Shown: piece after piece, positions 1 to 64,000 of the stretch | How positions within the stretch are numbered: the first letter of the stretch is position 1 | Layout of the letters: the number at the start of each line of letters is the position of its first letter | Assembly (NCBI GenBank): GCA_022709525.1 | Contig: JAKLIQ010000004.1 | Span: 9,260 to 73,259 of the forward strand | Direction: 5' to 3' | DNA from: Candidatus Omnitrophota bacterium | Lineage (GTDB): Bacteria; Omnitrophota; Omnitrophia; Omnitrophales; Aquincolibacteriaceae | DNA length: 64,000 nucleotides | The notes under the pieces: model-generated | What the model was told of the DNA's origin: nothing | Databases searched by the model: none | The model's input: only the letters and a program-made list of their open reading frames with translations | Position numbers and translations under genes: made by a program

Positions 1-3000
1 CTTATCGCGCGGCTTTCAAGAAGTACCCCGAAGACCTTGCGATCCTAGAGGCCTTTGCCGAGACCCTGAACTTAAGAAGCAAGCACCATGAAGCCATTGA
101 GATTTACGACCAAGGGCTTGCGATCGATGAGAAAAGATCAAGCTTCTGGAGCGGCCGGGCCTGGGCCTGGTATTGGCTCGATATTAAGACGAAGGCGGCG
201 CAGGATGTCAATCGCGCCCTTACGCTTGATCCCAAAAACGCATCGGCGCTTGAGCTGCAAAAGCAAATTCCTTTCTTTGATATCGAAAAGTATGAAAATC
301 CGCTAGCTGTGGCCGATGATTTTCTCGACAAGAACGATTATATGGTCGCTTTGCGGATGTATGAGGCGATCCTCCAAAAGGATCCGAAGAACCTCAAGGC
401 AAAGGCCAGAAAAGCGCTTGCCTACGCCCGAAGCCGCGATTATGAAGCGTCTCTGAGGCTTTATAATGAGCTATTGGCGGAAAGACCCGAAGACCTGGAC
501 CTGATAGCGCAAAAGGCGGATGTGATGCGCTGGCAAGGAAATCTGGAAGAAGCCGAAAAGTTTTATTGGCAGGCCTTTGACAAAAATCCCGAAAACGTTC
601 AGGTGGCGGAAGGCCTTGCGCAAACGCTGAATCTTCTTGGAAAATACGAATCGGCGCTCGAAGTTTGTAACAAAGGGATCACGGTGGATAAAAAGAACGT
701 CATATTTTGGCTAACCCGCGCTTGGGCGTGGTACTGGATGGGAGAAATTGAGCGATCAAGGCAAGATCTCAAAAAAGTGTTTCAGCTCGATGTTAACAAT
801 CGCTCGGCCTTTGAGCTGCAGGAAAAGATCCTGCGGGCTCGGACCGATTTTTTGATCACGAGCGCGGATAAGGATCTTTGGGCCAAGGAATTTGACGCGG
901 CGATCAAAAAATACGATGAAGCGTTGGTGCGCGACCCTGAGAATTTTCAGGCATTGAACCATAAAGGGCTGGCTTATTCTCGTTCCGGACGACAGGCGCA
1001 GGCGCTGGCTATTTTTGAGAAACTTCTTGAAGTCTATCCCGACAATCCCGAACTGCTTCTCAACAAAGCCAACGCCCAAAAATGGGGCGGGGACCCGCGG
1101 GCTGCCGAGATCACATATTGGAGCGCGCTTGAGAAGCGTCCGGCAAGCATCGAGGTTCGCGAAGAGTTGGCGGATGCGCTGAACCGGTTAGGAAAGCACA
1201 AGGAAGCCATTGAGCTCGCCAATGAGGGGATTGCGATCAATCCGCAAAGCGTCAAATTATGGCTGGTTCGCGCCTGGGCCTGGCGATGGCTGGGTCAGCC
1301 GGAGAAGGCGCTGGAAGACCTCGGCCAGGCCTTGCAGATTGACGCGGAAAACCGCTGGGCGCTTGAGCTTCAAAACCAGATCTTAAAGTCAGAATCGCGA
1401 TTTGTTACGGAAAAGGCGGATGAGCTTCTTTGGAAAGGAGAGTTTGCGGAGGCCATCAGGGCCTATGACGATATTCTTACGGGAGATCCAAAAAGTTTTG
1501 ACGCCCGGTCCCACAAGGCCCTCGCTCTTGCCCGTAGTAAAAACTACGTCCAAGCCATTGAGCTTTATGACGAGCTTTTGGGCGAGCGTTCCGATGATGT
1601 GGAAGTTCTTTTCAATAAAGCGGACGCCCTAAAATGGAAAAAAGATTTTCCAGGAGCCCAGTTGGCTTATCGCAAAGTCCTGGAAAAAGACCCCAAGAAT
1701 ATCAGGAGCTTCGTCGGGCTTGCCGATGTCCTGAATCGGCAAGGCGATCACACGCAAGCTGTCGAAGTCTGCGACCAGGGACTGCTCGTCGACGAAAATA
1801 ATCCGGAGCTTTGGGTGACGCGCGCTTGGGCGTGGACATGGTTGCAAGAGTACGACAAGGCCTTGCAGGATGTGGAGCAAGCATTGAAAACGGCCCCCGA
1901 TCTGATTGTGGCAAAAGAATTGCTGGAAAAGATCCCCCAGCTTAAAGCCGAACAATTGCTTTTTGAAGCTGACCAGGCGCTTTGGGCCGAGGATTTTGCA
2001 AAAGCTCTCACAAAATATGAAGAAATTTTACAAACCGATCCCGGCAACATCAGGGCCCAGTCCCGAAAAGCGTTGGCTTATGCCCGGAGCGGCGACCATG
2101 ACAAAGCGATCGCGATCTATGAAGATCTTCTTATGAGCTACAACGGAGATACGACATTGCTTCCGGGATTGTTGTTGGATTACGGGAACACATTGAAATG
2201 GAAGGGCGAGCTGGCCAAAGCGGAAACCGCTTACAAAAACGGAATCACTCGGTTTCCAAACGATCTGCCGCTCATCGAGGGCTTGGCAGAGACTTTGAAT
2301 CTTGAGGGGAAGCACAAGGAAGCGATCGAACTTTATGACCGGGCCATTGCCATACGGTCCGATCAGGTCAGTTTTTGGGTGGGTAAGGCCTGGGCTTTGA
2401 GATGGCTTGAAGATTTCGAATCATCCAGGGAAGTTCTCCGCAAAGCCCTTGAGATCGATCCCGAAAATGTTTCCGCAAAACAGCTTAAGGATCAACTTGA
2501 GATCGCCGAAGCGGACTCGGTTCTTTGGAAAGGGGATTATGTTCGCGCGATCGCTTTGTATGGCGATATCTTGGAAAAAAATCCGGGGAATTTTATCGCT
2601 CAATCGCACCAGGCGCTTGGCTACTCATGGTCGGGTCAATATAAAAAAGCCCTGAAAATTTATGAGCATCTTCTTAAGGAACATCCCGACGACCCCGATC
2701 TATTGCTGAATCGCGCCAAAACCGAGAGCTGGCGCGGTCGCTTTATAACGGCTGAAAAAAAATATAAACAAGCGCTGAAGCTTTACCCGCTGAATGTTGA
2801 CCTCCTCTGCGGGTTAGCCGAAACCCAAAGCTGGCAGGGAAAAAATCAAAAAGCGGCCAAAACCTATGGGCAGGCGCTCAAGGTCAACGAACAGGATCCC
2901 CGGCTTTGGGCGGGCCGCGGGTGGGAGCAGTATTGGCTCGGCATGTTTAAGCGGGCCGAAAGAGACCTTGATCGCGCGCTGCAGGTCAACGAAAAGAGCT

Positions 3001-3959
3001 CTGCCGCGCTCGCCTTGCAAAAGAAATTAGATGCGACGATCGGGCCGTATGTTGCTTACGATTTTTCCTATTTCACGGATTCCAATAATCTGAAGACTTA
3101 TTACGACGAAGTCCGTACAGGATGGAATTTTTCGTCCTCGACAGACCTGTCCTTCTCGTATCGCAACCGGATCTTTCGCCAGCGAGGCGTTGAAAGAACA
3201 ACTGCGAATGGCGCCGGCATCTATTTGACCCAACGCCTTCACCCCATCTTGCAGGTGAACAGCCAGGTCTTTTTAGACCATTACAGCCATGATTGCCCGA
3301 CCGAATCCTTCACGACGAATAACTGGATCACGCTGACTCCCGTCGATTTCTTCCGTTTGGATCTCGGCTATGAGCGCAATACCTTCGATACGCTTGAAAG
3401 CTTAAGAAATAATGTGATGCGGAATATTTACAAGGTCGGCATGGATATCCGGCCCTGGCATTTCCTGACCTGGCGCGGCAGTTATAATTTTGAAGCGCTG
3501 AACGACAGCAACCGCCGGAATGTGCTTTTTTCGCAGCTTGAGTGGAAAGCGCTGAGCCGGAGACCACGCTTGTGGCTGGATTACCATACCTATTATTTTA
3601 AATATAGCGAGGAAAAGCCGGGAAGCTGGACGCAGGAGGGGAGCAATTGGCAGTGGAATTCAGAGGGTTATTGGAACCCCAGCTCTTTCTTAAGCCAGGG
3701 CCCGGGGCTCAAGCTCGAAGTGCCTCTGGATAGAAAAGAACGCCTCGTGCCTTTTATGTATACGGCGCTGAATTATGAGATCGAAAATCCCGGCGAGCAT
3801 AAATTCGGATGGATGATCAATGGCGGCTTGGACGTGAAGATTTCTGAAAAATGCACCCTGCGGTTCAGCTATAATTACCTTGATTCGCGCGTCGGCTACG
3901 ATAACGATAACGCCTACGACTCGCAGCGGTTCAGCGTGTCTTTGAAAAATAATTTTTAG
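1..3959 (+). CDS. TPR-repeat protein with C-terminal beta-barrel-like domain (PgaA/BcsC-like outer-membrane export porin). It is 5'-partial: the frame is open from nt 3 at the window edge.
   Basis: More than 20 TPR-like repeats with recurring AWAWxWLG motifs. The last ~300 aa are rich in alternating aromatic residues (YDFSYF...FSVSLKNNF), as in OM beta-barrels. The frame in phase with ATG 309 is open back to position 3, so the Met at 309 is internal. Confidence 0.7.
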   Translation, partial: YRAAFKKYPEDLAILEAFAETLNLRSKHHEAIEIYDQGLAIDEKRSSFWSGRAWAWYWLDIKTKAAQDVNRALTLDPKNASALELQKQIPFFDIEKYENPLAVADDFLDKNDYMVALRMYEAILQKDPKNLKAKARKALAYARSRDYEASLRLYNELLAERPEDLDLIAQKADVMRWQGNLEEAEKFYWQAFDKNPENVQVAEGLAQTLNLLGKYESALEVCNKGITVDKKNVIFWLTRAWAWYWMGEIERSRQDLKKVFQLDVNNRSAFELQEKILRARTDFLITSADKDLWAKEFDAAIKKYDEALVRDPENFQALNHKGLAYSRSGRQAQALAIFEKLLEVYPDNPELLLNKANAQKWGGDPRAAEITYWSALEKRPASIEVREELADALNRLGKHKEAIELANEGIAINPQSVKLWLVRAWAWRWLGQPEKALEDLGQALQIDAENRWALELQNQILKSESRFVTEKADELLWKGEFAEAIRAYDDILTGDPKSFDARSHKALALARSKNYVQAIELYDELLGERSDDVEVLFNKADALKWKKDFPGAQLAYRKVLEKDPKNIRSFVGLADVLNRQGDHTQAVEVCDQGLLVDENNPELWVTRAWAWTWLQEYDKALQDVEQALKTAPDLIVAKELLEKIPQLKAEQLLFEADQALWAEDFAKALTKYEEILQTDPGNIRAQSRKALAYARSGDHDKAIAIYEDLLMSYNGDTTLLPGLLLDYGNTLKWKGELAKAETAYKNGITRFPNDLPLIEGLAETLNLEGKHKEAIELYDRAIAIRSDQVSFWVGKAWALRWLEDFESSREVLRKALEIDPENVSAKQLKDQLEIAEADSVLWKGDYVRAIALYGDILEKNPGNFIAQSHQALGYSWSGQYKKALKIYEHLLKEHPDDPDLLLNRAKTESWRGRFITAEKKYKQALKLYPLNVDLLCGLAETQSWQGKNQKAAKTYGQALKVNEQDPRLWAGRGWEQYWLGMFKRAERDLDRALQVNEKSSAALALQKKLDATIGPYVAYDFSYFTDSNNLKTYYDEVRTGWNFSSSTDLSFSYRNRIFRQRGVERTTANGAGIYLTQRLHPILQVNSQVFLDHYSHDCPTESFTTNNWITLTPVDFFRLDLGYERNTFDTLESLRNNVMRNIYKVGMDIRPWHFLTWRGSYNFEALNDSNRRNVLFSQLEWKALSRRPRLWLDYHTYYFKYSEEKPGSWTQEGSNWQWNSEGYWNPSSFLSQGPGLKLEVPLDRKERLVPFMYTALNYEIENPGEHKFGWMINGGLDVKISEKCTLRFSYNYLDSRVGYDNDNAYDSQRFSVSLKNNF

Positions 3960-3973
3960 ATCGGAGAAAATAT

Positions 3974-4132
3974 ATGAAAAACCTGGTTTTCTTTACGATG
4001 TTGCTTGCCGTTGTGTTTGCGGGGTGCTCAAGCGCAAGAGAAGCAGTTCCGTCGTCGGCCGACGCGCCTCTTGGCCGGAATCCCGGATTTACCGGGGATT
4101 ATCAAGTTTTACGTGACATGGACAGCCGTTAG
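3974..4132 (+). CDS. Small lipoprotein (52 aa), not in the ORF track
   Basis: RBS GGAGAAAAT precedes the ATG. The signal peptide MKNLVFFTMLLAVVFAGC carries a lipobox FAGC. Confidence 0.45.
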   Translation: MKNLVFFTMLLAVVFAGCSSAREAVPSSADAPLGRNPGFTGDYQVLRDMDSR

Positions 4133-4169
4133 CTTTTTGTTTTAAAACATCCAGCGGAGCCAGATTCTT

Positions 4170-5516
4170 ATGGTGAAAACATTACGGGGTTATTTACGCA
4201 AGGCGATGTTTGTCTTCGCGCTTATTTTTGTGGCCATGTTCAGTATCATCAATCTCAAAGGCCAGATGGACCTGATCGATAAGCTTTATTTATACAAAGC
4301 CAATATGGGCGCATTTGCGGTGAGGCAGTCGCTTGTTTCGAGACTTGCTCAATTGGACACCTCGTCCGCGGAAGGATTGCAACAAACCTTTCAGGCGGTT
4401 CTCAAGCCGCTTTTCGATGTGGATATAGTTCAGCACGCCGCGCTTTTTTCAGCCGATGAAAAACTTAGAGCGACCGTCGGACCTCTGGAAGGCGATCTTT
4501 TTTTTGAAAAACCCTTGAGTGTTCTCGGTAAAGCGACAGCGGTTTCCTCCGAAAAAAAACCGTTCGTGACTTTTGTCGACCGGAAGCATCGCTCGATCGA
4601 GATCATGATGAAATTGGCCGGCAAAGAGGTTTATTATGTTGTTCTTCACTACCCGCTTGGAACTTTTCAAGAGGTTTGGGAGCATGTGCGGTGGCTTTTC
4701 ATCCTTACGATCGCCCTGGTCCTGATCGGCGTCTTGATCCTCGGGTCTTTTCTTTATGGCGGGATGATCGCGCCGATCAAGAAATTCAACTATATGGCGC
4801 GGCAGGTTGCGGCGGGGAATCTGGACATGAAGATTGAAGTGGATATGAAAGATGAACTGGGGCAGCTGGGCGATACCTTCAACCAGATGACGAGCCAGCT
4901 TGCGGAGATGAAGAGACGCGCCGAAGATGTGAACCCGCTTACCAAATTGCCGGGCAATATCGTCATCATGCAGGAGGTCGAGCAGCGTCTGCGGCATAAC
5001 GCGGTTTTTACGATCATTTACTGCGACCTGAATTATTTTAAGGCCTTTAACGACAAATACGGGGTGCATGACGGGGACCGGGTGATCAAGATGACGGCGG
5101 ACGTGCTTCAGGAAGCCGTGATGACGGAGGGGAATCCGGAAGATCTGGTCGGACATGAAGGCGGGGATGACTTTATTCTCGTGACAACGCCGGACAAGGC
5201 CGATGCGATCGCAAAAAAGATCATCAAGCTTTTCGACGCCAGGATCAAATCTTTTTTTGTGCCGGGCGATCTCCAGCAAGGATCGTTCACGGCGACGGGG
5301 AGGGACGGCCAGATCCACCAGTTCCCGATCACGGGGATCTCCTTAGCGGGGGTTTCCAATCAGCAGCGCAAGATCCAAAGTTATGCCGAGGCGACCAATA
5401 TCTGCGCCGAAGTGAAGAAGAAGGCAAAATCTTTCACGTCGAGCGCCTGGTGGCTGGATAAGCGGACGGAACGTCCTAATCGCGCTGGAAGCGAAGCAGG
5501 TCCTGCAACGAAATAA
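4170..5516 (+). CDS. Membrane HAMP-GGDEF domain protein with a variant active-site motif GGDDF
   Basis: N-terminal TM segment, internal TM plus HAMP-like linker, and a GGDEF fold (IYCDLNYFKAFNDKYGVHDGDRV ... GHEGGDDFILV). Confidence 0.8.
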   Translation: MVKTLRGYLRKAMFVFALIFVAMFSIINLKGQMDLIDKLYLYKANMGAFAVRQSLVSRLAQLDTSSAEGLQQTFQAVLKPLFDVDIVQHAALFSADEKLRATVGPLEGDLFFEKPLSVLGKATAVSSEKKPFVTFVDRKHRSIEIMMKLAGKEVYYVVLHYPLGTFQEVWEHVRWLFILTIALVLIGVLILGSFLYGGMIAPIKKFNYMARQVAAGNLDMKIEVDMKDELGQLGDTFNQMTSQLAEMKRRAEDVNPLTKLPGNIVIMQEVEQRLRHNAVFTIIYCDLNYFKAFNDKYGVHDGDRVIKMTADVLQEAVMTEGNPEDLVGHEGGDDFILVTTPDKADAIAKKIIKLFDARIKSFFVPGDLQQGSFTATGRDGQIHQFPITGISLAGVSNQQRKIQSYAEATNICAEVKKKAKSFTSSAWWLDKRTERPNRAGSEAGPATK

Positions 5517-6300
5517 CCTGGAATCCTTCCTTTTCAAGCTTCGGGATCTCGTCCTTAAGGACTTCCAGGGTGTTTTTCCGGTAGTGTCCGATCCCGATCG
5601 CGTTTCCTTTTTCCCGCGCGAGGGCTTTGAGCTTCCGGACCTCTTCGCGAACCGCAGCCTTCGTATTCAGGTTATCCAAAAAAACGCCGCGCGTAAGAAT
5701 GGGAAGGCCGACTGCGCGGCCCACTTCCGCGACCGTGGAATCCTTGGTCGTGTAGCTGTCCAGAAAGAACAGCTTCCGCCGTTTTAATTCCGTGAGGATC
5801 ACCGTCATCATCTCCCGGTCCGCCGTTCCCCGGGAGCCCATGTGATTATTGACCCCGACATGATGGGGAACGGAAGCAAGATCCCGGTCCAACATATCCA
5901 GGATATCGGCCCGGCTCATGGTGCTAACGATCAGTCCCCGGCCGGGGATCTTATCCTGGACCGTGTCAAGCGGAAGGTGGAGGATGACCTCCGCTCCCGT
6001 TTTTTGGCCCAACTCACTGAAATAACGCGAATAGGGAAGGAGCGGAAGGATCGCGTAAGTGACATGATCCCCCAGGGCTTGGAGCGGCTCCTTGTAGCGG
6101 TCATGATTTCCAATATCATCGATCACGAAGACGATCTTAGGGTGTCGTGTGAACCGCTGGGCAACGCTTTTGAGGGGGCCGACGGGACGAGCGAACATCC
6201 AGAAGATGGCGCACGCGCAAAGCGCCGTCACGGAAAAAACGAGCGCTTTTTCCTTTTGTTTTTTGGTGAGCTTGAATTTGAATGGTTTTCTGTAAGCCAT
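5476..6300 (-). CDS. Divergent polysaccharide deacetylase (YibQ-like). The longest ORF extends to 6405; the ATG at 6300 with a GGGG RBS is the more likely start.
   Basis: VFVIDDIGNH ... NNHMGSRGTADREMM ... LFFLDSYTT motifs of the YibQ/DUF610 family, with an N-terminal TM. The 3' end overlaps the convergent GGDEF gene by about 40 nt. Confidence 0.7.
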   Translation of the reverse strand: MAYRKPFKFKLTKKQKEKALVFSVTALCACAIFWMFARPVGPLKSVAQRFTRHPKIVFVIDDIGNHDRYKEPLQALGDHVTYAILPLLPYSRYFSELGQKTGAEVILHLPLDTVQDKIPGRGLIVSTMSRADILDMLDRDLASVPHHVGVNNHMGSRGTADREMMTVILTELKRRKLFFLDSYTTKDSTVAEVGRAVGLPILTRGVFLDNLNTKAAVREEVRKLKALAREKGNAIGIGHYRKNTLEVLKDEIPKLEKEGFQVISLQDLLRFQRD

Positions 6301-6419
6301 AAAGCCCCTTTTATACCACAAAAACGGCAAAATGCATGCGAGATTAAGGCGAAACCGCGCATTCGCTCCTTGAAAGTCGCGGCTTGGCTTGATAGGATAG
6401 CTCACTTTGAGGGTCTTTT

Positions 6420-6974
6420 ATGAGTACGAAAGCGGCATCGATTCAAGGTTGTATCGACGGTCTGGTCAGGCTTCTTGTTGATCCGGAAGGGGACCGACGG
6501 GTCTTTCTTGAGCTTTGCCGCCGGGATCCCAAACTTGCAAAAGATAAACCCGAGGTTTTTTATACCGAGTATAAGCCCTCGAAGCTGGCGCTTGGCTGTG
6601 TCTACTGGGTAGGGTGCTGCGCAAATCACCGGATCGACCATAAAGAGTTCAAAAACCTCTATTTCAAGAACGTGATGCAGTTATTCCAGACACCCGATTC
6701 GCTCGCGCAGGCCACGCGGTTCAGCGAGGGTCTTTACGCTTCGAACGCCGACACGGAACAATCGCCGGTGCTTGGCGTGTTGGTGTATTTATTCCACAAA
6801 CTGGGGCTTCAGCCCACGAACGATGCCTCACCGGGAGGCGGGGAAGTAAGCGCGGGTTTTCACTTTATGATGGAGGTGGCCGAAGCGCTCAAGGTCGCCT
6901 TTGAAGCGCAATTTGACGATTTTTTTTACGCGCATAAAGATTTGTGCACCGCGGGTGCCGGAAAGAAAGGGTGA
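6420..6974 (+). CDS. Hypothetical protein (184 aa)
   Basis: Long ORF in gene-dense context with no recognisable motifs. Confidence 0.4.
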   Translation: MSTKAASIQGCIDGLVRLLVDPEGDRRVFLELCRRDPKLAKDKPEVFYTEYKPSKLALGCVYWVGCCANHRIDHKEFKNLYFKNVMQLFQTPDSLAQATRFSEGLYASNADTEQSPVLGVLVYLFHKLGLQPTNDASPGGGEVSAGFHFMMEVAEALKVAFEAQFDDFFYAHKDLCTAGAGKKG

Positions 6975-6975
6975 T

Positions 6976-7521
6976 ATGACCTCGAAGATGCATCGCAACA
7001 ACATGGTCTGGATCGATATGGAAATGACGGGCCTTGATCCGGAAAAAGACAGGATCCTCGAGATCGCCACGATCATCACCGACGGCGACCTGAATATTCT
7101 GGCCGAGGGGCCGGACCTTGTGATCCACCAGCCCGCCGCTATCCTGAAAGGGATGGACGAATGGAACCAAAAGCATCACGCCAAATCCGGCCTGATCGAT
7201 GCCGTTAAGGAATCCGCGATGACCGTCAAAAAAGCCGAACATTTGACGCTGGAGGTGATCCAGGAATATTGCAAGCCGAAGAAAGCCCCTCTTTGCGGCA
7301 ACACGGTTCACCACGACCGCAGGTTCCTTGTCAACTATATGCCCAAGATCGACGCTTACCTGCATTATCGCCACGTCGACGTCAGTTCGCTCAAGTCGCT
7401 CATTGCCCGCTGGTATCCGAAGGATAAAGAGCCGCCCAAAGCGAAATCGCACCGGGCGCTTTCCGATATCCATGAATCCATCGCCGAGCTCAAGTTTTAC
7501 AGAGAGCGTTACTTTAAATGA
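6976..7521 (+). CDS. orn: Oligoribonuclease
   Basis: MVWIDMEMTGLDPEKDRILEIATIITD ... HYRHVDVSS ... HRALSDI are DEDDh exonuclease motifs. Start ATG 6976 lies just after the upstream stop and an RBS AAAGGGTGA. Confidence 0.9.
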   Translation: MTSKMHRNNMVWIDMEMTGLDPEKDRILEIATIITDGDLNILAEGPDLVIHQPAAILKGMDEWNQKHHAKSGLIDAVKESAMTVKKAEHLTLEVIQEYCKPKKAPLCGNTVHHDRRFLVNYMPKIDAYLHYRHVDVSSLKSLIARWYPKDKEPPKAKSHRALSDIHESIAELKFYRERYFK

Positions 7522-7579
7522 GCCTTCCCGTCGAGACTGATTTTCATCCATCTCAGATAACCGAACAAAGGAGAAAGCC

Positions 7580-7942
7580 ATGAAAGATTACATCATCGCC
7601 GCAGCTTTTACCCTCGCCATCATTGTTTCCGCCGCGCTTGTCAAATCGGGCCTCCAGCATTCCAGCCAAGCGCCGTCCTCGAAAATTTATTCTCTTTACG
7701 GGTATGAGGGGGTTTTGTACCGGCTCAATAAGCAGAATGGCCGCATCGATGTGCTGGTGCCGAGCAATGAAGCGGCGCTTCTGTTCCCGGTCGGCCAGAT
7801 CCAGCTTCCCGGCGCAAATGAGAAATTGACCGACGAACAGAAAACGAGCTTCTCGCAGAACATCAAGACGCTTTCGCAATATATCCAGATGGAGCGTTCC
7901 CGTTCCCTGGGAAAAGAGGAGAGTCTCTCGGAGCAAAAATGA
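7580..7942 (+). CDS. Small secreted hypothetical protein
   Basis: RBS AAGGAGAAAG. Signal peptide MKDYIIAAAFTLAIIVSAALVKSG. Confidence 0.5.
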   Translation: MKDYIIAAAFTLAIIVSAALVKSGLQHSSQAPSSKIYSLYGYEGVLYRLNKQNGRIDVLVPSNEAALLFPVGQIQLPGANEKLTDEQKTSFSQNIKTLSQYIQMERSRSLGKEESLSEQK

Positions 7943-7980
7943 TCCGGCGCCGGTGATCTTTTAACCGGATCGTATTTCCG

Positions 7981-8871
7981 ATGACCCGTATGAAAAAGCG
8001 AGCGGCCCAGAACATTATCGCGATCGTCTATGATTTTGACGGGACGCTTTCTCCGGGCAACATGCAGGAAGAGACGATCTTCCGCGCTTATGGGATCGAT
8101 AAGAAAAAATTCTGGGCCAAATCGCGGGCGCTTGTCGACCGGCGCGGTTATGAGAAAACACTCGCGTACCTGAAGCTCCTGATCGACGATCCCGTTTTCA
8201 AGCGCCATCCTCTCACAAAGCAGAAGCTCAGGGAATTCGCCGTTCATACGCCGTATTATCCGGGCGTGGGCAGCGGATACTTTGACCAGTTGCGCGCGTT
8301 CATGCGCTCTCTTCCGGAAGTTGCCGAGGCGGGGATCACGCTTGAGCACTATATTATCTCAAGCGGGCTTGAGGAGATCCTCGAGCATGTGAGCATCCGA
8401 AAATATTTCAAAAAGATCTACGCGTGCGCTTATGATTTTCAGCGCGGCCGTCCGGTATTTCCCAAGCTCGTCATCAACGATACCAATAAGACCCAATTCC
8501 TCTTTCGCATCAACAAAGGGAAATTCAAGTTAAGCGAGAGCATCAATCAGCACATGCCGGAAGAGGAGCGGCGCATCCCTTTCCGGAACATGATCTACAT
8601 CGGGGACGGGATCACGGATGTGCCGTCGATGACGGTCATGCAGAAGGCAGGCGGGAATTCGATCGCCGTCTATGATCCCGCTAGGCGCGTGCCTCGCGAA
8701 GTCAAAGTCATGGTGGCGGAGCGTCGCGCGCAACATTTCGCTCCCGCCGATTTCAGGCCTCAATCACTTCTGATCAAGATCCTTCATCAAACCCTGAAGA
8801 AGATCATTGCCTCGATCGTTTACCGCTCATCCGCCGAACGCTCTTCGGATTGGGTGCGGCGGCATATGTAG
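7981..8871 (+). CDS. HAD-superfamily hydrolase
   Basis: Motif I VYDFDGTL and C-terminal motif IYIGDGITDVPSM. Confidence 0.7.
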   Translation: MTRMKKRAAQNIIAIVYDFDGTLSPGNMQEETIFRAYGIDKKKFWAKSRALVDRRGYEKTLAYLKLLIDDPVFKRHPLTKQKLREFAVHTPYYPGVGSGYFDQLRAFMRSLPEVAEAGITLEHYIISSGLEEILEHVSIRKYFKKIYACAYDFQRGRPVFPKLVINDTNKTQFLFRINKGKFKLSESINQHMPEEERRIPFRNMIYIGDGITDVPSMTVMQKAGGNSIAVYDPARRVPREVKVMVAERRAQHFAPADFRPQSLLIKILHQTLKKIIASIVYRSSAERSSDWVRRHM

Positions 8872-8891
8872 CCCGGGCGGGATCCTCTTGC

Positions 8892-9866
8892 CTAATTTCC
8901 GAAATCTTTTATCAGGGAGACCAATTCGTCCAGCGCGGTTGCGCGGTTGATCTTATCGCGGAACTGGGCAACGTTCGGGAAGCCTTTGAAATACCAAGTC
9001 GCGATCCGCCGGGCGCAGAGAACGCCCATCTTCTTTCCTTCATGTTTGATTTCAAGACGGATATGGTCGAGCGCGGCGGATTTTTTTTCCTTAAAGGATG
9101 GCTCCTCCGGAGCGCGTCCCTCAAAAATGGCGCGGATCCCGTCATAAAGCCAGGGATTCCCAAGCGCGCCGCGGCCGATCGCGACCCCGTCGCAGCCCGT
9201 GAGCTCCATCATGCGCTTGGCGTCTTCGGGACGAAAGACATCGCCATTCCCAAACACAGGGATCGATACGGCTTTTTTGACGCGTCCGATCACATCCCAA
9301 TTTGCTTTTCCGGTGTAGCCTTGGGCCCGCGTCCGGCCGTGGACCGTGACGGCGGCAAGCCCCTCAGCTTCGGCGAGGCGGGCCAGCGCGACGGCTTCTT
9401 GGCCCGTAGGGTCCGTAAAACCGGCGCGGGTCTTTACGGTCACGGGAATCTTTTTGATATTCGTCATCACGGCATTCAGGATCTTTTGGGCAAGGTCGGG
9501 GCGCCGCAATAGCGCCGCGCCGCCGCCCGGAGTTGTTACTTTTCGCACAGGACAGCCGAAATTAAGGTCCAGGATCTCGAAGCCGGCCTTTTCGATCATG
9601 GCCGCCGCTTTTCCCATAGAGGCGGGATTATGCCCGACCAGTTGGGCGCCGAGCGGTTGATCTCCCGGGACGCGGCGAAGCAGCGGGAGCGTGCGCCGAT
9701 TTTCCCTGGCAAGCGCCTCCGCGGAGATCATTTCGGTGAAGGCAAGTTCGAGGCCGAATTTTCGGGCGATGAGGCGGAAGGCGATATCGGTGCAGTCCGC
9801 CATCGGGGACTGGAAGACGGGGGTTTTTAACGAGAGTTTTCCGATTTTTATCATGGTCGATCGCAA
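8892..9866 (-). CDS. dusB: tRNA-dihydrouridine synthase
   Basis: SPMADCTDIAFR ... LDLNFGCP ... KTRAG are typical DusB/FMN TIM-barrel motifs. Confidence 0.9.
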   Translation of the reverse strand: MRSTMIKIGKLSLKTPVFQSPMADCTDIAFRLIARKFGLELAFTEMISAEALARENRRTLPLLRRVPGDQPLGAQLVGHNPASMGKAAAMIEKAGFEILDLNFGCPVRKVTTPGGGAALLRRPDLAQKILNAVMTNIKKIPVTVKTRAGFTDPTGQEAVALARLAEAEGLAAVTVHGRTRAQGYTGKANWDVIGRVKKAVSIPVFGNGDVFRPEDAKRMMELTGCDGVAIGRGALGNPWLYDGIRAIFEGRAPEEPSFKEKKSAALDHIRLEIKHEGKKMGVLCARRIATWYFKGFPNVAQFRDKINRATALDELVSLIKDFGN

Positions 9867-10110
9867 ACGGCCGCTTGAAATAAAATGGATACGGCACTAG
9901 CACTGTGTCAGATTTAAATTTAAGGGTTCACAGTACCGTACCGTGTACCCCTAAAATTAATATGATACGGCACTAGAAAAATTTTGAAGGCGGGGTATAA
10001 TACCCGAAATCGGTTTGGCCCGCCCGAACTTTTTCATGTTCCGCCGGAAGCGGTTCGGGTCATTTTCAAAAGCAGGACTGAAATATTCATTCAAAAGGAA
10101 AGGCGACGCT

Positions 10111-11535
10111 ATGTCCATGAACGAGCCAAGATCCATCCACGCCGCAGAAGATTGGGGAGTGGTGCTTCAGTCGGTCCCCTCCAAGCACAAAAAAGAGGTC
10201 GTCAAGCGCCTCGGCGAGATCTTCCAGATCGAAAAACGCGACGCCGAACAGGTGCTCGCCAATATGCCCCTTATCCTGCTCGACAACATCTCCTTCGGGC
10301 TTGCCGCCCGGATCAAGAAATATTTCCAAAAGATCGGCGCCGTCGCCGAAACGACCAACCACGACATGATCAAGAAGAACTGTTTTCAGATCGTGTGGCC
10401 GCAGACCCCCGACCTTTCGTTCTTCCTTAAAGATGAAGTGAAGGGCGAGGAAACGGGCAAGCCCGCCGAAAAGAAATCCGCCGAGGCCCCCGCGAAACTT
10501 GTCCGTGAAGAGCCCCCGCCGGTGACGCCGCCTTCTTGGGCAAAGCCCGAGCCGAAGTTCGAGGCGCGTCCGGAACCGAAATATGAGCCCAAATACGAAC
10601 CCAAATATGAGCCCAAACCGGCGCCCGCCGCGCCGACGGGCGGAGATTCGGATTGGGAACGCCGCGCCAACGAATTGAATGAACGCCTCAAAAAGATCCA
10701 GGACGAAAAACAGCAACTTCAGGCGCAGCAAGCCGAGGTCACGGAACGGGTGACCAGCGAATTCCAACAGCGTTTGGATCAGGAAAAACAAAAACGCGAT
10801 GAGGTCGAACGCGCGTACCAGGACCTCCAAAAAGAGGCGCAAAAGCAGGAAGCGCTTACCAAGGAAGGTGAAGACTGGCGCACGAAAGCCGTATCCTTAG
10901 GCGAGAAGGTTCGCGAACTTGAGAACCAGTTGATCCAGAAGAATTCGGCGATCGAGCATCTTATTCAGGAGAAGGATCAGCTGGCGATGGCCCAGGGTGG
11001 CGAAAAAGACGCTCTTCAAGGCCGTCTCGATGAAGTGCAGCGGGAACTTGAAACCCTGAAGAACCGCGAAAGGGAAGCGGCGCAACGGGCGGCATCGCTT
11101 GAACGAGGCGCCCAGGAAATGAAAGAAGCGCTTCGCAGCCGGGATGCGGTGCTCTCGCAATTTGAAAAACAGATGACGGAGCTCGCGGACAGAGTTCAGG
11201 AAGCCGAGGCCTTGCGCAAAGAACACGCGCAACTGGTTCAGGAGCGGGCCACGATCCGCAAAACCTATGACGCCAAGCTCGTCGAGCAGGAAGTCCGTTT
11301 GGCGAAGGTCGAGGAAGAGCATCGCCGTTACCGGAGCCGCGCAGACCGTAAGACTGCGGCCGCAACGCGCGAACTCGGCGAGTGGGTCCGCGGCGTCGAT
11401 ACGATCCGACAGGGCCTTCAGAAGCTGATCCTTTTCCTCGGCAGCGAATCCGCTGTACTGGATACCGAAAAAAAGTCCCCTTTAAAGTCGCCTTTGACCC
11501 GGGGATCGGACGCTTCTCACGCCGACAAGGATTAG
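10111..11535 (+). CDS. Coiled-coil protein with N-terminal ribosomal L7/L12-CTD-like domain and a (EPKY)n linker
   Basis: RBS AAGGAAAGG plus ATG at 10111. N-terminus ...VLQSVPSKHKKEVVKRLGEI... resembles the L7/L12 C-terminal fold. Then EPKYEPKYEPKYEPK, then about 300 aa of Q/E/K/R-rich heptad-like coiled coil. Confidence 0.6.
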   Translation: MSMNEPRSIHAAEDWGVVLQSVPSKHKKEVVKRLGEIFQIEKRDAEQVLANMPLILLDNISFGLAARIKKYFQKIGAVAETTNHDMIKKNCFQIVWPQTPDLSFFLKDEVKGEETGKPAEKKSAEAPAKLVREEPPPVTPPSWAKPEPKFEARPEPKYEPKYEPKYEPKPAPAAPTGGDSDWERRANELNERLKKIQDEKQQLQAQQAEVTERVTSEFQQRLDQEKQKRDEVERAYQDLQKEAQKQEALTKEGEDWRTKAVSLGEKVRELENQLIQKNSAIEHLIQEKDQLAMAQGGEKDALQGRLDEVQRELETLKNREREAAQRAASLERGAQEMKEALRSRDAVLSQFEKQMTELADRVQEAEALRKEHAQLVQERATIRKTYDAKLVEQEVRLAKVEEEHRRYRSRADRKTAAATRELGEWVRGVDTIRQGLQKLILFLGSESAVLDTEKKSPLKSPLTRGSDASHADKD

Positions 11536-11544
11536 ATCGTCGGC

Positions 11545-12225
11545 ATGATACGGGCCCAACCCGTCAAGGCCGATGAAATGAGCCGCCTCGATCAGGCGGC
11601 CATCCGCGATTACGGTATCCCGGCGCTTCTTCTCATGGAAAATGCCGGCCGGGCTGTTGCCGATGTGATCTCCCGTTCGTATTCTTCCCCGGCCAAGGTC
11701 CTTATTTTTGTCGGAAAAGGCAATAACGGCGGCGACGGACTTGTGATCGCCCGCCATCTCGCGAACCGCTCCTTTCAAGCCCAGCTCGTTCTTCTCGAGG
11801 ACCCCGCAAAGTTTAAACCCGACCCCTCGGTCAACTTCGCCATCATCCGGCAAATGAAATTATCCGTGATCCCGTGCTGGGAGGGTCTGGATGAAGAAAA
11901 GCTGGCGGAGCACTGCCGGGCAGCCGATCTTTTGGTGGATGCGATCTTCGGCGTCGGGATCCGCAGTCTCTTGACCGGTGTTTTTGAACAAGCGGTTCGC
12001 GTGATCAATGAAAGCAAAAAACCGGCCATAAGCGTCGATATTCCTTCGGGACTTGATGCCGATACGGGCGCGGTCCATGGCGTCGCCGTGAAAGCGGCGC
12101 GCACTGTAACGCTGGCGTTGCCCAAGGCCGGCCTTTTCACCGGCCACGGCCCGGAATATGCCGGAAAGGTCGAGTGCGTTGATATCGGGATCCCGCGTGA
12201 ATTGCTTTTACCGTTCTTGAAGTAA
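11545..12225 (+). CDS. nnrE: NAD(P)H-hydrate epimerase (YjeF N-terminal domain)
   Basis: VGKGNNGGDGLV ... DAIFGVGI ... IPSGLDADTG are YjeF_N motifs. Confidence 0.85.
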   Translation: MIRAQPVKADEMSRLDQAAIRDYGIPALLLMENAGRAVADVISRSYSSPAKVLIFVGKGNNGGDGLVIARHLANRSFQAQLVLLEDPAKFKPDPSVNFAIIRQMKLSVIPCWEGLDEEKLAEHCRAADLLVDAIFGVGIRSLLTGVFEQAVRVINESKKPAISVDIPSGLDADTGAVHGVAVKAARTVTLALPKAGLFTGHGPEYAGKVECVDIGIPRELLLPFLK

Positions 12226-12286
12226 CGCCCGCCCCCGCAATAAGTTACGGTTTTTAAATTCTTTTGCGCCGGTTGCCGTATGACGC

Positions 12287-13267
12287 TTGACACGCCGTTT
12301 GCTTTCTGCTAGAAACTCTCGTTTTCTTGATGATGTTGCCAAACATTTCCGGAGAAAGATCCACGTGCGATCCTTTAGGCGTTTTCCCGACTGGTTGAGG
12401 CGTTCCCTGCCGGAAGATTCTTCCCAAAAAACCCGCGCCATTTTGCATAAATATAAACTGAACACGGTTTGCCGGTCGGCCATGTGCCCGAACAGCCATG
12501 AATGTTTCTCCAAGGACACGGCAACCTTCATGATCCTGGGCGGGATCTGCACGCGCCACTGCGGTTTTTGCGCGGTGCCGACGGGGCAAGGCGAAGCGCT
12601 GCGTCATGACGAGCCGGAGCGCGTCGCGTTTGCGGCCAAAGAGCTCGGCCTTCGCTATGTCGTGGTCACCTCTGTCACCCGCGACGATCTCGCGGATGAG
12701 GGGGCGGAACATTACGCACGGACCATCCAGGCCGTTAAAAGGGAGATCCCCGGTTCGCATGTGGAGGTTTTAACGCCGGATTTTCATTCGAGAGAAGAGT
12801 TGGTGCGCCGCGTCGTGGAAGCCGAACCGGAAGTGTTCGATCATAACCTCGAGACGGTGGAGCGATTGCAGCCCACGGTCCGGCCGCAGGCGGATTATCA
12901 CCGCTCGCTTAGAACGCTCGAGATCGCCAAACGGCTGGCCCCCCGGCGCGTCACTAAAAGCGGTTTGATGCTTGGGCTTGGGGAAACCGTTCCCGAGATC
13001 CTGGATGCCGGGCGCCATCTTCTGTCGGTGGGCGCGAGCATCCTGACGCTTGGGCAATATCTTCAGCCGAACATGCAAAGTCTTGAAGTGCAGGAGTATG
13101 TGACGCCGGAAAAATTTGAGGATCTTTCCCGGAAACTCCGGGCCATGGGTTTTGAAAAGGTGGTAGCCGGCGCCTATGTGCGCAGTTCCTACCACGCGCG
13201 CGAGACTTTTTCGGACCTCGGCGACGCTCAGACCTGCGGGAATTCCGAAACCAGTACAAGCATCTAA
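12287..13267 (+). CDS. lipA: Lipoyl synthase (the start may instead be the internal GTG near 12366)
   Basis: PDWLR ... CPN(x)EC ... CTRHCGFC radical-SAM motifs, conserved throughout. Confidence 0.9.
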   Translation: MTRRLLSARNSRFLDDVAKHFRRKIHVRSFRRFPDWLRRSLPEDSSQKTRAILHKYKLNTVCRSAMCPNSHECFSKDTATFMILGGICTRHCGFCAVPTGQGEALRHDEPERVAFAAKELGLRYVVVTSVTRDDLADEGAEHYARTIQAVKREIPGSHVEVLTPDFHSREELVRRVVEAEPEVFDHNLETVERLQPTVRPQADYHRSLRTLEIAKRLAPRRVTKSGLMLGLGETVPEILDAGRHLLSVGASILTLGQYLQPNMQSLEVQEYVTPEKFEDLSRKLRAMGFEKVVAGAYVRSSYHARETFSDLGDAQTCGNSETSTSI

Positions 13268-13284
13268 GAGAGGAGAAGCGGACC

Positions 13285-13575
13285 ATGTTCGAAGTGCTGG
13301 CGAAAGGTTTAGGAAAGAATGTGGATGAAGCGACCGTGAAGACATGGTTTTTTGAGGAGGGGGATTCAGTGACGGAAGGTGACGACCTTGTTGAATTGGC
13401 GATGGAAGACGCTTCTATCACGATCACCGCGCCGGTCTCTGGCATCTTGACGGAAGTATGTATTGATGAAGACGAAACGGTCCAGCGCGACGAAGTCCTT
13501 TGTATTATCGATGATGAAGAAGGCGACTTGAGCGACGGAGAGGATGAAGAAGAAGGCGAAACCAAAGAGGAATGA
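13285..13575 (+). CDS. Biotinyl/lipoyl-attachment-like domain protein that lacks the acceptor lysine (K->D/E) and carries an acidic C-terminal tail
   Basis: EEGDSVTEGDDLVELAMEDASITITAPVSGIL aligns with lipoyl and BCCP domains, but the ...DK... / AMKM lysine is replaced (AMED). The tail is DDEEGDLSDGEDEEEGETKEE. Confidence 0.6.
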   Translation: MFEVLAKGLGKNVDEATVKTWFFEEGDSVTEGDDLVELAMEDASITITAPVSGILTEVCIDEDETVQRDEVLCIIDDEEGDLSDGEDEEEGETKEE

Positions 13576-13597
13576 TGAGCCCATCATTGGTTGAAAA

Positions 13598-14665
13598 ATG
13601 AGCGAGATCCTGCCACTTAAAAGCCCAGCCGATTTTATCGGCAAACAGGGGAATGGCGTTATCAGTTTCGGTTCCGGACAGCCAGACCTGCCTCCGCCCA
13701 AGGAAGCTTTTCAGGGGATCGATCTGACGCGCGACCTGCGCTACGGCCTCATCCAGGGTGAAGTCAAATTGCGCGAAGCGTTGGCCCGGGAATATCCCGG
13801 TTCGACCGCGGAAAATTTTGTTATCACCAACGGCGCCTCCGAAGCGCTCGATCTTATTTTCAGGTGCTGGGGCAAAGGCGAGAAGGTGCTGCTTCCCCGG
13901 CCGTATTACTATTCGTATCTGCCCATTGTTGAATTGGCGGGAATGACGCCGGTCTTTACCGACCTCGTGGACGGCCGGATCGATCTGGACGATTTTAAGA
14001 AAAAGATCAAGGATTGCCGCGCCGTTTTGATCAACTCTCCTTCCAATCCGACGGGGAGGGTCGAGGCCATCGAAACGCTCAAAGAGATCGAGAGGATCAC
14101 CCAGCAACTCGGCGTTTATGTGGTTTCCGACGAGGTCTACAAGGACCTGATCTACGAGCGCGAGAATTATCACATTAACGGCGATCATGTGATCACGGTC
14201 AATTCTTTTTCCAAGACCTACTGCATGTGCGGCGTCCGGGTCGGCTATCTCTGGAGTTCGGATAAAAAGGTCGTCGAAAATGTCTGCGAGATGAAAACGC
14301 ACACCTCCATGAACACGAATCTGGTGGGCCAGGACATGGCGCTTGCCGCGATGAAAGCCCCAAAAGAATATATCAAAAAACAACAGCAAGTATGGCGCGA
14401 ACGCCGGGATTATATTTACAAAGGCCTGGTCGACCTGGGGTTCGATCTCTGGAAACCGGAGGGCGCTTTCTACGTGCTTCCGAAGTGCAAGAACGCGCGG
14501 CAATTTTTGTCCGTACTTTACAATGATTTCAAGGTCATTACCTACCTCGGAGAATGGTTCGGCGCGCCGGACAGGATCCGCCTGAGCTATGCCCTCGATA
14601 TCAAGCAGATCGAAGAAGGCCTTGGTCGCGTCCGGCAGGCCATGAAAAAGATCGCCGTACTTTAA
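13598..14665 (+). CDS. PLP-dependent aminotransferase, class I/II (aspartate aminotransferase family)
   Basis: NSPSNPTG ... SFSKTY (PLP lysine) ... R near the C-terminus. Confidence 0.85.
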   Translation: MSEILPLKSPADFIGKQGNGVISFGSGQPDLPPPKEAFQGIDLTRDLRYGLIQGEVKLREALAREYPGSTAENFVITNGASEALDLIFRCWGKGEKVLLPRPYYYSYLPIVELAGMTPVFTDLVDGRIDLDDFKKKIKDCRAVLINSPSNPTGRVEAIETLKEIERITQQLGVYVVSDEVYKDLIYERENYHINGDHVITVNSFSKTYCMCGVRVGYLWSSDKKVVENVCEMKTHTSMNTNLVGQDMALAAMKAPKEYIKKQQQVWRERRDYIYKGLVDLGFDLWKPEGAFYVLPKCKNARQFLSVLYNDFKVITYLGEWFGAPDRIRLSYALDIKQIEEGLGRVRQAMKKIAVL

Positions 14666-14672
14666 TCCCCCT

Positions 14673-15515
14673 ATGGCGACCCGCTTTCATAAAAAAACGA
14701 AAGCGTTGCAGCGATCAGCCGGTTCGCCGATCGGCGTTTTTGATTCGGGCCTGGGCGGTTTGACGGTGGTTCGCGAGCTCCGTCGTTTGCTGCCTTCCGA
14801 AGAGATCCTCTATTTGGGCGACCTGGCCCACCTTCCTTACGGCACTAAATCCACCGGTGAGATCCGCCGCCGTTCCGCCGAGTGCGCCCGTTTCCTTATG
14901 AAAAAAAAGATCAAAGCCCTCGTGATCGCCTGTAATTCGGCCTCAAGCGTCGCGCATAAAGACCTCGCCCGGATCCTGCCGGTGCCGGTGCTCGATGTGA
15001 TCACCCCGGCCGTCGAAGAAGCTCTGGCAACGACAAGGAATCAGCGGGTGGGCGTGATCGCGACCTACGCGACGATCGAAAGCCGAAGTTACGCCAAGGC
15101 CCTTGAGGCGCGCTCTCCGGAAGCGCAATATTTTCTCAAGCCGTGCCCGCTTTTTGTGCCCCTCGCCGAAGAAGGATGGCTGGACGGTAAGATCGCGGAA
15201 GGCGCCGCCGAAAAATACCTCGCGCCGATCCGCCGGAAACAGATCGATACGCTGATCCTGGGATGCACGCATTACCCGCTTCTTAAAAGCGCGATCGCGA
15301 AAGTCATGGGGCCGAAGGTCCGCCTTGTGGACTCGGCGATCCCGACGGCGCTCCGGCTTAAAACGCTTCTTCAAAAAAAAGGCCTTCTCTCGCCGCGCCC
15401 TCGGCGCGCGCCGCTTAAGATCTTCGTGACCGATTACGTCCGCAATTTTGCCAGGATCGGCGAATCGTTCCTGGGTGAAAAACTGAAAACCGTCAAACTC
15501 GTCAAAGTCCCATGA
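14673..15515 (+). CDS. murI: Glutamate racemase
   Basis: GVFDSGLGGLTV ... IACNSAS ... LGCTHYPLL. Confidence 0.9.
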   Translation: MATRFHKKTKALQRSAGSPIGVFDSGLGGLTVVRELRRLLPSEEILYLGDLAHLPYGTKSTGEIRRRSAECARFLMKKKIKALVIACNSASSVAHKDLARILPVPVLDVITPAVEEALATTRNQRVGVIATYATIESRSYAKALEARSPEAQYFLKPCPLFVPLAEEGWLDGKIAEGAAEKYLAPIRRKQIDTLILGCTHYPLLKSAIAKVMGPKVRLVDSAIPTALRLKTLLQKKGLLSPRPRRAPLKIFVTDYVRNFARIGESFLGEKLKTVKLVKVP

Positions 15516-16180
15516 AAAAAGCGGTCTGTCTTTTTTCCGGCGGGATGGATTCCGCCGTCTGTCTTTATTGCGCCCGCAACGAAGGTTATGACGCCGTGGC
15601 GCTTTCGTTCGATTACGGCCAGCGCCATGAAAAAGAAGTCGAAGCGGCGCACCGCCTGACCCATGATCTCGGGGTGCCGCATCATGTGATCCGCTTCAAA
15701 CTTCCATGGAAGGGGAGCGCGCTGCTTGAGCGTGACGGCAAATTGCCGGAATACCGCGATCCTGAAAAAATGCCAAAAACCATCCCCGCCACTTATGTGC
15801 CCGCGCGTAACAGCATCTTTCTTTCCTTCGCGTTCTCCTGCGCGGAGGCCGAAGAAGCGGAAGCGATCTTTTTCGGAGCGAATGTTCTTGATTACAGCGG
15901 CTATCCCGACTGCCGTCCGGAATATCTGGAAGCTTTTACGGAAGCCATGCGGCGAGGTACGAAAGCCGGCGCTCAAGGGCGAGCGATCGAAATAAAAGCC
16001 CCCCTGATCTGTTTGAGCAAAAAAGAGATCGTCCTGCTCGGCCGGAAGCTCGGCGTTCCTTTCGAAAAAACATGGTCCTGCTACGCGGGCGGCGAGAGGC
16101 CTTGCGGGGTTTGCGATTCCTGCGTTCTTCGCGCCAAGGGTTTCCGCGAAGCGGGGCTGGAAGACCCTCTCCTTTCATGA
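15512..16180 (+). CDS. queC: 7-cyano-7-deazaguanine synthase
   Basis: CLFSGGMDS PP-loop and C-terminal CGVCDSC zinc motif. Confidence 0.9.
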   Translation: MKKAVCLFSGGMDSAVCLYCARNEGYDAVALSFDYGQRHEKEVEAAHRLTHDLGVPHHVIRFKLPWKGSALLERDGKLPEYRDPEKMPKTIPATYVPARNSIFLSFAFSCAEAEEAEAIFFGANVLDYSGYPDCRPEYLEAFTEAMRRGTKAGAQGRAIEIKAPLICLSKKEIVLLGRKLGVPFEKTWSCYAGGERPCGVCDSCVLRAKGFREAGLEDPLLS

Positions 16181-16881
16181 CGAACCCCGTTTCGGCGCGC
16201 ATCACGGAGATCTTTTCTTCCTTTCAGGGAGAAGGCCCTCTGACCGGCGAGCGTCATATCTTTATCCGTTTCGAATCCTGCCATATGGCCTGCGTCTATT
16301 GCGACGAATCCGGGAAAAAGGGCCGGTCGATGTCGCTTCAGCAAGTTCTCCGAAAGATCAAAGAGCTTGAGAAAAAACACGGCCCGCACTCCTGCGTCAG
16401 TCTTACGGGCGGCGAACCGCTTCTTTATCCCGATTTTCTGCGGAAGCTCTGCCCGGCGCTTAAAAAAATGAAGCTCCGCGTCCTTCTTGAGACGAGCGGG
16501 GTCCTGTGGCGGAACCTCTCGAAGGTTTTGCCTTGCTGTGATATCATCTCCATGGACCTGAAGCTTTCGAGCGTGACCGGGCAGAACGGTTTTCTTAAGG
16601 AGCACGAAGCGTTCCTCAAGATCGCCAAACGCAAGGGGCTCTATATCAAGATCGTCGTTTCAAACGATCTGGACCGCCGGGAGTATGACGCGCATGTCCG
16701 GATGGTCGCGAAGGAAACCCCGTGGGCGCCGGTGTTTTTGCAAGCGGCGGCGCGGGGCCGTAGGGTTTGTCCGGACAAACGGCTTTGGCGTCTTATGGAG
16801 GATCTGCGCCGGCGCGGCGCCGGGCGCCTTCCCGGGTTGCGGATCGGGATCCAGCTTCATAAATTACTCAATATCACTTAG
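16177..16881 (+). CDS. queE: 7-carboxy-7-deazaguanine synthase (radical SAM)
   Basis: ITEIFSSFQGEGP ... ESCHMACVYCDE. The ATG overlaps the queC stop (ATGA). Confidence 0.85.
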   Translation: MTNPVSARITEIFSSFQGEGPLTGERHIFIRFESCHMACVYCDESGKKGRSMSLQQVLRKIKELEKKHGPHSCVSLTGGEPLLYPDFLRKLCPALKKMKLRVLLETSGVLWRNLSKVLPCCDIISMDLKLSSVTGQNGFLKEHEAFLKIAKRKGLYIKIVVSNDLDRREYDAHVRMVAKETPWAPVFLQAAARGRRVCPDKRLWRLMEDLRRRGAGRLPGLRIGIQLHKLLNIT

Positions 16882-16912
16882 TATATTCATTCAAACTTGA
16901 GAGGGAGATAGC

Positions 16913-17623
16913 GTGAGGATCGATAAAAGAAAAAATAACGAACTTAGGTCTGTTACGGTCCGCACGAAATACCTCAAGCACGCACACGGATCCTGCCTGA
17001 TCGAAATGGGTGATACGAAGGTCGTGTGTTCGGCGACCGTCGAAGAGAAGGTCCCGTTTTTCTGCAAAGAAGAAAAAAAAGGATGGATCACGGCCGAGTA
17101 CGGCATGCTGCCGGCCTCCTGCAGCGAACGCATTGTCCGCGAGGCCGCCAAAGGCAAGCTTTCGGGCCGTACGCAGGAGATCCAGCGGCTGATCGGGCGG
17201 AGTATCCGTTCCGTCGTCGACCTCAAAAAGCTCGGGGAACGCACGATCTGGCTTGACGCGGATGTGATCCAGGGAGACGGCGGGACCCGCACAGCGTCCA
17301 TTACCGGTTGTTACATTGCACTGAAGCATGCGATCAAAAAATTGATCGAGGACGGCCTTCTCGCCAAAGATCCCGTTCGCGATTCCGTCGCGGCCGTGAG
17401 CGTCGGCGTGGTGCGGGGAAAACCGATGCTCGACCTTTGCTATGAGGAAGATTCCAAAGCCGAAGTGGATATGAACATCGTCATGACGGGTTCCGGAAAA
17501 CTTGTCGAGGTCCAGGGAACGGCGGAAGGGAAGCCGTTTTCCGAAGCCGCCTTAAAACAGTTGATCCAACTCGGTAAAAAGGGCATCCGCGAACTTACGG
17601 GGATCCAGAAAAAACATGTCTGA
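16913..17623 (+). CDS. rph: Ribonuclease PH
   Basis: [21 protein letters not shown] ... [13 protein letters not shown] ... [21 protein letters not shown] start. Confidence 0.9.
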
Positions 17624-18227
17624 ACCGATAAGACTTTTACTTGCGACGACCAACTTGAAAAAGCTCGGCGAATTGCAGGACCTTCTCAAAGGCCTGCCGT
17701 TCCGGTGTTTCAGTCTTCAGGATGTTCCGGAGGCGGTGGATGTCGAGGAGACCGGAGCGACCTTTGAAGAGAACGCGAAACTGAAAGCCACCGGTTACGC
17801 TTTCCAGACGGGCATGTTGACCCTGGGGGAGGATTCCGGGATCTGCTGCGATGCGCTGAACGGCGCCCCCGGCATATTATCCGCGCGTTTCGCGGGGCCG
17901 GAAAAGAACGATGAAGCGAACAATCAAAAGCTCCTTGATCTTATGAAGGATGTTCCGGCCGAAAAGCGCACAGCCCATTATGAATCTGCGATCGCGATCG
18001 CGGAACCGGACCGGCTGATCGGCGTGGTCAAAGGGCAGGTTTTCGGGCTGATCGCCAAAAAGCCCGCCGGAACGGGCGGTTTTGGATATGACCCCCTATT
18101 TTTCTTTCCCGAATTCAATAAAACGTTCGCGCAGGTGACGCCGGAAATGAAACACAGCGTTTCCCACCGCGGCCGCGCCTGGGCCCAGGCCCTTGCGTTG
18201 CTGAAGGAATACCTTCGGGACAGATGA
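17616..18227 (+). CDS. rdgB: dITP/XTP pyrophosphatase (Ham1/RdgB)
   Basis: [11 protein letters not shown] ... GFGYDPLF ... SHRGRA. Confidence 0.9.
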
Positions 18228-18321
18228 TATTTTGGCTCTAGAGAGCGGTTTTTTTGCCGATACTATTTGGCAGCAGCAGTTCGGTTTGAAAGATTATGAA
18301 TATATACTTTAGGAGCGGGCT

Positions 18322-18705
18322 ATGACGATCCCCGGAGCAAAAAAGAAGATCCTTGTGATCGAGGATGAACCGGATATCCAGATCCTCGTCACGCATCGCT
18401 TGAGCGCGATGGGTTATGAGACGCTTGTCGCCTCGGACGGCCAGGCCGGGCTGACCATGGCGCGCAAAGAAGTGCCCGACCTGATCCTCTTAGACCTCAT
18501 GCTTCCCAAGATCGACGGCTTCAAGGTTTGCCGCATGCTCAAATTCGACAAAACCTGCGAGAATATCCCGATCATTGTTTTTTCTTCTCGCTGCTCCGAA
18601 GCGGACCGGAAGCTGGTCGAGCAAGTGGGAGCAAATGCATTTTTAGCGAAACCCTTCGAGTGGGAAACCTTCACGGCGCTTATCAAGAAATTCGTCTTAT
18701 CGTAA
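18322..18705 (+). CDS. Single-domain response regulator (CheY-like receiver)
   Basis: ILVIEDEPD ... LILLDLMLP ... receiver fold, with no output domain. Confidence 0.85.
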   Translation: MTIPGAKKKILVIEDEPDIQILVTHRLSAMGYETLVASDGQAGLTMARKEVPDLILLDLMLPKIDGFKVCRMLKFDKTCENIPIIVFSSRCSEADRKLVEQVGANAFLAKPFEWETFTALIKKFVLS

Positions 18706-18736
18706 AAGAATCCTTTGTGACCGCGCGGGAGACTTT

Positions 18737-20407
18737 ATGATCCAGCAGGAAAAGATCCTGGAACGGGTTTTAAAACAGGGTCTTCTCGACGCCGAACAGA
18801 TCGAAAAAGCCAAAAAAGAGGCCGCCCGCGTCGGCCAACCCACGGAAGTGATCCTGATCCGCAGCGGCCTGGTGGGGGAAGAGGAGCTGGCGGATATCAA
18901 GGCCGGCATCCTGGGCCTTCCGTATGTCGATCTCAATAATTACCGCCTGGACCGCGAACTCATCAAGCTGATCCCCGAAAAGATCTCCAAAAAATTCAGC
19001 GTGATCCCGCTTTTCGCCACCGGCAACGCCCTCTCGGTCGGCATGGTCGATCCCCAGAACATCATGGCGATCGATCAGATCCGCAAGCTTACCAAATTCG
19101 ACGTGATCGACCCCGTCCAGGTCTCCTTTGCGGGTTTCCAAACCGCTTTTAACGCTTGCTATCACTCGCACGGCTCGGTGGATGAGATCGTCAAATCCAT
19201 CGAAAAAGAAAAATCGCCGCACATGCAGGAAGACCTGCTCGGCGAGATCACCGAGCAGACGCCTGTCAGCAAGCTGGTCGACAATCTTTTGTTGCAGGCG
19301 GTCCAGTCCCGCGCTTCCGATATCCATATCGAACCGGAGGAAACGATCGTTTCGGTCCGCCTTCGCGTGGACGGGCTCTTGCATCACATCACGACATTCC
19401 CGCTTACGATCCAGAGCGCCGTCGTCTCCCGCGTGAAGATCCTGGCCGGCATGGACATCACCGAGAACCGGAAGCCCCAGGACGGCAAGATCCGCACGGA
19501 GCTCGAGGGCAAGGACCTGGATATCCGCGTTTCGACCTTCCCGACACTTTTCGGAGAAAATGTGGTCCTGCGTCTTCTGGATAAGCGCGCGATGCTTCCG
19601 AACCTGCCGGAACTCGGATTTTCCAAAGAAACCCTCGAACTTTTCACCAAGCTGATCACGCGCCCGCACGGGATCATCCTTGTTACCGGCCCGACCGGGA
19701 GCGGCAAAACGACCACGCTCTACGCCTCGCTTTCTAAGATCAATAGCGAGGAAAAAAACATCGTCACGATCGAAGACCCGGTCGAATTTGTCCTGCCCCG
19801 CATCCGCCAGACCCAGGTCAACCCCAAAGCCGGCATTACTTTCGCTAACGGACTACGCGGTTTTCTGCGTCAGGACCCCGATATCATGATGGTGGGCGAG
19901 ATCCGCGACAGGGAAACCGTCGAGATGGCCATCCAATCCGCCTTAACGGGTCATCTGGTTTTTTCAACCCTGCATACGAACGATGCCCCTTCCGCGCTCA
20001 CGCGCCTGATCGATATGGGCGCCGAACCCTTTTTGATCTCAAGCTCCGTGATCGGTATCCTGGCTCAGCGTTTGGTGCGGCTAAACTGCATGAAATGCCG
20101 CGAACCCTACACGCCGCCGGCGGAAGTGCTGCGGAGCGTCGGGCTTCCCGAAGGCACCCAGGTCATGCACGGCAAGGGGTGCCCCAAGTGCAATCAGAGC
20201 GGTTTTTCCGGACGCACCGGCATTTTTGAACTTATGGCGCTGACCGATGAGATCAAGACCCTCGTGGATACGCGCCATTCCGCCGTCGACATCAAAAAGA
20301 AAGCGGTCGAGCAGGGGATGAAGACTTTGCGCCAGGACGGCCTTGAGAAGGTCCAAAAAGGCCTGACGACGCTTGAAGAAGTCCTCAGGGTCACCGAGAT
20401 CGAATAA
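18737..20407 (+). CDS. Type IV pilus assembly ATPase (PilB/MshE/GspE family)
   Basis: N-terminal T2SSE_N domain, Walker A GPTGSGKTT, and tetracysteine motif CxxC...CxxC. Confidence 0.9.
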   Translation: MIQQEKILERVLKQGLLDAEQIEKAKKEAARVGQPTEVILIRSGLVGEEELADIKAGILGLPYVDLNNYRLDRELIKLIPEKISKKFSVIPLFATGNALSVGMVDPQNIMAIDQIRKLTKFDVIDPVQVSFAGFQTAFNACYHSHGSVDEIVKSIEKEKSPHMQEDLLGEITEQTPVSKLVDNLLLQAVQSRASDIHIEPEETIVSVRLRVDGLLHHITTFPLTIQSAVVSRVKILAGMDITENRKPQDGKIRTELEGKDLDIRVSTFPTLFGENVVLRLLDKRAMLPNLPELGFSKETLELFTKLITRPHGIILVTGPTGSGKTTTLYASLSKINSEEKNIVTIEDPVEFVLPRIRQTQVNPKAGITFANGLRGFLRQDPDIMMVGEIRDRETVEMAIQSALTGHLVFSTLHTNDAPSALTRLIDMGAEPFLISSSVIGILAQRLVRLNCMKCREPYTPPAEVLRSVGLPEGTQVMHGKGCPKCNQSGFSGRTGIFELMALTDEIKTLVDTRHSAVDIKKKAVEQGMKTLRQDGLEKVQKGLTTLEEVLRVTEIE

Positions 20408-21627
20408 TGGAAGTCCGCTACCGCTACAAAGCCCGCGACAAGTTCGGACGGTCCGCCGACGGACAGATGGCCGCTGAATCCGAGAATGAGGTCGCCGCGA
20501 AACTGAAAGAAAAGGGCCTTACCCCGTTCCTTATCGAACCCATCGAAGAAAACGTCACCGTTAGTTTTTTTGAAAAATTCCGCCGCTTCAAGCAAAGCGA
20601 TGTGAACGCTTTCACCCGGGAATTTTACACGCTGACCAAGGCCGGCCTCACGGTCCTCGCCTCGTTGGAGGTGATCGGCGAACAGGACCGCAATCCTATC
20701 TTGAAAAAGATCGTCAACGGGCTGATTCAGAGTATCCGGGGCGGCGCGGGCATCGCCGACAGCTTGGCGCGCTATCCCAAGATCTTCAGCCCGCTTTATG
20801 TCAATATGTTCCGCGCGGGGGAGGTCTCCGGACGGCTTGAGCAGATCCTGGAGCGTCTGATCTATCTCGGAGAAGCGGAAGAAAAGCTCCAGATGCGCGT
20901 GAAAGCGGCTCTCCGTTATCCGGCCATCGTGCTGATCGCGCTCGCGCTCGCGTTCCTTTTTATCACGAATTTCGTGATCCCGCGCTTTGCTGTCCTGTTC
21001 ACGAAGGCCAGTGTCGAACTGCCCCTGCCGACCCGCATCCTGCTCGGGATCAATTATGTGAGTTCTCATTACTGGTGGCTTATCGCGTTATTGGCCGTTG
21101 GAGTCGGGGTATTCATCTATAAGTTCGCTAAAACGCCTTTCGGAAAGCGCTGGAAAGATAAGTTAATGCTCAAGCTGCCGGTCTTCGGGCCGTTAATCAT
21201 CAAAGCCGAAATGTCCCGTTTCGCGCGGGTGATCGCGCTTCTTGTTCAAAGCGGCATTCCGGTGCTCCGCGCCCTTGAGATCTCGGTCGGAAGCGCGCAG
21301 AACGAGATCGTCGCCGAGGCGATCGATAAGATCCGCGTGAGCGTGACCGAGGGGAGCGGGATGACCCAGCCGATGAAAGAGGCGGGGATCTTCCCGGTTT
21401 CGGTGATCCGGATGGTCAGGGTCGGCGAAGAGACCGGAAAAATTGATGAGTTGCTTTTAAAGGTCTCGGAGTATTATGATATGCAGGTCGAGTATACGGT
21501 CAGCAACCTCACGGTGCTGATCGAGCCCATGCTGATCGTGGGGATGGGCGCGATGGTGCTTTTATTGGCCCTCGGGATGTTCCTCCCGATGTGGAGCATG
21601 ATCAAGGTCTTTCAGCATACAACATAA
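20407..21627 (+). CDS. Type IV pilus platform protein (PilC/MshG/GspF family)
   Basis: Two GspF repeats and three TM segments. The ATG overlaps the stop of the upstream gene. Confidence 0.9.
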   Translation: MEVRYRYKARDKFGRSADGQMAAESENEVAAKLKEKGLTPFLIEPIEENVTVSFFEKFRRFKQSDVNAFTREFYTLTKAGLTVLASLEVIGEQDRNPILKKIVNGLIQSIRGGAGIADSLARYPKIFSPLYVNMFRAGEVSGRLEQILERLIYLGEAEEKLQMRVKAALRYPAIVLIALALAFLFITNFVIPRFAVLFTKASVELPLPTRILLGINYVSSHYWWLIALLAVGVGVFIYKFAKTPFGKRWKDKLMLKLPVFGPLIIKAEMSRFARVIALLVQSGIPVLRALEISVGSAQNEIVAEAIDKIRVSVTEGSGMTQPMKEAGIFPVSVIRMVRVGEETGKIDELLLKVSEYYDMQVEYTVSNLTVLIEPMLIVGMGAMVLLLALGMFLPMWSMIKVFQHTT

Positions 21628-21652
21628 ATCAAGCAGTAAGAGGAGGAGTTTC

Positions 21653-22039
21653 ATGTTCAAACAACGACAAAAAGGTTTTACCCTTATTGAACTGATCATG
21701 GTCATCGTGATCCTGGGCCTTTTGGCGGCCGTGGCGATCCCGCAATATTATGATCTTCAGGCGCAGGCGGAAGAAGCCGCGGAGCAGGGCGTGGTTGGCG
21801 GTGTCCGTTCGGGGATCTACACATGGCACGCTAATTCCATCGCCACCGGCGGCGCGGAGTGGCCTACCGCAGCGCAGTTATGCACCAATGGCACGGCGGT
21901 TTGCACAGGATGCTTTGATGGTGTTCTCGAACAAGGCGGTCTCAACGACGCAAACTGGACCAAGGCAAGCGCCACAACCTGGACCGGACCGACGGGAACC
22001 ACATACACCTACGTTCCAGCCACAGGCGAATTTTCATAA
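21653..22039 (+). CDS. Major type IV pilin (prepilin, class III signal)
   Basis: MFKQRQKGFTLIELIMVIVILGLLAAVAIPQY has the G/FTLIE cleavage motif. A strong RBS precedes it and a terminator follows directly. Confidence 0.9.
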   Translation: MFKQRQKGFTLIELIMVIVILGLLAAVAIPQYYDLQAQAEEAAEQGVVGGVRSGIYTWHANSIATGGAEWPTAAQLCTNGTAVCTGCFDGVLEQGGLNDANWTKASATTWTGPTGTTYTYVPATGEFS

Positions 22040-22063
22040 GGTTTTCCGCTCCGATCTTTTTTC

Positions 22064-22100
22064 AAAAAAAGCTGGCGCTCTTTCGAGCGCCAGCTTTTTA
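22064..22100 (+). terminator. Intrinsic terminator after the major pilin gene
   Basis: AAAAAAGCTGGCGCTC-TTTC-GAGCGCCAGC followed by TTTTTA. Confidence 0.75.
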
Positions 22101-22118
22101 GTATGAAAGGGTGACGCT

Positions 22119-23246
22119 TTGAAGAATAAAGGCTCGGCCCTCATGACGGTGCTCCTGATCGTCGTTCTTGTCCCCATCATTATTTTCGGCGTTACTCATT
22201 TTGTTACCTCTTCTCTCGTTCGCTATTCCACGCAGAACCGCAACGCCAAGGCCGAGTATCTTGCCCAGGCCGGTATCCACCGCGCGATCTATAACCTCGA
22301 GGCCGGCGTCACGCCCTATACCAATGTTGGTAATTTTGGCGGATCAGATACGATCACAGTGACCGATGTTCCTTACACGCCAAGCTGCGCCGGGATCTAC
22401 CAGATGACCTCCCAGGGAACTTCGGTATCATCAAGCTATCCGACGCAAGTTTCCAGGACGGTTTTTGCTCAATACAATATGAACACGAATACCGTGAACC
22501 GGTATTTGCAGGGTTCCGGCACCGGCGTGCCTGCGCCTTCCTGTTGCGATACGATCTGGTGGCCTTTTAGTGAAGGGGCAGGTAACACAACGGGAACTGC
22601 GCCTTATCAAGGAACTTTGACGCCGGCCTCTCCCAATCCGCAGTGGGTGGCTGGAGTTATCGGAAACGCTTTGCGTTTCAACCAGAATAATCCAACAAAT
22701 TATGTACTTGTTACCGACCCGCTTCCTGCCCCGAGCTTACTTGATCTAACAACGGCTGGGACCGTGATGGCATGGATCCGTCCCGCAAGCATACCCAATC
22801 AGGCGCAGCAGACCGTTGTTCATAAAGGCGGGAACACCGTGGCGACAAATGCTTACGCTCTCTTTCTTTTTCGACAAAGCAATAATAACGGCAGGGTTCG
22901 GTTCTGGATCTATAACGCGGCAGGGACCCAATATGTCGCGAGCGGCGGTACAAATATGACTCTTAACACTTGGTATCATATAGCCGGGGTTTGGGATTCG
23001 ACAGGTCTTCGCGTTTATCGTAATGGAATACCCGACGGAACTACTGCGACCGCTAATCGAGTAGCAAGAACGAACAATAATAATTTATATATCGGCGCGA
23101 GCGGAACTTTGGCGGCAGCGCAGGAGTTCAACGGGAGAGTCGATGAAGTTTATGTGTACAATTGCCGGAAAACCGATGCTGAGGTTAAGGCCTATTACAA
23201 TGCCACCTGCGCCGGTAGCGGCGCGACCCCCTGTCCGCAACCTTAA
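22119..23246 (+). CDS. PilX/MshQ-like minor pilin with C-terminal LamG/concanavalin-like domain (putative tip adhesin)
   Basis: N-terminus MKNKGSALMTVLLIVVLV resembles PilX. The C-terminal ~180 aa (WYHIAGVWD ... GRVDEVYVYN) resemble a LamG fold. Confidence 0.6.
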   Translation: MKNKGSALMTVLLIVVLVPIIIFGVTHFVTSSLVRYSTQNRNAKAEYLAQAGIHRAIYNLEAGVTPYTNVGNFGGSDTITVTDVPYTPSCAGIYQMTSQGTSVSSSYPTQVSRTVFAQYNMNTNTVNRYLQGSGTGVPAPSCCDTIWWPFSEGAGNTTGTAPYQGTLTPASPNPQWVAGVIGNALRFNQNNPTNYVLVTDPLPAPSLLDLTTAGTVMAWIRPASIPNQAQQTVVHKGGNTVATNAYALFLFRQSNNNGRVRFWIYNAAGTQYVASGGTNMTLNTWYHIAGVWDSTGLRVYRNGIPDGTTATANRVARTNNNNLYIGASGTLAAAQEFNGRVDEVYVYNCRKTDAEVKAYYNATCAGSGATPCPQP

Positions 23247-23260
23247 GCTAGGGAATAAAA

Positions 23261-23632
23261 ATGCTGACGAAAATCGAACGCGGCGTGACATTGGTCGAGT
23301 TGATCATGGCGATGGTGATTCTGTCGGTGGTCGCGATCGCGACAGCGGCCATGATCGGCGCCCAGATCGAAGGCGCGGCAAAATCCGCCGATGTCGTGGC
23401 AGCAGGGAATCTTGCCCGGCGGGAAATGGAGCGGCTACACAATATTGCATACGCTTCCGTTGCTAATGGCAACACAACTTCCGGGCCTTTTTCGATCACC
23501 TGGACGGCTGTGCAGAGCACAAGCGGCTCCGCTGCTCGCAAGGATATCACGATGACTGTCACGCGAAGCGGGACTACTCTTTTGACTGTCTACGGCACGA
23601 TCACCAACAACATCACTTACGCGACAGCATGA
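23261..23632 (+). CDS. Minor pilin / pseudopilin
   Basis: GVTLVELIMAMVIL prepilin N-terminus. Confidence 0.8.
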   Translation: MLTKIERGVTLVELIMAMVILSVVAIATAAMIGAQIEGAAKSADVVAAGNLARREMERLHNIAYASVANGNTTSGPFSITWTAVQSTSGSAARKDITMTVTRSGTTLLTVYGTITNNITYATA

Positions 23633-24186
23633 GAAACGCCAAGGGGTTTACCCTGATCGAGCTCATCATGGTGATCGTGATAGCGGCAGTGCTGGGCACG
23701 GCCGGTTATCATCTCATGACGTTTATGACCCGCCACACGTTTTATCTTCCTAACCAGCTCAGGACCGATCTTGCCGTCGCCGAAGCGCTCGAAGTCATGG
23801 TCGAAGGAGATTCCTCAGGCAGCGCGACAGCCGCCAAGGGGCTGCGTTTTGCGAGCGCGGTCACCGCCGCTACCGCCAGCTCCGTGACCGTGACCAACCA
23901 GGACGGCCAGACCGCCACTTATACTTTTTCGGGCGGCGGTCTTACGCGGACGATCGGCGCGAGCACGGTCAATTTGCCCTACTTCATGCCAGCCGATGTG
24001 GATTTTACGGGTTCTTTTTCGTACTTTAACTCGACCGACGCTTTGTTGTCCTTCCCCATAGCGGATCCGACTCTGATAAGGCGCATCCAGATTAGTCTGA
24101 GCGCCACGCAGGGCACCTCGGGTGATTTTGACCGGTGGGAAGGATCCAGCGGGCAAAGCACCTCGGTGAAGCTTTACGGCGTCTGA
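23629..24186 (+). CDS. Minor pilin / pseudopilin
   Basis: KGFTLIELIMVIVIAAVLG prepilin N-terminus. Confidence 0.8.
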   Translation: MRNAKGFTLIELIMVIVIAAVLGTAGYHLMTFMTRHTFYLPNQLRTDLAVAEALEVMVEGDSSGSATAAKGLRFASAVTAATASSVTVTNQDGQTATYTFSGGGLTRTIGASTVNLPYFMPADVDFTGSFSYFNSTDALLSFPIADPTLIRRIQISLSATQGTSGDFDRWEGSSGQSTSVKLYGV

Positions 24187-24318
24187 CAGTTGCCGGAAAA
24201 CAAGTATTTTTCAGCGATTTTCCTCTTCAAAATGGCATCGGCGATGCCGATAAATTAAGAGACCCGGAAGCGGGCATTTTAAACGCGGCAGACTATCAAT
24301 CATGCGACAAGGATCCTG

Positions 24319-25902
24319 ATGCCTTTTCTTTCCATCGAACTCGGGGTTGGACAGCTTTATGCGGCCCTGCTTGAAAAAACCAAGGATGGTTTGTCGCTCC
24401 GCTATGATCTTGCGTTAGCACTCCTGCCGGGCGAAGATCCCCAAGCCAAGATCCGCGCCGCCCTTAAAGATTTCATCCGGCAACACGATGTGACCGACCG
24501 GAAGGTTTTTCTCAACATTGCCGATCCCGGCATCATCACTCTCCGGAACGCGATCCTTCCCGCCATGCCAGCTTCCGAGCTTGTCGCGGCGATCGTCTGG
24601 CACGCCAAGGAGGAGGGGACGCTCAATCAGGATACCGAGCTTTTTAGTTATGAGAGCGTCAAGGAATTCGAGGATGCCGATGGCGCGAAAAAGATCGCCG
24701 TGACCTTTTCCATCGTTAATTCCGAACTTCTCGAAAATTCGGTCCAGATGTTGAATCGTCTCGGGCTTGAAGTGCTCCAGATCACAACGCCAGCGCTTAA
24801 TGCCCCGAAGGTCCTTGGAAGTTTGGACGGCAGCGGGTCCCTTCAGATGCTCTTACGGCTCGGTTTTGATTCGTCGGTTTGCGCGATCTACAAAAAAGAA
24901 AAATTGCTTTTTATCCGGGATCTTTCCTTTTCCTACGCGAAAGCCCGCCTGGGCCTGAATGACCCGCTTTTTTTGGGCCCTAAGTTCCGCACGCCCGAAG
25001 CCGAAGCCGACATTGATCAAGCCATCAACTCGATCGTCCTGCCCAGCGAAGACGCGATGTCCGAGGGGGCTACGAACCGGGCCGGACAATTTTTTGTGCT
25101 GGTGCGGCCGGCGCTTGAGGTCCTGATCCGGGAGCTCCGGTATTCGCTGACCTATTTTACGACCAACTACGAGGAAGAGCGGCCCGCCGCCATGTTTTTG
25201 ACCGGCTATGGAACGAAATTCCGCGGAGTTGACGCTTTTCTCGCCAAGGAATTGGGCATGCCGGTTTCCATGCTAAAGTTCCCGCCGCAGATCCATTGCG
25301 ATCAGGCATCCATTCTTGAGGATCCGGTTCGATTAAGTCATTCTGTCAGTATCGCGGCCGGGGCTTTTGCAAACGGCCGCACAGTGGATTTTATGCCGTT
25401 CAAGCTCAAGCGTCAGAAATGGGAGGCGTTCCAGCGCAGCATTTTGAAAATGGTCTCGCTTGTCGCGATAGGGCTTTGCGCGATCTCATTCGCCACTTCG
25501 AGTCTGCGGCGCGCGTATTACAACGACCGCCTTCGGATCGGCGAGAAGCATCTCCAGGCGCTTGGGAAGTTCGGTCAGGCCTCGGCGAAGCCATTCCCGA
25601 AATATTATCTGACCCGGGAGCTGGAAAAGGCCACAGTTCCGCCCGACCAATTTCTGCGCCTTTTGGGCCATTTGATCCCTTCGGGATTGGCAGTGCGGCA
25701 TTTCGCGATCGACTCGGATAGTCGCGCTCTTTCTTTGGAGCTTGAGACTTCCGGGCTTGATGAGGCGGAAGGCAACCCGCTCATTGAGGATCTTCTTGCC
25801 CGGCTCCGGGATAGCGGATTTTTAAAAGATCTTCATGTGAAGCCGGTTCCCGGATACGCCGTATCGGTATACCGGATCGAGGGAGTTTTTCGCGATGATT
25901 AA
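24319..25902 (+). CDS. PilM-PilN fusion (MshI-like): actin-like ATPase fold, then TM, then periplasmic PilN-like domain
   Basis: A ~360-aa PilM-like region (FLTGYGTKFRGVDAFLAKELGMPV), then TM ILKMVSLVAIGLCAISFA, then a ~130-aa periplasmic domain. Confidence 0.7.
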   Translation: MPFLSIELGVGQLYAALLEKTKDGLSLRYDLALALLPGEDPQAKIRAALKDFIRQHDVTDRKVFLNIADPGIITLRNAILPAMPASELVAAIVWHAKEEGTLNQDTELFSYESVKEFEDADGAKKIAVTFSIVNSELLENSVQMLNRLGLEVLQITTPALNAPKVLGSLDGSGSLQMLLRLGFDSSVCAIYKKEKLLFIRDLSFSYAKARLGLNDPLFLGPKFRTPEAEADIDQAINSIVLPSEDAMSEGATNRAGQFFVLVRPALEVLIRELRYSLTYFTTNYEEERPAAMFLTGYGTKFRGVDAFLAKELGMPVSMLKFPPQIHCDQASILEDPVRLSHSVSIAAGAFANGRTVDFMPFKLKRQKWEAFQRSILKMVSLVAIGLCAISFATSSLRRAYYNDRLRIGEKHLQALGKFGQASAKPFPKYYLTRELEKATVPPDQFLRLLGHLIPSGLAVRHFAIDSDSRALSLELETSGLDEAEGNPLIEDLLARLRDSGFLKDLHVKPVPGYAVSVYRIEGVFRDD

Positions 25903-26482
25903 CGTGCAAAAAGAAAAGATCACGGCCGCGCAGATCGCTATCTTTATTTGGGCTTCTTGCATCGCGGTTACGGTTTGGCTTTTTTCGCTTATCGTCATGG
26001 GGCCGGCCCATCAGCGGGTCGTGGAGGCCAAGGATAAGGTTGATATTCTCGAGAGCCGGTTGAAATGGGTGACGCGGGTCATCGAATCCAGGCAGGAACC
26101 CGCTAAGGTTTTTGAATATTTTGTGGCGGTGGACCGCGACCTCGTCCGCCGTTTTCCGAATTCCGTCGAAAAATCCCTGATCGCTCTCGCCGACTACGCC
26201 AATAAGTTCGGCGTTAGGATCGAGCGAGTCCAGGCAGATAAACCGCGGAAAGTGGTCACAGCCCGGGGCATTCCGCTTGGCGCCGATGAGAAAGTTTGTA
26301 CCGGAGTTTCGGTGACTTTCAAATTCAAAAGCGAGTATGACAATCTTCTCAAATATCTCGAAACGCTCCGAAAGGTATTGCCCGCCTATACGGTGGTTCG
26401 GAACATGACCGCGGAAAATAATTTTGCCAACGCGTCCCGGATCGAGGGGCATGTCGATCTGACGCTTTATCTCCTGGAGTGA
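25895..26482 (+). CDS. PilO/MshJ-like pilus assembly protein
   Basis: N-terminal TM followed by a periplasmic domain. Its position is between the PilM/N and PilP homologues. Confidence 0.6.
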   Translation: MINVQKEKITAAQIAIFIWASCIAVTVWLFSLIVMGPAHQRVVEAKDKVDILESRLKWVTRVIESRQEPAKVFEYFVAVDRDLVRRFPNSVEKSLIALADYANKFGVRIERVQADKPRKVVTARGIPLGADEKVCTGVSVTFKFKSEYDNLLKYLETLRKVLPAYTVVRNMTAENNFANASRIEGHVDLTLYLLE

Positions 26483-26483
26483 T

Positions 26484-26963
26484 ATGCAAAAGAAAGAGAA
26501 GATCCAGCTAGGCGTGATCGCGGTGGCCGGCATCGCTTTGCTTTTGATGCTCCCGCCGTTTTTTCAAAAACAAGAGGCGAGGGGAAAGAAGGGGAAGGTA
26601 CCGCAAGCCCCGGCCGCGGCCGCCACTTCGGTCAAAGCGGCCAGTCCGGGCCCCGGCGAACAAGTCATAAAGCTCCCGGCCATAAAGGACGATAAATTCT
26701 ATGAGCGGTTAAGCCGGGTCGCTGAAGTTTTACCGCTGGAGCGCGACCCGTTCTTTTTCGCCTATACGGGGCCCCGGAGCCCGCGCGACGGACTGGATCT
26801 GACAGGGATCTTATGGGAAGGGACGCAACCAACCGCCATTATTAACCAGTCGTTTTTGAAAGTGGGCGATACGACGGAACAATTCAGCGTTGTGAATATC
26901 CTGCAGGACAAAGTTATATTAAAAGATGCTAACGGCGAATTCGAACTCCGTTTAAAAAAGTGA
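26484..26963 (+). CDS. PilP/MshK-like protein
   Basis: Signal/TM N-terminus, and a C-terminal beta domain (...TAIINQSFLKVGDTTEQFSVVNILQDKVILKD...) that is paralogous to the C-terminus of ORF 29338-29778. Confidence 0.55.
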   Translation: MQKKEKIQLGVIAVAGIALLLMLPPFFQKQEARGKKGKVPQAPAAAATSVKAASPGPGEQVIKLPAIKDDKFYERLSRVAEVLPLERDPFFFAYTGPRSPRDGLDLTGILWEGTQPTAIINQSFLKVGDTTEQFSVVNILQDKVILKDANGEFELRLKK

Positions 26964-26982
26964 TCAGGATCGGGGGGAGCTC

Positions 26983-28541
26983 ATGAAGGTTTGGGCAATC
27001 ATGTTAGTTTTGTTGATGTCAGCCGGGTTTGCCGCGCCCGTTCTGGCCGCGGACGCGCCGCTCAGCAGTTTAAAATTCAAGGACACTGAGATCGCGACGG
27101 TCCTCAAAGCGATCGAAAAAAAGCCGACCAAGAGGGCAAGAATATCACGATCGTGACGACGCCCGAGGTGTTTGGCCTTGTGACCGTGGACCTTGAGAAT
27201 GTCGATTGGAAAACCGCCTTTAAGGTGATCCTCAAGATGTACGACCTGGGTTATGTCCAGGACGGCAACATCATTACCGTATCCTCGCTTTCGAAGCTCC
27301 AGGAAGACCAGAAAAAAGAAGACGAAGCCCTTTTTGCCTCGGGCGGCATGAAGATCGAGGCCTTCAAGCTCAAGCATGTGGAAGCGGCGGATGTCGCGAA
27401 AATGGTCCAGCCATTCCTCTCCAAAGAGGGCAAGGTGTCCGTGCTGGATGTCGTCAATAAGCAGGGATGGGGTTTTTCAGCGAGCACAAGCGGCACCATG
27501 GATGTCGGTAACGACGGCGGGTCATCTTCTTACAACAGCGGTTCAAACCAGCAGAATAATACGCCTCAAAATACGACGCGTATGAACCGGACGAAGATCC
27601 TCGCGGTTTCCGATACGCCCGCGATCGTCCGCCAGATCGCGAAGCTGATCGAAGAGGTCGATATCGCGCCCAAGCAGATCTTGATTCGCGCGGTTCTTTT
27701 GGAGGTGAACGAGAATACGGTGTTTGACCTCGGCCTCGATTTTGGCTCTCCGAACGACAGTTTCGGCTCGACAGATTCGTTTCTTGAAAAAGTTTTTGTC
27801 GCGGGGACTCAAAGCGGTTTTCAAAGCATTACTCCTAACGCATTCATCCCTCCTGAAGGCACGGCCGCCACGATCGACCCTTACTCTGCCGGCTTGAATT
27901 TCTCCATGGCGAAGGTCAAGGGCACGAAGTTCCAGGTGGTTTTGCACGCCCTGCAGGAGGATGAACGTACCAACACGCTCTCAACGCCGACGATCCTTAC
28001 GATGGACGGCCGGGAAGCCACGATCCTTGTCGGCACGCAGTTTCCGATCATTGAGACCAACTCAAGCACTTACACGGACAATACGGTCGGCGGCTCGCTT
28101 TCGTTTTATCAAAATATCGGCATCCAGCTCCGGGTGGTGCCGCAGGTGGTCGGCGATGAAGAGAATATGGTGAATCTGCTTGTGCACCCGACCGTTTCCA
28201 ACCAAAATGGCACCGTTTCCATCTCAAGCGGCGGCACCACCGATGTGGTCCAGTATCCGATCATCGAGACCCGCGAAGCCGAAACCCAGATGGTGGTCAA
28301 TGACGGCGATACGGTCGTACTGGGCGGCCTTTTGAGCGACGCCAAGACCAAAGAGATCATGGGAGTTCCGTTTTTAAGCAATATCCCGCTCATCGGGAAA
28401 CTGTTCGACCGCGACACTAAGAACGGGGCTAAAACGGATCTTTTGATCTTTCTGACCGTTCGCATTGTTCGCCCGGCGGAAGTGCTTTCGGCAGACGTTT
28501 TGGAGCGAACCAAGATCGACCAGAAGGCCATGATCGCATGA
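26983..28541 (+). pseudogene. Secretin (PilQ/MshL family), interrupted by a single-base frameshift in an A7 homopolymer at 27116-27122
   Basis: The signal peptide plus N0 start (MKVWAIMLVLLMSAGFAAPVLA...LKFKDTEIATVLKAIEKK) is in one frame and stops at 27153. The rest of the secretin (ADQEGKNITIVTTPEV ... secretin domain GVPFLSNIPLIGKLF) continues in another frame. Inserting one A into the run restores a single ORF. Confidence 0.8.
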
Positions 28542-29341
28542 CAGCGCTTCAGGAATTCTACGGTTTCAAGACCCAGCCCTTTAACATCACGACCGACACC
28601 GAACTCTTCTTTGAAGGATCCTCTCACCGCGAGGCCTTGGCGTCGCTTCTTTACGGGATCGAAGAGCGCAAAGGATTGATCCTGATCACCGGGGAAGTGG
28701 GGACCGGCAAAACGACGCTTTGTAAGGCGCTTTTAGACCGGTTGCCGCCATCGGTCCGGACCTCTTTGATCCTCAATCCTTACTTCAGCGAGGTCCAACT
28801 TCTTCAAGCTATTGTGGAGGATTTCGGTCTTGAGCCGGAGAAGACGACGCGGCTGGATATTGTAAAAAAACTGGACGCTTTTTTGATCGACCTGAGCTTG
28901 AATCAGGGAAATGCGGTTTTGATCATTGATGAGGCGCAGAACCTCAAGGCCCGCCAGCTGGAGCAGATCCGGCTCCTTTCGAATCTCGAAACAAAACACG
29001 GAAAGCTTCTCCAGATCGTGCTGGTGGGGCAGCCGGAACTGAAGGCCAATCTTGAGCGGTACGAATTACGCCAAATCTACCAGCGGATCGTCGTCAAATA
29101 CGAGCTTCGCCCGCTTGATTTCGCGGACGTGAAGGCCTATGTGGATTTCCGCATCGAACATTCGGGCGCAGCGGGGATCGTGATCATGCCGGAAGGGTAC
29201 CGGATGATCCATGAGTTTTCAAAAGGGGTCCCGCGTCTTATCAATCTGCTCTGCGACCGGGCGCTTCTGCTGGGTTTTGTCAAAAAGGAGAAAGTGCTCG
29301 GGACGGATGTCCTTATTGCGGCCATGGAAGAGATGCGATGA
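28538..29341 (+). CDS. ExeA/GspA/MshM-like AAA ATPase
   Basis: ITGEVGTGKTTL Walker A plus the AAA_22 pattern. It lies directly downstream of the secretin, as mshM does in MSHA clusters. Confidence 0.8.
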   Translation: MTALQEFYGFKTQPFNITTDTELFFEGSSHREALASLLYGIEERKGLILITGEVGTGKTTLCKALLDRLPPSVRTSLILNPYFSEVQLLQAIVEDFGLEPEKTTRLDIVKKLDAFLIDLSLNQGNAVLIIDEAQNLKARQLEQIRLLSNLETKHGKLLQIVLVGQPELKANLERYELRQIYQRIVVKYELRPLDFADVKAYVDFRIEHSGAAGIVIMPEGYRMIHEFSKGVPRLINLLCDRALLLGFVKKEKVLGTDVLIAAMEEMR

Positions 29342-29778
29342 GCATTGTCTATGACTATCTAAAACAGATCCAAGCTTCCAAAGAAACAAAAAAGCCGGTT
29401 CCGGAACCGGCGCCTCCCATTTCGTCTCCGTCCAAACGGTCCCCGAGAATTTCTTTTGCCCTTGTGGCCGCTGTCAGTATCGCCGCGATCGTTGTTGTCG
29501 GGATCATCGTCTATTTGCTCTTCGGAAGGCCCGAGAAGACCATCGTCAAAGTTTATCAGCCTGCCGCTTCGCCGCAACCTGCCAAGACCGAGCGCTCCGA
29601 TCCCGGATATGTCCTCGAAGGCATCATCTATAATCCCTCCCGCCCCTTCGCCATTATTAACGGGAAAATGCTCGAGAAGGGGAGCCGGATCGGGGATTTC
29701 GAGGTCGCGCAGATCACGCCGGATTCCGTGTCCCTCAAAGACGCCCGCGATGGTACCTCCCGCACCATCCAGCTCTAA
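29338..29778 (+). CDS. GspB/ExeB-like membrane protein with PilP-like C-terminal domain
   Basis: TM VAAVSIAAIVVVGIIVYLLF. The C-terminus ...AIINGKMLEKGSRIGDFEVAQITPDSVSLKD... is paralogous to 26484-26963. Confidence 0.5.
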   Translation: MSIVYDYLKQIQASKETKKPVPEPAPPISSPSKRSPRISFALVAAVSIAAIVVVGIIVYLLFGRPEKTIVKVYQPAASPQPAKTERSDPGYVLEGIIYNPSRPFAIINGKMLEKGSRIGDFEVAQITPDSVSLKDARDGTSRTIQL

Positions 29779-29828
29779 CCCGCGTTTTCTGCAGAAAAGA
29801 TAACGCGAAATTTCTCTGGAGTCCTGAG

Positions 29829-30026
29829 GCGCGCTCGCGAGGCGTAGCGGGCATGGCGCCCTTGAGGTCTTGGCTTGGCATCGACGGTGCTCGAGTCCAG
29901 CGACTCTCGCCCGTCTGCGGTCTCATCCCGTAAATTCCCCTTAAAATGCAGGGGAAACCCTGCTTTACGGGATTCCGACAGCTGCTTCGCCAGAGACTCA
30001 AGGGCGAGCGCAGCCGAGCGCGCGAG
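29829..30026. repeat. Long imperfect inverted repeat / structured element with a nested central hairpin (CCCGTAAA...TTTACGGG at 29927-29971)
   Basis: Paired arms GCGCGCTCGCGA/GAGCGCGCGAGT, CGCCCTTGAG/CTCAAGGGCG, GAGTC.../...GACTC and CCCGTAAA/TTTACGGG. A non-coding GC-rich stretch upstream of tRNA-Val. Confidence 0.5.
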
Positions 30027-30192
30027 TGCGTCCCGCCTCGCTGGGGCGGGAGAAACGCTGACGAAGAATCCTGAGAAATTTTGCGAGTTTGGAGTCAATC
30101 GGCAAAAAAAACAAGAATGGTTAAATCCGTTTTTTCCGTTGAAATCCCTTGGCGAGCAGTTTATGATGTGCGCTCTTCCGGCGACTTTTCAT

Positions 30193-30266
30193 GGGCAGTT
30201 AGTTCAGTTGGTTAGAACGCTTCCTTGACATGGAAGAGGTCAGAGGTTCGACTCCTCTACTGCCCA
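30193..30266 (+). tRNA. tRNA-Val (anticodon GAC); no encoded CCA
   Basis: Acceptor GGGCAGT/ACTGCCC, D-arm, anticodon stem CTTCC/GGAAG with loop TTGACAT, and T-arm AGAGG-TTCGACT-CCTCT. Confidence 0.9.
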
Positions 30267-30299
30267 GATTCTCAAAAAGACCCAGGCCTTTTTATCCCT

Positions 30300-30701
30300 A
30301 TGGAACCGAACAAAAAAGATTTTTTGACCTTTGAGCTTCCGCCGCTCTTGTGGATGGGGGTCATCTTCTGTCTTTCGTCGATCCCCGGGTGGTATTTTCC
30401 GCCGAACCAGCTCTTTCACCAGGCCGCCCATTTCCTTGAATACTCCGTTTTCGGGATCCTGCTGGCGCGCGGGCTTGCGCACCTGAAAATAAAACTGAAC
30501 GCGGCCTCTCTTCTCTTTCTATCCCTCGGCCTCATCACGCTTTTCGCCGTCTTTGACGAATGGCGTCAGGGTTTTGTTCCCGGCCGCATGAGCAATCCCA
30601 AAACCGTATTCTTCGACGCGCTCTACGCGCTCGCCGGCGTTTTTATTTACGAAGAGTTCGCCTTTAAGCTTTTCAAGAAAAAAGACAAAACTCAGCCGTA
30701 A
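30300..30701 (+). CDS. VanZ-like family membrane protein
   Basis: The track ORF begins inside the tRNA. The realistic start is ATG 30300 (MEPNKKDF...). It has 3-4 TM segments and the VanZ-like pattern AVFDEWRQGFVPGR. Confidence 0.6.
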   Translation: MEPNKKDFLTFELPPLLWMGVIFCLSSIPGWYFPPNQLFHQAAHFLEYSVFGILLARGLAHLKIKLNAASLLFLSLGLITLFAVFDEWRQGFVPGRMSNPKTVFFDALYALAGVFIYEEFAFKLFKKKDKTQP

Positions 30702-30861
30702 ATACGAGTTATTCTAATTAAAGCAGGCATAAGGAGTTAGGAAAACTATTGCGGCTTTTGAGAAGCAAAGGTAGAATACGATCCTTCAAATATTATGTAT
30801 CATGGAGGTATTGAATTAAAGGGCGAAGCGTTTCGAACGCCCATCCAAACAATGAATCAGC

Positions 30862-32595
30862 ATGTCAGACGCTAAGAATTACGAACCGCTGTACCGCTTG
30901 CGGCATTCCGCTTCGCATGTTCTCGCCCAGGCAGTCCTCGATCTCTTTCCCGGCACAAAACTCGCGATCGGCCCCGTGATCGACGAAGGGTTTTACTATG
31001 ACTTCGACTCGAAGACGGCCTTTCAGGATGACGACCTTCCGAAGATCGAAAAAAGGATGCAGGAGATCATCAAGGAGCGCCAGCCGTTCAAGCAATGGTC
31101 GGTCTCCAAGGACGAAGCGAGGAGGATCTTTAAGGAGAAACAGGAACCTTACAAGCTCGAGATCATCGACGGGATCGAAGGGGGCACTGTCAATTTCGTG
31201 CAGAACGGCCCCTTTGTGGACCTTTGCGGCGGCGGGCATGTCGAGAATACCGACGAGATCAAGGCTTTCAGGCTTCTCTCGGTGGCGGGGGCTTATTGGC
31301 GCGGGAATGAAAATAACCCCATGCTGCAGCGCATCTACGGCACCGCGTTCTTTTCGCAAAAAGAGCTGGATGCGTACTTAAAGCAACGCGAAGAGGCGCA
31401 AAAGCGCGATCACCGCAAGGTCGGCAAACAGCTCGGCCTTTTCAGTTTCCATGAAGAGGGGCCGGGGCTTCCTTTTTGGAAACCCGACGGGCTTATTTTA
31501 AAGAACCTCCTCATCGCGTTCATGCGCGAGAAGCTCGCGGCTTATGGCTACGTGGAGATCGAGACGCCCACGATCCTTCGTGACAAACTTTGGCGGATCT
31601 CGGGGCACTGGGACAATTACCGGGAGAACATGTTCTTTCTCGAACGCGAGAAGGAGGTTTATGCCTTAAAGCCCATGAATTGTCCCGGCGGGATGCTGAT
31701 GTATCAGGAGGAGAAGCATTCTTACCGCGAGTTGCCGCTGAAGGTGGCGGAATTCGGCAAGGTGCACCGTTATGAACGCTCCGGCGTTCTTTCCGGCCTT
31801 TTTCGCGTGCGCGGCTTCACGCAGGATGATGCCCATATCTTCACGACGCCCGAGGCCTTGCGCGCAAGCGTTGTCGAGACCATCCGGTTCACGGATGAAG
31901 TATACAAAACGTTCGATTTTGATTATCATGTGGAGCTTTCCACGCGGCCTCCGAAGTCCATGGGGACTGACGAACAGTGGCATGTCGCGACCGAAGGGTT
32001 GCGGGGCGCGCTCGATGAGATCCAAGTGCCCTACAAGGTCAACGAAGCCGACGGCGCTTTTTACGGCCCCAAGATCGATTTTCATTTGAAGGACGCCATC
32101 GGGCGCACGCTCCAGTGCGGGACGATCCAGCTGGACATGAATTTGCCGGAGCGTTTTGACCTGAATTATACGGGCGAAGACGGCAAAGAGCACCGCGTGA
32201 TCATGCTGCACCGGGCGATCTTTGGCAGTCTGGAACGCTTTATCGGGATCCTGGTGGAGCATTACGCCGGAGCGTTTCCGGTCTGGCTTTCGCCGGTCCA
32301 GATCCGCGTGGCGACCATCACTGAGCGGCATGACGTTTACGCCAAATCGCTTGTGGCGAAGCTCAAGAAAGAAGGCTTCCGCGTCGATTCGGATCTGCGG
32401 TCCGAGAAGATCGGCTATAAGATCCGTGAAGCGGAAATGATGAAAATACCCTACGTGTTCGTGGTCGGCGATAAGGAAATGGAAGCCGGCCAGGTAGCCG
32501 TCCGCATGCGGGGCCGCCAGGACCTGGGCCCGCAGGCCGTGGGCGCGATGATCGAGCGGATCAAGCGCGAAATTGCGGAAAAAAGCAGCACTTAA
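30862..32595 (+). CDS. thrS: Threonine--tRNA ligase (lacks the N-terminal TGS domain)
   Basis: HSASHVLAQAV (editing domain), class II motifs, and the anticodon-binding C-terminus. Confidence 0.95.
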   Translation: MSDAKNYEPLYRLRHSASHVLAQAVLDLFPGTKLAIGPVIDEGFYYDFDSKTAFQDDDLPKIEKRMQEIIKERQPFKQWSVSKDEARRIFKEKQEPYKLEIIDGIEGGTVNFVQNGPFVDLCGGGHVENTDEIKAFRLLSVAGAYWRGNENNPMLQRIYGTAFFSQKELDAYLKQREEAQKRDHRKVGKQLGLFSFHEEGPGLPFWKPDGLILKNLLIAFMREKLAAYGYVEIETPTILRDKLWRISGHWDNYRENMFFLEREKEVYALKPMNCPGGMLMYQEEKHSYRELPLKVAEFGKVHRYERSGVLSGLFRVRGFTQDDAHIFTTPEALRASVVETIRFTDEVYKTFDFDYHVELSTRPPKSMGTDEQWHVATEGLRGALDEIQVPYKVNEADGAFYGPKIDFHLKDAIGRTLQCGTIQLDMNLPERFDLNYTGEDGKEHRVIMLHRAIFGSLERFIGILVEHYAGAFPVWLSPVQIRVATITERHDVYAKSLVAKLKKEGFRVDSDLRSEKIGYKIREAEMMKIPYVFVVGDKEMEAGQVAVRMRGRQDLGPQAVGAMIERIKREIAEKSST

Positions 32596-32610
32596 CCATA
32601 AGGAGGATCA

Positions 32611-33219
32611 TTGTCACTCAGTCCACAAAAAGTTCGGGCCAATGAGCGTATCCGCTCGCCGCAGATCCGGTTGATCGGGGCTGCGGGGGAACAGTTCGGC
32701 ATCGTCACGCCGCAGGAAGGCCTGGCGCGCGCGCAGGAAGCGGGATTGGACTTAGTCGAAGTTGCGGCTGCAACGACCCCGCCGGTGTGCCGCATCATGG
32801 ACCTCGGTAAATATCTTTACACGCTCGGCAAGAAGGAAAAAGAATCGCGGAAGAAGCAAAAGACGATCGATATCAAGGAAGTCAAGATGACGACCAAGAT
32901 CGACGATCACGACTACCAGACCAAGCTCCGCAATGCGCGGCGGTTCATCGAACGCGGCGATAAGGTCAAGCTGGTAGTTTTCTTTCGCGGGCGCGAGATC
33001 GTCTATGTGGACAAAGGGCGAAAACTTGTGGACCGTTTTGTGCAGGACCTTTCGGACGTCGCGATGATCGAACGCAACGACGGCCTGGAAGGCAAAGCCA
33101 TCCTCCTTTATTTGACCCGGATCGCTCCGGTAAAGAAAAAAGAGAACGCACCCGCTTCATCAACAGTTCCGGCAAGCCCCAGCGCTGGGCCGGCGAAGAC
33201 AGCACCTGATTCACATTAA
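32611..33219 (+). CDS. infC: Translation initiation factor IF-3 (non-AUG TTG start; low-complexity P/A/S C-terminal extension)
   Basis: IRSPQIRLIG ... VEVAAATTPPVCRIMD ... KEVKM(T)TKIDDHD. RBS AAGGAGGA precedes the in-frame TTG. Confidence 0.9.
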   Translation: MSLSPQKVRANERIRSPQIRLIGAAGEQFGIVTPQEGLARAQEAGLDLVEVAAATTPPVCRIMDLGKYLYTLGKKEKESRKKQKTIDIKEVKMTTKIDDHDYQTKLRNARRFIERGDKVKLVVFFRGREIVYVDKGRKLVDRFVQDLSDVAMIERNDGLEGKAILLYLTRIAPVKKKENAPASSTVPASPSAGPAKTAPDSH

Positions 33220-33304
33220 AAAATAATCGGAAATCAGTGCAGTCCAAGTCGCCATTCATGAAAAGAAATAAAGACTTGGACAGAATAAGGGAAAAGGAAA
33301 CGTT

Positions 33305-33505
33305 ATGCCAAAGTTAAAGACACGGAAAGCCATGAGAAAGCGTTACCGCATCACCAAAAAAGGGAAGGTCTTGGCCAACAAGACCTTGCGCCGGCATATG
33401 ATGACCGATCGCAGCCCCAAAAAGAAACGGCAGCTCCGGCGCAAGATGCGGATCGAGCCGATGTATGTCAAAGCCATCAAGCTTCGCCTGCCGTACAACC
33501 AGTGA
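33305..33505 (+). CDS. rpmI: 50S ribosomal protein L35
   Basis: MPKLKTRKAMRKRYRITKKGKV... Confidence 0.95.
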   Translation: MPKLKTRKAMRKRYRITKKGKVLANKTLRRHMMTDRSPKKKRQLRRKMRIEPMYVKAIKLRLPYNQ

Positions 33506-33540
33506 GTTTCTAACGCATTCATTAAACAAGGGAGTGTTTT

Positions 33541-33891
33541 ATGCCAAGGTCCACGTACGCCGTAGCTTCTCGTAAACGAAAGAAAAAGATCTTCAAGCGC
33601 GCCAAAGGGTTTGTCGGCGGCCGCGGCCGCCTGCTCCGGACGGCCAAGGAGACCATCGCCCGCGCGATGGCCTTCGCGACCCGCGACCGCAAACAGCGCA
33701 AGCGCCATTTCCGCCAGCTTTGGAACGTCCGCATCAACGCGGCGTGCCGCGCCGGGGGGATCTCTTATTCGCGCTTTATCGACGCCCTCAACAAGGCGAA
33801 GATCCGCCTGAACCGGAAATCGCTCGCCGAGATCGCCGCGCGCGACGAGAAGACCTTCCAAGATCTCATTAAACTCGTCAAAAAATCTTAA
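33541..33891 (+). CDS. rplT: 50S ribosomal protein L20
   Basis: VASRKRKKKIFKRAKGF...RQLWNVRINAACR. Confidence 0.95.
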   Translation: MPRSTYAVASRKRKKKIFKRAKGFVGGRGRLLRTAKETIARAMAFATRDRKQRKRHFRQLWNVRINAACRAGGISYSRFIDALNKAKIRLNRKSLAEIAARDEKTFQDLIKLVKKS

Positions 33892-33899
33892 GCTATGCA

Positions 33900-33950
33900 C
33901 CCTGTACACACCCGGTGTGTACAGGGTGCCACACCCGGTGTGTACAGGGT
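33900..33950. repeat. REP element: a full 27-nt palindrome CCCTGTACACACCCGGTGTGTACAGGG (33900-33926) plus an adjacent truncated copy (33928-33950)
   Basis: Perfect 11-bp arms around a CCCGG core. The same sequence recurs at five or more other intergenic sites in this window. Confidence 0.9.
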
Positions 33951-33955
33951 AATCT

Positions 33956-34927
33956 ATGAAAGACCAGATCAGCCGCATTGAGCAGGAAGCCCGCGAAGAG
34001 CTTGCCCGCGTCGATTCCGCGGAAAAGAACGAGCTATTCCGCGTCGCGTATCTCGGTAAAAAAGGGAAGTTGACCGAACTTCTGAAGCAGCTCGGCGCCC
34101 TCGTGCCGGAAGAGAAGAAGGCGGTCGGAGCGGAGCTGAACCGCGTCAAACAGTGGATCGAATCTTCGGTCGAGGAATTCCGCCGCAAATCCTCTTCCGC
34201 CGGAAATTCTTCCGAAATATTCGATGAGACGCTTCCTGGGATCCGTCCGCCGCGGGGGTCGATCCATCTTCTCCAGCAGACCATTCAGGAGATCTCCGGT
34301 ATTTTTAACCGCATGGGCTTTGAGACCGTCGAAGGCCCCGAGATCGAGACCGAATTCCATAATTTTACCGCGCTCAATATCCCGCTCGATCATCCCTCGC
34401 GCGACGCGTTTGACACTTTTTATACGACGCGCGGGCAACTGCTCCGTTCCCAGACCTCGACGGTGCAGATCCGGGTCATGAAGGAGCGGAAGCCGCCGCT
34501 TAAGATCATCGCGCCCGGCCGGGTGTACCGCCCCGACACCGTGGACGCCAGCCATTCTTTCATGTTTCACCAGATCGAGGGGTTGATGGTCGATGACCGC
34601 ACGACCTTCAGCGACTTGAAGGGCGTTCTGCATCTTTTCTTGCGCGAACTTTTTGGATCCAGCACCAAGATCCGTTTCCGGCCGCATTTTTTCCCCTTTA
34701 CGGAGCCGAGCGTTGAGATCGATATCCAGTGGGGCAAAGGGTGGCTTGAGATCCTCGGCGCCGGGAGCGTGGACCCCAATGTGTTCCGGGAAGTGGGTTA
34801 TGACGTCACCACGACTCGCGGGTTCGCGTTCGGCCTTGGCGTCGAGCGGATCGCCATGCTCCGGCATGGCATTACCGACATCCGTCATTTTTATGAGAAT
34901 GATCTGCGTTTTTTGAGGCAGTTCTGA
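33956..34927 (+). CDS. pheS: Phenylalanine--tRNA ligase alpha subunit
   Basis: Class II aaRS motifs (FRPHFFPFTEPS, GLGVERIAML). Confidence 0.95.
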   Translation: MKDQISRIEQEAREELARVDSAEKNELFRVAYLGKKGKLTELLKQLGALVPEEKKAVGAELNRVKQWIESSVEEFRRKSSSAGNSSEIFDETLPGIRPPRGSIHLLQQTIQEISGIFNRMGFETVEGPEIETEFHNFTALNIPLDHPSRDAFDTFYTTRGQLLRSQTSTVQIRVMKERKPPLKIIAPGRVYRPDTVDASHSFMFHQIEGLMVDDRTTFSDLKGVLHLFLRELFGSSTKIRFRPHFFPFTEPSVEIDIQWGKGWLEILGAGSVDPNVFREVGYDVTTTRGFAFGLGVERIAMLRHGITDIRHFYENDLRFLRQF

Positions 34928-36984
34928 TGAAGATCTCAACGAACTGGTTGAAGGATTTTGTCGAGCTTGCGCCGCCGGTTTCCCGGACGGCCGAGCGCCT
35001 GACCATGGCCGGCCTTGAAGTTAAGAAATGCGAGGTTTTGAAGACCCCTTCCGATACGGTTTTTGAGATCGAGATCACTTCGAACCGTCCTGACTGGCTT
35101 TCCCACTGGGGGGTGGCCCGCGAGATCGCGGCCGTCGAAAACCTTTCGCTTAAAAATCCCGTCGTCGATGCCGAAAAAAACCGCGTGCCGCCCAAAGGTT
35201 GGGACGTCAAGATCAAGGACGCAGAAGGATGTCCCTATTACACCGGCGTCCTGATCGAAGGTATTGTGCCCGCCAAAACACCGGATTTTATCATAAACCG
35301 TCTTCTCGCCTGCGGGATCCGTAGCATCAATTTGATCGTCGATATCACCAATTATGTCCTCTTGGAGATCGGCCAGCCGCTTCACGCCTTTGACGCCGAC
35401 CTGGTCCGCGGGCAGGAGATCCAACTGCGGAAGCCCAAGGCGGGAGAAAAATTCCTGGCGATCAATGGCGCGGAGATTGCATTGCAGCAGGACGATCTCG
35501 TGGTCGCCGACAGCGAACGCGCGGTCGCGCTTGCCGGGGTCATGGGCGGGAAGGATTCTGAGATCAGCGACCGCACGCGAAACGTGTTTCTGGAGTCAGC
35601 ATTCTTTAACCCTATTCGTGTTCGGAAGACTTCGCGCCGGCATCAGCTCGCCTCGGATTCTTCTTACCGTTTCGAGCGCCGCGTGGACCCGGAAGGGGTC
35701 GATCTTGGATGCCGCCGCGCGCTCTGGCTCATCGAAAAATACGCCAAACCGCGCAGCATCAGCGCGGTGATCAAGGCCGGGGAAAAACCCCAGCTTGAAA
35801 TCAAAACGGTCCACCTGAAAGCCGAAGAGGTCAAAAAGACGCTCGGCGTTGAGATCAAGCCCAACCAGATCGTTTCGATCCTCGCGCGTCTCGGGCTCGA
35901 TGCCAAACCTCATTCCGAGGAGATCTGGAAGGTCGCGATCCCGTCTTTTCGTCCCGATCTGACAAGGCCCGTCGATCTCATCGAGGAGATCGCCAGGATC
36001 TATGGTTATGAAAATATCCCCGAAACCCTGCCCGCGCGGGAGCCGCTTTCGGTCACGGAATCGCCGCGGCTTGCGCTGGAACGGAAAGTCCGTAATCTTT
36101 TAAGCGGCGCCGGATGGAATGAGACCGTCACTTTCAGTTTGATCGGCGATGAAGGCCTGGATGCGGAAAAGGACTTAAAAAACGCCGTTCAGATCGTCAA
36201 TCCGCTGCATCACGGCCTTCACTGGATGCGCCCGACGCTTGTGACAAGCCTGCTTGATGTGATCCAGCGTAACGTCAATGCCGGAGCGGATTCCCTCCGG
36301 TTTTTTGAGATCGCCAATGTCTACGTGATGCCCGATATCCATAAACACCCGGTCGAAGAGCGGGTCTGCGCCATTGTGCTTTATGGTAAAAGATCCGCCC
36401 AAAGCTGGCTTGATGCCGCGCGCCCCGTCACTTTTTATGATCTCAAGGGTGTGGTGGAAACGGTTCTGGCCGCCGCCGGCTGTTCGGAGATCTGCACGGC
36501 CAAAGCTTCAAAAAGCTATCTCATCCCGGGAAAATCGGAAGAGCTTCGCGCCTGGCAAGATCCACTCGCTTTCTTGGGCGAGGTGGCTCCCGCCCTTTGC
36601 AAGGTTCGCGGACTTAAAGAACCGGTTTACTATGCTGAGATCTCGCTTGAGAAGATCCTGGCCCATGCGCCGGCGATCCGCGCATTTAAAGAATGGCCTA
36701 AATACCCGACCATCGAGCGTGACCTTTCGCTCGTCGTGAAAGAGACGGTCAAAGGCGGGGAACTGATGGGCGAGATCCGGGGGATGGGGCAAGGGCTTAT
36801 CCGGGTTGTGGAGCTTTTTGATCTTTTTCGCGGCAAGCGCGTTCCGGCCGGATACAAAAATCTCGCATTCCGCGTGATCTATCAATCTACGGAGCGGACG
36901 CTTGTTTCAGACGAGGTCCAAAAACTTCACGAAAAGATCGCCGCGACCCTCGTCCAGAAATACCAGGCATCATTCCAGGCTTGA
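34927..36984 (+). CDS. pheT: Phenylalanine--tRNA ligase beta subunit (short form, 685 aa)
   Basis: N-terminal tRNA-binding domain, B3/4 and B5 domains, and FDxxxxxG C-terminal region. The ATG overlaps the pheS stop. Confidence 0.9.
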   Translation: MKISTNWLKDFVELAPPVSRTAERLTMAGLEVKKCEVLKTPSDTVFEIEITSNRPDWLSHWGVAREIAAVENLSLKNPVVDAEKNRVPPKGWDVKIKDAEGCPYYTGVLIEGIVPAKTPDFIINRLLACGIRSINLIVDITNYVLLEIGQPLHAFDADLVRGQEIQLRKPKAGEKFLAINGAEIALQQDDLVVADSERAVALAGVMGGKDSEISDRTRNVFLESAFFNPIRVRKTSRRHQLASDSSYRFERRVDPEGVDLGCRRALWLIEKYAKPRSISAVIKAGEKPQLEIKTVHLKAEEVKKTLGVEIKPNQIVSILARLGLDAKPHSEEIWKVAIPSFRPDLTRPVDLIEEIARIYGYENIPETLPAREPLSVTESPRLALERKVRNLLSGAGWNETVTFSLIGDEGLDAEKDLKNAVQIVNPLHHGLHWMRPTLVTSLLDVIQRNVNAGADSLRFFEIANVYVMPDIHKHPVEERVCAIVLYGKRSAQSWLDAARPVTFYDLKGVVETVLAAAGCSEICTAKASKSYLIPGKSEELRAWQDPLAFLGEVAPALCKVRGLKEPVYYAEISLEKILAHAPAIRAFKEWPKYPTIERDLSLVVKETVKGGELMGEIRGMGQGLIRVVELFDLFRGKRVPAGYKNLAFRVIYQSTERTLVSDEVQKLHEKIAATLVQKYQASFQA

Positions 36985-36991
36985 CTTGGGA

Positions 36992-37050
36992 CCCTGTACA
37001 CACCGGGTGTGTACAGGGTTTTGTAATGTACACACCCGGTGTGTACAGGG
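36992..37050. repeat. REP doublet: a full palindrome (36992-37018, CCGGG core, so opposite orientation to the copy at 33900) plus a truncated copy (37027-37050)
   Basis: Same 27-mer family as at 33900. Confidence 0.9.
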
Positions 37051-37059
37051 TGAGGGCAA

Positions 37060-38412
37060 GTGATAAATTCTAAAGACGGCGTTCCCACAGACGAATTATT
37101 TTCCCAAGCCGAAATCGAAGAGTCTTTCCAGATCCCGCCGGATGCGCCGCTTCCGGTCCGGATGCGTCCCGCCGTCCTTGAGGATATTGTCGGTCAGGAG
37201 CATCTCCTAGGACCCGGGCGATTGCTGCGACGGACCCTTGAATCCGACCGCCTCACGTCGCTTATTCTCTACGGGCCTCCCGGTACCGGAAAGACGACGC
37301 TTGCCCTTGTGATCGCGCGGAAGACCGCCGCGCGCTATGTCTCGATCAATGCTGTTTTAAGCAACGTCGCGGAAATGCGCAAGATCCAGGAGGAAGCCCG
37401 CAAACTCCTGCGGCGATCCAAACGCAAAACCGTCCTTTTTATTGATGAGATCCACCGTTTCAACAAGGCCCAGCAGGACATCCTGATGCCCGATGTGGAA
37501 TCGGGCGTCATCATCCTGATCGGGGCCACGACGCAGAATCCCTCGTTTGCCATTCGCGGCCCACTTCTTTCCCGCTCGATCGTCTGCGAGCTCAAGCCCC
37601 TGGAGGAGCGCCATCTGATCGCCGTCATGCGGCGCGCTCTCACGGACAAGGAACGCGGGCTTGGGAACCTTCAGATCAAGGTCGAGGCCGGGGCGCTAGA
37701 ACACATCGCCAAACAAGCGTCCGGTGATGCCCGGCGGGCTTTGAACGCGCTTGAGGTCGGCGCGATGACGACGCCGCCGGATGAAAAAGGCGCGATCCAT
37801 TTTACCGCAGGCGTTGCCGAAGAATCCTGCCAGAAAAAGATCGTTCAATACGATTGGGACGAAGATTTTCATTATGACACGATCAGCGCTTTCATTAAAA
37901 GTCTCCGCGGCTCTGACCCGGACGCCGCGATCTATTGGTTAGCCAAGATGCTTTACGCAGGGGAGGACCCTCGTTTTATCGTTCGCCGTATGGTAATCTT
38001 CGCGAGCGAAGATATCGGCAACGCCGACCCGCAGGCGCTCATCCTTGCCGCCAGCGCTTTTACTGCCGTGGAGTTCGTCGGCATGCCGGAATCGCGGATC
38101 ATCCTGGGCCAGCTTGTAACGTACCTTGCTCTGGCTCCAAAAAGCAACGCGAGCTATATGGCGATCGAAGGCGCCCTTGAGGATGTCAAAACCCAGAAAA
38201 CCGAGCAGGTTCCGCAGCACCTGCGAAGCACTGCCTATTCCGGCGCCAAGAAGCTGGGTCACGGCGAAGGGTATATTTATCCTCACGATCACCCCGGGGA
38301 GAAGATCGACCAATCCTACCTTGATAAACCCGCCCAGTACTACAAGCCAAATCCCGTCGGTTTTGAGAAAACGCTCCAGGAACGCCTCAAGCAGCTTCGC
38401 CCGGCCCAATAG
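37060..38412 (+). CDS. rarA: Replication-associated recombination protein A (MgsA/RarA AAA+ ATPase); GTG start
   Basis: [15 protein letters not shown], sensor motifs, and the C-terminal MgsA helical domain. Confidence 0.9.
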
Positions 38413-38479
38413 CCCTAGCTCCTCCTGAGCTGGCCCTTTAGAGACCCCGATCTCTTCATGATAATGGACAAATGTTTAA

Positions 38480-38680
38480 GCCTAAGTGTGCCTTTTTGGC
38501 TCAAATTACTATATTAATTGATAGTAATTGATATATATATTTATAAAATATAGCTATATAAAATATATTAAAATATATTGAGTTTCAATATTGACAAATG
38601 ATTATGCATGGGCTAGGGTTTTGTTGGGAAGTAATAGAAGTGGTTTTTGAAATAATAAAATTTCAAGCATAGGAGACAGA
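38480..38680 (+). promoter_or_regulatory. Strongly AT-rich (roughly 20-25% GC) intergenic block containing TTGACA at about 38594 and multiple (AT)n / A-tract runs. It is the likely promoter/regulatory region and the left border of a compositional island.
   Basis: TAATTGATATATATATTTATAAAATATAGCTATATAAAATATATTAAAATATATTGAGTTTCAATATTGACAAATG, against a ~57% GC background. Confidence 0.5.
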
Positions 38681-38683
38681 GAA

Positions 38684-38857
38684 ATGACACATGACCTATA
38701 CGCGATTCGAAGCGCCAAACTGAACGGAAGAGGCGGCCCTCTTGCGCTCTGCGTGATGCACCACGGCGATCTGCTTTCGGGGTATATCTCGCCCAAGATC
38801 CATCGGGGGTTCCGCCGGGCCGAACGCTTCAGAAAGAGGAAGATGCGCTATGAATAA
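38684..38857 (+). CDS. Possible small leader ORF (57 aa) overlapping the start of the STAS-PilZ gene by 8 nt
   Basis: RBS AGGAGACAGAGAA plus ATG. It is GC-rich coding-like sequence, with no homology recognised. Confidence 0.3.
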   Translation: MTHDLYAIRSAKLNGRGGPLALCVMHHGDLLSGYISPKIHRGFRRAERFRKRKMRYE

Positions 38858-39590
38858 ATTTCACTACTCAACGCGGGAGATCGGAGGGGTTGCGGTCTTT
38901 GACCTCAAAGGCGCTCCGACCTTTGAATCTGTCCAGGAAGTGGCCTGGAAGATCCAGAAGAATATCCGGCGCCATCATTTCCATCAGATCATCCTGAACT
39001 TCAAGGAGGCGGGGCCGATGGACACCATCGAGCTCAGGCGGTTACTTACCGTCTGTATCCGCCCCAAGCACAGCGTGATCTATGGGGCGTCGCCGGACAT
39101 GGCCCATTTTCTCGAGGAGAACTGCTTCTCCGGGAAAGTGGACATCTGCGCGGACGAGAAGGAAGTGGCCGAAAGCTTCGGTCCGTTCCTTTTCGATAAG
39201 GATCCCGACAAGAGGTATCTCGATAAGGGGGCGAAGACCACGCGAGAATCGCTCGGCTATCAGCTGGAGAGCCGGCGCAGCCATCGCATGCACGTGGCCA
39301 TACCCCTGGAGCTCCGGATCACAAGTCCGCAGAACGAGATCGTGACGACGAAAGCCATCGCCACCAATATCAGCGAAGGCGGCATGTTCGTCGAATATCT
39401 CGATCTTGAGTCCGCGGGCAAGATCACACGTATGGAGCCAGTCGAGAACCTCCCCGTCGAGATTCATATTTTTAAGAGCGCGAATTTCCCTGACGAGTAC
39501 CATGTAGCGGGGAGGATCCGCCGCAAAGAAATTCGCAAAGAACAGCTTGGTTTGGGCATTGAGTTCCAGGAGAACCTACAGGGTTTATAA
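38850..39590 (+). CDS. STAS-domain / PilZ-domain fusion protein (putative c-di-GMP receptor)
   Basis: The N-terminal ~110 aa resemble an anti-sigma-antagonist fold (VAVFDLKG...HQIILNFKEAGPMDTIELRRLL). The C-terminus has PilZ motifs RRSHR (RxxxR) ... NISEGG (D/NxSxGG). Confidence 0.65.
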   Translation: MNKFHYSTREIGGVAVFDLKGAPTFESVQEVAWKIQKNIRRHHFHQIILNFKEAGPMDTIELRRLLTVCIRPKHSVIYGASPDMAHFLEENCFSGKVDICADEKEVAESFGPFLFDKDPDKRYLDKGAKTTRESLGYQLESRRSHRMHVAIPLELRITSPQNEIVTTKAIATNISEGGMFVEYLDLESAGKITRMEPVENLPVEIHIFKSANFPDEYHVAGRIRRKEIRKEQLGLGIEFQENLQGL

Positions 39591-39766
39591 TGGAAAAGTT
39601 ATATCATGTTATGAATAAAGGGGTTAGGTTGGTTTTAGCGCGTAGGATTTTTTTGTAAGGATTGCGGATAAAAGCTTGATTTTTTCGAGAGATGTGTTAA
39701 ATTTCTTTAAGATTTATTATTGCTTAAAAAAGTATTAATTAATGAGTTTAACAAGGAGGGCAAACG

Positions 39767-42700
39767 ATGCATAAGGGCCTTAGGGCGGTCTCAATAGCCA
39801 CCTTGGTGTGCTTTTTGACGACGCAGTGTGCCTGGGGCGCTCCCGGGGCTTCCATCGAATTAGCTGGGGCGCGCGAGTTGCCCGGCTATCTAAGCATCGA
39901 TGTTCCGGCCGAATTCGGGACCGTTGATGCGCTCTACGAAGCTCCTTCTTCCGCCAACCCTCAATTCGTCCTTCATATCCAGAACGCCCACGCGAATTAT
40001 CAGGCCCAGATGAAGATCAAGCAGCTGCTGGGCTACATGAATAAAAAATACGGCTTCAAAACTATTTTCGTGGAAGGCGCCTCCGAAAAACTCGATCCGG
40101 ATTATCTGCGTCTTTTCCCCGACGAAGAACGCAACCTCAAGCTTTGCGATGAGCTCGCCAAACAGGGAGAGCTTACCGGCGCGGAACTTTATCTGATGGA
40201 GGCGGACAAAGATATCGAAGCGCTCGGCATCGAACAAGCCGCGCTTTATAGATCGAATTATGAAGCGCTCAAAAAAGTATTCGGCGCTGAAGCCGATGTG
40301 AATCGATTTTTCAAAGGGTTTGACGGAAAACTCGACCGCATTGCTTCAAAAACCTTTACGCCCGAAACCCGCGAACTGATCGCGGATTGGAAGCGATTCG
40401 AGCAGGGCCGCCGGGAATTCATGCCGTTTGTCAAATCTCTCGCCCAGAAATCCAAGAAGATCCTGAACGTCGATCTTGAAAGCCTCTTTGCGCAAGTTGG
40501 CTGGCCGCAGATCACGCGCCTGTTGGTGGTCCAGCAGATGGAAAAAGAGCTGGACCGGGCCAAAGGTGTCGCCGAAAAAGAGACGCTTCTTAAAGCCCTT
40601 CGCGAGAAGGGGGCTTCCAAAGAGCTTATCGCGGCGGTCGAGAATTTCAGCGAAGGCTCCATCAGCGTCGGAAAGTCCACGCAGGAAGTTTCGCCGCGCG
40701 AGGTGCTCGAGCGGCTTGCTTCGGAAATGGGCCCCAAAGGCTTTAAATTCAGCGATTATCCCGCGTTCAGTCTTTATGCCGGTTACGTGACCCTCCGTTT
40801 CGAGCTCGATGCAAAAGTCCTCTTCGAAGAGATCGAATACCTTTTTACGCAGATACTCGATACTCTGGCGACAGAGCCTCAGCAAAAAACGCTTTTGGCT
40901 CTTTACCGGGATGGCGAGCTTTTGCGTAAATTGCTCCATCTTGAACTCAACCGGACGCAGTGGCGTGAAGTATCCACGGCTCAGGACCGGATCGCGGTTC
41001 CGTCACTTGTTGCACGCCTCAAAGCGGCGGTGCAGACCACAGACCGCAGACCACAGACTACTGACCAAAGCAAAAAAGATTCTGAGCTCCAGTCTCCAGT
41101 CTCCAGTCTCCAGTCTGTTGGCGATGTCATGCCTCCCGCATTCGCCAAAAAAATGGGTGAGATCTTTAACGCCGGAATCGAGTTCTATGGGTTTGCCCGT
41201 CAGCGCGAAAGTGTTTTCTATAAAGAGATGCAGACGGCGATGAGCGAGCGGAGGATCACGAAAGCCGTTCTTATCACCGGCGGTTTCCACACCGACGGCA
41301 TGAGCGACCTTTTCCGTGAGAACGCCGTCAGTTACGGCATCGTCACCCCGCGTCTTTCCGAAAGATCCAACGAAGGCCTCTATCGCCGCATTATGTTCCA
41401 GGATGAACATGTGCCTTTTAATCTGTCTTATTTAGAAGCGGCTCCTCATTTAGCCGACCTTGCCACGATTGAAAATCAGGGCCTTGTTCCGCTAGATAGT
41501 CTCAAGCCGATTCTTAAACAATTTATCGATGTCGGAAATTTCGGAAATCTTAACGAAGCTGCTATCGCAGCGTTTAATGCCATTACTACCGGTCCAAGAT
41601 ATAACGGCGTCAAAGTCACGCTCGAGCTGCGAGGGGATTATGTCAAAGTGAATGTCGTGGAAAAAGCGATCGAAGGTGGCGTTGCAATTGAATTCGGGTC
41701 GATGGCCCAAATGGCAACTCCGGAAGTTGCTGTTGCAAGGCAAGTGGCGCCTACTACACGTGCTTCTTCGCTCTGGAATTCATTGATGATCGGTTTGAGC
41801 TTATTTCTCGCAGCTCTCAATGGGTATGCGCAGGATGCCGGAGAATTTGTGGAATCATTTCTTTTGAATGGCCGGCCAGCGGCTCTTTATATTGTTAATA
41901 ATGATTACACCGGTGTTGAGAAAACGACGAATTTCTATAAATCCTGGGTAGCGACAACCCCAAAAACTTTAATGAAGGGCGATGCTGCCGTAGCGCTTGT
42001 TGAAGGAAATGGAATACGTTTAGGTTCAACCGGAGAGGTGGCTGTTGCAAGCGCCAAAACATCTGAGCCCGGATCTGACACGCAGAAGATGACGGCGCCC
42101 CTTGTGACCGAAACGGCGCTTTCTACGATTGAGATTGATACTACGCAAATTCCTGACTATATCGCAAATGAGATAGTTGGGAGGACCGGGAGCAACGTTG
42201 TTCAAATTTTTGACCCGAAGACAGGATCTTTTACGCCAGTCGCATTAACTCCTAAGTCTAGAGGCAAGAGAGGTCGCTCCGAGCTAAGAAAGATCATCCC
42301 CGTTGTGATCGCTGCTGCGCTTACCGCTAGCGCAGTTTTGGCTCAAGAATTAGCCAAAACTGCCACAGCAAAAGAAACGCAAAAGAAAGAATTTGTAGCC
42401 CCAGAAGTTAAAGAGCAGCCGATTCCCGTTGCTGCTGACGGAACGGTTAAGGTTCCTCAAGATCCAGAAAAAAATACGGATTATTATTTTATAGTGGGTG
42501 ATACCAAATTTGTTTTGTATTTAAATGATCCCAAACAGATCATCATTCATCCGGAAAGCGCCCCGGAAGATAATATGGGCTTTCCATACGAAAGCATTCG
42601 CATTTCAAAAAAGGATGTCGTAGGTTTAAAAGTTTCAACTGATGTAAGAACCGGACATCTTTTTGGTATTGGAAATGGGACCTTTAATATCGTTGTTCCC

Positions 42701-45700
42701 CTTTTAACCGATGGAACGACAGGTAGGCCCAAGGAAGCTCCCGCAACACGTCGTAAATTTGGAAGCGGCTATGCCGCTGCTAGGATGACGATGTTTCAGA
42801 CTTTGTTTTTGGTCGGGCTAATTAATTTCATGTCGGCAATAACAGTCAAAGCCCAAGATGCCGGAGAGTTTTTGGAGACTTTTCTTATGAATGGTAAGCC
42901 GAGAGCTGCTTTTATAGTCAATAGAGATTACACTCGCGTTGAATCAACTACGAACTACGTCTCATGGCAGGGCCAAACTCCTAATTATCCTTTGATGGCG
43001 GGGCAAGGCGGAGTTGTGCCTATCTCGGGAAATGCAATACGTTTGGCTTCAACCAGTGAGGTAGCAGCTGCAAAGTCGGCATCTCGACTTGCTACCGATT
43101 CAACTTCAAAAGCGATATTTGATCCCACTCGAGTTCCTGCCGACATCAGAGATAAATTTCTTGGAGCTGGCGCAACCGTTGTGCAAATTTTTGATGAAAA
43201 CACCGGAACATTTACGCCGATATCCTTGGTTCCAGTAGCCCCTGAAGAAGCAGCTGCTCCGGAAGCTGCCACGGCAGAGCCCGGCCTTGAAACACCCGTA
43301 GAGCCGGTCGGAATGGATGCCGAAAGGATTAGCACAGCTATTGATGAGATGGCTGTAGAAGAAATGCCTAGCAATATTACTTTGTCCGCCGAAGGCGATG
43401 CTTTAAGCGTTAATGTGTCTGTCCCCACTTCGGATTTTGGAAATCCTGTGATCCGGCCGCTACTGATTTCGCCGGTGCTTGCATTTGCCGCTTATGAAGG
43501 CGCGCTTTACGTGGTAGAGAGAAACGGGGTTTTTGACAAGTTTACTTCAGAAAACGTTTTGGTCGAACCTGTCAGCGAAGAGACGCCCATTACAGATGGA
43601 CGCTTTCAAATTCCTTTCGAAGAACTTCCTGAAGATCTTCAAAAGGAATGGTCCGGTTTTCGCTCCGAGGCGCGAGATGAAATTTCTCAATTAATCAAAG
43701 ATTCTGAAGCTTTCTTGGATTCGGAAGAGATAGAATCTCTTTTAGAACTTTGGGTCGAAACGGGTGACATCAGCAAGGTGTTAGAGTCATTACAAAAAAT
43801 GAAAGAAGATCCTGTGCCAGCCGTAACAAGTTTTGTGCCTATTTTGGCGGGGGTGGCGGGGAGTCTGGTCGCGGCCTTCATGTTGTTCCATCTTATATTT
43901 TCTGGTGCAATGCTTCATTCTGCTATATCAAGTCTAGGAACCACCGGACCAATAATGTTTGTTGGCGTGACGTCGATATTTGCAGGAGTGTGGCTGGGGG
44001 CAAAAGCCGCCGTAGAAACAATGGATAATAATACTCAGATCAGGGAACTAAGTGAAAAAATCCGGGAAACGCATCGCTTCGAAAAAGATGTCCCATTCGC
44101 GAATCTTAAACCGATATCCGGGGATACTCGTGAGATATTGAGAGATAAGCTAAACAAAATCAATGTGGTTATACGCGAACTTCTTGAAAAATATGAATCA
44201 AGGGATAATCTTCCAGAGGTTGAACGTCAATCCGTTTTGCCGGAATTGGCGCAAGCCCGAAACATTCACACTTCGATCTTGGAAGCTCTCAGCCGCTCCG
44301 AGGCGAGGGAATTGCCGGAAGAAACGCGGTCGCAGGTAACGCAAGGGTTAAAAGAACGTTCGCGAAGCACTGTCTTATATGTAACCCAAGCATGGCTAAA
44401 TGCTTCACAAGGGTTAGTGGAGTTTCTTCGAAGCACTGCGCAGTATACGGTTCGGGGCCCATGGGTCGTGATGTCTGTGTTGGCTGTTCTCGGCGCCGTC
44501 TTTATAGGCCCCGCATTTTTACTGATGGCGCTTCCCGTCTTGGTAGCAAGTATGTTGGCTCCGATTGCCGATCGTCTAACGCCTCAGCGAGCGCCTGCCG
44601 TCGTTCTCGATGAAGGGAATACCGTGCCGGCAACAACCTTTGCTCAGCTGGGATCGGCGGCCCAGACTATTATGCAGCCCATTTTTGGGTCAATGGCCAG
44701 GATGCCGGAGATCGTTGCAAGCCGAGAAGCTGTATGGAACGCGGTTAGCCGGCTTTATAATACGAATGAAAGGCAATATCCCTCCATCGAGGTGGTTGTG
44801 GTCAATGAAGGCATTCCTGATTTTAAGCAACAATATGCCGCAGGCCTATTTAGTGAACTAGAAAAACGCTTAGCGGAATTAGAAAACCAATCGCCGAAAA
44901 TTTACTCGATCCAATTTTTACCTGATGTCGACGGAAAAGCGTCGATCCGGGTTAACGTTTCTCCCCGCGCCGAGGCGAGATTGACCGATATGGACAAGGC
45001 CACTCTCAATATAGCGCTAGGTCGCGTTGCCACGGATAGAAACTTTAGCCGTTCTCTTCAACAAAAGGCCGGCGAATTAGCAAAAAAGCTGGATTCACCG
45101 GAGGGCATTTCAGAAGCCGAGTTAGCTGCCCAAATCGAAGGATTGCTTGCAACGATGCCGCGTGGTTTTACCTCAGATAATCAAATGCGACTACCCAACC
45201 CATGGTATGACCTGTTATCCAACGTCTTGGGCAAAATTGATCCCACAGCTACGGATCGTTTAATTCGTCCTTTTGCGATCGAACCCGGTCCGACTATGCC
45301 CGCCCTCGCCGAGGCGAGAGAGGTGCTTACAGCGGCTGATCTGCGGATGCTTTATATGAGCCGCGGCGGTGAACAGGATTATCGAGATGGAGTTGCTAAG
45401 TTTCATGATAGAGCTGATGCAGTAACGGGGCTTATTCCTCAGGGGGATACGGTTGCGGAACTTTCAAAGTTTACTGTTTACCCGGAAATGCAGTCGCTTT
45501 TCATCAACAAGATGAGATTGATTTTGGGGATGCTGCCCGGCGGCCTCGATGTTAGCGGCAGAAAGATTCTTTCGATTGGTCTCGGGGAAGGATCTTTTGA
45601 GAAAGCTATAAAAGATGAATTTCAGGCGCAGATATCAGGTTTTGAAATCTCAAAGGAGCTCGCCGCGCGCGCGCGTACAAAAGGCATCCAGGTTTCGGAA

Positions 45701-48403
45701 GAGCCCGCGGAGATCGGCATGCCAAAGTTGCCGGCCGCGTCGCAAGATGTTGTTTTGATCTCTGAGGCGATCGGATATTTGGATCTATCCGTAGTTTTCG
45801 CTGAAGCATATCGCGTTTTAAAACCGGGAGGGATGATCTTGATAGTACAATACCCCGTAACGTCCCAAAATGCGGGGAATATTTCGCCGACAGGGTTTAT
45901 TGACTACCCCTTCGACGATACGGTGACAGAAAATGGAGCAGTGGTCCAAGGGTACAAAATGGACCTAACAAACCTTCGTTTTGAGAACCCGAGTACTATC
46001 GCTCTAACAAGCCAGGAAGTTAAGAAGAAGGAGGAAGATGAAGGAATAACTTCGGATTGGTTTAAATATTTTAAGCGTGACGTTGTGGTTAATTTTCATT
46101 CTATGCAAAAGCCCGCCCGCGCCGAGGCGAGGACAGTATCCCCGCAACTGCTGGTGGTTGCGGCAAACGAGCGGCTCAGAAACGGAAATGTACCGCTTGC
46201 CGAACAAATGCCGTGGCTTACTGAGGAAGTGGGGTTTGGGAACAGATCTCAAGACCAACAGGAAGCAATATTAACTCGGATATTGTGGCTTAGAGAAAGA
46301 TCGGAGAATATCGAGAAGGTTCTTGCAAAACAGGATACGCCTCCTTCCGAAAGAGATTCTTTAACGCGTCTTTTTCAGAATTTTCAAAGCGAGCAAGTTT
46401 CCCTTGAATCCCGTCTTCCTCAGGGAGTGCTGGCCGCGCTTAATGTTGTTCGCGCCGAGGCGAGAATTCTTTCTGTAAAAGAAATTAATGAGGCAATCGA
46501 AGAGCACACGAGGAAAGTTCGCATTTTAACAATCGCTCCAAATGGGTCCAAAGTTTATACGGAGCCTTTTGAGGTTTCTTCGGCGGCAGCAGGAGCAACA
46601 GAAGGAACAAAAGACTTAATCCTATTTCGTTTAGCAAAATATGGTCGAGAGACCGGTGAAATTCGAAGTTTTCCTTCCGGAGAAATTTTGGGCATTGTGA
46701 GCGGATGGACCATGGAGACGCTGCGTGTTTATGATATTTCGCAGAAGCTTTTGTCGGAAAATCCTGAGTCGGAACTTTATATTGAAACCTACAAGCCGGT
46801 AAACGGGGGATATTTTGCAGATGTGAGATCGGGCAAGGTTAGATCGCTCGAATTTAATCCTGACAGTGGCTGGCTGACCGTTATTTGGGCCGATGGAGAT
46901 AAAAGTTTTTATCATGATACAGACCAACCTATTGCCGACACCGTGAGAACGTTGCCCTCAACGCAGGTTCCGATTCGCGCCGGGGCGAGGGGGCAAGCGA
47001 TTATCCTTGACGAGGGAAATGCCATTACACCAGAAAGTTTAAAAGTCATTTTAGAAACGGCTGGAAGCAACAATGTTACCTTATCTCAAGGACAGGTTTC
47101 TTATTCAGCGCCTGCAACCTCAGTAAGGGCGCAGTTAGATTTATTGAAGCCAAAAGGTCCTTTGACGCAAGCGGAGGTCATCAAGCTTTTGAATCTTGCT
47201 TCGGCTCGCGCGGACTTTGGAGTGGATCGGCCAAGTTCTTTTCCCGCTGATCTGAGCCCCGCAGTTTTCCAGAGGAGGGCGCCGGTCGTTCTTGATCCGG
47301 CCAACATCACTTCAGCAACGAGTTTAAAAATTGTATTAGAGGCAGCAGGAAATGCAGATGTGACATTATCTCAAGGAGAAGTGTCCTATTCGGCGCCAGC
47401 AACCTCAGTTCGGGAGCAATTGGATTTATTGGGAGCAAAAGGCCCTCTAACGCAGGAACAGATAATTAAATTATGGAATCTCGCATCGCCCCGCGCCGAG
47501 GCGAGGTCGATCGTGCAAGAGCGGCAGGATCTTGAAAAAGAGGTAGAAAATATTTTGTCTCAGGAGTATCCCGAGGAACTTCAAAAACTAAAGGAAAAAG
47601 CTTTGGAATTCGGCCTCGGGTCGCTCGATGAGGTTTTTGCGTATATTACGATACCAAGCTCTGGGGAAATGACGGCCAGGGGAGTGGTGGATAATCTGTT
47701 ACGTCTTGTTCAGGCCAAGCCGGGTGAAGTCAATTGGAAACATTTCTTCGCTGCGGCAATAGCTGCTCTTAAAGGTAATCCAATGATGGCGGTGTCCGAT
47801 ACTCCCGGCGGCACTGTGATCATGCGGGCTGCGGCGTTTGATTCAGTTGAACTTGAAAGTATGGCAACACGCCTCGAGACGAACACAGAATTAGTGGAAG
47901 GATATGTCATTCCCAGCGATGGCTCCGGGATAGATCAAGATAAGATCAGAGCCGATATTAATCGCATCAAGAACACTTTTGATCATAAGGGCCGTAAGAT
48001 CGGCGATCGTCTCAATGTTCAATTTGAAAAAGCTTCCAAGCTTTCCGAAAAGGCTCGAGCTCAAGCCGCAGCCATCAAGCGCGCGAATTCCATGAAAGAA
48101 AATTTTGCTGTGGCATTCCTGGTTGAAGAAGGTATCCAGACTACGGGTCAGTTCAACGGCACGGTTCTGCGCACCCAAGAAAAAGCAGCGAGGCAGAATG
48201 CGCCCGTGCGCAGTTGGCTTGCTTCCATGGTCGCGTTGAACGGCGTCGATCAGGTGAACCAATTGTTATTTAAACAATTGAATGACAGAAATGTTCTTAA
48301 ACCGAAAGGCGATGGGTACGAGATCGATGAAGCTTTGCTCAGTGGCCTCGCCAAGCTCTGGTCGGATATCTTGACCCAAAAAGCCACTTCAATCGCAGCA
48401 TAA
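39767..48403 (+). CDS. Giant (2878 aa) secreted/membrane multidomain protein of unknown function. It has a signal peptide, a TraB/GumN/Tiki-like N-terminal region (inference), two sets of tandem internal repeat modules, two TM clusters, and an embedded class I SAM-dependent methyltransferase domain.
   Basis: Signal peptide MHKGLRAVSIATLVCFLTTQCAWGAP. HIQNAHANY...IFVEGASE and ...LITGGFHTDG resemble the TraB/Tiki GTxH...E...GxxH motifs. Module A is at nt ~41828-42250 and ~42850-43235 (AQDAGEF..SFL.NG.P...VVQIFD..TG.FTP). Module B is at nt ~46996-47210 and ~47282-47505 (..LDEGN.ITPESLK..LE.AG...VTLSQG.VSYSAPATSVR.QLDLL...GPLTQ), with a partial copy at ~44596. TM clusters are at nt ~43815-44020 and ~44455-44580. 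MTase motifs ILSIGLGEGSFE / DVVLISEAIGYL / LKPGGMILIV are at nt ~45480-45900. GC content of the gene is lower than in neighbouring genes. Confidence 0.8.
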   Translation: MHKGLRAVSIATLVCFLTTQCAWGAPGASIELAGARELPGYLSIDVPAEFGTVDALYEAPSSANPQFVLHIQNAHANYQAQMKIKQLLGYMNKKYGFKTIFVEGASEKLDPDYLRLFPDEERNLKLCDELAKQGELTGAELYLMEADKDIEALGIEQAALYRSNYEALKKVFGAEADVNRFFKGFDGKLDRIASKTFTPETRELIADWKRFEQGRREFMPFVKSLAQKSKKILNVDLESLFAQVGWPQITRLLVVQQMEKELDRAKGVAEKETLLKALREKGASKELIAAVENFSEGSISVGKSTQEVSPREVLERLASEMGPKGFKFSDYPAFSLYAGYVTLRFELDAKVLFEEIEYLFTQILDTLATEPQQKTLLALYRDGELLRKLLHLELNRTQWREVSTAQDRIAVPSLVARLKAAVQTTDRRPQTTDQSKKDSELQSPVSSLQSVGDVMPPAFAKKMGEIFNAGIEFYGFARQRESVFYKEMQTAMSERRITKAVLITGGFHTDGMSDLFRENAVSYGIVTPRLSERSNEGLYRRIMFQDEHVPFNLSYLEAAPHLADLATIENQGLVPLDSLKPILKQFIDVGNFGNLNEAAIAAFNAITTGPRYNGVKVTLELRGDYVKVNVVEKAIEGGVAIEFGSMAQMATPEVAVARQVAPTTRASSLWNSLMIGLSLFLAALNGYAQDAGEFVESFLLNGRPAALYIVNNDYTGVEKTTNFYKSWVATTPKTLMKGDAAVALVEGNGIRLGSTGEVAVASAKTSEPGSDTQKMTAPLVTETALSTIEIDTTQIPDYIANEIVGRTGSNVVQIFDPKTGSFTPVALTPKSRGKRGRSELRKIIPVVIAAALTASAVLAQELAKTATAKETQKKEFVAPEVKEQPIPVAADGTVKVPQDPEKNTDYYFIVGDTKFVLYLNDPKQIIIHPESAPEDNMGFPYESIRISKKDVVGLKVSTDVRTGHLFGIGNGTFNIVVPLLTDGTTGRPKEAPATRRKFGSGYAAARMTMFQTLFLVGLINFMSAITVKAQDAGEFLETFLMNGKPRAAFIVNRDYTRVESTTNYVSWQGQTPNYPLMAGQGGVVPISGNAIRLASTSEVAAAKSASRLATDSTSKAIFDPTRVPADIRDKFLGAGATVVQIFDENTGTFTPISLVPVAPEEAAAPEAATAEPGLETPVEPVGMDAERISTAIDEMAVEEMPSNITLSAEGDALSVNVSVPTSDFGNPVIRPLLISPVLAFAAYEGALYVVERNGVFDKFTSENVLVEPVSEETPITDGRFQIPFEELPEDLQKEWSGFRSEARDEISQLIKDSEAFLDSEEIESLLELWVETGDISKVLESLQKMKEDPVPAVTSFVPILAGVAGSLVAAFMLFHLIFSGAMLHSAISSLGTTGPIMFVGVTSIFAGVWLGAKAAVETMDNNTQIRELSEKIRETHRFEKDVPFANLKPISGDTREILRDKLNKINVVIRELLEKYESRDNLPEVERQSVLPELAQARNIHTSILEALSRSEARELPEETRSQVTQGLKERSRSTVLYVTQAWLNASQGLVEFLRSTAQYTVRGPWVVMSVLAVLGAVFIGPAFLLMALPVLVASMLAPIADRLTPQRAPAVVLDEGNTVPATTFAQLGSAAQTIMQPIFGSMARMPEIVASREAVWNAVSRLYNTNERQYPSIEVVVVNEGIPDFKQQYAAGLFSELEKRLAELENQSPKIYSIQFLPDVDGKASIRVNVSPRAEARLTDMDKATLNIALGRVATDRNFSRSLQQKAGELAKKLDSPEGISEAELAAQIEGLLATMPRGFTSDNQMRLPNPWYDLLSNVLGKIDPTATDRLIRPFAIEPGPTMPALAEAREVLTAADLRMLYMSRGGEQDYRDGVAKFHDRADAVTGLIPQGDTVAELSKFTVYPEMQSLFINKMRLILGMLPGGLDVSGRKILSIGLGEGSFEKAIKDEFQAQISGFEISKELAARARTKGIQVSEEPAEIGMPKLPAASQDVVLISEAIGYLDLSVVFAEAYRVLKPGGMILIVQYPVTSQNAGNISPTGFIDYPFDDTVTENGAVVQGYKMDLTNLRFENPSTIALTSQEVKKKEEDEGITSDWFKYFKRDVVVNFHSMQKPARAEARTVSPQLLVVAANERLRNGNVPLAEQMPWLTEEVGFGNRSQDQQEAILTRILWLRERSENIEKVLAKQDTPPSERDSLTRLFQNFQSEQVSLESRLPQGVLAALNVVRAEARILSVKEINEAIEEHTRKVRILTIAPNGSKVYTEPFEVSSAAAGATEGTKDLILFRLAKYGRETGEIRSFPSGEILGIVSGWTMETLRVYDISQKLLSENPESELYIETYKPVNGGYFADVRSGKVRSLEFNPDSGWLTVIWADGDKSFYHDTDQPIADTVRTLPSTQVPIRAGARGQAIILDEGNAITPESLKVILETAGSNNVTLSQGQVSYSAPATSVRAQLDLLKPKGPLTQAEVIKLLNLASARADFGVDRPSSFPADLSPAVFQRRAPVVLDPANITSATSLKIVLEAAGNADVTLSQGEVSYSAPATSVREQLDLLGAKGPLTQEQIIKLWNLASPRAEARSIVQERQDLEKEVENILSQEYPEELQKLKEKALEFGLGSLDEVFAYITIPSSGEMTARGVVDNLLRLVQAKPGEVNWKHFFAAAIAALKGNPMMAVSDTPGGTVIMRAAAFDSVELESMATRLETNTELVEGYVIPSDGSGIDQDKIRADINRIKNTFDHKGRKIGDRLNVQFEKASKLSEKARAQAAAIKRANSMKENFAVAFLVEEGIQTTGQFNGTVLRTQEKAARQNAPVRSWLASMVALNGVDQVNQLLFKQLNDRNVLKPKGDGYEIDEALLSGLAKLWSDILTQKATSIAA

Positions 48404-48414
48404 GGCTTGATTTC

Positions 48415-48456
48415 CAAAAAGAGGGGTATGGAGCTTTCCATACCCCTCTTTTTTGT
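48415..48456 (+). terminator. Intrinsic terminator after the giant gene
   Basis: AAAAAGAGGGGTATGG-AGCTTT-CCATACCCCTC followed by TTTTTTG. Confidence 0.85.
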
Positions 48457-48496
48457 TTAAAATCTCTCTTGTTCTCTTTCCATCTTCTGCCTCTCA

Positions 48497-48524
48497 CCCT
48501 TGTACACACCCGGTGTGTACATTG
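48497..48524. repeat. Degenerate REP copy (CCCTTGTACACACCCGGTGTGTACATTG)
   Basis: Same family as 33900, with 3 mismatches. Confidence 0.8.
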
Positions 48525-48585
48525 TCGATAAATATATAAAATATTTACTTTAAATAATAATCATGTAGACTGTCTCCGCCGATAC

Positions 48586-48611
48586 CGCGGACACACCCGG
48601 TGTGGACAGGG
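48586..48611. repeat. Degenerate REP copy (CGCGGACACACCCGGTGTGGACAGGG) immediately 5' of the RAYT gene
   Basis: Same family. Confidence 0.8.
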
Positions 48612-48630
48612 TTTGAAAGGAGGGGAGAGC

Positions 48631-49278
48631 ATGGGATATCGAAAGGTCGCGTTAAAGACCGGGTGTCTTCATCATGTTTTTTCGAGGAGCATTGCGGGAT
48701 TTGAGATTTTCCGCTTTCGTGAAGAATATCTGAGAATGATGGAGACTCTCAAATTTTATCAAGTCGACAGGAGTGGAATCCGCTTTTCGAGAAAAAGCGC
48801 CGCTGACATTCAAAATTCATCGCATCCTAAGCCGGAGTTTCCCCATGTCCGGCTTATTGCATATTGCATCATGTCTACTCATGTTCATTTTATGCTTGAA
48901 CAGGTTATGGATGACGGGATCTCGAAATTTATGCGGTTAGTTCTTAACAGCTACGCCCGATATTTTAATACGAAAAGTGGTCGAAAGGGGCCGCTCTGGG
49001 AGTCGAGATTTGAAAATCGCCTTATTGAAACGGATGAATATGCGCTTCATCTTTCTCGATATATTCATCTCAACCCAACTTCTGCGGGGCTTGTGACGCG
49101 TCCCGAGGATTGGGAATTCTCATCCTATCTCGAATATCTGGGGGAAAACTCCGGCTCCCCACTTTGTGAATTCAAAAACGTCGTTTCCCTTTCGCCGGAA
49201 CTCTATAGGAAATTCACGGAGGACCGAAGCGATTATCAACGCGCGCTGCAGATGCTCAAAGCCCATCTGATCGATTGA
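48631..49278 (+). mobile_element. REP-associated tyrosine transposase (RAYT; IS200/IS605-like HuH Y1 transposase). The longest ORF starts at 48613; ATG 48631 with RBS AGGAGGGGAG is the more likely start.
   Basis: HuH motif (MSTHVHFML), catalytic Tyr region (LSRYIHLNPTSAGLV), and about 215 aa. It is flanked on both sides by REP palindromes (48586-48611 and 49280-49306). Confidence 0.85.
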
Positions 49279-49279
49279 A

Positions 49280-49306
49280 CCCTGTACACACCGGGTGTGT
49301 ACAGGG
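49280..49306. repeat. REP element (full 27-mer, CCGGG-core orientation) immediately 3' of the RAYT gene
   Basis: CCCTGTACACACCGGGTGTGTACAGGG. Confidence 0.9.
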
Positions 49307-49329
49307 TGAAAAAGGGAAGGAGAGGGGCA

Positions 49330-49357
49330 TTGACACCCGGAGCCCGGGGAGTATAAT
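49330..49357 (+). promoter_or_regulatory. Near-consensus sigma70 promoter (TTGACA, 16-nt spacer, TATAAT)
   Basis: cATTGACAcccggagcccggggagTATAATacg. Confidence 0.6.
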
Positions 49358-49363
49358 ACGCCC

Positions 49364-49444
49364 ATGCGAGACTTACGGGTCTCGACTCACCTGCAGAGGT
49401 TCGTGGCCACCAGATCCCCACTCGGTCACGAACCTCTTTTTTTT
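49364..49444 (+). ncRNA. Candidate small RNA (~80 nt) running from the consensus promoter to an intrinsic terminator
   Basis: A 5' hairpin CGAGAC-TTACGG-GTCTCG, then a terminator GAGGTTCGTG...CACGAACCTC plus T8 at 49396-49444. No ORF. It lies between two REP copies. Confidence 0.45.
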
Positions 49445-49572
49445 CAGCCATGAGCCGTTTTTTGCGAATGGACTGATCCGCCACGCTTTATGGCGGATGC
49501 TCAAAATGAGCTTTTTATGCGAATGGACTGCATTGACTTTGGTTTGTAATTTAACGGTAGTCAAGACTGCCC

Positions 49573-49639
49573 CATCCCGCCTCTGTGACGGCGGGATGAT
49601 AAGAATTGGGACTGATCCCCGCCTACCGGCAGGCAGGCG
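49573..49639. repeat. Second repeat family, copy A: hairpin CATCCCGCCTCTG(TGAC)GGCGGGATG plus GCCTACCGGCAGGCAGGCG
   Basis: A related copy lies at 57761-57821. A TTGGGACTGATCCCCGCCTACC-like motif is also found at 57888-57907. Confidence 0.6.
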
Positions 49640-49649
49640 CCAAACAGCA

Positions 49650-49676
49650 CCCTGTACACACCCGGTGTGTACAGGG
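49650..49676. repeat. REP element (full 27-mer, CCCGG core)
   Basis: CCCTGTACACACCCGGTGTGTACAGGG. Confidence 0.9.
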
Positions 49677-49707
49677 TATATTAGACCGCAGGATGGGAGA
49701 GTGACCT

Positions 49708-50079
49708 ATGGAACCCGATAAAGACATACGATTTACCGAAAAAAAGGTCGATGAAAGCTGGAAAGAACAGGCGGAAAGCGTCAAGGCGAAAGCCGCCCCG
49801 CCGCCGTCCGCGGCTGGCGCCAAACCCAAAACGGTCGAAACTTCGAAAGCGTTTTTAAATCTTGTCCAGTCTCTTGGGTATCAGGCGCTGATGCATTTGG
49901 GCGAGATCCCGGATCCCATGACGCAGCAGCGTGAGGTCAATACCGACGCCGCAAAAGAAACGATCGATCTTCTGGCCATGCTCCGCGATAAAACCCAGGG
50001 CAACCTGAGCGATGAAGAGAAGAAGATCCTCGAAACGCTCCTGGCCCAACTGCAGATCAAATTTTCCCAAAGCGTATGA
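49708..50079 (+). CDS. DUF1844-family protein
   Basis: ...FLNLVQSLGYQALMHLGEIPDPMTQQREVNTDAAKETIDLLAMLRDKTQGNLSDEEKKILE... matches the DUF1844 pattern. Confidence 0.6.
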   Translation: MEPDKDIRFTEKKVDESWKEQAESVKAKAAPPPSAAGAKPKTVETSKAFLNLVQSLGYQALMHLGEIPDPMTQQREVNTDAAKETIDLLAMLRDKTQGNLSDEEKKILETLLAQLQIKFSQSV

Positions 50080-51074
50080 GCGCCCTCGGCAAGCATAAGG
50101 GGAAGATCCTCCGGTTCGCCATCAGTTTTGCCGCGATCGGGGTTATTGTCTATGTCATGCGGGATAAGATCCATGATTCCATGGCGATCCTTCGCCACGA
50201 GGTCTTGTGGGGCTGGTTCGCTCTCGCGGCCGCGGGGTATTTCGCCGGGCTCGCGATCCTGGCCGTCCGGCTCCAGTGGGTCTTCCGTGTCCAGAATATC
50301 CACATGAGCTTTCGCGAGTCCTTCCATCTCGGCGTTGTGGGGCTTTTTTATAATCTGATGCTGCCCTCCGCGGTGGGCGGGGATGTCGCCAAGGCGTTTT
50401 ACGCTTACAAGTATTCAGGCAAGAAGATCGAATCGGCAACCTCGATCCTCTTGGACCGCTTGATGGGCTTTGTCGCCCTCATCATTATGGCCGTGATCGG
50501 GCTGGTTTACTTCAGCAAAGAGGCCTCGAACGCCTATATTGATTACGCCGTCTACGGAGCGCTGGGCGTCCTCCTGTTTTGCATCGCTTTTTTCTCAAGC
50601 CGCCGCTTTGCCCGGCTTTTTAAGGGGTTCGCCCGCCTGATCCCGAGCGAGAAATGGAAGGCGCGCCTCGCGGAGATCTACCACGCGATCTACGGTTACC
50701 GGCATCATCACGGCCCCGTCCTGATGGCAGTCCTTCTTTCTTTTGCCGGCCAAGCGCTTTTCATCTCCGTCAACTACTGGCTGACCTTGAGTTTGTCGGC
50801 CGGTATCGATTACTGGAAATTTTTTATCTTGATACCCGTTATCTCCATCGTTAGTATGGCACCTTCCATCGGCGGCCTCGGCGTCCGGGAAGGTTGTATC
50901 CTGCTTCTTTTCGGGCGCTATTTGCCTCCGGAACGGGCCGGCGCGCTGATGATCCTGATGTTCATCATGACCTACGCCTTCAGCATCGGCGCCGGTATCT
51001 GGTACGCGTTCCGGGGCGGCCTTAAGCCCAAAGCCCTCAACGAAATGGAAATGATGCAATCCCCAAAGGGATAG
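50076..51074 (+). CDS. UPF0104 / lysylphosphatidylglycerol-synthase-TM-like (flippase-like) membrane protein
   Basis: About 8 TM helices, with GGDVAKAFY and PSIGGLGVREG motifs. Confidence 0.6.
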   Translation: MSALGKHKGKILRFAISFAAIGVIVYVMRDKIHDSMAILRHEVLWGWFALAAAGYFAGLAILAVRLQWVFRVQNIHMSFRESFHLGVVGLFYNLMLPSAVGGDVAKAFYAYKYSGKKIESATSILLDRLMGFVALIIMAVIGLVYFSKEASNAYIDYAVYGALGVLLFCIAFFSSRRFARLFKGFARLIPSEKWKARLAEIYHAIYGYRHHHGPVLMAVLLSFAGQALFISVNYWLTLSLSAGIDYWKFFILIPVISIVSMAPSIGGLGVREGCILLLFGRYLPPERAGALMILMFIMTYAFSIGAGIWYAFRGGLKPKALNEMEMMQSPKG

Positions 51075-51103
51075 TTTAAAATAACGGCGGAGAACATGTT
51101 TTT

Positions 51104-51583
51104 ATGATGAAGATCCTCGTGATCCATGGCCCGAACTTGCAGCTCCTGGGGGAGCGGGAAGTTTCGGTCTACGGCAAAGTGACCCTGAAACAGATCAACG
51201 CGGCCCTGGAAAAGGAAGCGAAAACGCTCGGCGTCGCGCTTGCGATCGAGCAAAGCAACCATGAGGGCGCGATCGTTGACCGTGTCGGAAATGCGCGCGA
51301 GAGTTTTGACGCGATCCTGATCAATCCCGCCGCCTACACCCACACGAGCGTTGCCATCCGGGACGCTTTAGCCGCTTGCGGCCTTCCCGCCGTCGAAGTC
51401 CACTTAAGCCACATTTACCGCCGCGAGGATTTCCGCCAGCATTCCATGACCGCCCCGGCATGCGTTGCCCAGGTAACGGGGTTCGGCAAAGACAGTTATC
51501 TTCTGGGCCTGCGCGGCCTCGTCGCCTACGCATCTCAAATGAAACCCAAGAAAAAAACATCCGCCGTGAGGAAAAGAAAATGA
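51104..51583 (+). CDS. aroQ: 3-dehydroquinate dehydratase, type II
   Basis: [21 protein letters not shown] ... [16 protein letters not shown] ... EVHLSHI. Confidence 0.9.
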
Positions 51584-52047
51584 ACATCAAAGAGATCCGC
51601 GAACTTTTAGAATTGATGGCCGAGCACAATCTCGGAGAGATCGAGGTCGAAAAAGACGACATGAAGATCAAGCTTCGCAAGCTCGCGAACGGCCGCATCA
51701 TGGTCGAGGGCGCGCCGCAGATGGCCGCGCCGGCCCCGGCGGCCATGCCGGCTTCGGCTCCAGCGGCTGCCGCGGCTCCCGCCGGACAACCCGCCGTCGA
51801 GGAGGGTGTGACGATCGTCCGCTCGCCGATGGTCGGGACCTTTTATGCCGCGCCGGCGCCGGACCAGCCGCCTTATGTGACGGTTGGGAAGGTCATCAAG
51901 GAAGGCGACGTCCTCTGCATCATCGAAGCCATGAAGCTCATGAATGAGATCAAGGCGGAGTTGGGCGGCACGGTGATCGAGGTCATGGTCCAGAACGGCC
52001 AGACCGTCGAATACGATCAGCCGATCTTCAAGATCAAAAAATCCTGA
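51580..52047 (+). CDS. accB: Acetyl-CoA carboxylase biotin carboxyl carrier protein
   Basis: C-terminal biotinyl domain with the EAMKLMNEI motif, and an Ala/Pro linker. The ATG overlaps the aroQ stop. Confidence 0.9.
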
Positions 52048-52087
52048 TCCCGGCATTCAACCCCTAACGACTTAAACGGAAAAAATC

Positions 52088-53473
52088 ATGTTCTCAAAAG
52101 TCCTTATTGCAAATCGAGGCGAGATCGCGGTACGCATCATTCGCGCCTGCCACGAACTGGGCATCAAGACCGTGGCGGTCTTCTCCAAGGCCGATCGCGA
52201 GTCGCTCCATGTTAAATTGTCCGATGACGCCATTTGTATCGGGGAATCCCCAAGCGCTGAAAGTTATCTGAATATCCCGGCGCTTATTTCGGCCGCCGAG
52301 ATCGCGGATGTCGAAGCGATCCATCCCGGTTACGGGTTCCTGGCCGAGAATGCGCACTTTGCCGAGATCTGCGAATCCTGCCAGATCAAATTCATCGGCC
52401 CCAGGCCCGAAAGCATCCGGCTCGCGGGCGATAAATCCGTCGCGCGGCTTGAAATGAAAAAAGCCGGCGTTCCCATCATTCCAGGGAGCAAGGGCACGAT
52501 CAAGGACCAGGAAGAAGCGTTGAAGCTCGCCAAAAAACTCGGCTACCCCGTGATCATCAAAGCGTCCGCCGGCGGCGGCGGGAAGGGCATCAAGATCGCC
52601 CATAATGACGGCAAGCTTATCAGCGCTTTTCTCACGGCCCAAACCGAGGCCGAAGCCGCGTTCGGGAACGGCGAGGTCTATATCGAAAAATATATCGAAG
52701 AGCCGCGCCATATCGAAGTCCAGATCATGGCCGACAGCTTCGGAAACATCGTCCATTTGGGCGAACGCGACTGTTCGGTCCAGCGCCGCCATCAAAAACT
52801 GATCGAAGAATCGCCGGCCCCGGGTGTGAGCGCCAAGCTCCGGCGCAAGATCGGCGAGGCCGCGACCCGCGCCGCCAAAGCGTTCAAATACGAGAACGCC
52901 GGCACGATCGAATTCCTTCTCGACAAGAACGATGATTTTTATTTTATGGAAATGAATACGCGCCTTCAGGTCGAACATCCCGTGACGGAAATGGTAACGG
53001 GGCTCGACCTTGTCAAAGAACAGCTTCGTGTCGCGGCGGGCGAGAAATTGAGTTTTACTCAGGAACAAGTGGAGATCACAGGGCACGCGATCGAATGCCG
53101 CATCAATGCCGAAGACCCGGATAATAATTTTATGCCGTCTCCCGGAAAGATCGAAGTGTGGCGCATGCCCGGCGGCCCCAATGTCCGGCTGGACAGCCAT
53201 GTTTACACGGGATATTCCATCCCTCCTTTTTATGACTCCATGATCGCCAAGCTGATCGCTTACGGCAAAAACCGCCAGGACGCGATCACGGTCATGCTCC
53301 GGGCGCTTCGCGAGATCGAAGTAAAGCCCGTGAAAACCACGGCGCCTCTTCACACGCGCATTTTAAGCCACCCGCGTTTCCGGCAGGGCGGGGTCAACAC
53401 GAATTTTATCGAATCGACCATTTTCGGGACCGGAAAAGTGGAAGAGCCGGGAGCCGGTAAAGAGAAGAAATGA
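52088..53473 (+). CDS. accC: Acetyl-CoA carboxylase biotin carboxylase
   Basis: ATP-grasp fold and biotin carboxylase motifs ([24 protein letters not shown]). Confidence 0.95.
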
Positions 53474-54036
53474 AGGTCGCCTCCGCATTCGCCCAGCTTT
53501 TTGCGATCCTTGCTTTTTTGACGCTGGGCAGTTTGATGATCATCGTTTCGCTTCATCTTCTGGCGTTCGATGACGCGATCCTGAAGGTTCAGGAGATCTA
53601 TCAGAGCTCTTGGCGTTCGGGCCAGGTCGGAGTCGTAGGACTGATCTTTATCGGGCTCGGCCTCGCGTTCGCCAAGATGCTCGTCAAGTCGGGCCGGCCG
53701 AATGAAGCGATCATTTTTCAAAGCGAGGTAGGGCCGATGGTGGTGTCGGCGGCGACGCTCGGGAACGCGGCCGCGAAAGCGATCAAACATTTTCCGCTCG
53801 TCAAGGGCGTGAAGGTCAAAGTCAATATCATCGGCAAGAACGTCGAGATCAAGCTCCGGCTCGCGCTTTGGGCCGGCGGCCACGTACCGACGGTCTTGTC
53901 GGAATTGCAGCAGGAAGTCCAGCAGCGCGTCAAACGTCTGCTCGGGGCCGAAAACCAGCTTACGGTGATCTGCGACGTGAAAGAGATCGACGAAGCAGGA
54001 ACAGGCCTTCAGGATTTCGGAAACTTAAGAAAATAA
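53470..54036 (+). CDS. Asp23/Gls24-like envelope stress protein with an N-terminal TM anchor
   Basis: TM N-terminus, and ...[21 protein letters not shown]...[10 protein letters not shown] resembles Asp23. Confidence 0.45.
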
Positions 54037-54069
54037 CGCAATCTTAACTTGAAGAAGGAGAATATAGAA

Positions 54070-55098
54070 ATGAAGCGTATTGGTATGTTGACGGGTGGCG
54101 GGGATTGTCCGGGTCTTAACGCGGTATTGCGCGCGATCGTAAGAACCGCAAAACTGGAGCATTGGGCTTGCCTCGGTTTCAAACGCGGCTGGAAGGGGAT
54201 GATCCAGAACGATTTTGAAGAGTTGACGCTCGCTTCGGTGTCCGGGATCCTGCCGCGCGGCGGAACGATCCTGGAAACTTCGAGGACGAATCCTTGCAAA
54301 AAAGAAGAGGACATGCAGAAAGTCCGCGAGACCATTAAAAAGAACAAGCTCGATGCGTTGATCGCGATCGGCGGCGAGGATACCCTTGGGGCCGCCAACA
54401 AGCTTTTCAAGGAGGGGCTGCCGATCATCGGGGTTCCTAAAACGATCGATAATGACCTGAACGCGACCGATTATACCTTTGGTTATGATACGGCGCTCAA
54501 TATCGCCACCGAATGCATCGACCGCCTCCATACAACGGCAGAATCGCACGAGCGCGTGATGGTGGTCGAGATCATGGGACGCCACGCAGGATGGATCGCG
54601 CTTGAATCCGGGATCGCCGGAGGCGCGGATGTGATCCTCATTCCGGAAGTGGCGGTCACGGCGGATGAGATCTGCGATCACATCGTGGCTCGCCACAAAC
54701 GGGGAAAACATTTCAGCATCGTGGCTGTTGCCGAGGGTTTTTCCATCAAGGGCGAAGACCTTGTGACGGCCACTAAAGAGCTTGATGCGTTCGGGCATGT
54801 ATTGCTCGGCGGCGTCGGAGATCGGTTAGCGAAGCTGATCGAGAAGAAGACGGGTTATGAAACCCGCTGCACGGTGCTCGGCCATATCCAGCGCGGTGGT
54901 TCACCTACGGCGTTCGATCGCGTCCTTGGAACTCGTTTTGGCGTGAAGGCCGTCGAGCTCGTGAAGTTGAACAAATTCGGTTATATGGTCGCCCTTAAAG
55001 GGCGGGACATCGTGGAAGTGCCGCTTGCCGACGCGGTGGGGGCGTTGAAGACGGTCCCAATGGACATGTACGAACTCACCAAGATCTTTGCGGGTTAG
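54070..55098 (+). CDS. pfkA: 6-phosphofructokinase (PfkA family; the GGED variant of the GGDG/GGDD motif leaves phosphoryl-donor specificity unresolved)
   Basis: GMLTGGGDCPGLNA ... IGGEDTLG ... PKTIDNDL. RBS GAAGGAG precedes ATG 54070. Confidence 0.85.
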   Translation: MKRIGMLTGGGDCPGLNAVLRAIVRTAKLEHWACLGFKRGWKGMIQNDFEELTLASVSGILPRGGTILETSRTNPCKKEEDMQKVRETIKKNKLDALIAIGGEDTLGAANKLFKEGLPIIGVPKTIDNDLNATDYTFGYDTALNIATECIDRLHTTAESHERVMVVEIMGRHAGWIALESGIAGGADVILIPEVAVTADEICDHIVARHKRGKHFSIVAVAEGFSIKGEDLVTATKELDAFGHVLLGGVGDRLAKLIEKKTGYETRCTVLGHIQRGGSPTAFDRVLGTRFGVKAVELVKLNKFGYMVALKGRDIVEVPLADAVGALKTVPMDMYELTKIFAG

Positions 55099-55101
55099 TC
55101 G

Positions 55102-55674
55102 ATGAAAACCACTTTTGAGACGCTCATCAAAGGGCATCAGGAAGCTTTTCAGAAGACGTTCGTTCCGGCCCAATTCGAAGTTCTTGAAAAGATGGCGAAC
55201 GCCGTCATTCACGCCCTCAAGGCGGGAAACAAGATCCTTCTTTGCGGGAACGGCGGTTCGGCTTCGGATTCGCTCCATATCGCGGCGGAATTTGTCGGCC
55301 GCTTTGAAAAAAACCGCATGAGCCTTCCGGCGATCGCGCTTACGGCGGACATCGCCGCGCTGACGGCGATCGGCAATGACTTCGGGTTCGATAAGGTTTT
55401 TTCGCGCCAGATCGAAGGCCTCGGGAAAAAAGGCGACATTTTGATCGTGCTTTCGACGTCCGGCCGGTCTCCGAATATCCTTGAGGCGATCACGCAGGCA
55501 AAACAGCAGGGGATCTTGACGCTCGGATTTACGGGCAAAGACGGCGGCATCCTAAAAGACGCCGTTGATATTTGTTTTATCGCAAAGGCGCAGAAGACCA
55601 CTTATATCCAGGAGGCCCACATCGCCGCTCTCCACGCCCTCTGCGAGATTGTCGAAACGATCCTGTTTGGTTAA
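55102..55674 (+). CDS. gmhA: Phosphoheptose isomerase (SIS domain)
   Basis: LLCGNGGSASDSLHIAAEF ... LSTSGRSPN. Confidence 0.85.
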   Translation: MKTTFETLIKGHQEAFQKTFVPAQFEVLEKMANAVIHALKAGNKILLCGNGGSASDSLHIAAEFVGRFEKNRMSLPAIALTADIAALTAIGNDFGFDKVFSRQIEGLGKKGDILIVLSTSGRSPNILEAITQAKQQGILTLGFTGKDGGILKDAVDICFIAKAQKTTYIQEAHIAALHALCEIVETILFG

Positions 55675-55693
55675 CCGTCCGGTTGGTTTCACT

Positions 55694-56167
55694 ATGATCT
55701 CAAAGATCCTGACACAGCGTGATCTCCTGAAAACAGTCCGGCGCCTGAGGGCGCGTGGCAGGCGCATCGCTTTCACGAACGGGACTTTTGATATCCTGCA
55801 TCTCGGCCATGTGACCTATCTCCAAAAGGCCAAGGCGGCGGCGGACGTGTTGATCGTTGGCGTCAATACGGACCGTTCGGTCAAAACCTACAAAGATCCA
55901 AGCCGTCCCGTCAATCCCCAGCAAGACCGGATCAAGGTTTTGACGGCGCTTTCCTGTGTCGATTATGCGATTCTTTTCGACGAACCTACGCCCCTTCGTC
56001 TCATCAAGCAGATGAAGCCGAATGTGCTTGTTAAAGGCGCGGATTGGGCGATCAAGGATATCGTCGGCGCCAAGGAAGTGATGTCTTGGGGCGGAAAAGT
56101 GAAGCGTATCCCGCTCGTCAAAGGGCGTTCTTCGACCCGGGTGATCAAATTGCTGAAGCTTGCCTAA
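55694..56167 (+). CDS. D-glycero-beta-D-manno-heptose 1-phosphate adenylyltransferase (RfaE domain II / HldE C-terminus, cytidylyltransferase fold)
   Basis: FTNGTFDILHLGHVTYL (HxGH) ... VNTDRSV ... ISSTRV-like C-terminus. Confidence 0.8.
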   Translation: MISKILTQRDLLKTVRRLRARGRRIAFTNGTFDILHLGHVTYLQKAKAAADVLIVGVNTDRSVKTYKDPSRPVNPQQDRIKVLTALSCVDYAILFDEPTPLRLIKQMKPNVLVKGADWAIKDIVGAKEVMSWGGKVKRIPLVKGRSSTRVIKLLKLA

Positions 56168-56819
56168 CCTCATGGGCTGGCGTGAAAAAGTTTTTGAAAA
56201 TTTCCGGCTTTACGGAGTTACCGACCTAAAAAGAGAGACCCCCGATATGCTTTGGCGGATCGAACGGGCTTATCAGGGGGGAGCCGATATCGTCCAATTG
56301 CGCTCAAAAGAGCTGTCTGATGCGGCGCTTTTGCGGCTTGGGCGTAAGGTCCGGAAGCTCGCTTTGCGCTACCGGAAACTTTTTTTTATCAACGACCGGG
56401 TCGATCTTGCTCATGCGCTCGAAGCTGATGGCGTCCATCTGGGCCAGGACGATATGCCGCTTGATATGGCTCGGCGTTTAGCGGCGCGGGCGGGCCGGCG
56501 GATCCTGATCGGGAAGTCGACGCACAGCTTGAAACAGGCGATTTCGGCCGTTGCCGAAGGCGCGGATTATATCGGGATCGGCCCCGTTTTTAAAACACCG
56601 ACCAAGCAGCACACAAAGCCCGTTGGGCTTAGCTTTATAAGACAAGTCGCCGCGAAGGTCCGCGTCCCTTGGGTTGCGATCGGCGGGATCGATCTCGCGA
56701 ATATCCAAAGCGTGATCGAGGCCGGCGCGACAAGGATCGCTGTGGTTCGGGCGCTTTTTGCTGTCAAGGATCCCAAAATGGCAGCGAAGGAATTTAAACT
56801 TCAATTGGAAGGAAAATGA
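56160..56819 (+). CDS. thiE: Thiamine-phosphate synthase
   Basis: GADIVQLRSKE ... VHLGQDD ... IGIGPVFKTPTK ... AIGGI. Confidence 0.85.
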   Translation: MPNLMGWREKVFENFRLYGVTDLKRETPDMLWRIERAYQGGADIVQLRSKELSDAALLRLGRKVRKLALRYRKLFFINDRVDLAHALEADGVHLGQDDMPLDMARRLAARAGRRILIGKSTHSLKQAISAVAEGADYIGIGPVFKTPTKQHTKPVGLSFIRQVAAKVRVPWVAIGGIDLANIQSVIEAGATRIAVVRALFAVKDPKMAAKEFKLQLEGK

Positions 56820-56820
56820 A

Positions 56821-57735
56821 ATGTCAAAACCGCCTATATTGATCGTGATCGGCACCGTTGCCATCGATGAGCTCTCAACCCCGTTCGGCGCCCAGCAGAC
56901 GGTTTTTGGAGGCTCGGCTTCTTACTTTTCCTACGCCGCAAGTTTTTTCACAAAAGTCGGCGTTGTCGCCGTGGTGGGACAAGATTTTCCTGAAGAATAT
57001 CGCAAGGTTCTCGCGGAAAAGGATGTCGATTTAAGCCATCTGGTAACGCTGCCCGGCAAGACATTCCATTGGAAAGGCAAGTATGAGGCGGACATGAATT
57101 CGGCTATTACGCTCCAGACAGATCTGAACGTACTGTTGGATTTCAAGCCGGAGCTTCGCTATACCACGATGCCGGAATTTGTTTTTCTCGCGAATGTCGA
57201 TCCGGCGCTCCAGTTGAAAGTCCTGGACCAGGTTCAAGGATCGAAACTTAAATTCGTCGCGTGCGATACGATGAATTTCTGGATCCAGAACAAACGGCCC
57301 CAAGTTGAGCAGGTTTTGCGCAGAGTCCATGCGGTTTTCATGAATGACGGCGAGGCCCGGCAGCTCACTGGAGAGGTCAATTTGATCAAAGCCGCCCAGG
57401 CGATCCACAATATGGGGCCAGAATACGTGATCATCAAGAAAGGGGAGCACGGAGCGCTTCTTTACAGCCATGAAGGGGTTTTTATTTATCCCGCCTATCC
57501 TTTGGATAGCGTTTATGACCCGACTGGCGCCGGAGACAGCTTTGCCGGAGGCGTCATGGGTTATCTGGCCGCAGCGCGGAACGTCAATCTCAAGACCATG
57601 AAGACCGCGATCGCCTACGGCACCATTGTGGCGTCTTTTACGGTCGAAAAATTCGGCCTGGAACGGCTGCGGGAAATAAAGCGCGAGCACTTCGATAAAC
57701 GGCTGGAAGTTTTAAAGAAAATCTGTAAAATTTGA
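56821..57735 (+). CDS. PfkB-family carbohydrate/pyrimidine kinase
   Basis: Ribokinase-like fold with C-terminal DPTGAGDSFAGG motif. The ATG is 1 nt after the thiE stop. Confidence 0.75.
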   Translation: MSKPPILIVIGTVAIDELSTPFGAQQTVFGGSASYFSYAASFFTKVGVVAVVGQDFPEEYRKVLAEKDVDLSHLVTLPGKTFHWKGKYEADMNSAITLQTDLNVLLDFKPELRYTTMPEFVFLANVDPALQLKVLDQVQGSKLKFVACDTMNFWIQNKRPQVEQVLRRVHAVFMNDGEARQLTGEVNLIKAAQAIHNMGPEYVIIKKGEHGALLYSHEGVFIYPAYPLDSVYDPTGAGDSFAGGVMGYLAAARNVNLKTMKTAIAYGTIVASFTVEKFGLERLREIKREHFDKRLEVLKKICKI

Positions 57736-57760
57736 GGGAAGGCGCAGTTTGCCGGACGTT

Positions 57761-57821
57761 CATCCCGCCTCTGGCGGGATCAAATTCCTGCAATAACTTG
57801 CGCCTGCCTGCGGTAGGCAGG
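57761..57821. repeat. Second repeat family, copy B (CATCCCGCCTCTGGCGGGAT ... GCGCCTGCCTGCGGTAGGCAGG)
   Basis: Matches 49573-49639 (the second hairpin is inverted). Confidence 0.55.
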
Positions 57822-57849
57822 TTTCGCAATTTATGCAGTCATTTGACAA

Positions 57850-57901
57850 GCGGGATTAGCCCCAACTCCATCAAATCTTCAAGGAGGTTGGGACTATCCC
57901 G
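57850..57901 (+). other. tRNA-Gly-derived fragment. The 16-nt tRNA 5' end plus leader (TGACAAGCGGGATTAG, 57844-57859) is duplicated 79 nt upstream of the real tRNA, paired with a matching ATCCCGC 3' end.
   Basis: Direct repeat 57844-57859 and 57923-57938. The fragment GCGGGATTAG...ATCCCGC lacks the tRNA body. Confidence 0.5.
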
Positions 57902-57928
57902 CTTACCAATCAAGCTTTTAGATGACAA

Positions 57929-57999
57929 GCGGGATTAGTACAATGGTAGTACAACAGCTTCCCAAGCTGTGGACACGGGTTCGATTCCCGTATCCCGCT
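57929..57999 (+). tRNA. tRNA-Gly (anticodon CCC)
   Basis: Acceptor GCGGGAT/ATCCCGC, anticodon stem ACAGC/GCTGT with loop TTCCCAA, and T-arm ACGGG-TTCGATT-CCCGT. Confidence 0.85.
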
Positions 58000-58086
58000 G
58001 ATTTCCAATAAATCAGCACGATGCCGTCACGTCCTAAGGTGGGACGTGTACGGCAATCGCGCTCTTTTTTAAAAACAGCGAGACAA

Positions 58087-58120
58087 AGCCCGCCCTTATC
58101 GCGGCGGGCTTGTTTTCTTT
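58087..58120 (+). terminator. Intrinsic terminator downstream of tRNA-Gly, ending at the Nudix gene start codon
   Basis: AGCCCGCC-CTTATCG-CGGCGGGCT followed by TGTTTTCTTT. Confidence 0.7.
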
Positions 58121-58660
58121 ATGGCGAAAAAACGATACCGGGTTCTAAAAAAGAGAATTATTTTTTCGAGAGGGCCCATCCATCTCGTCGACTGCGATAT
58201 CCATACGCCGCACGGCAAAGTGCTCTCCCGGCAGATCCTGGAGCATCCCGGTTGCGTGGTGATCATTCCCAAAACAAAAACGGGGAAGTATATTCTTGTA
58301 AGGCAATACCGGTTTCCGCTAGGGAAGCATCTCTGGGAGTTTCCGGCGGGCGGCAGGGAATCGGGCGAGTCGTTTCCGGCGGCGGCGAAGCGCGAACTAA
58401 TGGAAGAAATCGGGATGTGTCCGGGGCGTCTTAAGAAACTCACGGCGTTTTACCCGACACCCGGGGTTTCCGCGGAGAAGATGCACCTTTTTTTGGCATG
58501 GGAATTGCTTCCTAAAATAGCGGAAAAGGATGAAGATGAGGAGTTTGAAATAGGCCAGTTTACGCTCGCTCAATTGGGGCGTATGATCGCTAGGGGGCAG
58601 ATTGTCGATGGGAAGACCCTCGTTGGGTTTAGCTGTCTTCAGAAAACTACAAAATTGTAG
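58121..58660 (+). CDS. Nudix hydrolase (ADP-ribose pyrophosphatase-like)
   Basis: Nudix box GGRESGESFPAAAKRELMEEIG. Confidence 0.85.
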   Translation: MAKKRYRVLKKRIIFSRGPIHLVDCDIHTPHGKVLSRQILEHPGCVVIIPKTKTGKYILVRQYRFPLGKHLWEFPAGGRESGESFPAAAKRELMEEIGMCPGRLKKLTAFYPTPGVSAEKMHLFLAWELLPKIAEKDEDEEFEIGQFTLAQLGRMIARGQIVDGKTLVGFSCLQKTTKL

Positions 58661-58674
58661 GGGAAAACGACAAA

Positions 58675-61600
58675 ATGCGCGAATTCGGGCTTTACCATCC
58701 CAGTCTAGAACATGACGCTTGCGGCGTAGGATTCGTCGTTAAGGTCGACGGAACACGCTCGCATCAGATCGTCCGCGACGGGGTCCAGATCCTTAAAAAC
58801 CTTGTCCACCGCGGGGCGGTCGGCGGCGATCTGAAAACAGGGGATGGCGCCGGGATCATTCTTCAGATCCCGCATAAATTTTTCACCAGGTCTTCGAAAT
58901 TCCAGTTGCCCGCCGAGGGCCAATACGGCGTCGGAATGTTGTTCCTGCCTCAGCAGGAGAATGATGCCGAGCAGGCGAGGAAAATGATCGCCGAACAAAC
59001 GGCCAAGGAAGGCGGAAAAGTCCTTGGGTGGCGGGAAGTCCCGGTCCATCCGGATTGCTTGGGGGATATGGCCCGCGCCGCCATGCCGTCGATCTGGCAG
59101 GTGTTTGTCAGCTTCAAGGGGCTTCAAGGGGCCGGACTTGAGCGCCGACTTTATATTCTCCGAAAAGTTCTCGAGAATGAAGCCGTAAGGCTCGGCTGGA
59201 AACTAGAAGATTTTTACATTCCCTCGCTTTCCGCCCGGACGATCGTCTACAAAGGCATGTTTGCGGCGCCGCAGTTCGATCAGTTTTTCCCCGATCTTTT
59301 GGACCCTGAATTTGTCAGCGCCCTCGCGGTCGTCCACCAGCGTTATTCCACCAACACTTTCCCGTCATGGCCGCTCGCACATCCGTTCCATTTTATCGCG
59401 CATAACGGGGAGATCAATACGCTGCGCGGCAACATCAACAAGATGGCCGCTCGGGAGGTTCGGATCTCGTCGGAGCTTTTCGGCGACGAGATCAAAAAAC
59501 TGCTTCCGATCGTCAACCCTTCTTTGAGCGACTCCGGCATTTTTGACAATGTTTTTGAACTTTTAACGATGGGCGGACGGTCCATGGAACACGCCATGAT
59601 GATGATGGTTCCCGAGGCGTTCGGCGTGAAATACCACATCAGCGAAGCAAAACGCGCGTTCTTCGAATATCACTCCGCGATCATGGAGCCGTGGGACGGG
59701 CCCGCGGTCGTTGCCTTTACGGACGGAACGAAGGTCGGCGCGATCCTGGACCGCAACGGCCTCCGGCCGGCGCGTTACATTATTACCAAAAGCGGGCTGG
59801 TGATCATGGCCTCCGAAGTAGGTGTCTTGGACCTTAACCCGCCGGATGTGCTTGAAAAAGGCATGCTCTCGCCGGGGAAAATGCTTGTGGTCGATACCGC
59901 TTCGAACCGGGTGATCAAGGATAATGAGATCAAATCGGCGATCGCCCGCCACCGCCCTTACCGCCGCTGGCTTGAAGAGAACCGGATCGAGCTTCGGGGG
60001 TTGCTTCAGGTCCCCGGACCGGTAGAGATCGACCAGAAGACTCTCGCACTCCGCCAGCGTATTTTTGGCTACACGCTGGAAGACGAAAAAATGATCCTGC
60101 TTCCCATGGCCGAGAACGCGCAGGAACCTGTCGGGTCGATGGGTAACGACGCCCCGCTGGCGGTCCTTTCGAAGCGGCCGCAGCTTCTGTATGATTATTT
60201 CCGCCAGCTTTTTGCCCAGGTAACCAATCCGCCGATCGATCCTTATCGCGAGAATCTTGTCATGTCCCTTATGAGTTTTGTGGGACGGCAGGGCAATCTG
60301 CTCGATGAAACACCGGAGCACTGCCATCAGTTGAAATTATCGCATCCCGTGCTTACCAATGATGACATTGAGCGTCTTAAATCCTCCAATCTTGCCAGTT
60401 ACCGCGTCGCGACCGTTCCGATGTTTTTCAGCCCGAAGGACCCTCAGGATGGTCTTGAAATAGCCATTCAAAGACTTTGCGAAAATGTTGAGCAAAAACT
60501 TGATGAAGGGAATTCGCTCGTGATCATGAGCGATCGGGAGGTTGGGCCGGACAAAGCTCCGATCCCCGCGCTTTTGGCCACGGCCGCGGTGCATCAATAT
60601 CTCATCAAAAAGGGGAAGCGTTTCTTGGGAGGGCTCGCGCTGGAAACGGGCGAAGCGCGGGAGGTGCATCATTTTGCCTGCCTGATCGGATACGGGATCA
60701 ATGCCATCAACCCTTATCTTGTCTTTGAAACGCTCGCGGAGCTTGAAAAACGCGGGCATTTTTCAAAAGGATTAGCGCTTGAAACGGCCATTGAGAACTA
60801 TATTACCGCTATCAAAAAAGGCCTCTTGAAAGTCATGTCCAAGATGGGCATTTCTACGATCCGGAGCTATCGCGGCGCGCAGATCTTTGAGGCGGTTGGT
60901 CTTCATCCGGAATTTATCGAGCAATATTTTCCCGGGACCTCATCGCGTATCGGCGGGATCGGCCGGGAAGGCGTTGAGCGTGAGGCGCTTGCTCGGTTCA
61001 CGGCTGCTTTTGAGTTTCCGCGGGCCAATACCGAGACTCTGGACCCCGGCGGCAAGTACCATTACCGGAGCGATGCGGAAAAACATTTATTCTCCCCGCA
61101 AGCGATCGTCAATCTTCAAAAGGCGGTCCGGGAAGGGGATTACGCGGTCTTCAAACGCTATTCTTCCGAAATCAACGATATCAGCAAAAATCTTTGCACG
61201 CTCCGGGGCCTGTTTCAATTCAAGAAAGGTCATCCGGTTCCGATCGAGGAAGTGGAACCGGAGGATTCCATCGTGAAACGCTTTGTTTCTTCTGCGATGT
61301 CCTTCGGCTCGATCAGTAAAGAAACGCACGAAACCATCGCGATCGCGATGAACCGCCTTGGCGCGGCGAGCAATTCCGGCGAGGGCGGCGAAGACGAATC
61401 CCGCTATGTTCCGTTGCCGAACGGGGATTCCAGCAAGAGCATGATCAAGCAGGTGGCTTCGGCCCGCTTCGGTGTGACGATCTCTTATTTGGCTAATTCG
61501 AAAGAACTTCAGATCAAGATGGCGCAGGGCGCAAAGCCCGGGGAAGGCGGACAGCTGCCGGGGCATAAGGTCGATGAAACGATCGCAAGGGTCCGTCACT

Positions 61601-63198
61601 CGACACCCGGCGTTATGTTGATATCGCCACCGCCCCATCACGACATTTATTCGATCGAAGATTTGGCGCAGCTTATTTTTGATCTTAAAAACGCGAATCC
61701 GGAAGCCCGTGTCTCGGTTAAATTAGTTTCCGAACTAGGCGTGGGAACCGTGGCCGCGGGTGTCGCCAAGGGAAAAGCCGATATGGTCCTGATCAGCGGC
61801 CATGACGGCGGGACCGGCGCATCGCCCATTTCGTCGATCAAATACGCTGGGTCTCCATGGGAGATCGGGCTCGCCGAAACGCAGCAGGTGCTTATTATGA
61901 ACAAATTACGCGACCGCATTCGTGTTCAAGTGGACGGCCAGATCAAGACCGGACGGGATGTGGTCATCGGCGCCATGCTGGGCGCGGAGGAATTCGGGTT
62001 TGGCACCGCGTCGGTCGTGACGCTGGGCTGCATCATGATGAGAAAATGCCATCTCAACACGTGCCCCGTGGGGGTTGCGACGCAAAATCCCGAATTAAGA
62101 AAGCGTTTTGCCGGCAAACCCGAACATTTGATGAATTTCATGAAATTCGTAGCCCGCGAGGTCCGCGAGATCATGGCGGAGCTCGGATTCAGGAAATTTG
62201 ACGATATGATCGGCCGCGTCGACAGGATTGAAACGCTCGAGGCCGTCGAACACTATAAAGCCCAGGGGCTTGATTTCTCAAAAGTCCTGACGCCCCCCGA
62301 AGTTCCTTCCGGCGAAGCCGTTCGCTGCGTCACGCAACAAACGCATGATCTTTCATTTTCCCTTGATCCCGACTTGGTAAAAAAAGCTAAAGCGGCAATC
62401 GAATTCAAACAGCCCACTGTTCTCGAGCAGAAAATAAAGAACTGCAACCGAACGGTTGGAGCGACCCTAAGCTACGAGATCGCCAAACGCTACGGCCTTA
62501 AGGGGCTTCCGGAGGATACGATCCGCGTTAAGTTCGAGGGTTCCGCCGGGCAAAGCTTCGGCGCATTCCTCGCGCATGGGGTCATCTTCGAGCTTGAAGG
62601 GGACGCGAACGATTATTTCGGAAAAGGACTTTCCGGCGGACGGCTTATTGTTTACCCGCCGCGGTCGGCGACTTTCCGACCCCAGGATAACGTCATTACC
62701 GGAAACGTCAATCTTTTTGGCGCAACAGGCGGTGAGGCTTACATTCATGGCCGCGCTGGTATGCGATTCTGTGTCCGCAATAGCGGCGCTCTGGCGGTAG
62801 TCGAGGGTGTGGGCGATCACGGCTGCGAATACATGACGGGCGGACGCGTGATCATCCTGGGGCAGACCGGCGTGAATTTTGCGGCCGGTATGAGCGGCGG
62901 GATCGCTTACGTGCTCGATGAGAATCAGCTTTTTGATACCCGGTGCAATCTTGAAATGGTCGACCTGGAACCTGTGGTCGAAAAAGAGGACAGGGAATTT
63001 CTCAAAACGACGATCGAACGGCACGTGAAGCTCACGGGAAGCCAGCATGCCAAATCGATCCTGGCGAGTTGGGATGAAATGCTGCCACGATTCGTCAAGG
63101 TTATGCCGACGGATTACAAGAAAGCCATGGCGCGCATCAAGGAGCGCCAGATCAAGGGTTCGGAGTCGGCGGAAATGACGGAGGAGGTCTTCCTCTAA
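58675..63198 (+). CDS. gltB: Glutamate synthase large subunit
   Basis: N-terminal amidotransferase CGVGFV, FMN and 4Fe-4S central domains, and the C-terminal GXGXG domain; 1507 aa. Confidence 0.95.
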
Positions 63199-64000
63199 TG
63201 GGAAAATCTGATGGTTTTTTAGAATATAATCGAACCCTAGCCCCGAAACGGCCCATTCCGGAGCGGTTGAAGGACTATCGAGAGATCTCGAAGCCGCTTC
63301 TAAGCGAAGAGATCAACAGGCAAGGCGCCCGTTGCATGGATTGCGGGATTCCGTTCTGTCATGCGCTCGGTTGCCCCATCTACAATCTGATCCCGGAGTG
63401 GAATGACGCTGTCTATCGCGGACAGTGGAAGGACGCTTATGAGCGTTTGGCGCTTACGAATAATCTTCCTGAAGTGACCGGCCGTGTTTGCCCTGCGCCC
63501 TGCGAAGCGGCGTGCACTTTGGCGATCAATGTCGCGCCGGTAACGATCGAGCAGATCGAGCTGGCGATCATCGAAAAAGCGTTTGCCGAAGGCTGGGTTG
63601 TTCCGAAACCGCCGGCGAAAGAAACCGGTAAAAAAGTCGCGGTCATCGGTTCCGGACCAGCCGGTTTGAGCGCCGCCCAGCAGCTTCGCCGTGCAGGGCA
63701 TCAGGTAACGCTTTATGAAAAATCTCCAAAGATCGGCGGCTTATTGCGTTACGGGATCCCTGATTTCAAATTGGAGAAATGGGTTTTGGATCGCCGGATC
63801 GACCAAATGAAGGCCGAGGGAGTTCAATTCGAGGCGGGCATCCATGTGGGTGAAACGATCACAGCCGAAGAGCTCCGGAAAAAGTTTGACGCGATACTCT
63901 TGACGATGGGCGCAGGAGAACCCCGCGATCTTAAAGTGCCCGGCCGCGAGCTGCAGGGCGTACATTTTGCGATGGAGTATTTGACCCAATCCAACCGGTT
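63198..64000 (+). CDS. gltD: Glutamate synthase small subunit (NADPH), 3'-partial at the window edge
   Basis: [11 protein letters not shown] ... CPAPCEAAC Fe-S motifs, and [11 protein letters not shown] dinucleotide-binding motif. The ATG overlaps the gltB stop (TAATG). The frame is open to the window end. Confidence 0.9.

Follow-up and report, generated by a model that had tools for sequence, protein, structure and literature searches.

The closest described systems are the giant multi-enzyme membrane proteins of Omnitrophota termed "Archaeovorins", which have been reported in two preprints (West-Roberts et al. 2023, 10.1101/2023.11.21.568195; Nielsen & Lui 2026, 10.64898/2026.06.07.730766). 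These proteins carry methyltransferase domains, many transmembrane (TM) helices and signal peptides, and pilZ genes lie in their neighborhood. The type described in West-Roberts 2023 also includes embedded GT, NUDIX and peptidase-type domains, divergent SecA DEAD/preprotein-binding domains and, close to the N-terminus, a C39 or S8 peptidase. In the literature, Omnitrophota giant proteins are poorly conserved and largely unannotated, with no known cleavage points, and the larger ones are viewed as intact inner-membrane-anchored multi-domain proteins. The length cut-offs of the two preprints, 10 or 30 kaa, exclude the 2.9-kaa protein described here (hereafter, the giant).

The giant comes from an Omnitrophota MAG and shares with the Archaeovorins its phylum, a signal peptide (signal-like here), TM helices at scattered positions, enzymes of cytoplasmic type within the chain (in their module 1, no Pfam domain is as frequent as the methyltransferase family PF08241), a largely unannotated N-terminal region and a nearby pilZ, here a STAS-PilZ gene directly upstream. 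Proteolytic processing may be suspected in both. The giant differs in having 2878 aa (2.9 kaa) rather than at least 10-30 kaa, below the 30,000-aa criterion of West-Roberts 2023, and in lacking SecA-DEAD, C39 or S8 domains in Pfam searches. In addition, its pilZ is upstream, fused to STAS and preceded by a small open reading frame (ORF), and its neighbors are housekeeping genes instead of T2SS/pilus or glycoside hydrolase genes. An earlier note on this DNA did not recognize the combination as a described system, a view that is not supported: multi-domain TM proteins of Omnitrophota with a methyltransferase and a nearby pilZ appear in both preprints. Neither preprint mentions defined head and tail domains, a core form of ~1000 aa or the RSExR motif. 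The family is apparently undescribed in the literature searched, in which the ~1000-aa head-plus-tail minimal form, the RSExR motif and a STAS-PilZ fusion preceded by a conserved basic ORF of 57 aa were likewise not found.

MARTX toxins and viral polyproteins offer a second comparison. Conserved ends around variable mosaic enzyme modules resemble their design, a likeness that is not one of homology, and short inter-module sites could allow release of modules as in those systems. Unlike MARTX, the giant has TM hairpins and lacks RTX repeats and the cysteine protease domain (Peptidase_C80), and its neighbors are housekeeping genes, with no T1SS. As a mid-sized and tractable relative, it gives at least one huge family a definable chassis, in which the head is TIKI-like and the tail Rossmann-like, with a putative cargo-less ancestor form of ~1000 aa. 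The middle of these proteins is a mosaic whose content changes while the locus stays syntenic, and between the modules lies a sharply defined pentapeptide, RSExR, which may mark cut sites of such giant proteins.

The locus and its STAS-PilZ gene

The window, which is the whole stretch of 64,000 nucleotides that was analyzed, contains the following features at the locus.

38480..38683, + strand: AT-rich upstream DNA, candidate promoter of the small ORF and the STAS-PilZ gene, with weak sigma-70-like matches
38684..38857, + strand: 57-aa basic ORF with a good ribosome-binding site (RBS); its last 8 nt are shared with the start of the PilZ gene
38850-39590, + strand: STAS-PilZ gene, 246 aa (STAS, aa 7-97; PilZ, aa 141-242)
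39591..39766, + strand: AT-rich spacer, in which a promoter-like block (CTTGA..TGTGTTA.ATT) is conserved and which holds the RBS of the giant gene (AAGGAGG)
39767-48403, + strand: giant ORF, 2878 aa
48416..48453, no strand assigned: bidirectional intrinsic terminator, a perfect inverted repeat of 17 bp flanked on either side by A/T runs
48498-48521, 48585-48608 and 49280-49303, + strand: REP palindromes flanking the RAYT/Y1_Tnp gene
48613-49278, + strand: RAYT/Y1_Tnp gene, adjoining mobile DNA outside the unit

The giant protein is 100% identical to a public MAG protein present on two contigs. The earlier note had described a two-gene locus with AT-rich upstream DNA and a strong terminator. 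The latter two are seen at 38480-38680 and, as a perfect 17-bp hairpin, at 48416-48453; the gene count becomes three, since a conserved 57-aa ORF precedes the PilZ gene. Gene calls include this ORF at every orthologous locus, with 61-71% identity and 25 invariant residues, and its product has no Pfam match. At this chromosomal position the giant is always preceded by the 57-aa ORF and the STAS-PilZ gene, and the STAS-PilZ gene is found only with the family paralogue at this locus.

The gene order pheST–rarA–[57-aa ORF]–[STAS-PilZ]–[giant]–DUF1844–… is found in four other Omnitrophota MAGs, across which the flanking proteins are 77-86% identical, and the three-gene unit occupies the same site in loci L002-L005. 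Between the giant and its orthologous loci, the N-terminal ~600 aa align at ~70% and the C-terminal ~300 aa at 44%, and the ~1900-aa middle is replaced and unalignable. As far as these alignments reach, turnover at the locus is confined to the middle of the giant gene.

The PilZ domain matches PF07238 (E = 2.5e-7, above the gathering score), and its c-di-GMP motifs R142xxxR146 (RRSHR, aa 142-146) and N173xSxxG178 (NISEGG, aa 173-178) are invariant across the 4 orthologues; the protein is 84% identical to that of L002. With the canonical RxxxR and (D/N)xSxxG motifs of known PilZ receptors intact, the domain fits, on its motifs, a c-di-GMP receptor. The STAS match to Pfam here (E = 0.0064, 16.7 bits) is below the gathering score of 22.6, and the region has no match among PDB sequences; Pfam STAS matches occur in 4/4 orthologues (best E = 6.1e-6), a likeness to SpoIIAA-like partner-switching domains. 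The STAS-PilZ fusion proposed earlier is supported, with the STAS part tentative in this protein, and its pairing with the giant is conserved in the orthologous loci; a pair not kept together in relatives would, by the note's own terms, have refuted it.

Head, tail and family of the giant

The conserved parts of the giant protein lie at its two ends.

39767..39838, + strand: signal-peptide-like segment, aa 1-24 (MHKGLR, hydrophobic core, AWG↓AP)
39893..41566, + strand: conserved N-terminal domain (head), aa ~43-600, with a TIKI/TraB/EreA-like alpha/beta core
47507..48400, + strand: conserved C-terminal domain (tail), aa 2581-2878, with a Rossmann-like alpha/beta fold, ending ...ATSIAA-COOH

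The signal peptide of the earlier note corresponds to a signal-like N-terminal helix, which AF2 places at aa 3-23 and follows with a disordered linker at aa 24-41; the N-terminal segment is conserved in the family consensus. A Tat signal and a lipoprotein signal were rejected, there being no RR-x-F-L-K motif and no lipobox.

The head model (AF2, pLDDT 83.6) is of the alpha+beta type, and a helical insertion of ~330 aa (aa 158-495) interrupts its core of parallel beta-sheet. In this core it resembles the TIKI/TraB/PrgY/GumN/erythromycin-esterase/ChaN/RRSP superfamily, as it does in having a His after strand 1, a Glu after strand 2 and a second GxxH after a later strand (GGFH508). The H75-E103 spacing of 28 residues equals that of Bcr135 (H85/E113) and RRSP (H3902/E3930). 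Residues H75, Q81, E103, E156, Y161, Y474, R480, G505, G506, H508 and P528 are invariant, which includes H75, E103 and H508 as candidates for the 2His/2Glu motif; Asn73 stands in place of the first Glu of RRSP (E3900). The head differs from the superfamily in the helical domain inside its core, in the invariance of Q81, E156 and R480, which is particular to the giant's family, and in its sequence profile, as it has no Pfam or NCBIfam match at E <= 1 to the family models (TraB, Erythro_esteras, ChaN/Cofac_haem_bdg, GumN). A profile of the N-domain alignment gave coiled-coil noise and no family match against PDB sequences, and Foldseek of the whole N-domain model against PDB gave long-helix noise, with 2rad at rank 30 (E = 1.9). 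The TraB/Tiki likeness noted earlier is supported, and the substrate of the head could be a peptide or an ester.

The tail is modeled with lower confidence (pLDDT 72.8) and has no specific fold match. Only aa 1-~600 are common to all 119 homologues, always at their own N-terminus, and 12 of the 119 also carry aa ~2576-2878, always at their own C-terminus. A phmmer search yielded 7324 clusters at 50% identity that match at the N-terminus, and there are at least 509 family loci in GTDB species genomes. Among the 80 loci listed, every named record is Omnitrophota and the rest are "uncultured bacterium" MAGs; individual MAGs hold 3-4 or more family paralogues. The smallest full-length members, of ~1000 aa, consist of head plus tail and are cargo-less.

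On these comparisons, the giant is a locus-specific paralogue of a very large, Omnitrophota-wide modular family. The predicted core of the family comprises ~1000 aa, with a signal-like N-terminus of the Sec type, a hydrolase-like domain resembling TIKI/TraB/erythromycin esterase and bearing the large helical insertion, and a Rossmann-like tail ending in [A/S]A-COOH, and in larger members variable cargo modules stand between head and tail. The giants thus look like head/tail proteins enlarged by inserted cargo. Across the family this cargo includes methyltransferase, kinases, response-regulator-like, NUDIX, Fic, HATPase_c, TPR/HEAT, Lysine_decarbox and other modules, mostly cytoplasmic-type, cofactor-dependent enzymes behind a signal-like N-terminus; SecA_DEAD occurs in one member, P0071.

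The variable middle and the RSExR motif

The middle of the giant contains the following modules.

41759..42247, + strand: module A copy 1, aa 665-827, opening with a signal-peptide-like segment (aa 666-684)
42782..43228, + strand: module A copy 2, aa 1006-1154, opening with a signal-peptide-like segment (aa 1007-1027)
43832..44014, + strand: TM cluster 1, two helices, aa 1356-1416
44459..44596, + strand: TM cluster 2, aa ~1565-1610, likely folded as a helical hairpin
45554..45856, + strand: SAM-dependent methyltransferase domain of class I, aa 1930-2030, with ILSIGLGEG as the SAM-binding motif I (GxGxG)
46988..47500, + strand: module B, two copies, aa 2408-2483 and 2503-2578

As cargo, the giant carries beta-rich modules of two types, a pair of TM hairpins and a single methyltransferase of the class I SAM kind. 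The earlier note had seen tandemly duplicated modules; both duplications are real, with 45-50% identity between the A copies and 63% between the B copies, and the A copies are ~180 aa apart and so not strictly tandem. A relative of module A follows the N-domain in family member P0018, and one of module B does so in P0006. The two mid-protein TM clusters and the embedded methyltransferase reported earlier were also recovered. The latter, which is the only enzyme domain seen in the middle, matches Methyltransf_11 over the full model 1-95 (aa 1935-2026, E = 2e-11) and Methyltransf_25 (E = 7e-9) in Pfam, and its segment matches PDB methyltransferases (E = 5e-5). The earlier note did not single out three single signal-peptide-like segments, which are those at aa 666-684 and 1007-1027 and a third at aa 840-858.

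The pentapeptide R[S/A]ExR lies between the modules of the variable region and occurs in seven copies in the giant.

42275..42289, + strand: motif 1, RSELR, aa 837-841, with the signal-peptide-like segment aa 840-858 directly after
43661..43675, + strand: motif 2, RSEAR, aa 1299-1303
44294..44308, + strand: motif 3, RSEAR, aa 1510-1514
44966..44980, + strand: motif 4, RAEAR, aa 1734-1738
46118..46132, + strand: motif 5, RAEAR, aa 2118-2122
46451..46465, + strand: motif 6, RAEAR, aa 2229-2233
47492..47506, + strand: motif 7, RAEAR, aa 2576-2580, precisely where the C-terminal domain begins

At the DNA level 0.5 copies would be expected in the giant ORF. Elsewhere in the window only two matches occur in six frames, of which the first falls within a tRNA gene and the second is read in an antisense frame. 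Across 120 family proteins there are 471 copies, compared to 6.2 in shuffles, and their flanks are non-conserved. The motif is never found inside the head, its first copy usually lies just after the head, and it falls outside the Pfam domains examined. A copy marks the precise point where the C-domain begins, both in the giant and in 7 of the 12 homologues that were aligned, RYEMR being one more variant at this point. The motif is also periodic in tandem modules, for example every 69 aa in family member P0036. In core members, 0-2 copies occur exactly at the head/tail junction, where giants hold their cargo. RSExR is missing from 33 of the 120 family proteins, mostly distant ones, though cargo is present, and no substitute punctuation motif was found in members without it. 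A role as phosphosite was rejected, as 19% of motif copies, including 4 of the 7 here, have Ala in place of Ser.

Proposed processing and competing explanations

The favored reading, for which the chances appear about even, is that the giant is a mosaic polyprotein that is directed to the envelope and cut at RSExR, and that c-di-GMP acts on it via the STAS-PilZ protein. The product would go to the cell envelope and be cut at the RSExR sites by the head itself or by a dedicated trans-acting protease; the head is a candidate because RRSP and Tiki, of the TIKI family, are site-specific endopeptidases. Cutting would free pieces with signal-peptide-like segments of their own and would also leave a membrane-anchored piece with its methyltransferase facing the cytoplasm. 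Recombination would swap cargo between paralogues and species and so produce the hypervariable middle, and the STAS-PilZ protein would tie assembly, processing or activity to c-di-GMP. Several points count against this reading. The putative catalytic residues of the head are also invariant in the 33 cargo-bearing proteins that lack RSExR and in cargo-less core members, so that the head has a function independent of the motif and need not be the processing enzyme. Moreover, export through the signal peptide would put the head out of reach of RSExR sites in the cytoplasm, and the charge-based topology argument is crude. The codons of the motif are biased by position (below), and a STAS-PilZ gene goes only with the paralogue at this locus.

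A broader proposal is more tentative. It holds that RSExR is a processing signal of large and giant Omnitrophota proteins in general, in which the TIKI-like head and the tail would form an export and processing chassis and recombined enzyme cargo would be freed by cleavage, possibly for host cells, with c-di-GMP control at this locus. If RSExR is a processing site, it becomes testable whether giants are polyproteins, how they should be segmented for structure prediction and how their cargo evolves, and the motif would supply an informatic rule for splitting giant proteins into functional units. If the polyprotein or effector-cassette reading is true, this would be a bacterial, chromosomally encoded system without described precedent. 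If RSExR is not a processing site, the family definition and the corrected "island" reading remain useful.

The strongest alternative to processing, which is possible and carries clearly less weight than the polyprotein reading, is that the giant is an unprocessed single chain, a multi-domain scaffold anchored in the inner membrane, in which RSExR serves as a structural or docking linker (helix-capping or partner-binding). Long Omnitrophota proteins have been described as having a signal peptide and TM helices, or TM helices only, at about one TM helix per 370 aa, and the 2878 aa of the giant contain about 8 hydrophobic segments. Across the family, TM helices that form close pairs are oriented like ordinary hairpins (102 opposite vs 30 same orientation), the C-domain model puts RSExR at a helix start with low confidence, and for a protease acting on RSExR there are only candidates. 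However, the first four hydrophobic segments of the giant all have K/R-rich N-flanks and V-x-A↓Q-like ends, and four such N-in/C-out signal-like segments in a row are hard to thread in one uncleaved chain; family-wide, isolated TM segments are N-in in 150 cases vs 70. In addition, a motif with four fixed positions and random flanks that is ~75-fold enriched and invariably placed between modules looks more like a recognition or processing site than like a passive linker.

It is unlikely, though worth weighing, that RSExR chiefly reflects the exchange of cassettes, as a footprint or substrate of recombination at the consensus CGC TCC GAG GTG AGG, with the peptide tolerated and not used; each inserted cargo would then bring or duplicate a junction. 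All seven copies here are coded CGC-KCC-GAG, despite CGC being 24% of the Arg and GAG 36% of the Glu codons in the ORF. Among 197 motif copies (from loci L008-L088), synonymous codon bias is position-specific: R1 is CGC/CGT in 80% and AGR in 3.5% (vs 23% background), R5 is AGR/CGG in 73% and Ser is TCC in 55% (vs 22%). This bias implies that part of the RSExR signal may be DNA/RNA-level or due to shared descent. The cargo site marked by the junction motifs of core members, the swapping of middles between orthologous loci and the re-use of modules at other positions also fit recombination. Against it, synonymous variants abound across genomes (CGC/CGT/CGA/CGG; TCC/TCT/TCG/AGY; GAA about equal to GAG) with the amino acids fixed, which shows that selection acts on the peptide; codons of loci L002-L007 were read as well. 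The motif-coding DNA pattern is absent from the intergenic DNA, other frames and opposite strand of the window, and no recombinase is consistently linked, RAYT genes adjoining only some loci.

Slightly less probable again is secreted, MARTX-like effector delivery, in which head and tail would export cargo enzymes into host or prey and RSExR cleavage would free them. The conserved ends, variable enzyme cargo in mid-protein and inter-module sites would suit such a role, as would the prevalence of cytoplasmic-type, cofactor-dependent cargo behind a signal-like N-terminus. Omnitrophota have been inferred to be host-dependent or predatory, with giant ORFs proposed to act on target cells, and MARTX toxins themselves include RRSP, an endopeptidase with the TIKI fold. 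However, Pfam searches of the giant found no RTX/glycine-rich repeats and no CPD domain, the locus has no T1SS or T2SS genes, internal TM hairpins argue for membrane retention, and the existence of the cargo-less core form implies that head and tail also serve a purpose by themselves.

The earlier reading of a horizontally acquired island with a novel c-di-GMP-controlled adhesin or modification machine is very improbable, because the gene order with its 77-86% identical housekeeping neighbors is shared with four other Omnitrophota MAGs and Pfam finds no adhesin domains in the giant, even though GC is below that of the neighbors, AT-rich DNA lies upstream and a RAYT gene with REP elements lies downstream. 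Taken apart from the island, a role as a c-di-GMP-controlled machine for surface modification or adhesion is possible. The lower GC of the giant gene noted earlier is real (0.45-0.52 vs 0.55-0.59 in the flanks). REP and RAYT elements, which had been taken to bound the locus, do lie downstream; REP copies are scattered across the window at 7 sites and mark no island borders, and the RAYT gene is variably present, missing at the same spot in L002 and L003. Two other ORFs of the window, considered as members of the giant's family and ruled out, encode a TPR protein (309-3959) and glutamate synthase (58675-63198).

The three-gene unit and its chromosomal site

The giant gene belongs to a three-gene unit, whose two larger ORFs the earlier note had delimited correctly and whose short upstream ORF it had not listed. 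The unit and its surroundings contain the following features.

38684-38857, conserved ORF for a basic 57-aa protein, upstream of and overlapping the PilZ gene
38850-39590, + strand, STAS-PilZ protein (246 aa)
39660-39730, promoter-like block CTTGA-N~17-TGTGTTAxATT
39767-48403, + strand, giant protein (2878 aa)
48416-48453, perfect 17-bp hairpin terminator
48613-49278, RAYT (Y1_Tnp) gene

The 57-aa protein is highly basic (MTHDLY...GDxLSGY...RKRKMRY), its ORF is translationally coupled to the STAS-PilZ gene, and no family match was found for it. In the 246-aa protein the PilZ domain lies above the Pfam threshold, and comparison with orthologues shows no variation in the c-di-GMP-binding motifs, RxxxR (R142-R146) and NxSxxG (N173-G178). 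The STAS half of the proposed fusion is sub-threshold here, but all four orthologues match the Pfam model, one of them at E = 6e-6. A public protein named only [quoted passage not shown] has exactly the sequence of the giant, and because the gene is present on two independent contigs it is not an assembly artefact. As first described, its GC content (0.45-0.52) is lower than that of its surroundings (0.55-0.59), and the unit has AT-rich DNA upstream and a strong terminator at its end. The 176-nt spacer that separates the giant gene from the PilZ gene is also AT-rich. The promoter-like block within it is conserved in the equivalent spacers of three orthologous loci (L002-L004), which suggests that the giant gene has a promoter of its own and could be transcribed alone.

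The genomic positions of the genes for the closest homologues were looked up, and the gene order of the window was found in four other Omnitrophota assemblies, so that the pairing of STAS-PilZ with a giant is conserved in relatives. The shared order begins with L20, pheS, pheT, rarA/mgsA, a 55-57-aa ORF, STAS-PilZ (243-246 aa) and the giant (2878-3716 aa), followed by DUF1844, an LPG-synthase-like membrane protein, dehydroquinase II, BCCP, biotin carboxylase and PFK. Compared with locus L002, identity is 86% for RarA, 84% for STAS-PilZ, 77% for the LPG-synthase-like protein and 73% for the small ORF. Within the giant, it is 68-75% over the first ~600 aa (the head) and 44% over the last ~300 aa (the tail), while the middle ~1900 aa show no similarity at E < 1e-5. 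Conserved neighbours and differing middles together indicate a stable chromosomal site that holds a gene with a mosaic, rapidly turning-over middle.

The proposal of an island bounded by REP/RAYT elements is not upheld, given this shared order and these conserved neighbours. The 21-bp REP palindrome TGTACACACCCGGTGTGTACA is scattered in intergenic DNA at 33903, 36995, 37027, 48501, 48588, 49283 and 49653, and is thus a dispersed intergenic repeat rather than an island border; two of these seven sites in 64 kb lie between pheT and rarA. The RAYT gene lies downstream of the terminator, with REP palindromes on both sides. A RAYT gene is also found directly 3′ of family members at L004 (17392-18048) and at another family locus, L007 (12854-13501), and the three RAYT-bearing loci span two different paralogue groups; in L002 and L003 the same spot has no RAYT. 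This proximity may be coincidental; alternatively, the terminator regions of family genes may be favoured by REP/RAYT elements. Elsewhere, the window contains two tRNA genes (30193-30266 and 57929-57999), a 1216-aa TPR-repeat protein (309-3959) and the 1507-aa large subunit of glutamate synthase (58675-63198), all outside the family.

Head, tail and variable middle

The class I SAM methyltransferase that had been recognised in the sequence is the sole Pfam domain of the giant protein (aa 1930-2030; Methyltransf_11, E = 2e-11), and the assignment is backed by a PDB sequence search. The two duplicated module families were also recovered, pairing aa 665-827 with 1006-1154 (module A) and aa 2408-2483 with 2503-2578 (module B). 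Hydrophobicity analysis reveals the expected signal-like helix at the N-terminus and two TM pairs (aa 1356-1416 and about 1565-1610). In addition, it reveals three single hydrophobic segments (aa 666-684, 840-858 and 1007-1027), each of which is signal-peptide-like: its N-flank is rich in K/R, its core is hydrophobic and it ends in a V-x-A|Q-like sequence.

The embedded Pfam domains vary across the orthologous loci: a methyltransferase in the window giant, ARMT1-like, AP-endonuclease-2 and cNMP-binding domains in homologue P0007, a receiver domain in P0018 and none in P0002. In a more permissive comparison, single modules recur at other positions. Module B comes next after the head in P0006, as does module A in P0018, and the module at aa ~1686-1813 is a tandem repeat in P0002.

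The head (aa 1-640, AlphaFold2, 34-sequence alignment) gives a confident model, with pLDDT 83.6 and pTM 0.78. A helix (aa 3-23) and a disordered linker precede an alpha/beta core (strands aa 44-72, 99-102, 151-154, 499-504 and 522-528), which carries a ~330-aa helical insertion (aa 158-495); the model also has a small C-terminal subdomain. Short perfect tandem repeats in the DNA (41032-41116; 14 bp x1.9 and 7 bp x4.3) fall in a variable, low-confidence head loop (aa ~422-450). Residues H75, Q81, E103, E156, Y161, Y474, R480, G505, G506, H508 and P528 are invariant across the family. H75 follows strand 1 and E103 lies 28 residues on, at the end of strand 2, the distance that also separates the catalytic His and Glu in Bcr135 (H85/E113) and in RRSP (H3902/E3930); GGFH508 forms a GxxH motif behind a strand. 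The TraB/Tiki reading of the head is therefore supported at the level of fold plus motif, and found no support from sequence models or Foldseek; on the predicted structure, the head is probably TraB/Tiki-like. For the tail, the model is of moderate confidence (pLDDT 72.8; good at model aa ~105-300). It shows a generic three-layer alpha/beta fold, for which no specific relative was found.

The first search gave 119 homologues. Every one of them matches aa 1-~600, invariably with its own N-terminus, and 12 also match aa ~2576-2878, in each case with the extreme C-terminus. Their middles contain diverse Pfam domains, including receiver, HATPase_c, TPR/HEAT/WD40, protein kinase, HPr, CMP kinase, PRTase, NUDIX, Fic, LOG, TIM barrel, SecA_DEAD and methyltransferase domains. 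An exhaustive phmmer search with the head yields 7324 clusters at 50% identity (5354 at E <= 1e-10). Among the 150 best matches listed, which reach about 7500 aa, the matching region is N-terminal in all but about 4. GTDB species genomes contain at least 509 family loci, and among 80 records listed the named ones are all Omnitrophota MAGs. Three or four paralogues occur within single MAGs, some in tandem (L006, 1-5850 and 6001-17952; L041 and L053 on DAOSLF010000001.1). Other paralogue groups occupy other conserved sites without PilZ, for example uvrD–X–acyltransferase–Exo_endo_phos, where X ranges from 998-1014 aa (P0161 and P0133, full-length genes inside contigs) to 2197 aa (P0026).

A C-terminal domain profile places the tail directly after the head in the ~1000-aa proteins, which identifies head plus tail as the family core; the giants look like cores enlarged by insertions between the two. 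Moreover, [A/S]-A-COOH is the terminus of 161 out of 229 family proteins and is often preceded by an amphipathic helix; the window giant ends in ...KATSIAA (48383-48400). By analogy with non-polar C-terminal tags read by Prc/Ctp- or ClpX-type proteases, this end may be a recognition tag. No Pfam or NCBIfam model was matched by head, tail or core proteins. PF26157.1 appears in the precomputed annotation of homologues P0005 and P0020, with no such match in a separate Pfam run; perhaps it is a newly added DUF that spans part of the family.

The RSExR motif

The pentapeptide R[S/A]E[A/L]R occurs seven times in the window giant (aa 837, 1299, 1510, 1734, 2118, 2229 and 2576). At the DNA level this compares with 0.5 expected, and all seven are in frame within the giant ORF; the rest of the window, in six frames, has two matches, one inside a tRNA gene and the other in an antisense frame. 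Across 120 family proteins there are 471 copies of R[S/A]ExR (RSExR), whereas shuffled sequences give 6.2, and the positions next to the motif show no conservation. On these sequence statistics, RSExR behaves as a short linear motif. It is present in 87 of the 120, mostly in 2-14 copies, and reaches 18 in larger proteins from the phmmer search; the remaining 33, mostly distant, lack it, and no replacement motif was found in them. Six in-frame copies are also seen in a >3442-aa LOG-domain giant upstream of P0040.

The position of the motif follows the architecture. It is always absent from the head, the first copy typically lying at aa 560-760, and outside all Pfam domains checked. The last copy in the window giant is exactly at the start of the tail homology, and a canonical copy immediately precedes the tail in 7 of 12 aligned homologues. 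In tandem modules its period is that of the module (for example 69 aa in P0036 and 97 aa in P0002), and the ~1000-aa core members have 0-2 copies, between head and tail.

All seven window copies (42275-47506) are encoded CGC-KCC-GAG, against an ORF background of 24% CGC among Arg codons and 36% GAG among Glu codons. In other genomes the synonymous codons differ, which indicates selection on the peptide. In 197 copies from 80 ORFs (loci L008-L088) the bias is position-specific, with consensus CGC TCC GAG GTG AGG. The first Arg is CGC/CGT in 80% and almost never AGR (3.5%, background 23%), Ser is TCC in 55% (background 22%), and the last Arg favours AGG or CGG (AGG 30%, background 13%; CGC 11%, background 25%). 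This bias may be a trace of common ancestry, if linker copies were spread by duplication or recombination and then decayed, or it may come from an extra nucleotide-level constraint.

Described giants and a possible mode of working

The suggestion that the system was undescribed fails, since giant multi-domain TM proteins of Omnitrophota with pilZ neighbours are already published. The earlier observation is confirmed and its interpretation partly supported: the domains and the pairing hold, the "island" and the undescribed status do not. The published giant ORFs (including 10.1101/2023.11.21.568195 and 10.64898/2026.06.07.730766) are rich in TM helices (about one per 370 aa) and have SP+TM topologies, unannotated N-terminal regions and embedded methyltransferase, HATPase_c, NUDIX, LOG and TPR/HEAT domains, and pilZ adjoins most of their genes. 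The window giant resembles them in design, and its family in cargo repertoire. However, it is far under their length cut-offs, lacks SecA-DEAD, C39 and S8 domains, and lies among housekeeping genes rather than T2SS or glycoside hydrolase genes. That literature mentions neither the RSExR motif nor a head of TraB/esterase-like type, and says nothing of a conserved tail, a core form of ~1000 aa or hypervariability at a syntenic site; a text search for the motif strings returned nothing relevant. MARTX toxins and viral polyproteins are built on a similar plan, in which the ends are conserved, the enzyme cargo can be swapped and sites lie between the modules, but their defining features are absent from the window giant by Pfam. 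The interest lies less in the single gene than in what it reveals about a huge family of large Omnitrophota proteins: they have a chassis that can be defined and, between modules, a sharply delimited motif, which make the polyprotein question testable by experiment and computation.

In the proposed working, the N-terminal segment would direct the giant to the Sec pathway, and processing at RSExR sites would free the head, the cargo modules and the tail from one another. [quoted passage not shown] STAS-PilZ, and perhaps the 57-aa protein, would tie this paralogue to c-di-GMP. The head is a candidate protease, because its structural relatives include site-specific endopeptidases (RRSP, Tiki). 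Against this role, the invariant head is kept in motif-less members, which argues that its primary role is another, and an exported head could not reach cytoplasmic RSExR sites. In favour of processing as such, RSExR appears to have the character of a recognition site and sits at module boundaries, and, as a crude topology argument, four consecutive N-in/C-out segments could not be threaded in a single chain. Family-wide, isolated TM segments are N-in by 2:1; distant consecutive segments have equal orientation about as frequently as opposite (92 versus 78), whereas close pairs alternate (102 versus 30).

Follow-up and report, generated by a model that had tools for sequence, protein, structure and literature searches.

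A giant Omnitrophota gene with conserved ends and variable cargo

The window, by which we mean the whole 64-kb stretch of DNA analysed here, carries a giant gene whose product is identical to P0001 (HOW87447.1, Candidatus Omnitrophota). An N-terminal conserved domain is followed by variable cargo modules and by a C-terminal conserved module, and a short motif, here called the separator, recurs within the gene (Table 1). The gene occupies a syntenic slot (thrS-infC-rplT-pheST-rarA-PilZ, giant gene, (RAYT)-DUF1844-LPG_synthase-aroQ-accBC) that is found likewise at the family loci L001 and L002, and the perfect hairpin with a T-run just past its stop codon is likely its intrinsic terminator. Omnitrophota are uncultured, ultra-small bacteria noted for enormous genes.

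The N-terminal domain begins with a hydrophobic signal or anchor and is the only part common to all homologues, with matches that span ~20 % of the query. Invariant residues include H75, Q72, E103 and H508, and the window gene has the signature of the family's ~550-aa N-domain (HIQNAHANY ... VEGA ... TGGFHTDG); the family is defined by the proteins P0001-P0078 and the loci L001-L082. Relatives of the domain number at least 404 among GTDB species genomes. Its AF2 model (pLDDT 80) had no significant fold match in the PDB, and the search for a protease gave no significant peptidase match for it by fold or profile, returning only weak Pfam ChaN/Tiki matches (E=0.11, in 2 of 10 members). The C-terminal module opens exactly at the last separator and ends in the family's ...ATS[IV]AA; it was modelled by AF2 with pLDDT 73 as a generic alpha/beta fold that likewise lacks a significant PDB match.

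Between these ends, separator copy 1 is followed by the signal-peptide-like segment KIIPVVIAAALTASAVLAQE, copy 5 opens a 271-aa SAM-methyltransferase module (45305-46117; Pfam Methyltransf_11 at aa 1935-2026), and the module opened by copy 8 consists of two tandem copies of ~85 aa. For cargo modules 6-8 (aa 2105-2590), no homologues were found among 1.84 billion representatives or JGI metagenome contigs, nor in a 5.8-billion word-indexed search in which even the self match failed to appear. By eye, the 113-aa module opened by copy 4 resembles the duplicated module of P0002.

Table 1. Features of the giant gene and its surroundings (window coordinates)
Feature	Position	Strand	Peptide, codons or description	Source
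Giant gene	39767..48403	+	2878 aa, Candidatus Omnitrophota	ORF list, translation
N-terminal conserved domain	39767..41428	+	aa 1-554	alignment A1
Separator copy 1	42275..42289	+	RSELR (CGC TCC GAG CTA AGA), three mismatches	
Separator copy 2	43661..43675	+	RSEAR (CGC TCC GAG GCG CGA), two mismatches	
Separator copy 3	44294..44308	+	RSEAR (CGC TCC GAG GCG AGG), one mismatch	
Separator copy 4	44966..44980	+	RAEAR, exact 14-mer	
Separator copy 5	45305..45319	+	LAEAR (CTC GCC GAG GCG AGA), one mismatch, first Arg lost	
Separator copy 6	46118..46132	+	RAEAR, exact 14-mer	
Separator copy 7	46451..46465	+	RAEAR, exact 14-mer	
Separator copy 8	46976..46990	+	RAGAR (CGC GCC GGG GCG AGG), one mismatch	
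Separator copy 9	47492..47506	+	RAEAR, exact 14-mer	
C-terminal conserved module	47492..48400	+	aa 2576-2878, end ...KATSIAA	BLASTP, alignment A2
Hairpin and T-run	48416..48458	+	perfect 17-bp hairpin, 13 nt past the stop codon	

The 14-mer recurs in a single codon phase

The 14-mer CGCGCCGAGGCGAG occurs in the window in four exact copies and in three with one mismatch; no further copy with at most one mismatch was found on either strand in the rest of the 64 kb. The preliminary description had the exact copies and the one-mismatch copies at 44294 and 45305 right and overlooked the one at 46976, so that there are seven rather than six. Together with the two more diverged copies 1 and 2, all nine lie on the + strand and in frame 0 of the one ORF, which agrees with the common codon phase reported earlier. 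The idea that every copy encodes (P)RAEAR had to be given up: the four exact copies do, and the remaining ones encode RSEAR, LAEAR, RAGAR or RSELR. The separator codons of the window were reported as CGC-[G/T]CC-GAG-GCG-AG[A/G] throughout (codons of individual copies in Table 1), and AGR makes up merely 11 % of the Arg codons in the window's other genes. The sole other match in the window, an RSEVR in the mechanical ORF 30225, lies within a tRNA-Val (30192-30267) and is non-coding.

Other parts of the preliminary description were borne out. The flanks differ as described, in that pairwise identity is 84 % over the 15-nt motif vs 26-28 %, the random level, over the 30-nt flanks. The recurrence is far beyond chance, with 0.08 copies expected from dinucleotide shuffles and at least seven copies in 0 of 100 shuffles. 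With the peptides of all nine copies and the codon usage of the gene held fixed, four or more identical 14-mers arose in 0 of 200,000 simulations (P<5e-6), and the nucleotide identity thus exceeds what peptide and codon usage demand. Furthermore, the motif is not a common one across the genome, RAEAR is not tied to these particular codons, and TRF detected no tandem-repeat array at the motif sites. Chance, or a general compositional or codon bias to which the GC-richness of the preferred codons, and nothing more, would point, is refuted by the copy counts, by the codon simulations and by the motif density in neighbouring genes given below; its probability is practically nil.

The repeat encodes a family-wide peptide motif at module junctions

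At the peptide level the motif reads R-[S/A]-E-x-R. It is present 650 times in 120 homologues, against 18.6 times in shuffles (~35-fold), and at least once in 92 of the 120. Conservation is confined to the five residues and the median spacing is 222 aa; the giant ORFs have 1.74 motifs per 1000 aa vs ~0.05 in ordinary neighbouring genes, the latter after upstream tandem giants had been set aside. Distant N-domain homologues that lack the motif number 28 (up to ~34), and no alternative separator is obvious in them, RPExR occurring four times in P0030. Across 305 family sites, codon positions 1 and 2 are essentially fixed and the third varies (C/T, C/G/T or A/G). Variation restricted to the third position is what selection at the peptide level leaves behind.

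The suggestion that the motif marks junctions between modules was supported. BLASTP alignments of the C-terminal module to P0008, P0009 and P0021 open at the separator in both partners. Among cargo HSPs between loci, 22 of 71 open at the motif in both partners, vs 0 of 71 for random positions; HSP starts between homologues lie within 5 aa of a motif in 17 % of cases vs 3 % for random positions, and 19 of 41 intragenic repeat blocks open at the motif in both copies. Homologous cargo modules bounded by the motif occupy different ordinal positions in different genes, and cargo turnover is complete between genes with N-domains ~70 % identical. In P0062, an HPr domain is complete (profile positions 2-79 of 81) within a module of 132 aa that is bounded by RSEVR copies on both sides, and the methyltransferase module of the window gene is likewise enclosed by two separators. 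Hydrophobic signal-like segments, lipoboxes and RRxFL Tat motifs among them, directly follow 8.4 % of motifs, vs 2.2 % for randomly chosen positions and 1.1 % when the stretch ahead of the motif is taken; no more than ~8-13 % of modules open with such a segment. The separator is a peptide-level, family-wide and junction-specific signal. The searchable literature held no description of the motif strings, of an Omnitrophota polyprotein or of its cleavage site, and the motif appears to be new to it.

Codon classes and module copying at the separator

We found a family-wide preference for codon classes within the motif. The first Arg (R1) is CGY in 79 % of sites vs 40-43 % of Arg codons placed elsewhere in a matching dipeptide context (chi-square p=2e-40), Ser at position 2 is TCC in 50 % vs 20 % elsewhere, and the last Arg (R5) is shifted towards AGR/CGR (p=8e-8), with a mean frequency of the R5 codons in the host's ordinary genes of 0.163 vs 0.236 expected (p=1e-15); these p-values are inflated, because the family sites are linked by descent. 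The bias is not accounted for by dipeptide or context effects on codon choice, and it survives in separators that homologues of no more than 60 % identity have kept in common. At the two Arg residues of the motif the preference runs in opposite directions (CGY vs the rare AGR), a puzzling translation- or DNA-level signal. Purifying selection on the exact codons was not detected at separators aligned between diverged homologues, where they are conserved no better than flanking synonymous sites. Since the exact codons drift as the flanks do, the nucleotide layer amounts to a class bias plus recency and not to a fixed DNA word.

We take two things to lie behind the identity in excess of the peptide. 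One is the family-wide preference for codon classes just described (R1 as CGY, Ser as TCC and R5 as genome-rare AGR or CGG), the rare R5 codons possibly slowing the ribosome at the end of a module. The other is the gain and duplication of modules from motif to motif, by which the exact bases of the separator are copied along with the module. Copying of this type is shown in relatives: at L001, two tandem 291-nt modules are 100 % identical and meet at the GCCCGCGCCGA of the motif, which both share. The earlier proposal of recombination or duplication breakpoints thus stands for this relative, with the junction inside the motif, and for the window gene we infer the same process. Several genes show their own codon "dialect" of the motif.

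A putative cutting signal in polyprotein-like genes

The best explanation, to which we give moderate confidence, is that the 14-mer is the coding image of an R-[S/A]-E-x-R separator in polyprotein-like giant ORFs. The giant ORF would be a string of protein-sized modules with a separator at every junction, arranged as the conserved N-domain, then fast-turning-over cargo, then the conserved C-terminal module. The cargo includes enzymes, regulators, exported proteins that bring a Sec, Tat or lipoprotein signal of their own, and many ORFans. Complete functional units do lie together in single ORFs (the methyltransferase in the window gene, the HPr domain in P0062 and the modules with Sec, Tat or lipoprotein signals), and a conserved short motif stands at the junctions. 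We further propose, tentatively and with the balance close to even, that the separator is a recognition site for cutting of the polyprotein. Cutting there would let modules with different destinations part, and the co-inherited N-terminal domain would be a candidate, and a candidate only, for the protease. Counting against cutting are the lack of a significant peptidase match for that domain, the generic fold of the C-terminal module, the distant homologues that lack the motif and the small share of modules that open with a signal-like segment.

Because the copies are all in one codon phase and nearly identical in their bases, the separator might serve a dual role, as a putative cut signal and as an in-frame recombination joint at which whole-protein cassettes are duplicated, deleted or traded between the several paralogous giants that one genome carries. 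We consider this combination rather unlikely. If true, it would represent a protein-level analogue of the integron and would account both for the ORFan modules and for how extremely the cargo turns over.

Alternative readings of the repeat

The preliminary description had offered, as one of two possibilities, a functional DNA or RNA site with the palindromic core CGCC-GA-GGCG; such a core would form a hairpin or bind a factor in regulation or phase variation. The 14-mer is indeed conspicuously GC-rich in a gene of lower GC (48 % vs 55 %), and its copies are more alike than the peptide demands. However, the supposed palindrome is only 4+4 nt around a 2-nt spacer, that is, a 4-bp stem with a 2-nt loop, and it is broken in the gene's own TCC (Ser) copies and in the GTG (Val), ATG and ACG variants of relatives. 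The motif is absent from the opposite strand and from other frames, RNA folds of six sites were no stabler than shuffles (z +0.4 to +1.0, one -0.9), and an Rfam scan of 39-50 kb returned nothing relevant. With the synonymous variation over the 305 sites, this reading is largely refuted, and we rate it as very improbable. Phase or antigenic variation finds no footing either: the copies are direct repeats spaced by 0.3-1.4 kb, no invertase or linked recombinase acting on the copies was found, and a second, independently assembled copy (P0122) keeps the architecture over all 2878 aa and differs by 2 substitutions, which, as a comparison of two assemblies, is a weak test. A more serious contender is a DNA-level recombination joint, whose bases would be selected for frame-preserving swaps, duplications or deletions of modules, the peptide being a by-product or a second function. 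The single codon phase of all copies, the motif-to-motif tandem duplications (including the fully identical pair with its junction in the motif), the motif-bounded modules at shifted ordinal positions, the complete turnover of cargo next to similar N-domains and the gene-specific dialects all agree with such a joint. Against it, the amino acids are fixed and the variation is synonymous, which makes the peptide the primary target of selection, and old orthologous separators drift at synonymous sites as their flanks do. Homologous recombination is inefficient over 14-15 bp, the length available here; no site-specific recombinase is associated, the palindrome cognate to the adjacent RAYT is a different one, and the architecture is unchanged between the two assemblies. 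Selection for intact modules could, by itself, confine duplications to motif boundaries. We regard this joint as distinctly unlikely.

Two further readings accept the separator as a coding element. It could remain uncut and act as a linker, docking or pause element, so that modules fold or are recognised singly while the chain stays intact, for example as a membrane-anchored scaffold. The junction evidence serves this reading too, the rare Arg codons at R5 would suit a co-translational pause at module ends, and a 2026 preprint sees long Omnitrophota proteins as membrane-anchored multi-enzyme chains. However, the Tat, lipobox and Sec signals that follow the motif would be difficult to put to use unless the N-terminus is free or the targeting separate, and the strict R..E.R, with S or A at position 2 and free flanks, argues for a recognition site rather than a passive linker; we judge an uncut separator unlikely. 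Internal ribosome-binding sites, with GAGG(N)GAGG in the role of a Shine-Dalgarno sequence so that each module would be translated separately, draw on the agreement of GAG-GTG-AGG with 7 nt of the extended Shine-Dalgarno sequence, on ATG and GTG being the commonest codons for x4, and on Met, Leu or Val codons that closely follow the motif in some modules. Yet a start-like codon is found at any one of the positions +1 to +4 in just 5-9 % of sites, near background, and internal starts are not enriched after the motif. Many modules have no start codon ahead of their signal peptide or domain (RSELRKIIPVV and the HPr module, for example), and the Shine-Dalgarno-like form is a minority, R5 being CGN in 61 % and E3 GAA in 49 % of sites. 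Separate translation from such sites has, in our estimate, very little probability.

Relation to known systems and implications

In their putative processing, the giant genes resemble viral 3C/NIa-type and furin-type (R-x-K/R-R) polyproteins, in which several independent proteins share one ORF and a junction motif has free flanks. Mitochondrial Arg5,6 is a comparable tandem precursor, cut internally by MPP (PMC8734313). Unlike these polyproteins, the present case is a bacterial chromosomal gene in which cutting is predicted only, the cargo is hypervariable between close relatives, and the motif carries a codon signature (CGY for the first Arg, rare AGR/CGG for the last). For Omnitrophota giants of at least 10 kaa, cleavage has been hypothesised, with C39 and S8 peptidase domains named as possible processors and the cleavage points stated to be unknown (10.1101/2023.11.21.568195; 10.64898/2026.06.07.730766); the texts of both papers do not mention the separator motif. 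Our family shares with these published giants (class 1 of the 2026 preprint) the phylum, many unrelated Pfam domains, transmembrane segments and repeats. It differs in its length of 1.6-5 kaa and in having N- and C-terminal domains of its own as the defining feature.

The separators would provide the first testable candidate cut points for these giant proteins, at hundreds of loci. They could be used in searches of metaproteomes for termini at the motif, in splitting the proteins in silico for structure prediction, and in tests of junctions in vitro. They also expose a gene organisation in which many complete proteins, exported ones included, are joined in a single ORF, the locus being fixed and the cassettes turning over rapidly.

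This organisation recalls integron cassette arrays, which likewise combine a fixed locus, interchangeable gene-sized units, a short bounding repeat and content that varies between relatives. In contrast to integrons, the units here are joined in frame within a single ORF, selection acts on the repeat through its peptide, and there is no integrase-like gene or attC-type structure; indeed, neither an integron-type integrase nor attI/attC sites were found at the locus, the sites being 15-nt coding motifs. Translational pause sites, whether of the rare-codon or the Shine-Dalgarno-like type, occur at domain boundaries. The separators are similar in that a genome-rare Arg codon (AGR), often in G-AGG, ends each module, and differ in that this codon is part of a strictly conserved peptide motif, pausing being putative here.

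A RAYT-like gene directly downstream of the giant gene, together with a short GC-rich repeat in the window, also brings REP/RAYT systems to mind. The 14-mer is, unlike REP sequences, in-frame, not a real palindrome and exclusively intragenic, and a link to the RAYT (a Y1 transposase) was rejected, the latter being flanked by a different palindrome. Homologues of this RAYT lie near giant genes in 5 loci only, and its REP is an intergenic 21-nt palindrome, TGTACACACC-N-GGTGTGTACA, present in 7 copies.

The motif as a peptide signal

A pattern search of both strands of the 64-kb window returned four exact copies of the 14-mer CGCGCCGAGGCGAG and three with one mismatch, and no others; all seven lie on the + strand (0.08 expected in the window) and in frame 0 of the giant gene. 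The preliminary description had correctly listed the exact copies and those at 44294 and 45305, but had overlooked 46976. Together with two more diverged in-frame copies upstream in the gene, nine sites carry the codons CGC-[G/T]CC-GAG-GCG-AG[A/G] and encode R-S/A-E-A/L-R, two of them degenerate (LAEAR and RAGAR). Identity among the nine was 84 % within the motif versus 26-28 % in the 30-nt flanks, the latter being the random level. A general compositional bias, named in the preliminary description as what could explain the repeats away, does not fit: the relaxed pattern CGY-KCN-GAR-NNN-MGN matched seven times in the giant gene, always in frame 0, and once per strand in the other 55 kb. The sole other RSEVR of the window is an artefact of a mechanical ORF running through a tRNA-Val gene.

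In homologous giant proteins, R-[S/A]-E-x-R occurred 650 times in 120 proteins versus 18.6 times in composition-preserving shuffles, with a median spacing of 222 aa. Conservation was restricted to the five positions (R1, S2, E3, x, R5), of which the second was S (78 %) or A (22 %) and x was V, A, M, L, S or T. In DNA loci, giant ORFs contained 1.74 motifs per 1000 aa, versus ~0.05 in neighbouring ordinary ORFs after removal of upstream tandem giants. Across 305 sites in 78 ORFs, codon positions 1 and 2 were essentially fixed and third positions varied (R1, C 50 % and T 30 %; S2, C, G or T; E3, A or G at ~50:50), the mark of selection on the amino acids rather than on a DNA word.

Features of the window, and long ORFs upstream of giant genes at loci of relatives
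Feature	Position	Remark
tRNA-Val(GAC) gene	30192-30267	
Mechanical ORF	30225-30701	begins inside the tRNA; true start probably ATG near 30303
REP-like palindrome	33903, 36995, 37027, 48501, 48588, 49283, 49653	
Giant gene	39767-48403 (+)	2878 aa
Palindromic insert	41032-41116	aa ~422-450
Internal duplication	41750-42270 / 42740-43300	~140-aa domain, two copies
Diverged motif copies	42275; 43661	RSELR; RSEAR
14-mer, one mismatch	44294, 45305, 46976	
14-mer, exact	44966, 46118, 46451, 47492	
Cargo modules 6-8	46079-47536	aa 2105-2590
Module 8	46976-47491	tandem pair of ~85-aa units
ASARADFG segment	47207-47221	CGC GCG GAC TTT GGA
RAYT-like gene	48613-49278 (+)	directly downstream of giant gene
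Motif-rich long ORF, L021	3-9824	
Motif-rich long ORF, L034	1-9786	
Motif-rich long ORF, L041	2-9499	
Motif-rich long ORF, L076	1-9387	

Motif copies coincide with module boundaries

The window protein has the same sequence as HOW87447.1, which comes from a Candidatus Omnitrophota MAG. Its homologues (1.6-5 kaa), nearly all from Omnitrophota, match it only over the first ~550 residues (~20 % coverage), and the Pfam content behind this N-terminal domain was unrelated among them (response regulators, TPR, kinases, HPr, CMP kinase, WD40, SecA and others). Scanning a single genome for each GTDB species recovered at least 404 loci; a MAG often has several of them, in some cases arranged in tandem. 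The window gene occupies a conserved slot (thrS-infC-rplT-pheS-pheT-rarA-PilZ / giant / DUF1844-LPG_synthase-aroQ-accB-accC), which is filled in the relatives L001 and L002 by giants with completely different cargo, the variable modules that precede a C-terminal module. The latter (~300 aa, generic alpha/beta fold) is common to many homologues.

In the window protein, as in three homologues (P0008, P0009 and P0021), the last separator is the precise starting point of this C-terminal module. Between homologues, 17 % of HSPs started within 5 aa of a motif versus 3 % for random positions; between loci, 22/71 cargo HSPs had a motif no more than 6 aa from their start in both partners versus 0/71 at random, often at different ordinal positions, as at aa 708 of L034 and aa 1314 of L035 from one MAG. 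Likewise, 19 of the 41 intragenic repeat blocks started at the motif in both copies, and in P0036 a unit of 69 aa, 'RSEARWGDV...', occurs seven times or more. Complete domains can lie between copies: an HPr domain (profile 2-79 of 81) fills a 132-aa module between two RSEVR copies in P0062, and a full-size class I SAM methyltransferase stands between LAEAR (45305) and RAEAR (46118) in the window. We regard the motif as very probably a module separator. The 28 most distant N-domain homologues were without the motif, showing that it is tied to one N-domain subfamily, and no obvious substitute separator was found in them.

Within the N-terminal domain itself, the alignment shows His, Gln, His, Glu and His residues to be invariant, and the domain was modelled with confidence (pLDDT 80). 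No profile and no PDB fold matched it significantly, the sole hint being two weak hits to the Tiki/ChaN family (E=0.11). Cargo modules 6-8 are ORFan cargo, with no detectable homologue among 1.84 billion cluster representatives, JGI metagenome contigs or 5.8 billion proteins, although the word-indexed search of the last also missed the query's own parent protein.

Codon choice and the origin of the DNA identity

Nucleotide identity of the 14-mer exceeds what the peptide requires. Nor does RAEAR have to be written with these codons, the other explanation that the preliminary description had named. The giant gene uses CGC for 24 % of Arg, GCC and GCG for 27 % and 28 % of Ala and GAG for 36 % of Glu, and when codons for the nine observed peptides were simulated from its own usage, four identical 14-mers arose in 0/200,000 trials. 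AGR makes up 32 % of its Arg codons versus 11 % in the window's other 42 ORFs.

Across the family, R1 was CGY at 79 % and AGR at 6 % of motif sites versus 43 % and 25 % in non-motif R[SA]E (chi-square p=2e-40; as the sites are phylogenetically non-independent, all codon-bias p-values here are upper bounds on significance). S2 was TCC at 50 % of sites versus 20-22 % elsewhere. R5 was shifted the opposite way (CGY 25 %, CGR 36 %, AGR 39 %; p=8e-8; R1 versus R5, p=4e-41), towards codons that are rare in the host's ordinary genes (mean frequency 0.163 versus 0.236 expected, p=1e-15). Within the window's clade, Arg is encoded by AGR in 6-14 % of cases in ordinary genes and 55-90 % at R5. Plausibly, these rare codons would impose a programmed slow-down where a module ends.

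The class bias was the same in separators conserved between homologues ≤60 % identical (R1 CGY 81 %), and is thus maintained rather than merely young. The exact codons at such aligned separators were conserved no better than flanking synonymous sites, and the motif 'dialect' differs gene by gene (CGC-KCC-GAG-NNG-AGR in the window and L001, CGC-TCC-GAA-NNN-CGG in L026, CGC-TCG-GAG in L006). In L001, two tandem 291-nt modules are 100 % identical, with their junction within the motif's shared GCCCGCGCCGA, and a second module pair is identical at 323/336 positions. Duplication from motif to motif therefore occurs, and the separator is copied base for base. In the window, the four exact 14-mers would then reflect class preference plus recent copy-paste, and it is unlikely that the DNA identity is itself the selected function.

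Other readings were rejected. The palindrome proposed in the preliminary description consists of just 4+4 nt around a 2-nt spacer and does not survive in the giant gene's own Ser copies or in relatives with Val, Met or Thr variants. Folds around the sites were no more stable than shuffles and no Rfam matches were found, arguing against RNA structure, and start-like codons were not enriched after the motif, which speaks against internal starts. Nothing points to the suggested phase variation: a second assembly of the gene keeps the 2878-aa architecture and differs by two substitutions (a sample of two). A RAYT-like Y1 (IS200-type) transposase gene adjoins the giant gene (scoring 64 bits against NCBIfam REP_Tyr_transpos, where the cutoff is 80 bits), and is flanked by a REP-like 21-nt palindrome, TGTACACACC-N-GGTGTGTACA, whose seven window copies are apparently all intergenic. 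This palindrome is unrelated to the 14-mer, and the latter was rejected as the REP of that gene. Homologous Y1 genes adjoin giant genes in L002/L013, L004, L029 and L077.

Modules resembling pre-proteins

Hydrophobic signal-like segments lay within 35 aa after 8.4 % of motifs, versus 2.2 % for random positions and 1.1 % before the motif. Examples include RSELR-KIIPVVIAAALTASAVLAQE at aa 837 of the window protein, lipoboxes (...LVGLAGC, ...LALGC) and Tat motifs (RSEAR-VLTRRGFLK in P0007, SRRSFLK in P0027). Single ORFs thus hold cytoplasmic enzymes and exported proteins, an arrangement that makes sense if the chain is dismantled at the separators. We therefore read the separator as a putative cleavage site, giving such processing close to an even chance. 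The closest analogues in function are polyproteins with short conserved cleavage motifs, and in lineage the giant 'multi-enzyme' proteins of Omnitrophota. Neither the preprint on Omnitrophota giant proteins (10.1101/2023.11.21.568195) nor a 2026 survey (10.64898/2026.06.07.730766) mentions a separator motif. A full-text literature search of incomplete coverage for the motif strings, or for Omnitrophota with polyprotein or cleavage site, returned nothing; an earlier description elsewhere is possible.

Further features of the giant genes

Nearly all family members finish with ...A-[TV]-S-[IV]-A-A or with a comparable string closing in Ala-Ala (P0001, the window protein, and P0002, P0003, P0007, P0013, P0018, P0040 and P0052), a conserved C-terminus resembling a degradation or sorting tag. 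In several MAGs, a long ORF rich in the motif (3-10 separators in >3000 aa) terminates shortly before the N-terminal domain of the following giant, so that family members can stand in tandem. In a comparison of 39767-50000 with its flanks, G+C was 0.47-0.51 in the giant gene versus 0.54-0.58 in the surrounding genes, and codon usage was flatter in the giant gene, consistent with cargo that turns over rapidly or is of foreign origin.

Both copies of the internal duplication are preceded by a signal-like hydrophobic segment (…AQDAGEF…) without a separator. ASARADFG, at the end of the first unit of module 8, takes the place of ASPRAEAR in the second and looks like a decayed separator. Within the N-terminal domain, arms of 7-nt periodicity (CAGACCA x5 ... 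CTCCAGT x4.3) make up an imperfect palindrome that encodes a low-confidence insert, RRPQTTDQSKKDSELQSPVSSLQS. No second copy was found in the window or 82 loci. It may be an in-frame palindromic insertion element, possibly like the Rickettsia RPEs. A very similar peptide occurs at the same place in P0002 and elsewhere in the N-domain of P0027 (aa ~155-180), and other repeated inserts of low complexity are present in P0003, P0065 and P0067.

Follow-up and report, generated by a model that had tools for sequence, protein, structure and literature searches.

A probable REPtron-like unit in Omnitrophota: a single-copy Y1 HUH nuclease gene and its hairpin palindromes

The best-known example of a domesticated transposase sustaining a population of non-autonomous repeats is the RAYT/REP system. 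To our knowledge, nearly all of its characterisation comes from Proteobacteria, Cyanobacteria and Bacteroidetes. Among the Y1 enzymes, the signature Y-x3-NP denotes class 2 TnpAY1 proteins and Y-x3-Q the IS200 transposases (PMC6006769), and the RAYT-specific motifs described by Nunvar 2010 are a conserved N-terminal Thr and the sequence NP(L/V)(R/K)xG after the catalytic Tyr (PMC2817692). Another arrangement, the TIRtron with its TIRYT gene (Di Nocera 2013, PMC3733652), corresponds to TnpAY1 subclass 2.1 (Quentin 2018, PMC6006769) and to Bertels Group 1, in which the flanking 16-mers are of low genome-wide frequency (PMC5581495). Subclass 2.1 is defined by the motifs NHVH, W[EQ] and Y[IV]HLNP and by a C-terminal HTH-like domain, and no REP association was found for its genes (PMC6006769).

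The window analysed here is the whole stretch of 64,000 nucleotides from a Candidatus Omnitrophota bacterium, in which a gene for a Y1 HUH nuclease lies among hairpin-forming palindromes. This unit is probably REPtron-like: a RAYT-like Y1 HUH nuclease of class 2, encoded by a single, vertically inherited gene, together with its cognate palindromes. It may lie outside the canonical RAYT/REP system in the strict sense, and the 'TIRtron/atypical REPtron' descriptions by Di Nocera 2013 (PMC3733652) and Quentin 2018 (PMC6006769) suit it just as well.

The E. coli REPtron (TnpAREP/RAYT, yafM, PDB 4ER8; PMC2817692, PMC3333891, PMC3479197) provides the best sequence and fold match to the Omnitrophota protein. 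Both proteins have an HUH and single-Tyr core with Y-x3-NP and a W-x-F-S motif in the C-terminal tail. Both genes are single-copy (the Omnitrophota one within the window) at a fixed chromosomal locus, with hairpin palindromes on either side, one of them directly at the stop codon, and the same palindrome at further intergenic sites; gene and palindrome appear to co-evolve in both systems. However, the identity between the two proteins is only about 15%, the Omnitrophota protein is longer (215 aa versus 165), with a predicted insertion of roughly 26 aa between helix A and strand 2 and a predicted longer, two-helix tail, and the residue before the HUH motif is T instead of the D/N of E. coli TnpAREP. 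Moreover, the Omnitrophota palindrome is perfect and two-fold symmetric and has neither the 5′ GTAG nor the bulge, both of which E. coli TnpAREP needs, and its observed copy density is far below the roughly 600 copies of E. coli.

The TIRYT/subclass 2.1 proteins share with the Omnitrophota protein the motifs Y-I-H-L-N-P, W-E and x-H-V-H, a length above 200 aa and an SS motif in the proximal tail. TIRtrons are also flanked by inverted repeats unrelated to GTAG REPs, some of them self-complementary and moderately repeated, as found here. When the published motif descriptions, not subclass profiles, are compared, WE and YIHLNP match and THVH stands in place of NHVH; the T before HUH, invariant in the family of the Omnitrophota protein, thus replaces the N of subclass 2.1. 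Further differences are the absence of a detected HTH (Bac_DnaA_C, HTH_23, HTH_28) in the Omnitrophota protein and of the GGGGWSAS motif in its repeats. The signature (Y-I-H-L-N-P, W-E) is nearest to that of subclass 2.1, which speaks against the REPtron-like reading, since Quentin saw no REP-like structures beside subclass 2.1 genes; every lineage compared here has them.

The atypical REPtrons of subclass 2.6 and class 3 (PMC6006769) also have flanking structures without GT[AG]G and copies elsewhere in the genome, and the 'double-foot' REPs of subclass 2.4 have a symmetric palindrome architecture like the one seen here (PMC6006769). By published descriptions, subclass 2.6 (YIH[QN]NP and NH[LIV]H) and class 3 (Y-x4-Q) are set apart by their motifs, and their host phyla differ too, being Bacteroidetes and Planctomycetes/Acidobacteria, respectively. 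The IS200/IS605 elements (IS608, ISDra2) share the Y1 HUH fold, and their transposases recognise subterminal hairpins in ssDNA; however, they are multi-copy, have Y-x3-Q, act as obligate dimers, differ between their left and right ends and in many cases include tnpB; the Omnitrophota locus showed none of these traits.

The nuclease gene and its predicted product

The gene spans 48631-49278 on the forward strand, starts with an ATG at 48631 preceded by the ribosome-binding site GGAGGGGAG, and encodes 215 aa. The open reading frame and motifs reported in the initial annotation were confirmed, namely STHVHFML for HUH and RYIHLNP for the Tyr helix, in an intact frame. The HUH motif is formed by T83-H84-V-H86, followed by W123, the predicted catalytic Y144 with N148-P149, and a C-terminal tail with W161 and S164-S165. 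Across 70 homologues, T83, H84, H86, W123, Y144, N148 and P149 are invariant, and Y144-I-H-L-N148-P149 constitutes the class 2 signature Y-x3-NP, not the IS200-type Y-x3-Q. Purifying selection acts on this intact gene, with a dN/dS ratio of 0.08-0.14 when it is compared with its two closest orthologues.

Profile searches placed the protein only partly where it had been assigned beforehand. The Pfam Y1_Tnp match (28.4 bits) exceeded the gathering threshold of 23, but the NCBIfam equivalog REP_Tyr_transpos (NF047646) scored 64.1 bits, under its cut-off of 80, with residues 72-164 only aligned. Among the aligned homologues, the same REP_Tyr_transpos model matched 70 of 70 and the IS200 model one of 70. 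A single-sequence search of the PDB retrieved E. coli TnpAREP (4ER8) as the sole match, and a profile search gave it as the best one (E 1.5e-8), spanning the HUH, W and Y motifs and the dWxFS tail, with H84-V-H86 and Y144 aligned to the HUH motif and Tyr of 4ER8; ISDra2 followed at E 1.4e-4, with the HUH region alone aligned. The AlphaFold2 model (pLDDT 89.9) agreed with this ranking, since Foldseek with the predicted fold again returned 4ER8 first (E 4.6e-8, target-normalised TM 0.69), and IS608 and ISDra2 at E about 1e-4 (5e-5 or weaker). These comparisons show a predicted TnpAREP-like fold with the HUH and Y-x3-NP catalytic signature.

The name RAYT holds in part: this Y1 HUH protein stands closer to RAYT/TnpAREP than to the IS200 transposases, but it falls below the RAYT cut-off and is without the Nunvar motifs. 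In place of NP(L/V)(R/K)xG the protein reads NPTSAG, in which only N, P and G are retained, and the candidate position for the N-terminal Thr is not conserved in the homologue alignment, YH(V/I)F-[S/T/A/N]. A C-terminal HTH (Bac_DnaA_C, HTH_23, HTH_28) was not found by Pfam at E <= 1, and this part of the AlphaFold2 model consists of two helices only. The protein family (~215 aa, THxH / YIHLNP) comprises about 1,000 clusters at 50% identity. A tblastn search of plasmids yielded distant matches alone, at 25-41% identity and labelled 'transposase', which gave no aid to subclass placement. The existing annotation of the gene is poor, as NCBI gives only a 61-aa fragment on one MAG.

The palindrome and its copies

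The hairpin-forming palindrome is ACCCTGTACACAC-C[C/G]G-GTGTGTACAGGGT. The initial annotation had correctly delimited 27 nt, that is, CCCTGTACACAC followed by CCG or CGG and GTGTGTACAGGG, but its 'CCGG' core was one base too long; an outer A...T pair extends the palindrome to 29 nt, inside the 20-40-nt REP size range. A search with up to three mismatches located it at 33900, 36992, 37024, 48498, 49280 and 49650, with 0 matches expected from 100 shuffles, and repeat finding (family D1) recovered eight copies in the window, also against 0 expected, of which four surround the gene while rplT and pheT are each followed by two. These copies make up three loci (six distinct sites) inside 16 kb, and every one is intergenic. 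Two core orientations do exist, as had been proposed, but they differ by a single central base, which is G in two copies (36989 and 49277) and C in the remaining six. The CC-N-GG centre is invariant and the dyad symmetry perfect, and the left foot of the hairpin reads (G/C)NACCCTG, the right foot CAGGGT. The canonical 5′ GT[AG]G foot was sought in every copy and lineage, and neither GTAG nor GTGG occurs at either foot. As ssDNA, perfect copies fold at about -14 kcal/mol (z about -5.3). The palindromes had no Rfam match at gathering thresholds or at permissive E-values. They were also considered as intrinsic terminators, and a terminator-consensus scan of 48300-49800 reported none at any palindrome.

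Four copies surround the gene. The outer upstream copy (48495-48525; C centre; 81% identity within D1) has degenerate feet (CCCTT...CATTG) and retains only a 9-bp stem (-7.7 kcal/mol, z = -3.2); contig L031 has its orthologue, which also ends in CATTG. The proximal upstream copy (48582-48612; C centre; also 81% identity) has a decayed left arm, forms no stable ssDNA hairpin (z = 0.08) and ends 18 nt 5′ of the ATG, so that it probably lies in the 5′ UTR; it has equivalents in L010, L013, L020 and L031. The perfect downstream copy (49277-49307; G centre; -14.2 kcal/mol, z = -5.3) begins within the stop codon TGA (49276-49278), at its final base, and a stop-abutting copy is also found in L010, L013, L020, L021 and L031. 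A second perfect downstream copy (49647-49677; C centre), 30 nt 5′ of the DUF1844 gene start, is lineage-specific, being missing from the equivalent place in L010 and L013. The palindrome does flank the gene on both sides, with one or more upstream copies in the opposite orientation to the downstream one, but the proximal upstream copy is diverged and unfolded. The inverted orientation (C centre upstream, G centre at the stop codon) amounts to one base.

The remaining copies lie at two distant sites. Between rplT, ending at 33891, and pheS, starting at 33956, a perfect palindrome with a C centre (33897-33927) is followed by an overlapping direct copy without its left arm (33920-33950), with a 23-nt period over 33897-33950. 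This site is identical in five independent metagenome contigs, and three Logan k=31 contigs terminate exactly at its palindrome, which suggests that further copies exist. Between pheT (end 36984) and a RarA-like gene (start 37060), an inverted doublet (36989-37051) is formed by a G-centre copy (36989-37019) and a C-centre copy with a shortened left arm (37021-37051). The whole doublet forms a single hairpin of 25 bp around an 11-nt loop (-31.8 kcal/mol, z = -8.5) and is identical in L024 and L026. The suggestion that the doublets may be REPINs thus suits the pheT pair, which is inverted and forms a single long hairpin, but not the rplT pair, which is a direct, partial overlapping duplication. 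In a REPIN family such inverted pairs, with a short spacer, would be the predominant form; here 36989-37051 is the inverted pair, 33897-33950 the direct duplicate and the remaining copies singlets, and inversion itself hangs on one base, each unit being palindromic in itself.

The palindrome is not confined to the gene locus, since it occurs at 33.9 kb and 37.0 kb and, as exact copies, in L001-L003, which are unrelated contigs of another Omnitrophota genome. The palindromes flanking P0003, an orthologue of 75% identity, are of a GGCC variant, and the same variant is found as a dispersed copy at L003:1571. Canonical REPs are abundant, typically with more than 100 copies dispersed over a genome, and to name this palindrome the genome's REP family would imply such abundance, whereas copy number appears low in the DNA examined. 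No copy was found in 1-33896 or 49678-72182, where the downstream extension of the window by a further 8.2 kb (72 kb in total) added none, and about 56 kb of the 72 kb are thus empty; in about 70 kb of DNA from four relatives, there was no palindrome away from the gene. A scan of GTDB species representatives gave one copy, in Omnitrophica RIFOXYB12_FULL_50_7, and a scan of JGI metagenomes gave two contigs, counts that are uninformative on copy number because both collections are without the window's own genome and the palindrome-bearing L005 was not returned. At the rplT and pheT sites, eight strain-level contigs carried identical copies and no presence/absence polymorphism, so that no recent movement was caught.

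Other features adjoin the palindromes. Just downstream of the gene lies an unannotated, ultraconserved 80-nt sRNA-like unit (49362-49444), for which Rfam gave no match at gathering thresholds or permissive E-values; no tRNA or tmRNA was found. Its interpretation as a TnpB/omega-RNA was rejected, as there is no tnpB and the RNA is missing beside the gene in L015, L020 and L021. One ENA annotation also lists a 148-aa open reading frame (49275-49721), which is probably spurious: it matches no family and overlaps the sRNA-like unit, a consensus promoter and two palindromes. Upstream, a strong terminator-like hairpin belonging to the giant gene lies at about 48409-48461.

Inheritance of the locus and competing readings

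A single copy of the nuclease gene is present in the window, and none in L001-L003. The order giant gene - RAYT - DUF1844 - LPG synthase - aroQ - accBC recurs with orthologues of 76%, 71% and 54% identity, and more distant orthologues (to 51%) still adjoin a homologous giant gene. The gene lies at the 3′ end of the giant gene in the window, L010, L013, L015 and L020 (from DNA), in P0002 (from gene tables only) and probably in P0003; in two lineages it lies upstream of the giant gene, directly at its 5′ end in L021 and at about 1.3 kb in the P0024 contig. The downstream neighbourhood is different in P0003, L015 and L020.

In every lineage the layout is constant: a palindrome, an AT-rich promoter region, a second palindrome, the ribosome-binding site, the gene, and a palindrome at or near the stop codon, which it abuts in six of seven lineages. 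Each orthologue has its own palindrome variant, distinct in sequence among the seven lineages, and two-fold symmetry is retained between lineages through changes on both arms. Eight of the 14 stem pairs are changed on both sides, and 85% of cells are paired, versus 25-48% with the partner slid. L020 carries upstream the exact reverse complement of its downstream copy, stem mismatch included. Lineage-specific palindromes in the same layout, with compensatory arm changes, support vertical inheritance and co-evolution of gene and palindrome.

These data also bear on the reading in which the palindromes are mainly cis-acting, as operator or UTR hairpins in autoregulation or as stabilisers of transcript ends. 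The unit would then be a 'TIRtron' that never gave a genome-wide REP family, and the distant copies would be rare by-products or local duplications. In six of seven lineages, one copy lies between the promoter region and the ribosome-binding site and another at the stop codon, which is in line with this reading, as are the confinement of all window copies to within 16 kb of the gene and the lack of dispersed copies in roughly 70 kb of relatives. RAYT-like genes flanked by partly self-complementary inverted repeats that are moderately repeated or unrepeated (Di Nocera 2013, PMC3733652), and RAYT homologues with flanking repeats that do not extend over the genome (Nunvar 2010, PMC2817692), provide precedents. 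However, perfect 29-33-nt copies stand after rplT and pheT, 12-15 kb off, and in unrelated contigs of another genome, the breaks of three Logan assemblies at the palindrome suggest further copies, and the proximal 5′ copy has decayed here with the gene still intact. The cis-acting reading is considered unlikely.

Less probable still, and doubtful on our estimate, is a phylum-wide domesticated HUH nuclease whose conserved partner would be the adjacent giant gene, beside which it always occurs and whose atypically low GC3 it shares, instead of a REP population. The palindromes would then be fixed sites at the giant-gene locus where the nuclease works, for instance in processing ssDNA, in regulation or in rearrangement, with the few dispersed copies as side products.

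An active IS200/IS605-type insertion sequence, in which gene and flanking hairpins transpose as a unit, is very improbable. The Y1_Tnp domain with hairpins on either side would suit such an element, and so would the two lineages with the gene upstream of the giant gene, the altered downstream neighbourhoods and a GC3 of 0.47, lower than the 0.62-0.79 of the housekeeping neighbours. Nevertheless, low GC3 is common to the adjacent giant gene, the nuclease gene occurs once in the window, and the locus is kept across orthologues of 54-100% identity at saturated synonymous divergence. Moreover, the Tyr signature is Y-x3-NP and not Y-x3-Q (PMC6006769), the IS200 model matches only one of 70 homologues, no tnpB lies nearby, and the same palindrome stands on both sides in place of distinct left and right ends. 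Finally, the palindromes could serve some other, unrelated DNA-binding protein with two-fold symmetry (such as a regulator or a restriction-modification enzyme) and adjoin the HUH gene by coincidence. This would account for the perfect dyad symmetry and the invariant CC-N-GG centre, and covariation alone cannot separate a hairpin from a dimer-binding site, but this is highly implausible given that seven lineages with differing palindromes all have them on both sides of this gene and that the best structural relative (4ER8) was crystallised bound to exactly such a hairpin.

Proposed activity and significance

For the preferred REPtron-like unit, a mode of action may be outlined by analogy with E. 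coli TnpAREP (PMC3333891, PMC3479197, PMC8266576). The protein would bind the palindrome extruded as a hairpin in ssDNA, for instance at a replication fork, and would cleave near the hairpin foot through Y144 and a metal held by H84, H86 and N148, leaving a 5′-phosphotyrosine link. The cleaved strand could then be rejoined elsewhere, and in this way the palindrome would occasionally be copied or locally duplicated in trans, the gene staying put; mobility caused by this protein is suggested by the same analogy. Because the palindrome is symmetric but for one central base, both DNA strands should offer a near-identical substrate. Recognition would probably involve the invariant CC-N-GG apex and the usual CCCTG/CAGGG feet, and not a GTAG guide. 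In addition, expression of the gene itself may be regulated by its 5′-UTR and stop-codon copies.

The element is thus essentially of a known kind (REPtron/TIRtron), found in Omnitrophota, a phylum from which none is known to have been described. A practical consequence is that the palindromes break short-read assemblies of Omnitrophota genomes. The locus has the same architecture as RAYT/REP, conserved over deep divergence, and its symmetric hairpin without GTAG, together with the apparently low copy number, makes it a useful natural test of how such nucleases recognise their substrates when the guide tetranucleotide is missing. It is likewise a natural test of whether flanking palindromes are kept for the spreading of repeats or for the regulation of their own gene.

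The HUH protein and its classification

The HUH gene (48631-49278, + strand) is a 215-aa ORF placed between the 3′ end of a giant gene (39767-48403, 2,878 aa) and a DUF1844 gene (49708-50079), and it was found in one copy in the window. Its true start is ATG 48631, with GGAGGGGAG upstream of this codon, and full-length (100%) alignments were obtained with homologues of 214-215 aa. In the NCBI annotation of one MAG, the gene is represented only by a 61-aa 'hypothetical protein' fragment.

The protein exceeded the threshold of the Pfam Y1_Tnp model (28.4 bits, threshold 23) and scored 64.1 bits with NCBIfam REP_Tyr_transpos, short of the cut-off of 80. The only PDB match to the single sequence was 4ER8, the structure of E. 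coli TnpAREP, with the HUH motif and Y-I-x-x-N-P aligned. With a profile of 70 homologues, the match to 4ER8 (1.5e-8) extended over the motifs HUH, W and Y as well as the W-x-F-S tail, whereas those to the ISDra2, IS608 and IS200 transposases were no better than 1e-4 and were limited to the HUH half. The RAYT model matched 70/70 homologues, and the IS200 model touched one of them. It was also observed that the AlphaFold2 model (pLDDT 89.9) had 4ER8 as its top structural match (E 4.6e-8, TM 0.69 on target), followed by IS608 and ISDra2 TnpA. Invariant residues in the homologue alignment included H15, T83-H84-x-H86, W123, Y144, N148-P149, W161 and S164-S165. The family profile matched ~1,030 clusters (50% identity) at E <= 1e-30 and 19,691 at E <= 1e-10.

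Under the scheme of Quentin et al. 2018 (PMC6006769), Y-x3-NP assigns the protein to class 2, and its Y-I-H-L-N-P, together with W-E, is nearest to subclass 2.1 (Bertels Group 1, TIRYT of Di Nocera). The correspondence is incomplete: a T takes the place of N before the HUH motif, Pfam detected no C-terminal HTH domain, and neither the RAYT-specific Thr nor the NP(L/V)(R/K)xG motif of Nunvar is kept. Three features place the locus outside canonical RAYT/REP, namely the absence of GT[AG]G, a score under the NCBIfam cut-off and the absence of Nunvar's motifs. No paper linking Omnitrophota with RAYT, REPIN or TnpAREP was found in the literature searched. The locus is a REPtron/TIRtron-like unit, in which a RAYT-like gene is accompanied by flanking repeats.

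Palindrome copies, co-variation and dispersal

The repeat is a 29-nt palindrome, ACCCTGTACACAC-C[C/G]G-GTGTGTACAGGGT, whose 27-nt core was found at six positions with up to three mismatches, against 0 expected in shuffles. Repeat finding (family D1) recovered eight copies, all of them intergenic. Two follow rplT (end 33891), at 33897-33927 and 33920-33950, the latter overlapping the former and lacking the left arm, and two follow pheT (end 36984), at 36989-37019 and 37021-37051. The outer upstream copy of the HUH gene (48495-48525) lies beyond the terminator-like hairpin of the giant gene, and the proximal one is found at 48582-48612; the last two are placed at the HUH-gene stop codon (49277-49307) and 30 nt ahead of the DUF1844 gene (49647-49677). 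Perfect copies are asymmetric at the central base alone, which is G in those at 36989 and 49277 and C in the others. As ssDNA, perfect copies fold at ~-14 kcal/mol (z ~-5.3), and the pair 36989-37051 forms a single 25-bp hairpin (-31.8 kcal/mol, z = -8.5). A 9-bp stem is left in the outer upstream copy, and the proximal one folds as ssDNA no better than shuffles (z = 0.08). Immediately 3′ of the giant gene, a strong terminator-like hairpin (AAAAAGAGGGGTATGGA...TCCATACCCCTCTTTTTT, 48409-48461) was found, whose symmetry is predicted to be sufficient for function on either strand. Since the giant gene has its own terminator-like hairpin, the palindromes are dispensable as terminators here.

All orthologues with available DNA shared a common layout, comprising a palindrome, an AT-rich promoter-like stretch, a second palindrome, the RBS, the gene and a final palindrome, which abuts the stop codon in six of seven lineages. 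The palindrome sequence itself differs by lineage, being ACCCTGGCCACACCCGGTGTGGCCAGGGT for the 75% orthologue, CCCCTGGACACACCCGGTGTGACCAGGGT for the 71%, ACCCTGTCAAATCCGGGATTTGACA... for the 54%, ...ACTTTACACACCTGGTGTGGAAAT... for the 53%, CCCCTCTAAAACCGGGTTCTAGAACCCGGTTTTAGAGGGG (42 nt) for the 56%, and a bulged form of ~42 nt for the 51%. In an alignment of 15 copies, 8/14 stem pairs had changed on both sides, pairing was kept in 85% of cells versus 25-48% with the partner slid, and the CC-N-GG centre was invariant. Moreover, in one orthologue contig (L020), reverse-complementing the downstream copy gives exactly the outer upstream one, stem mismatch included, which shows that the flanks are true inverted repeats.

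The dispersal of the palindrome is real. It occurs at two further loci of the same genome, 12-15 kb from the HUH gene, and exact copies were found in three otherwise unrelated contigs (L001-L003), and in one of them (L003) the GGCC variant flanking the 75% orthologue is present as well. Another of them, L002, comes from the same metagenome as L032, a carrier of that orthologue. The abundance of the palindrome may be low: it was absent from positions 1-33896 and 49678-72182 (window extended by 8 kb), and no copy away from the gene was found in ~70 kb of flanking DNA of relatives. Eight strain-level contigs showed no presence/absence variation. Three k=31 Logan assemblies terminate exactly at the palindrome after rplT, the expected effect of a repeated 31-mer. 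The Logan contig L027, which terminates inside the repeat, presented the G-centre form at the equivalent of 33900-33926, where all other assemblies have the C-centre; this reflects either a true strand flip or an assembly path that became inverted on passing through the palindrome.

Inheritance and neighbouring elements

The Omnitrophota placement of the window comes from homologue names and the sole genome match for the palindrome. Several metagenome contigs carry an identical HUH protein with the same neighbours, and the order giant gene, HUH gene, DUF1844, LPG synthase, aroQ and accB/accC is found with the 76% (from the gene table only), 71% and 54% orthologues. For the 51-53% orthologues, the downstream genes differ and the giant gene still precedes the HUH gene. 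A homologous giant gene (2,197 to >4,166 aa) adjoins the HUH gene in every lineage examined; the HUH gene lies downstream of it in the window, L010, L013, L015 and L020, and upstream in two lineages (L021 and P0024). The N-terminal ~650 aa of the giant genes are 47-48% identical in L015 and L021. Both genes share a low GC3 (0.47 for the HUH gene and 0.476 for the giant gene, versus 0.62-0.79 for housekeeping neighbours), and the dN/dS of the HUH gene was 0.08-0.14 against its two nearest orthologues. Unlike an insertion sequence, the HUH gene behaves as domesticated and vertically inherited.

Comparison of L030, L032 and L033 with L031 at the 75%-orthologue locus revealed that, in some contigs, the outer upstream palindrome and the promoter region have given way to a 602-aa IS4-like DDE transposase gene (minus strand). 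This gene begins ~15 nt upstream of the proximal palindrome, an insertion polymorphism exactly at the REPtron.

Directly downstream of the HUH gene, a consensus sigma-70 promoter, TTGACA-16-TATAAT (12/12; 49330-49357, + strand), is predicted to drive an apparently unannotated sRNA-like unit of ~80 nt (49362-49444, + strand). A 5′ hairpin is combined in the unit with an unpaired ACUCACCUGC stretch and a 14-bp terminator hairpin that runs into U8 (-33.6 kcal/mol, z = -4.9), and no match was found in Rfam, nor to tRNA or tmRNA. It is ultraconserved, with 79/80 positions identical in L010 and L013, despite flanking DNA ~71% identical and saturated synonymous sites in the adjoining gene. In L013 only ~40 nt separate it from the DUF1844 gene downstream, so that it may be either a free-standing sRNA or the leader or attenuator of the DUF1844 operon. 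The unit is absent beside the HUH gene in L015, L020 and L021, and is therefore part of the DUF1844 block rather than of the REPtron. A 148-aa ORF (49275-49721, + strand), listed as a gene in one public annotation, is probably no gene, since it shares sequence with two palindromes as well as with the consensus promoter and the sRNA-like unit, and no family match was obtained for it.

A second short repeat of ~60 nt, containing the hairpin CATCCCGCC...GGCGGGATG, was found upstream of a gene start both in the window (49548-49612) and in L003 (7025-7090), with 85-86% identity, and a further small palindrome of the window (49616-49638) is likewise repeated in L003. L013 lacks the stretch 49445-49646.

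Proposed mechanism

The protein would, by analogy with E. coli TnpAREP, most likely bind the palindrome as a hairpin in ssDNA, and Y144, with a metal held by H84, H86 and N148, would most likely cleave and rejoin it, which would lead to the palindrome being occasionally copied in trans. The E. coli enzyme is a monomer that binds a hairpin plus GTAG, cuts at CT, forms a 5′-phosphotyrosine link and performs strand transfer, and is autoinhibited by its C-terminal tail. Unlike its substrate, the palindrome described here has neither GTAG nor a bulge and is two-fold symmetric, so that both strands are equivalent as substrate. Corneloup et al. 2021 described other recognition strategies in TnpAREP groups acting on perfect palindromes, although the REPs of those groups keep GTAG. 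Finally, palindrome copies are conserved at the stop codon and within what is presumed to be the 5′UTR, which suggests an added or alternative role in the expression of the HUH gene itself.
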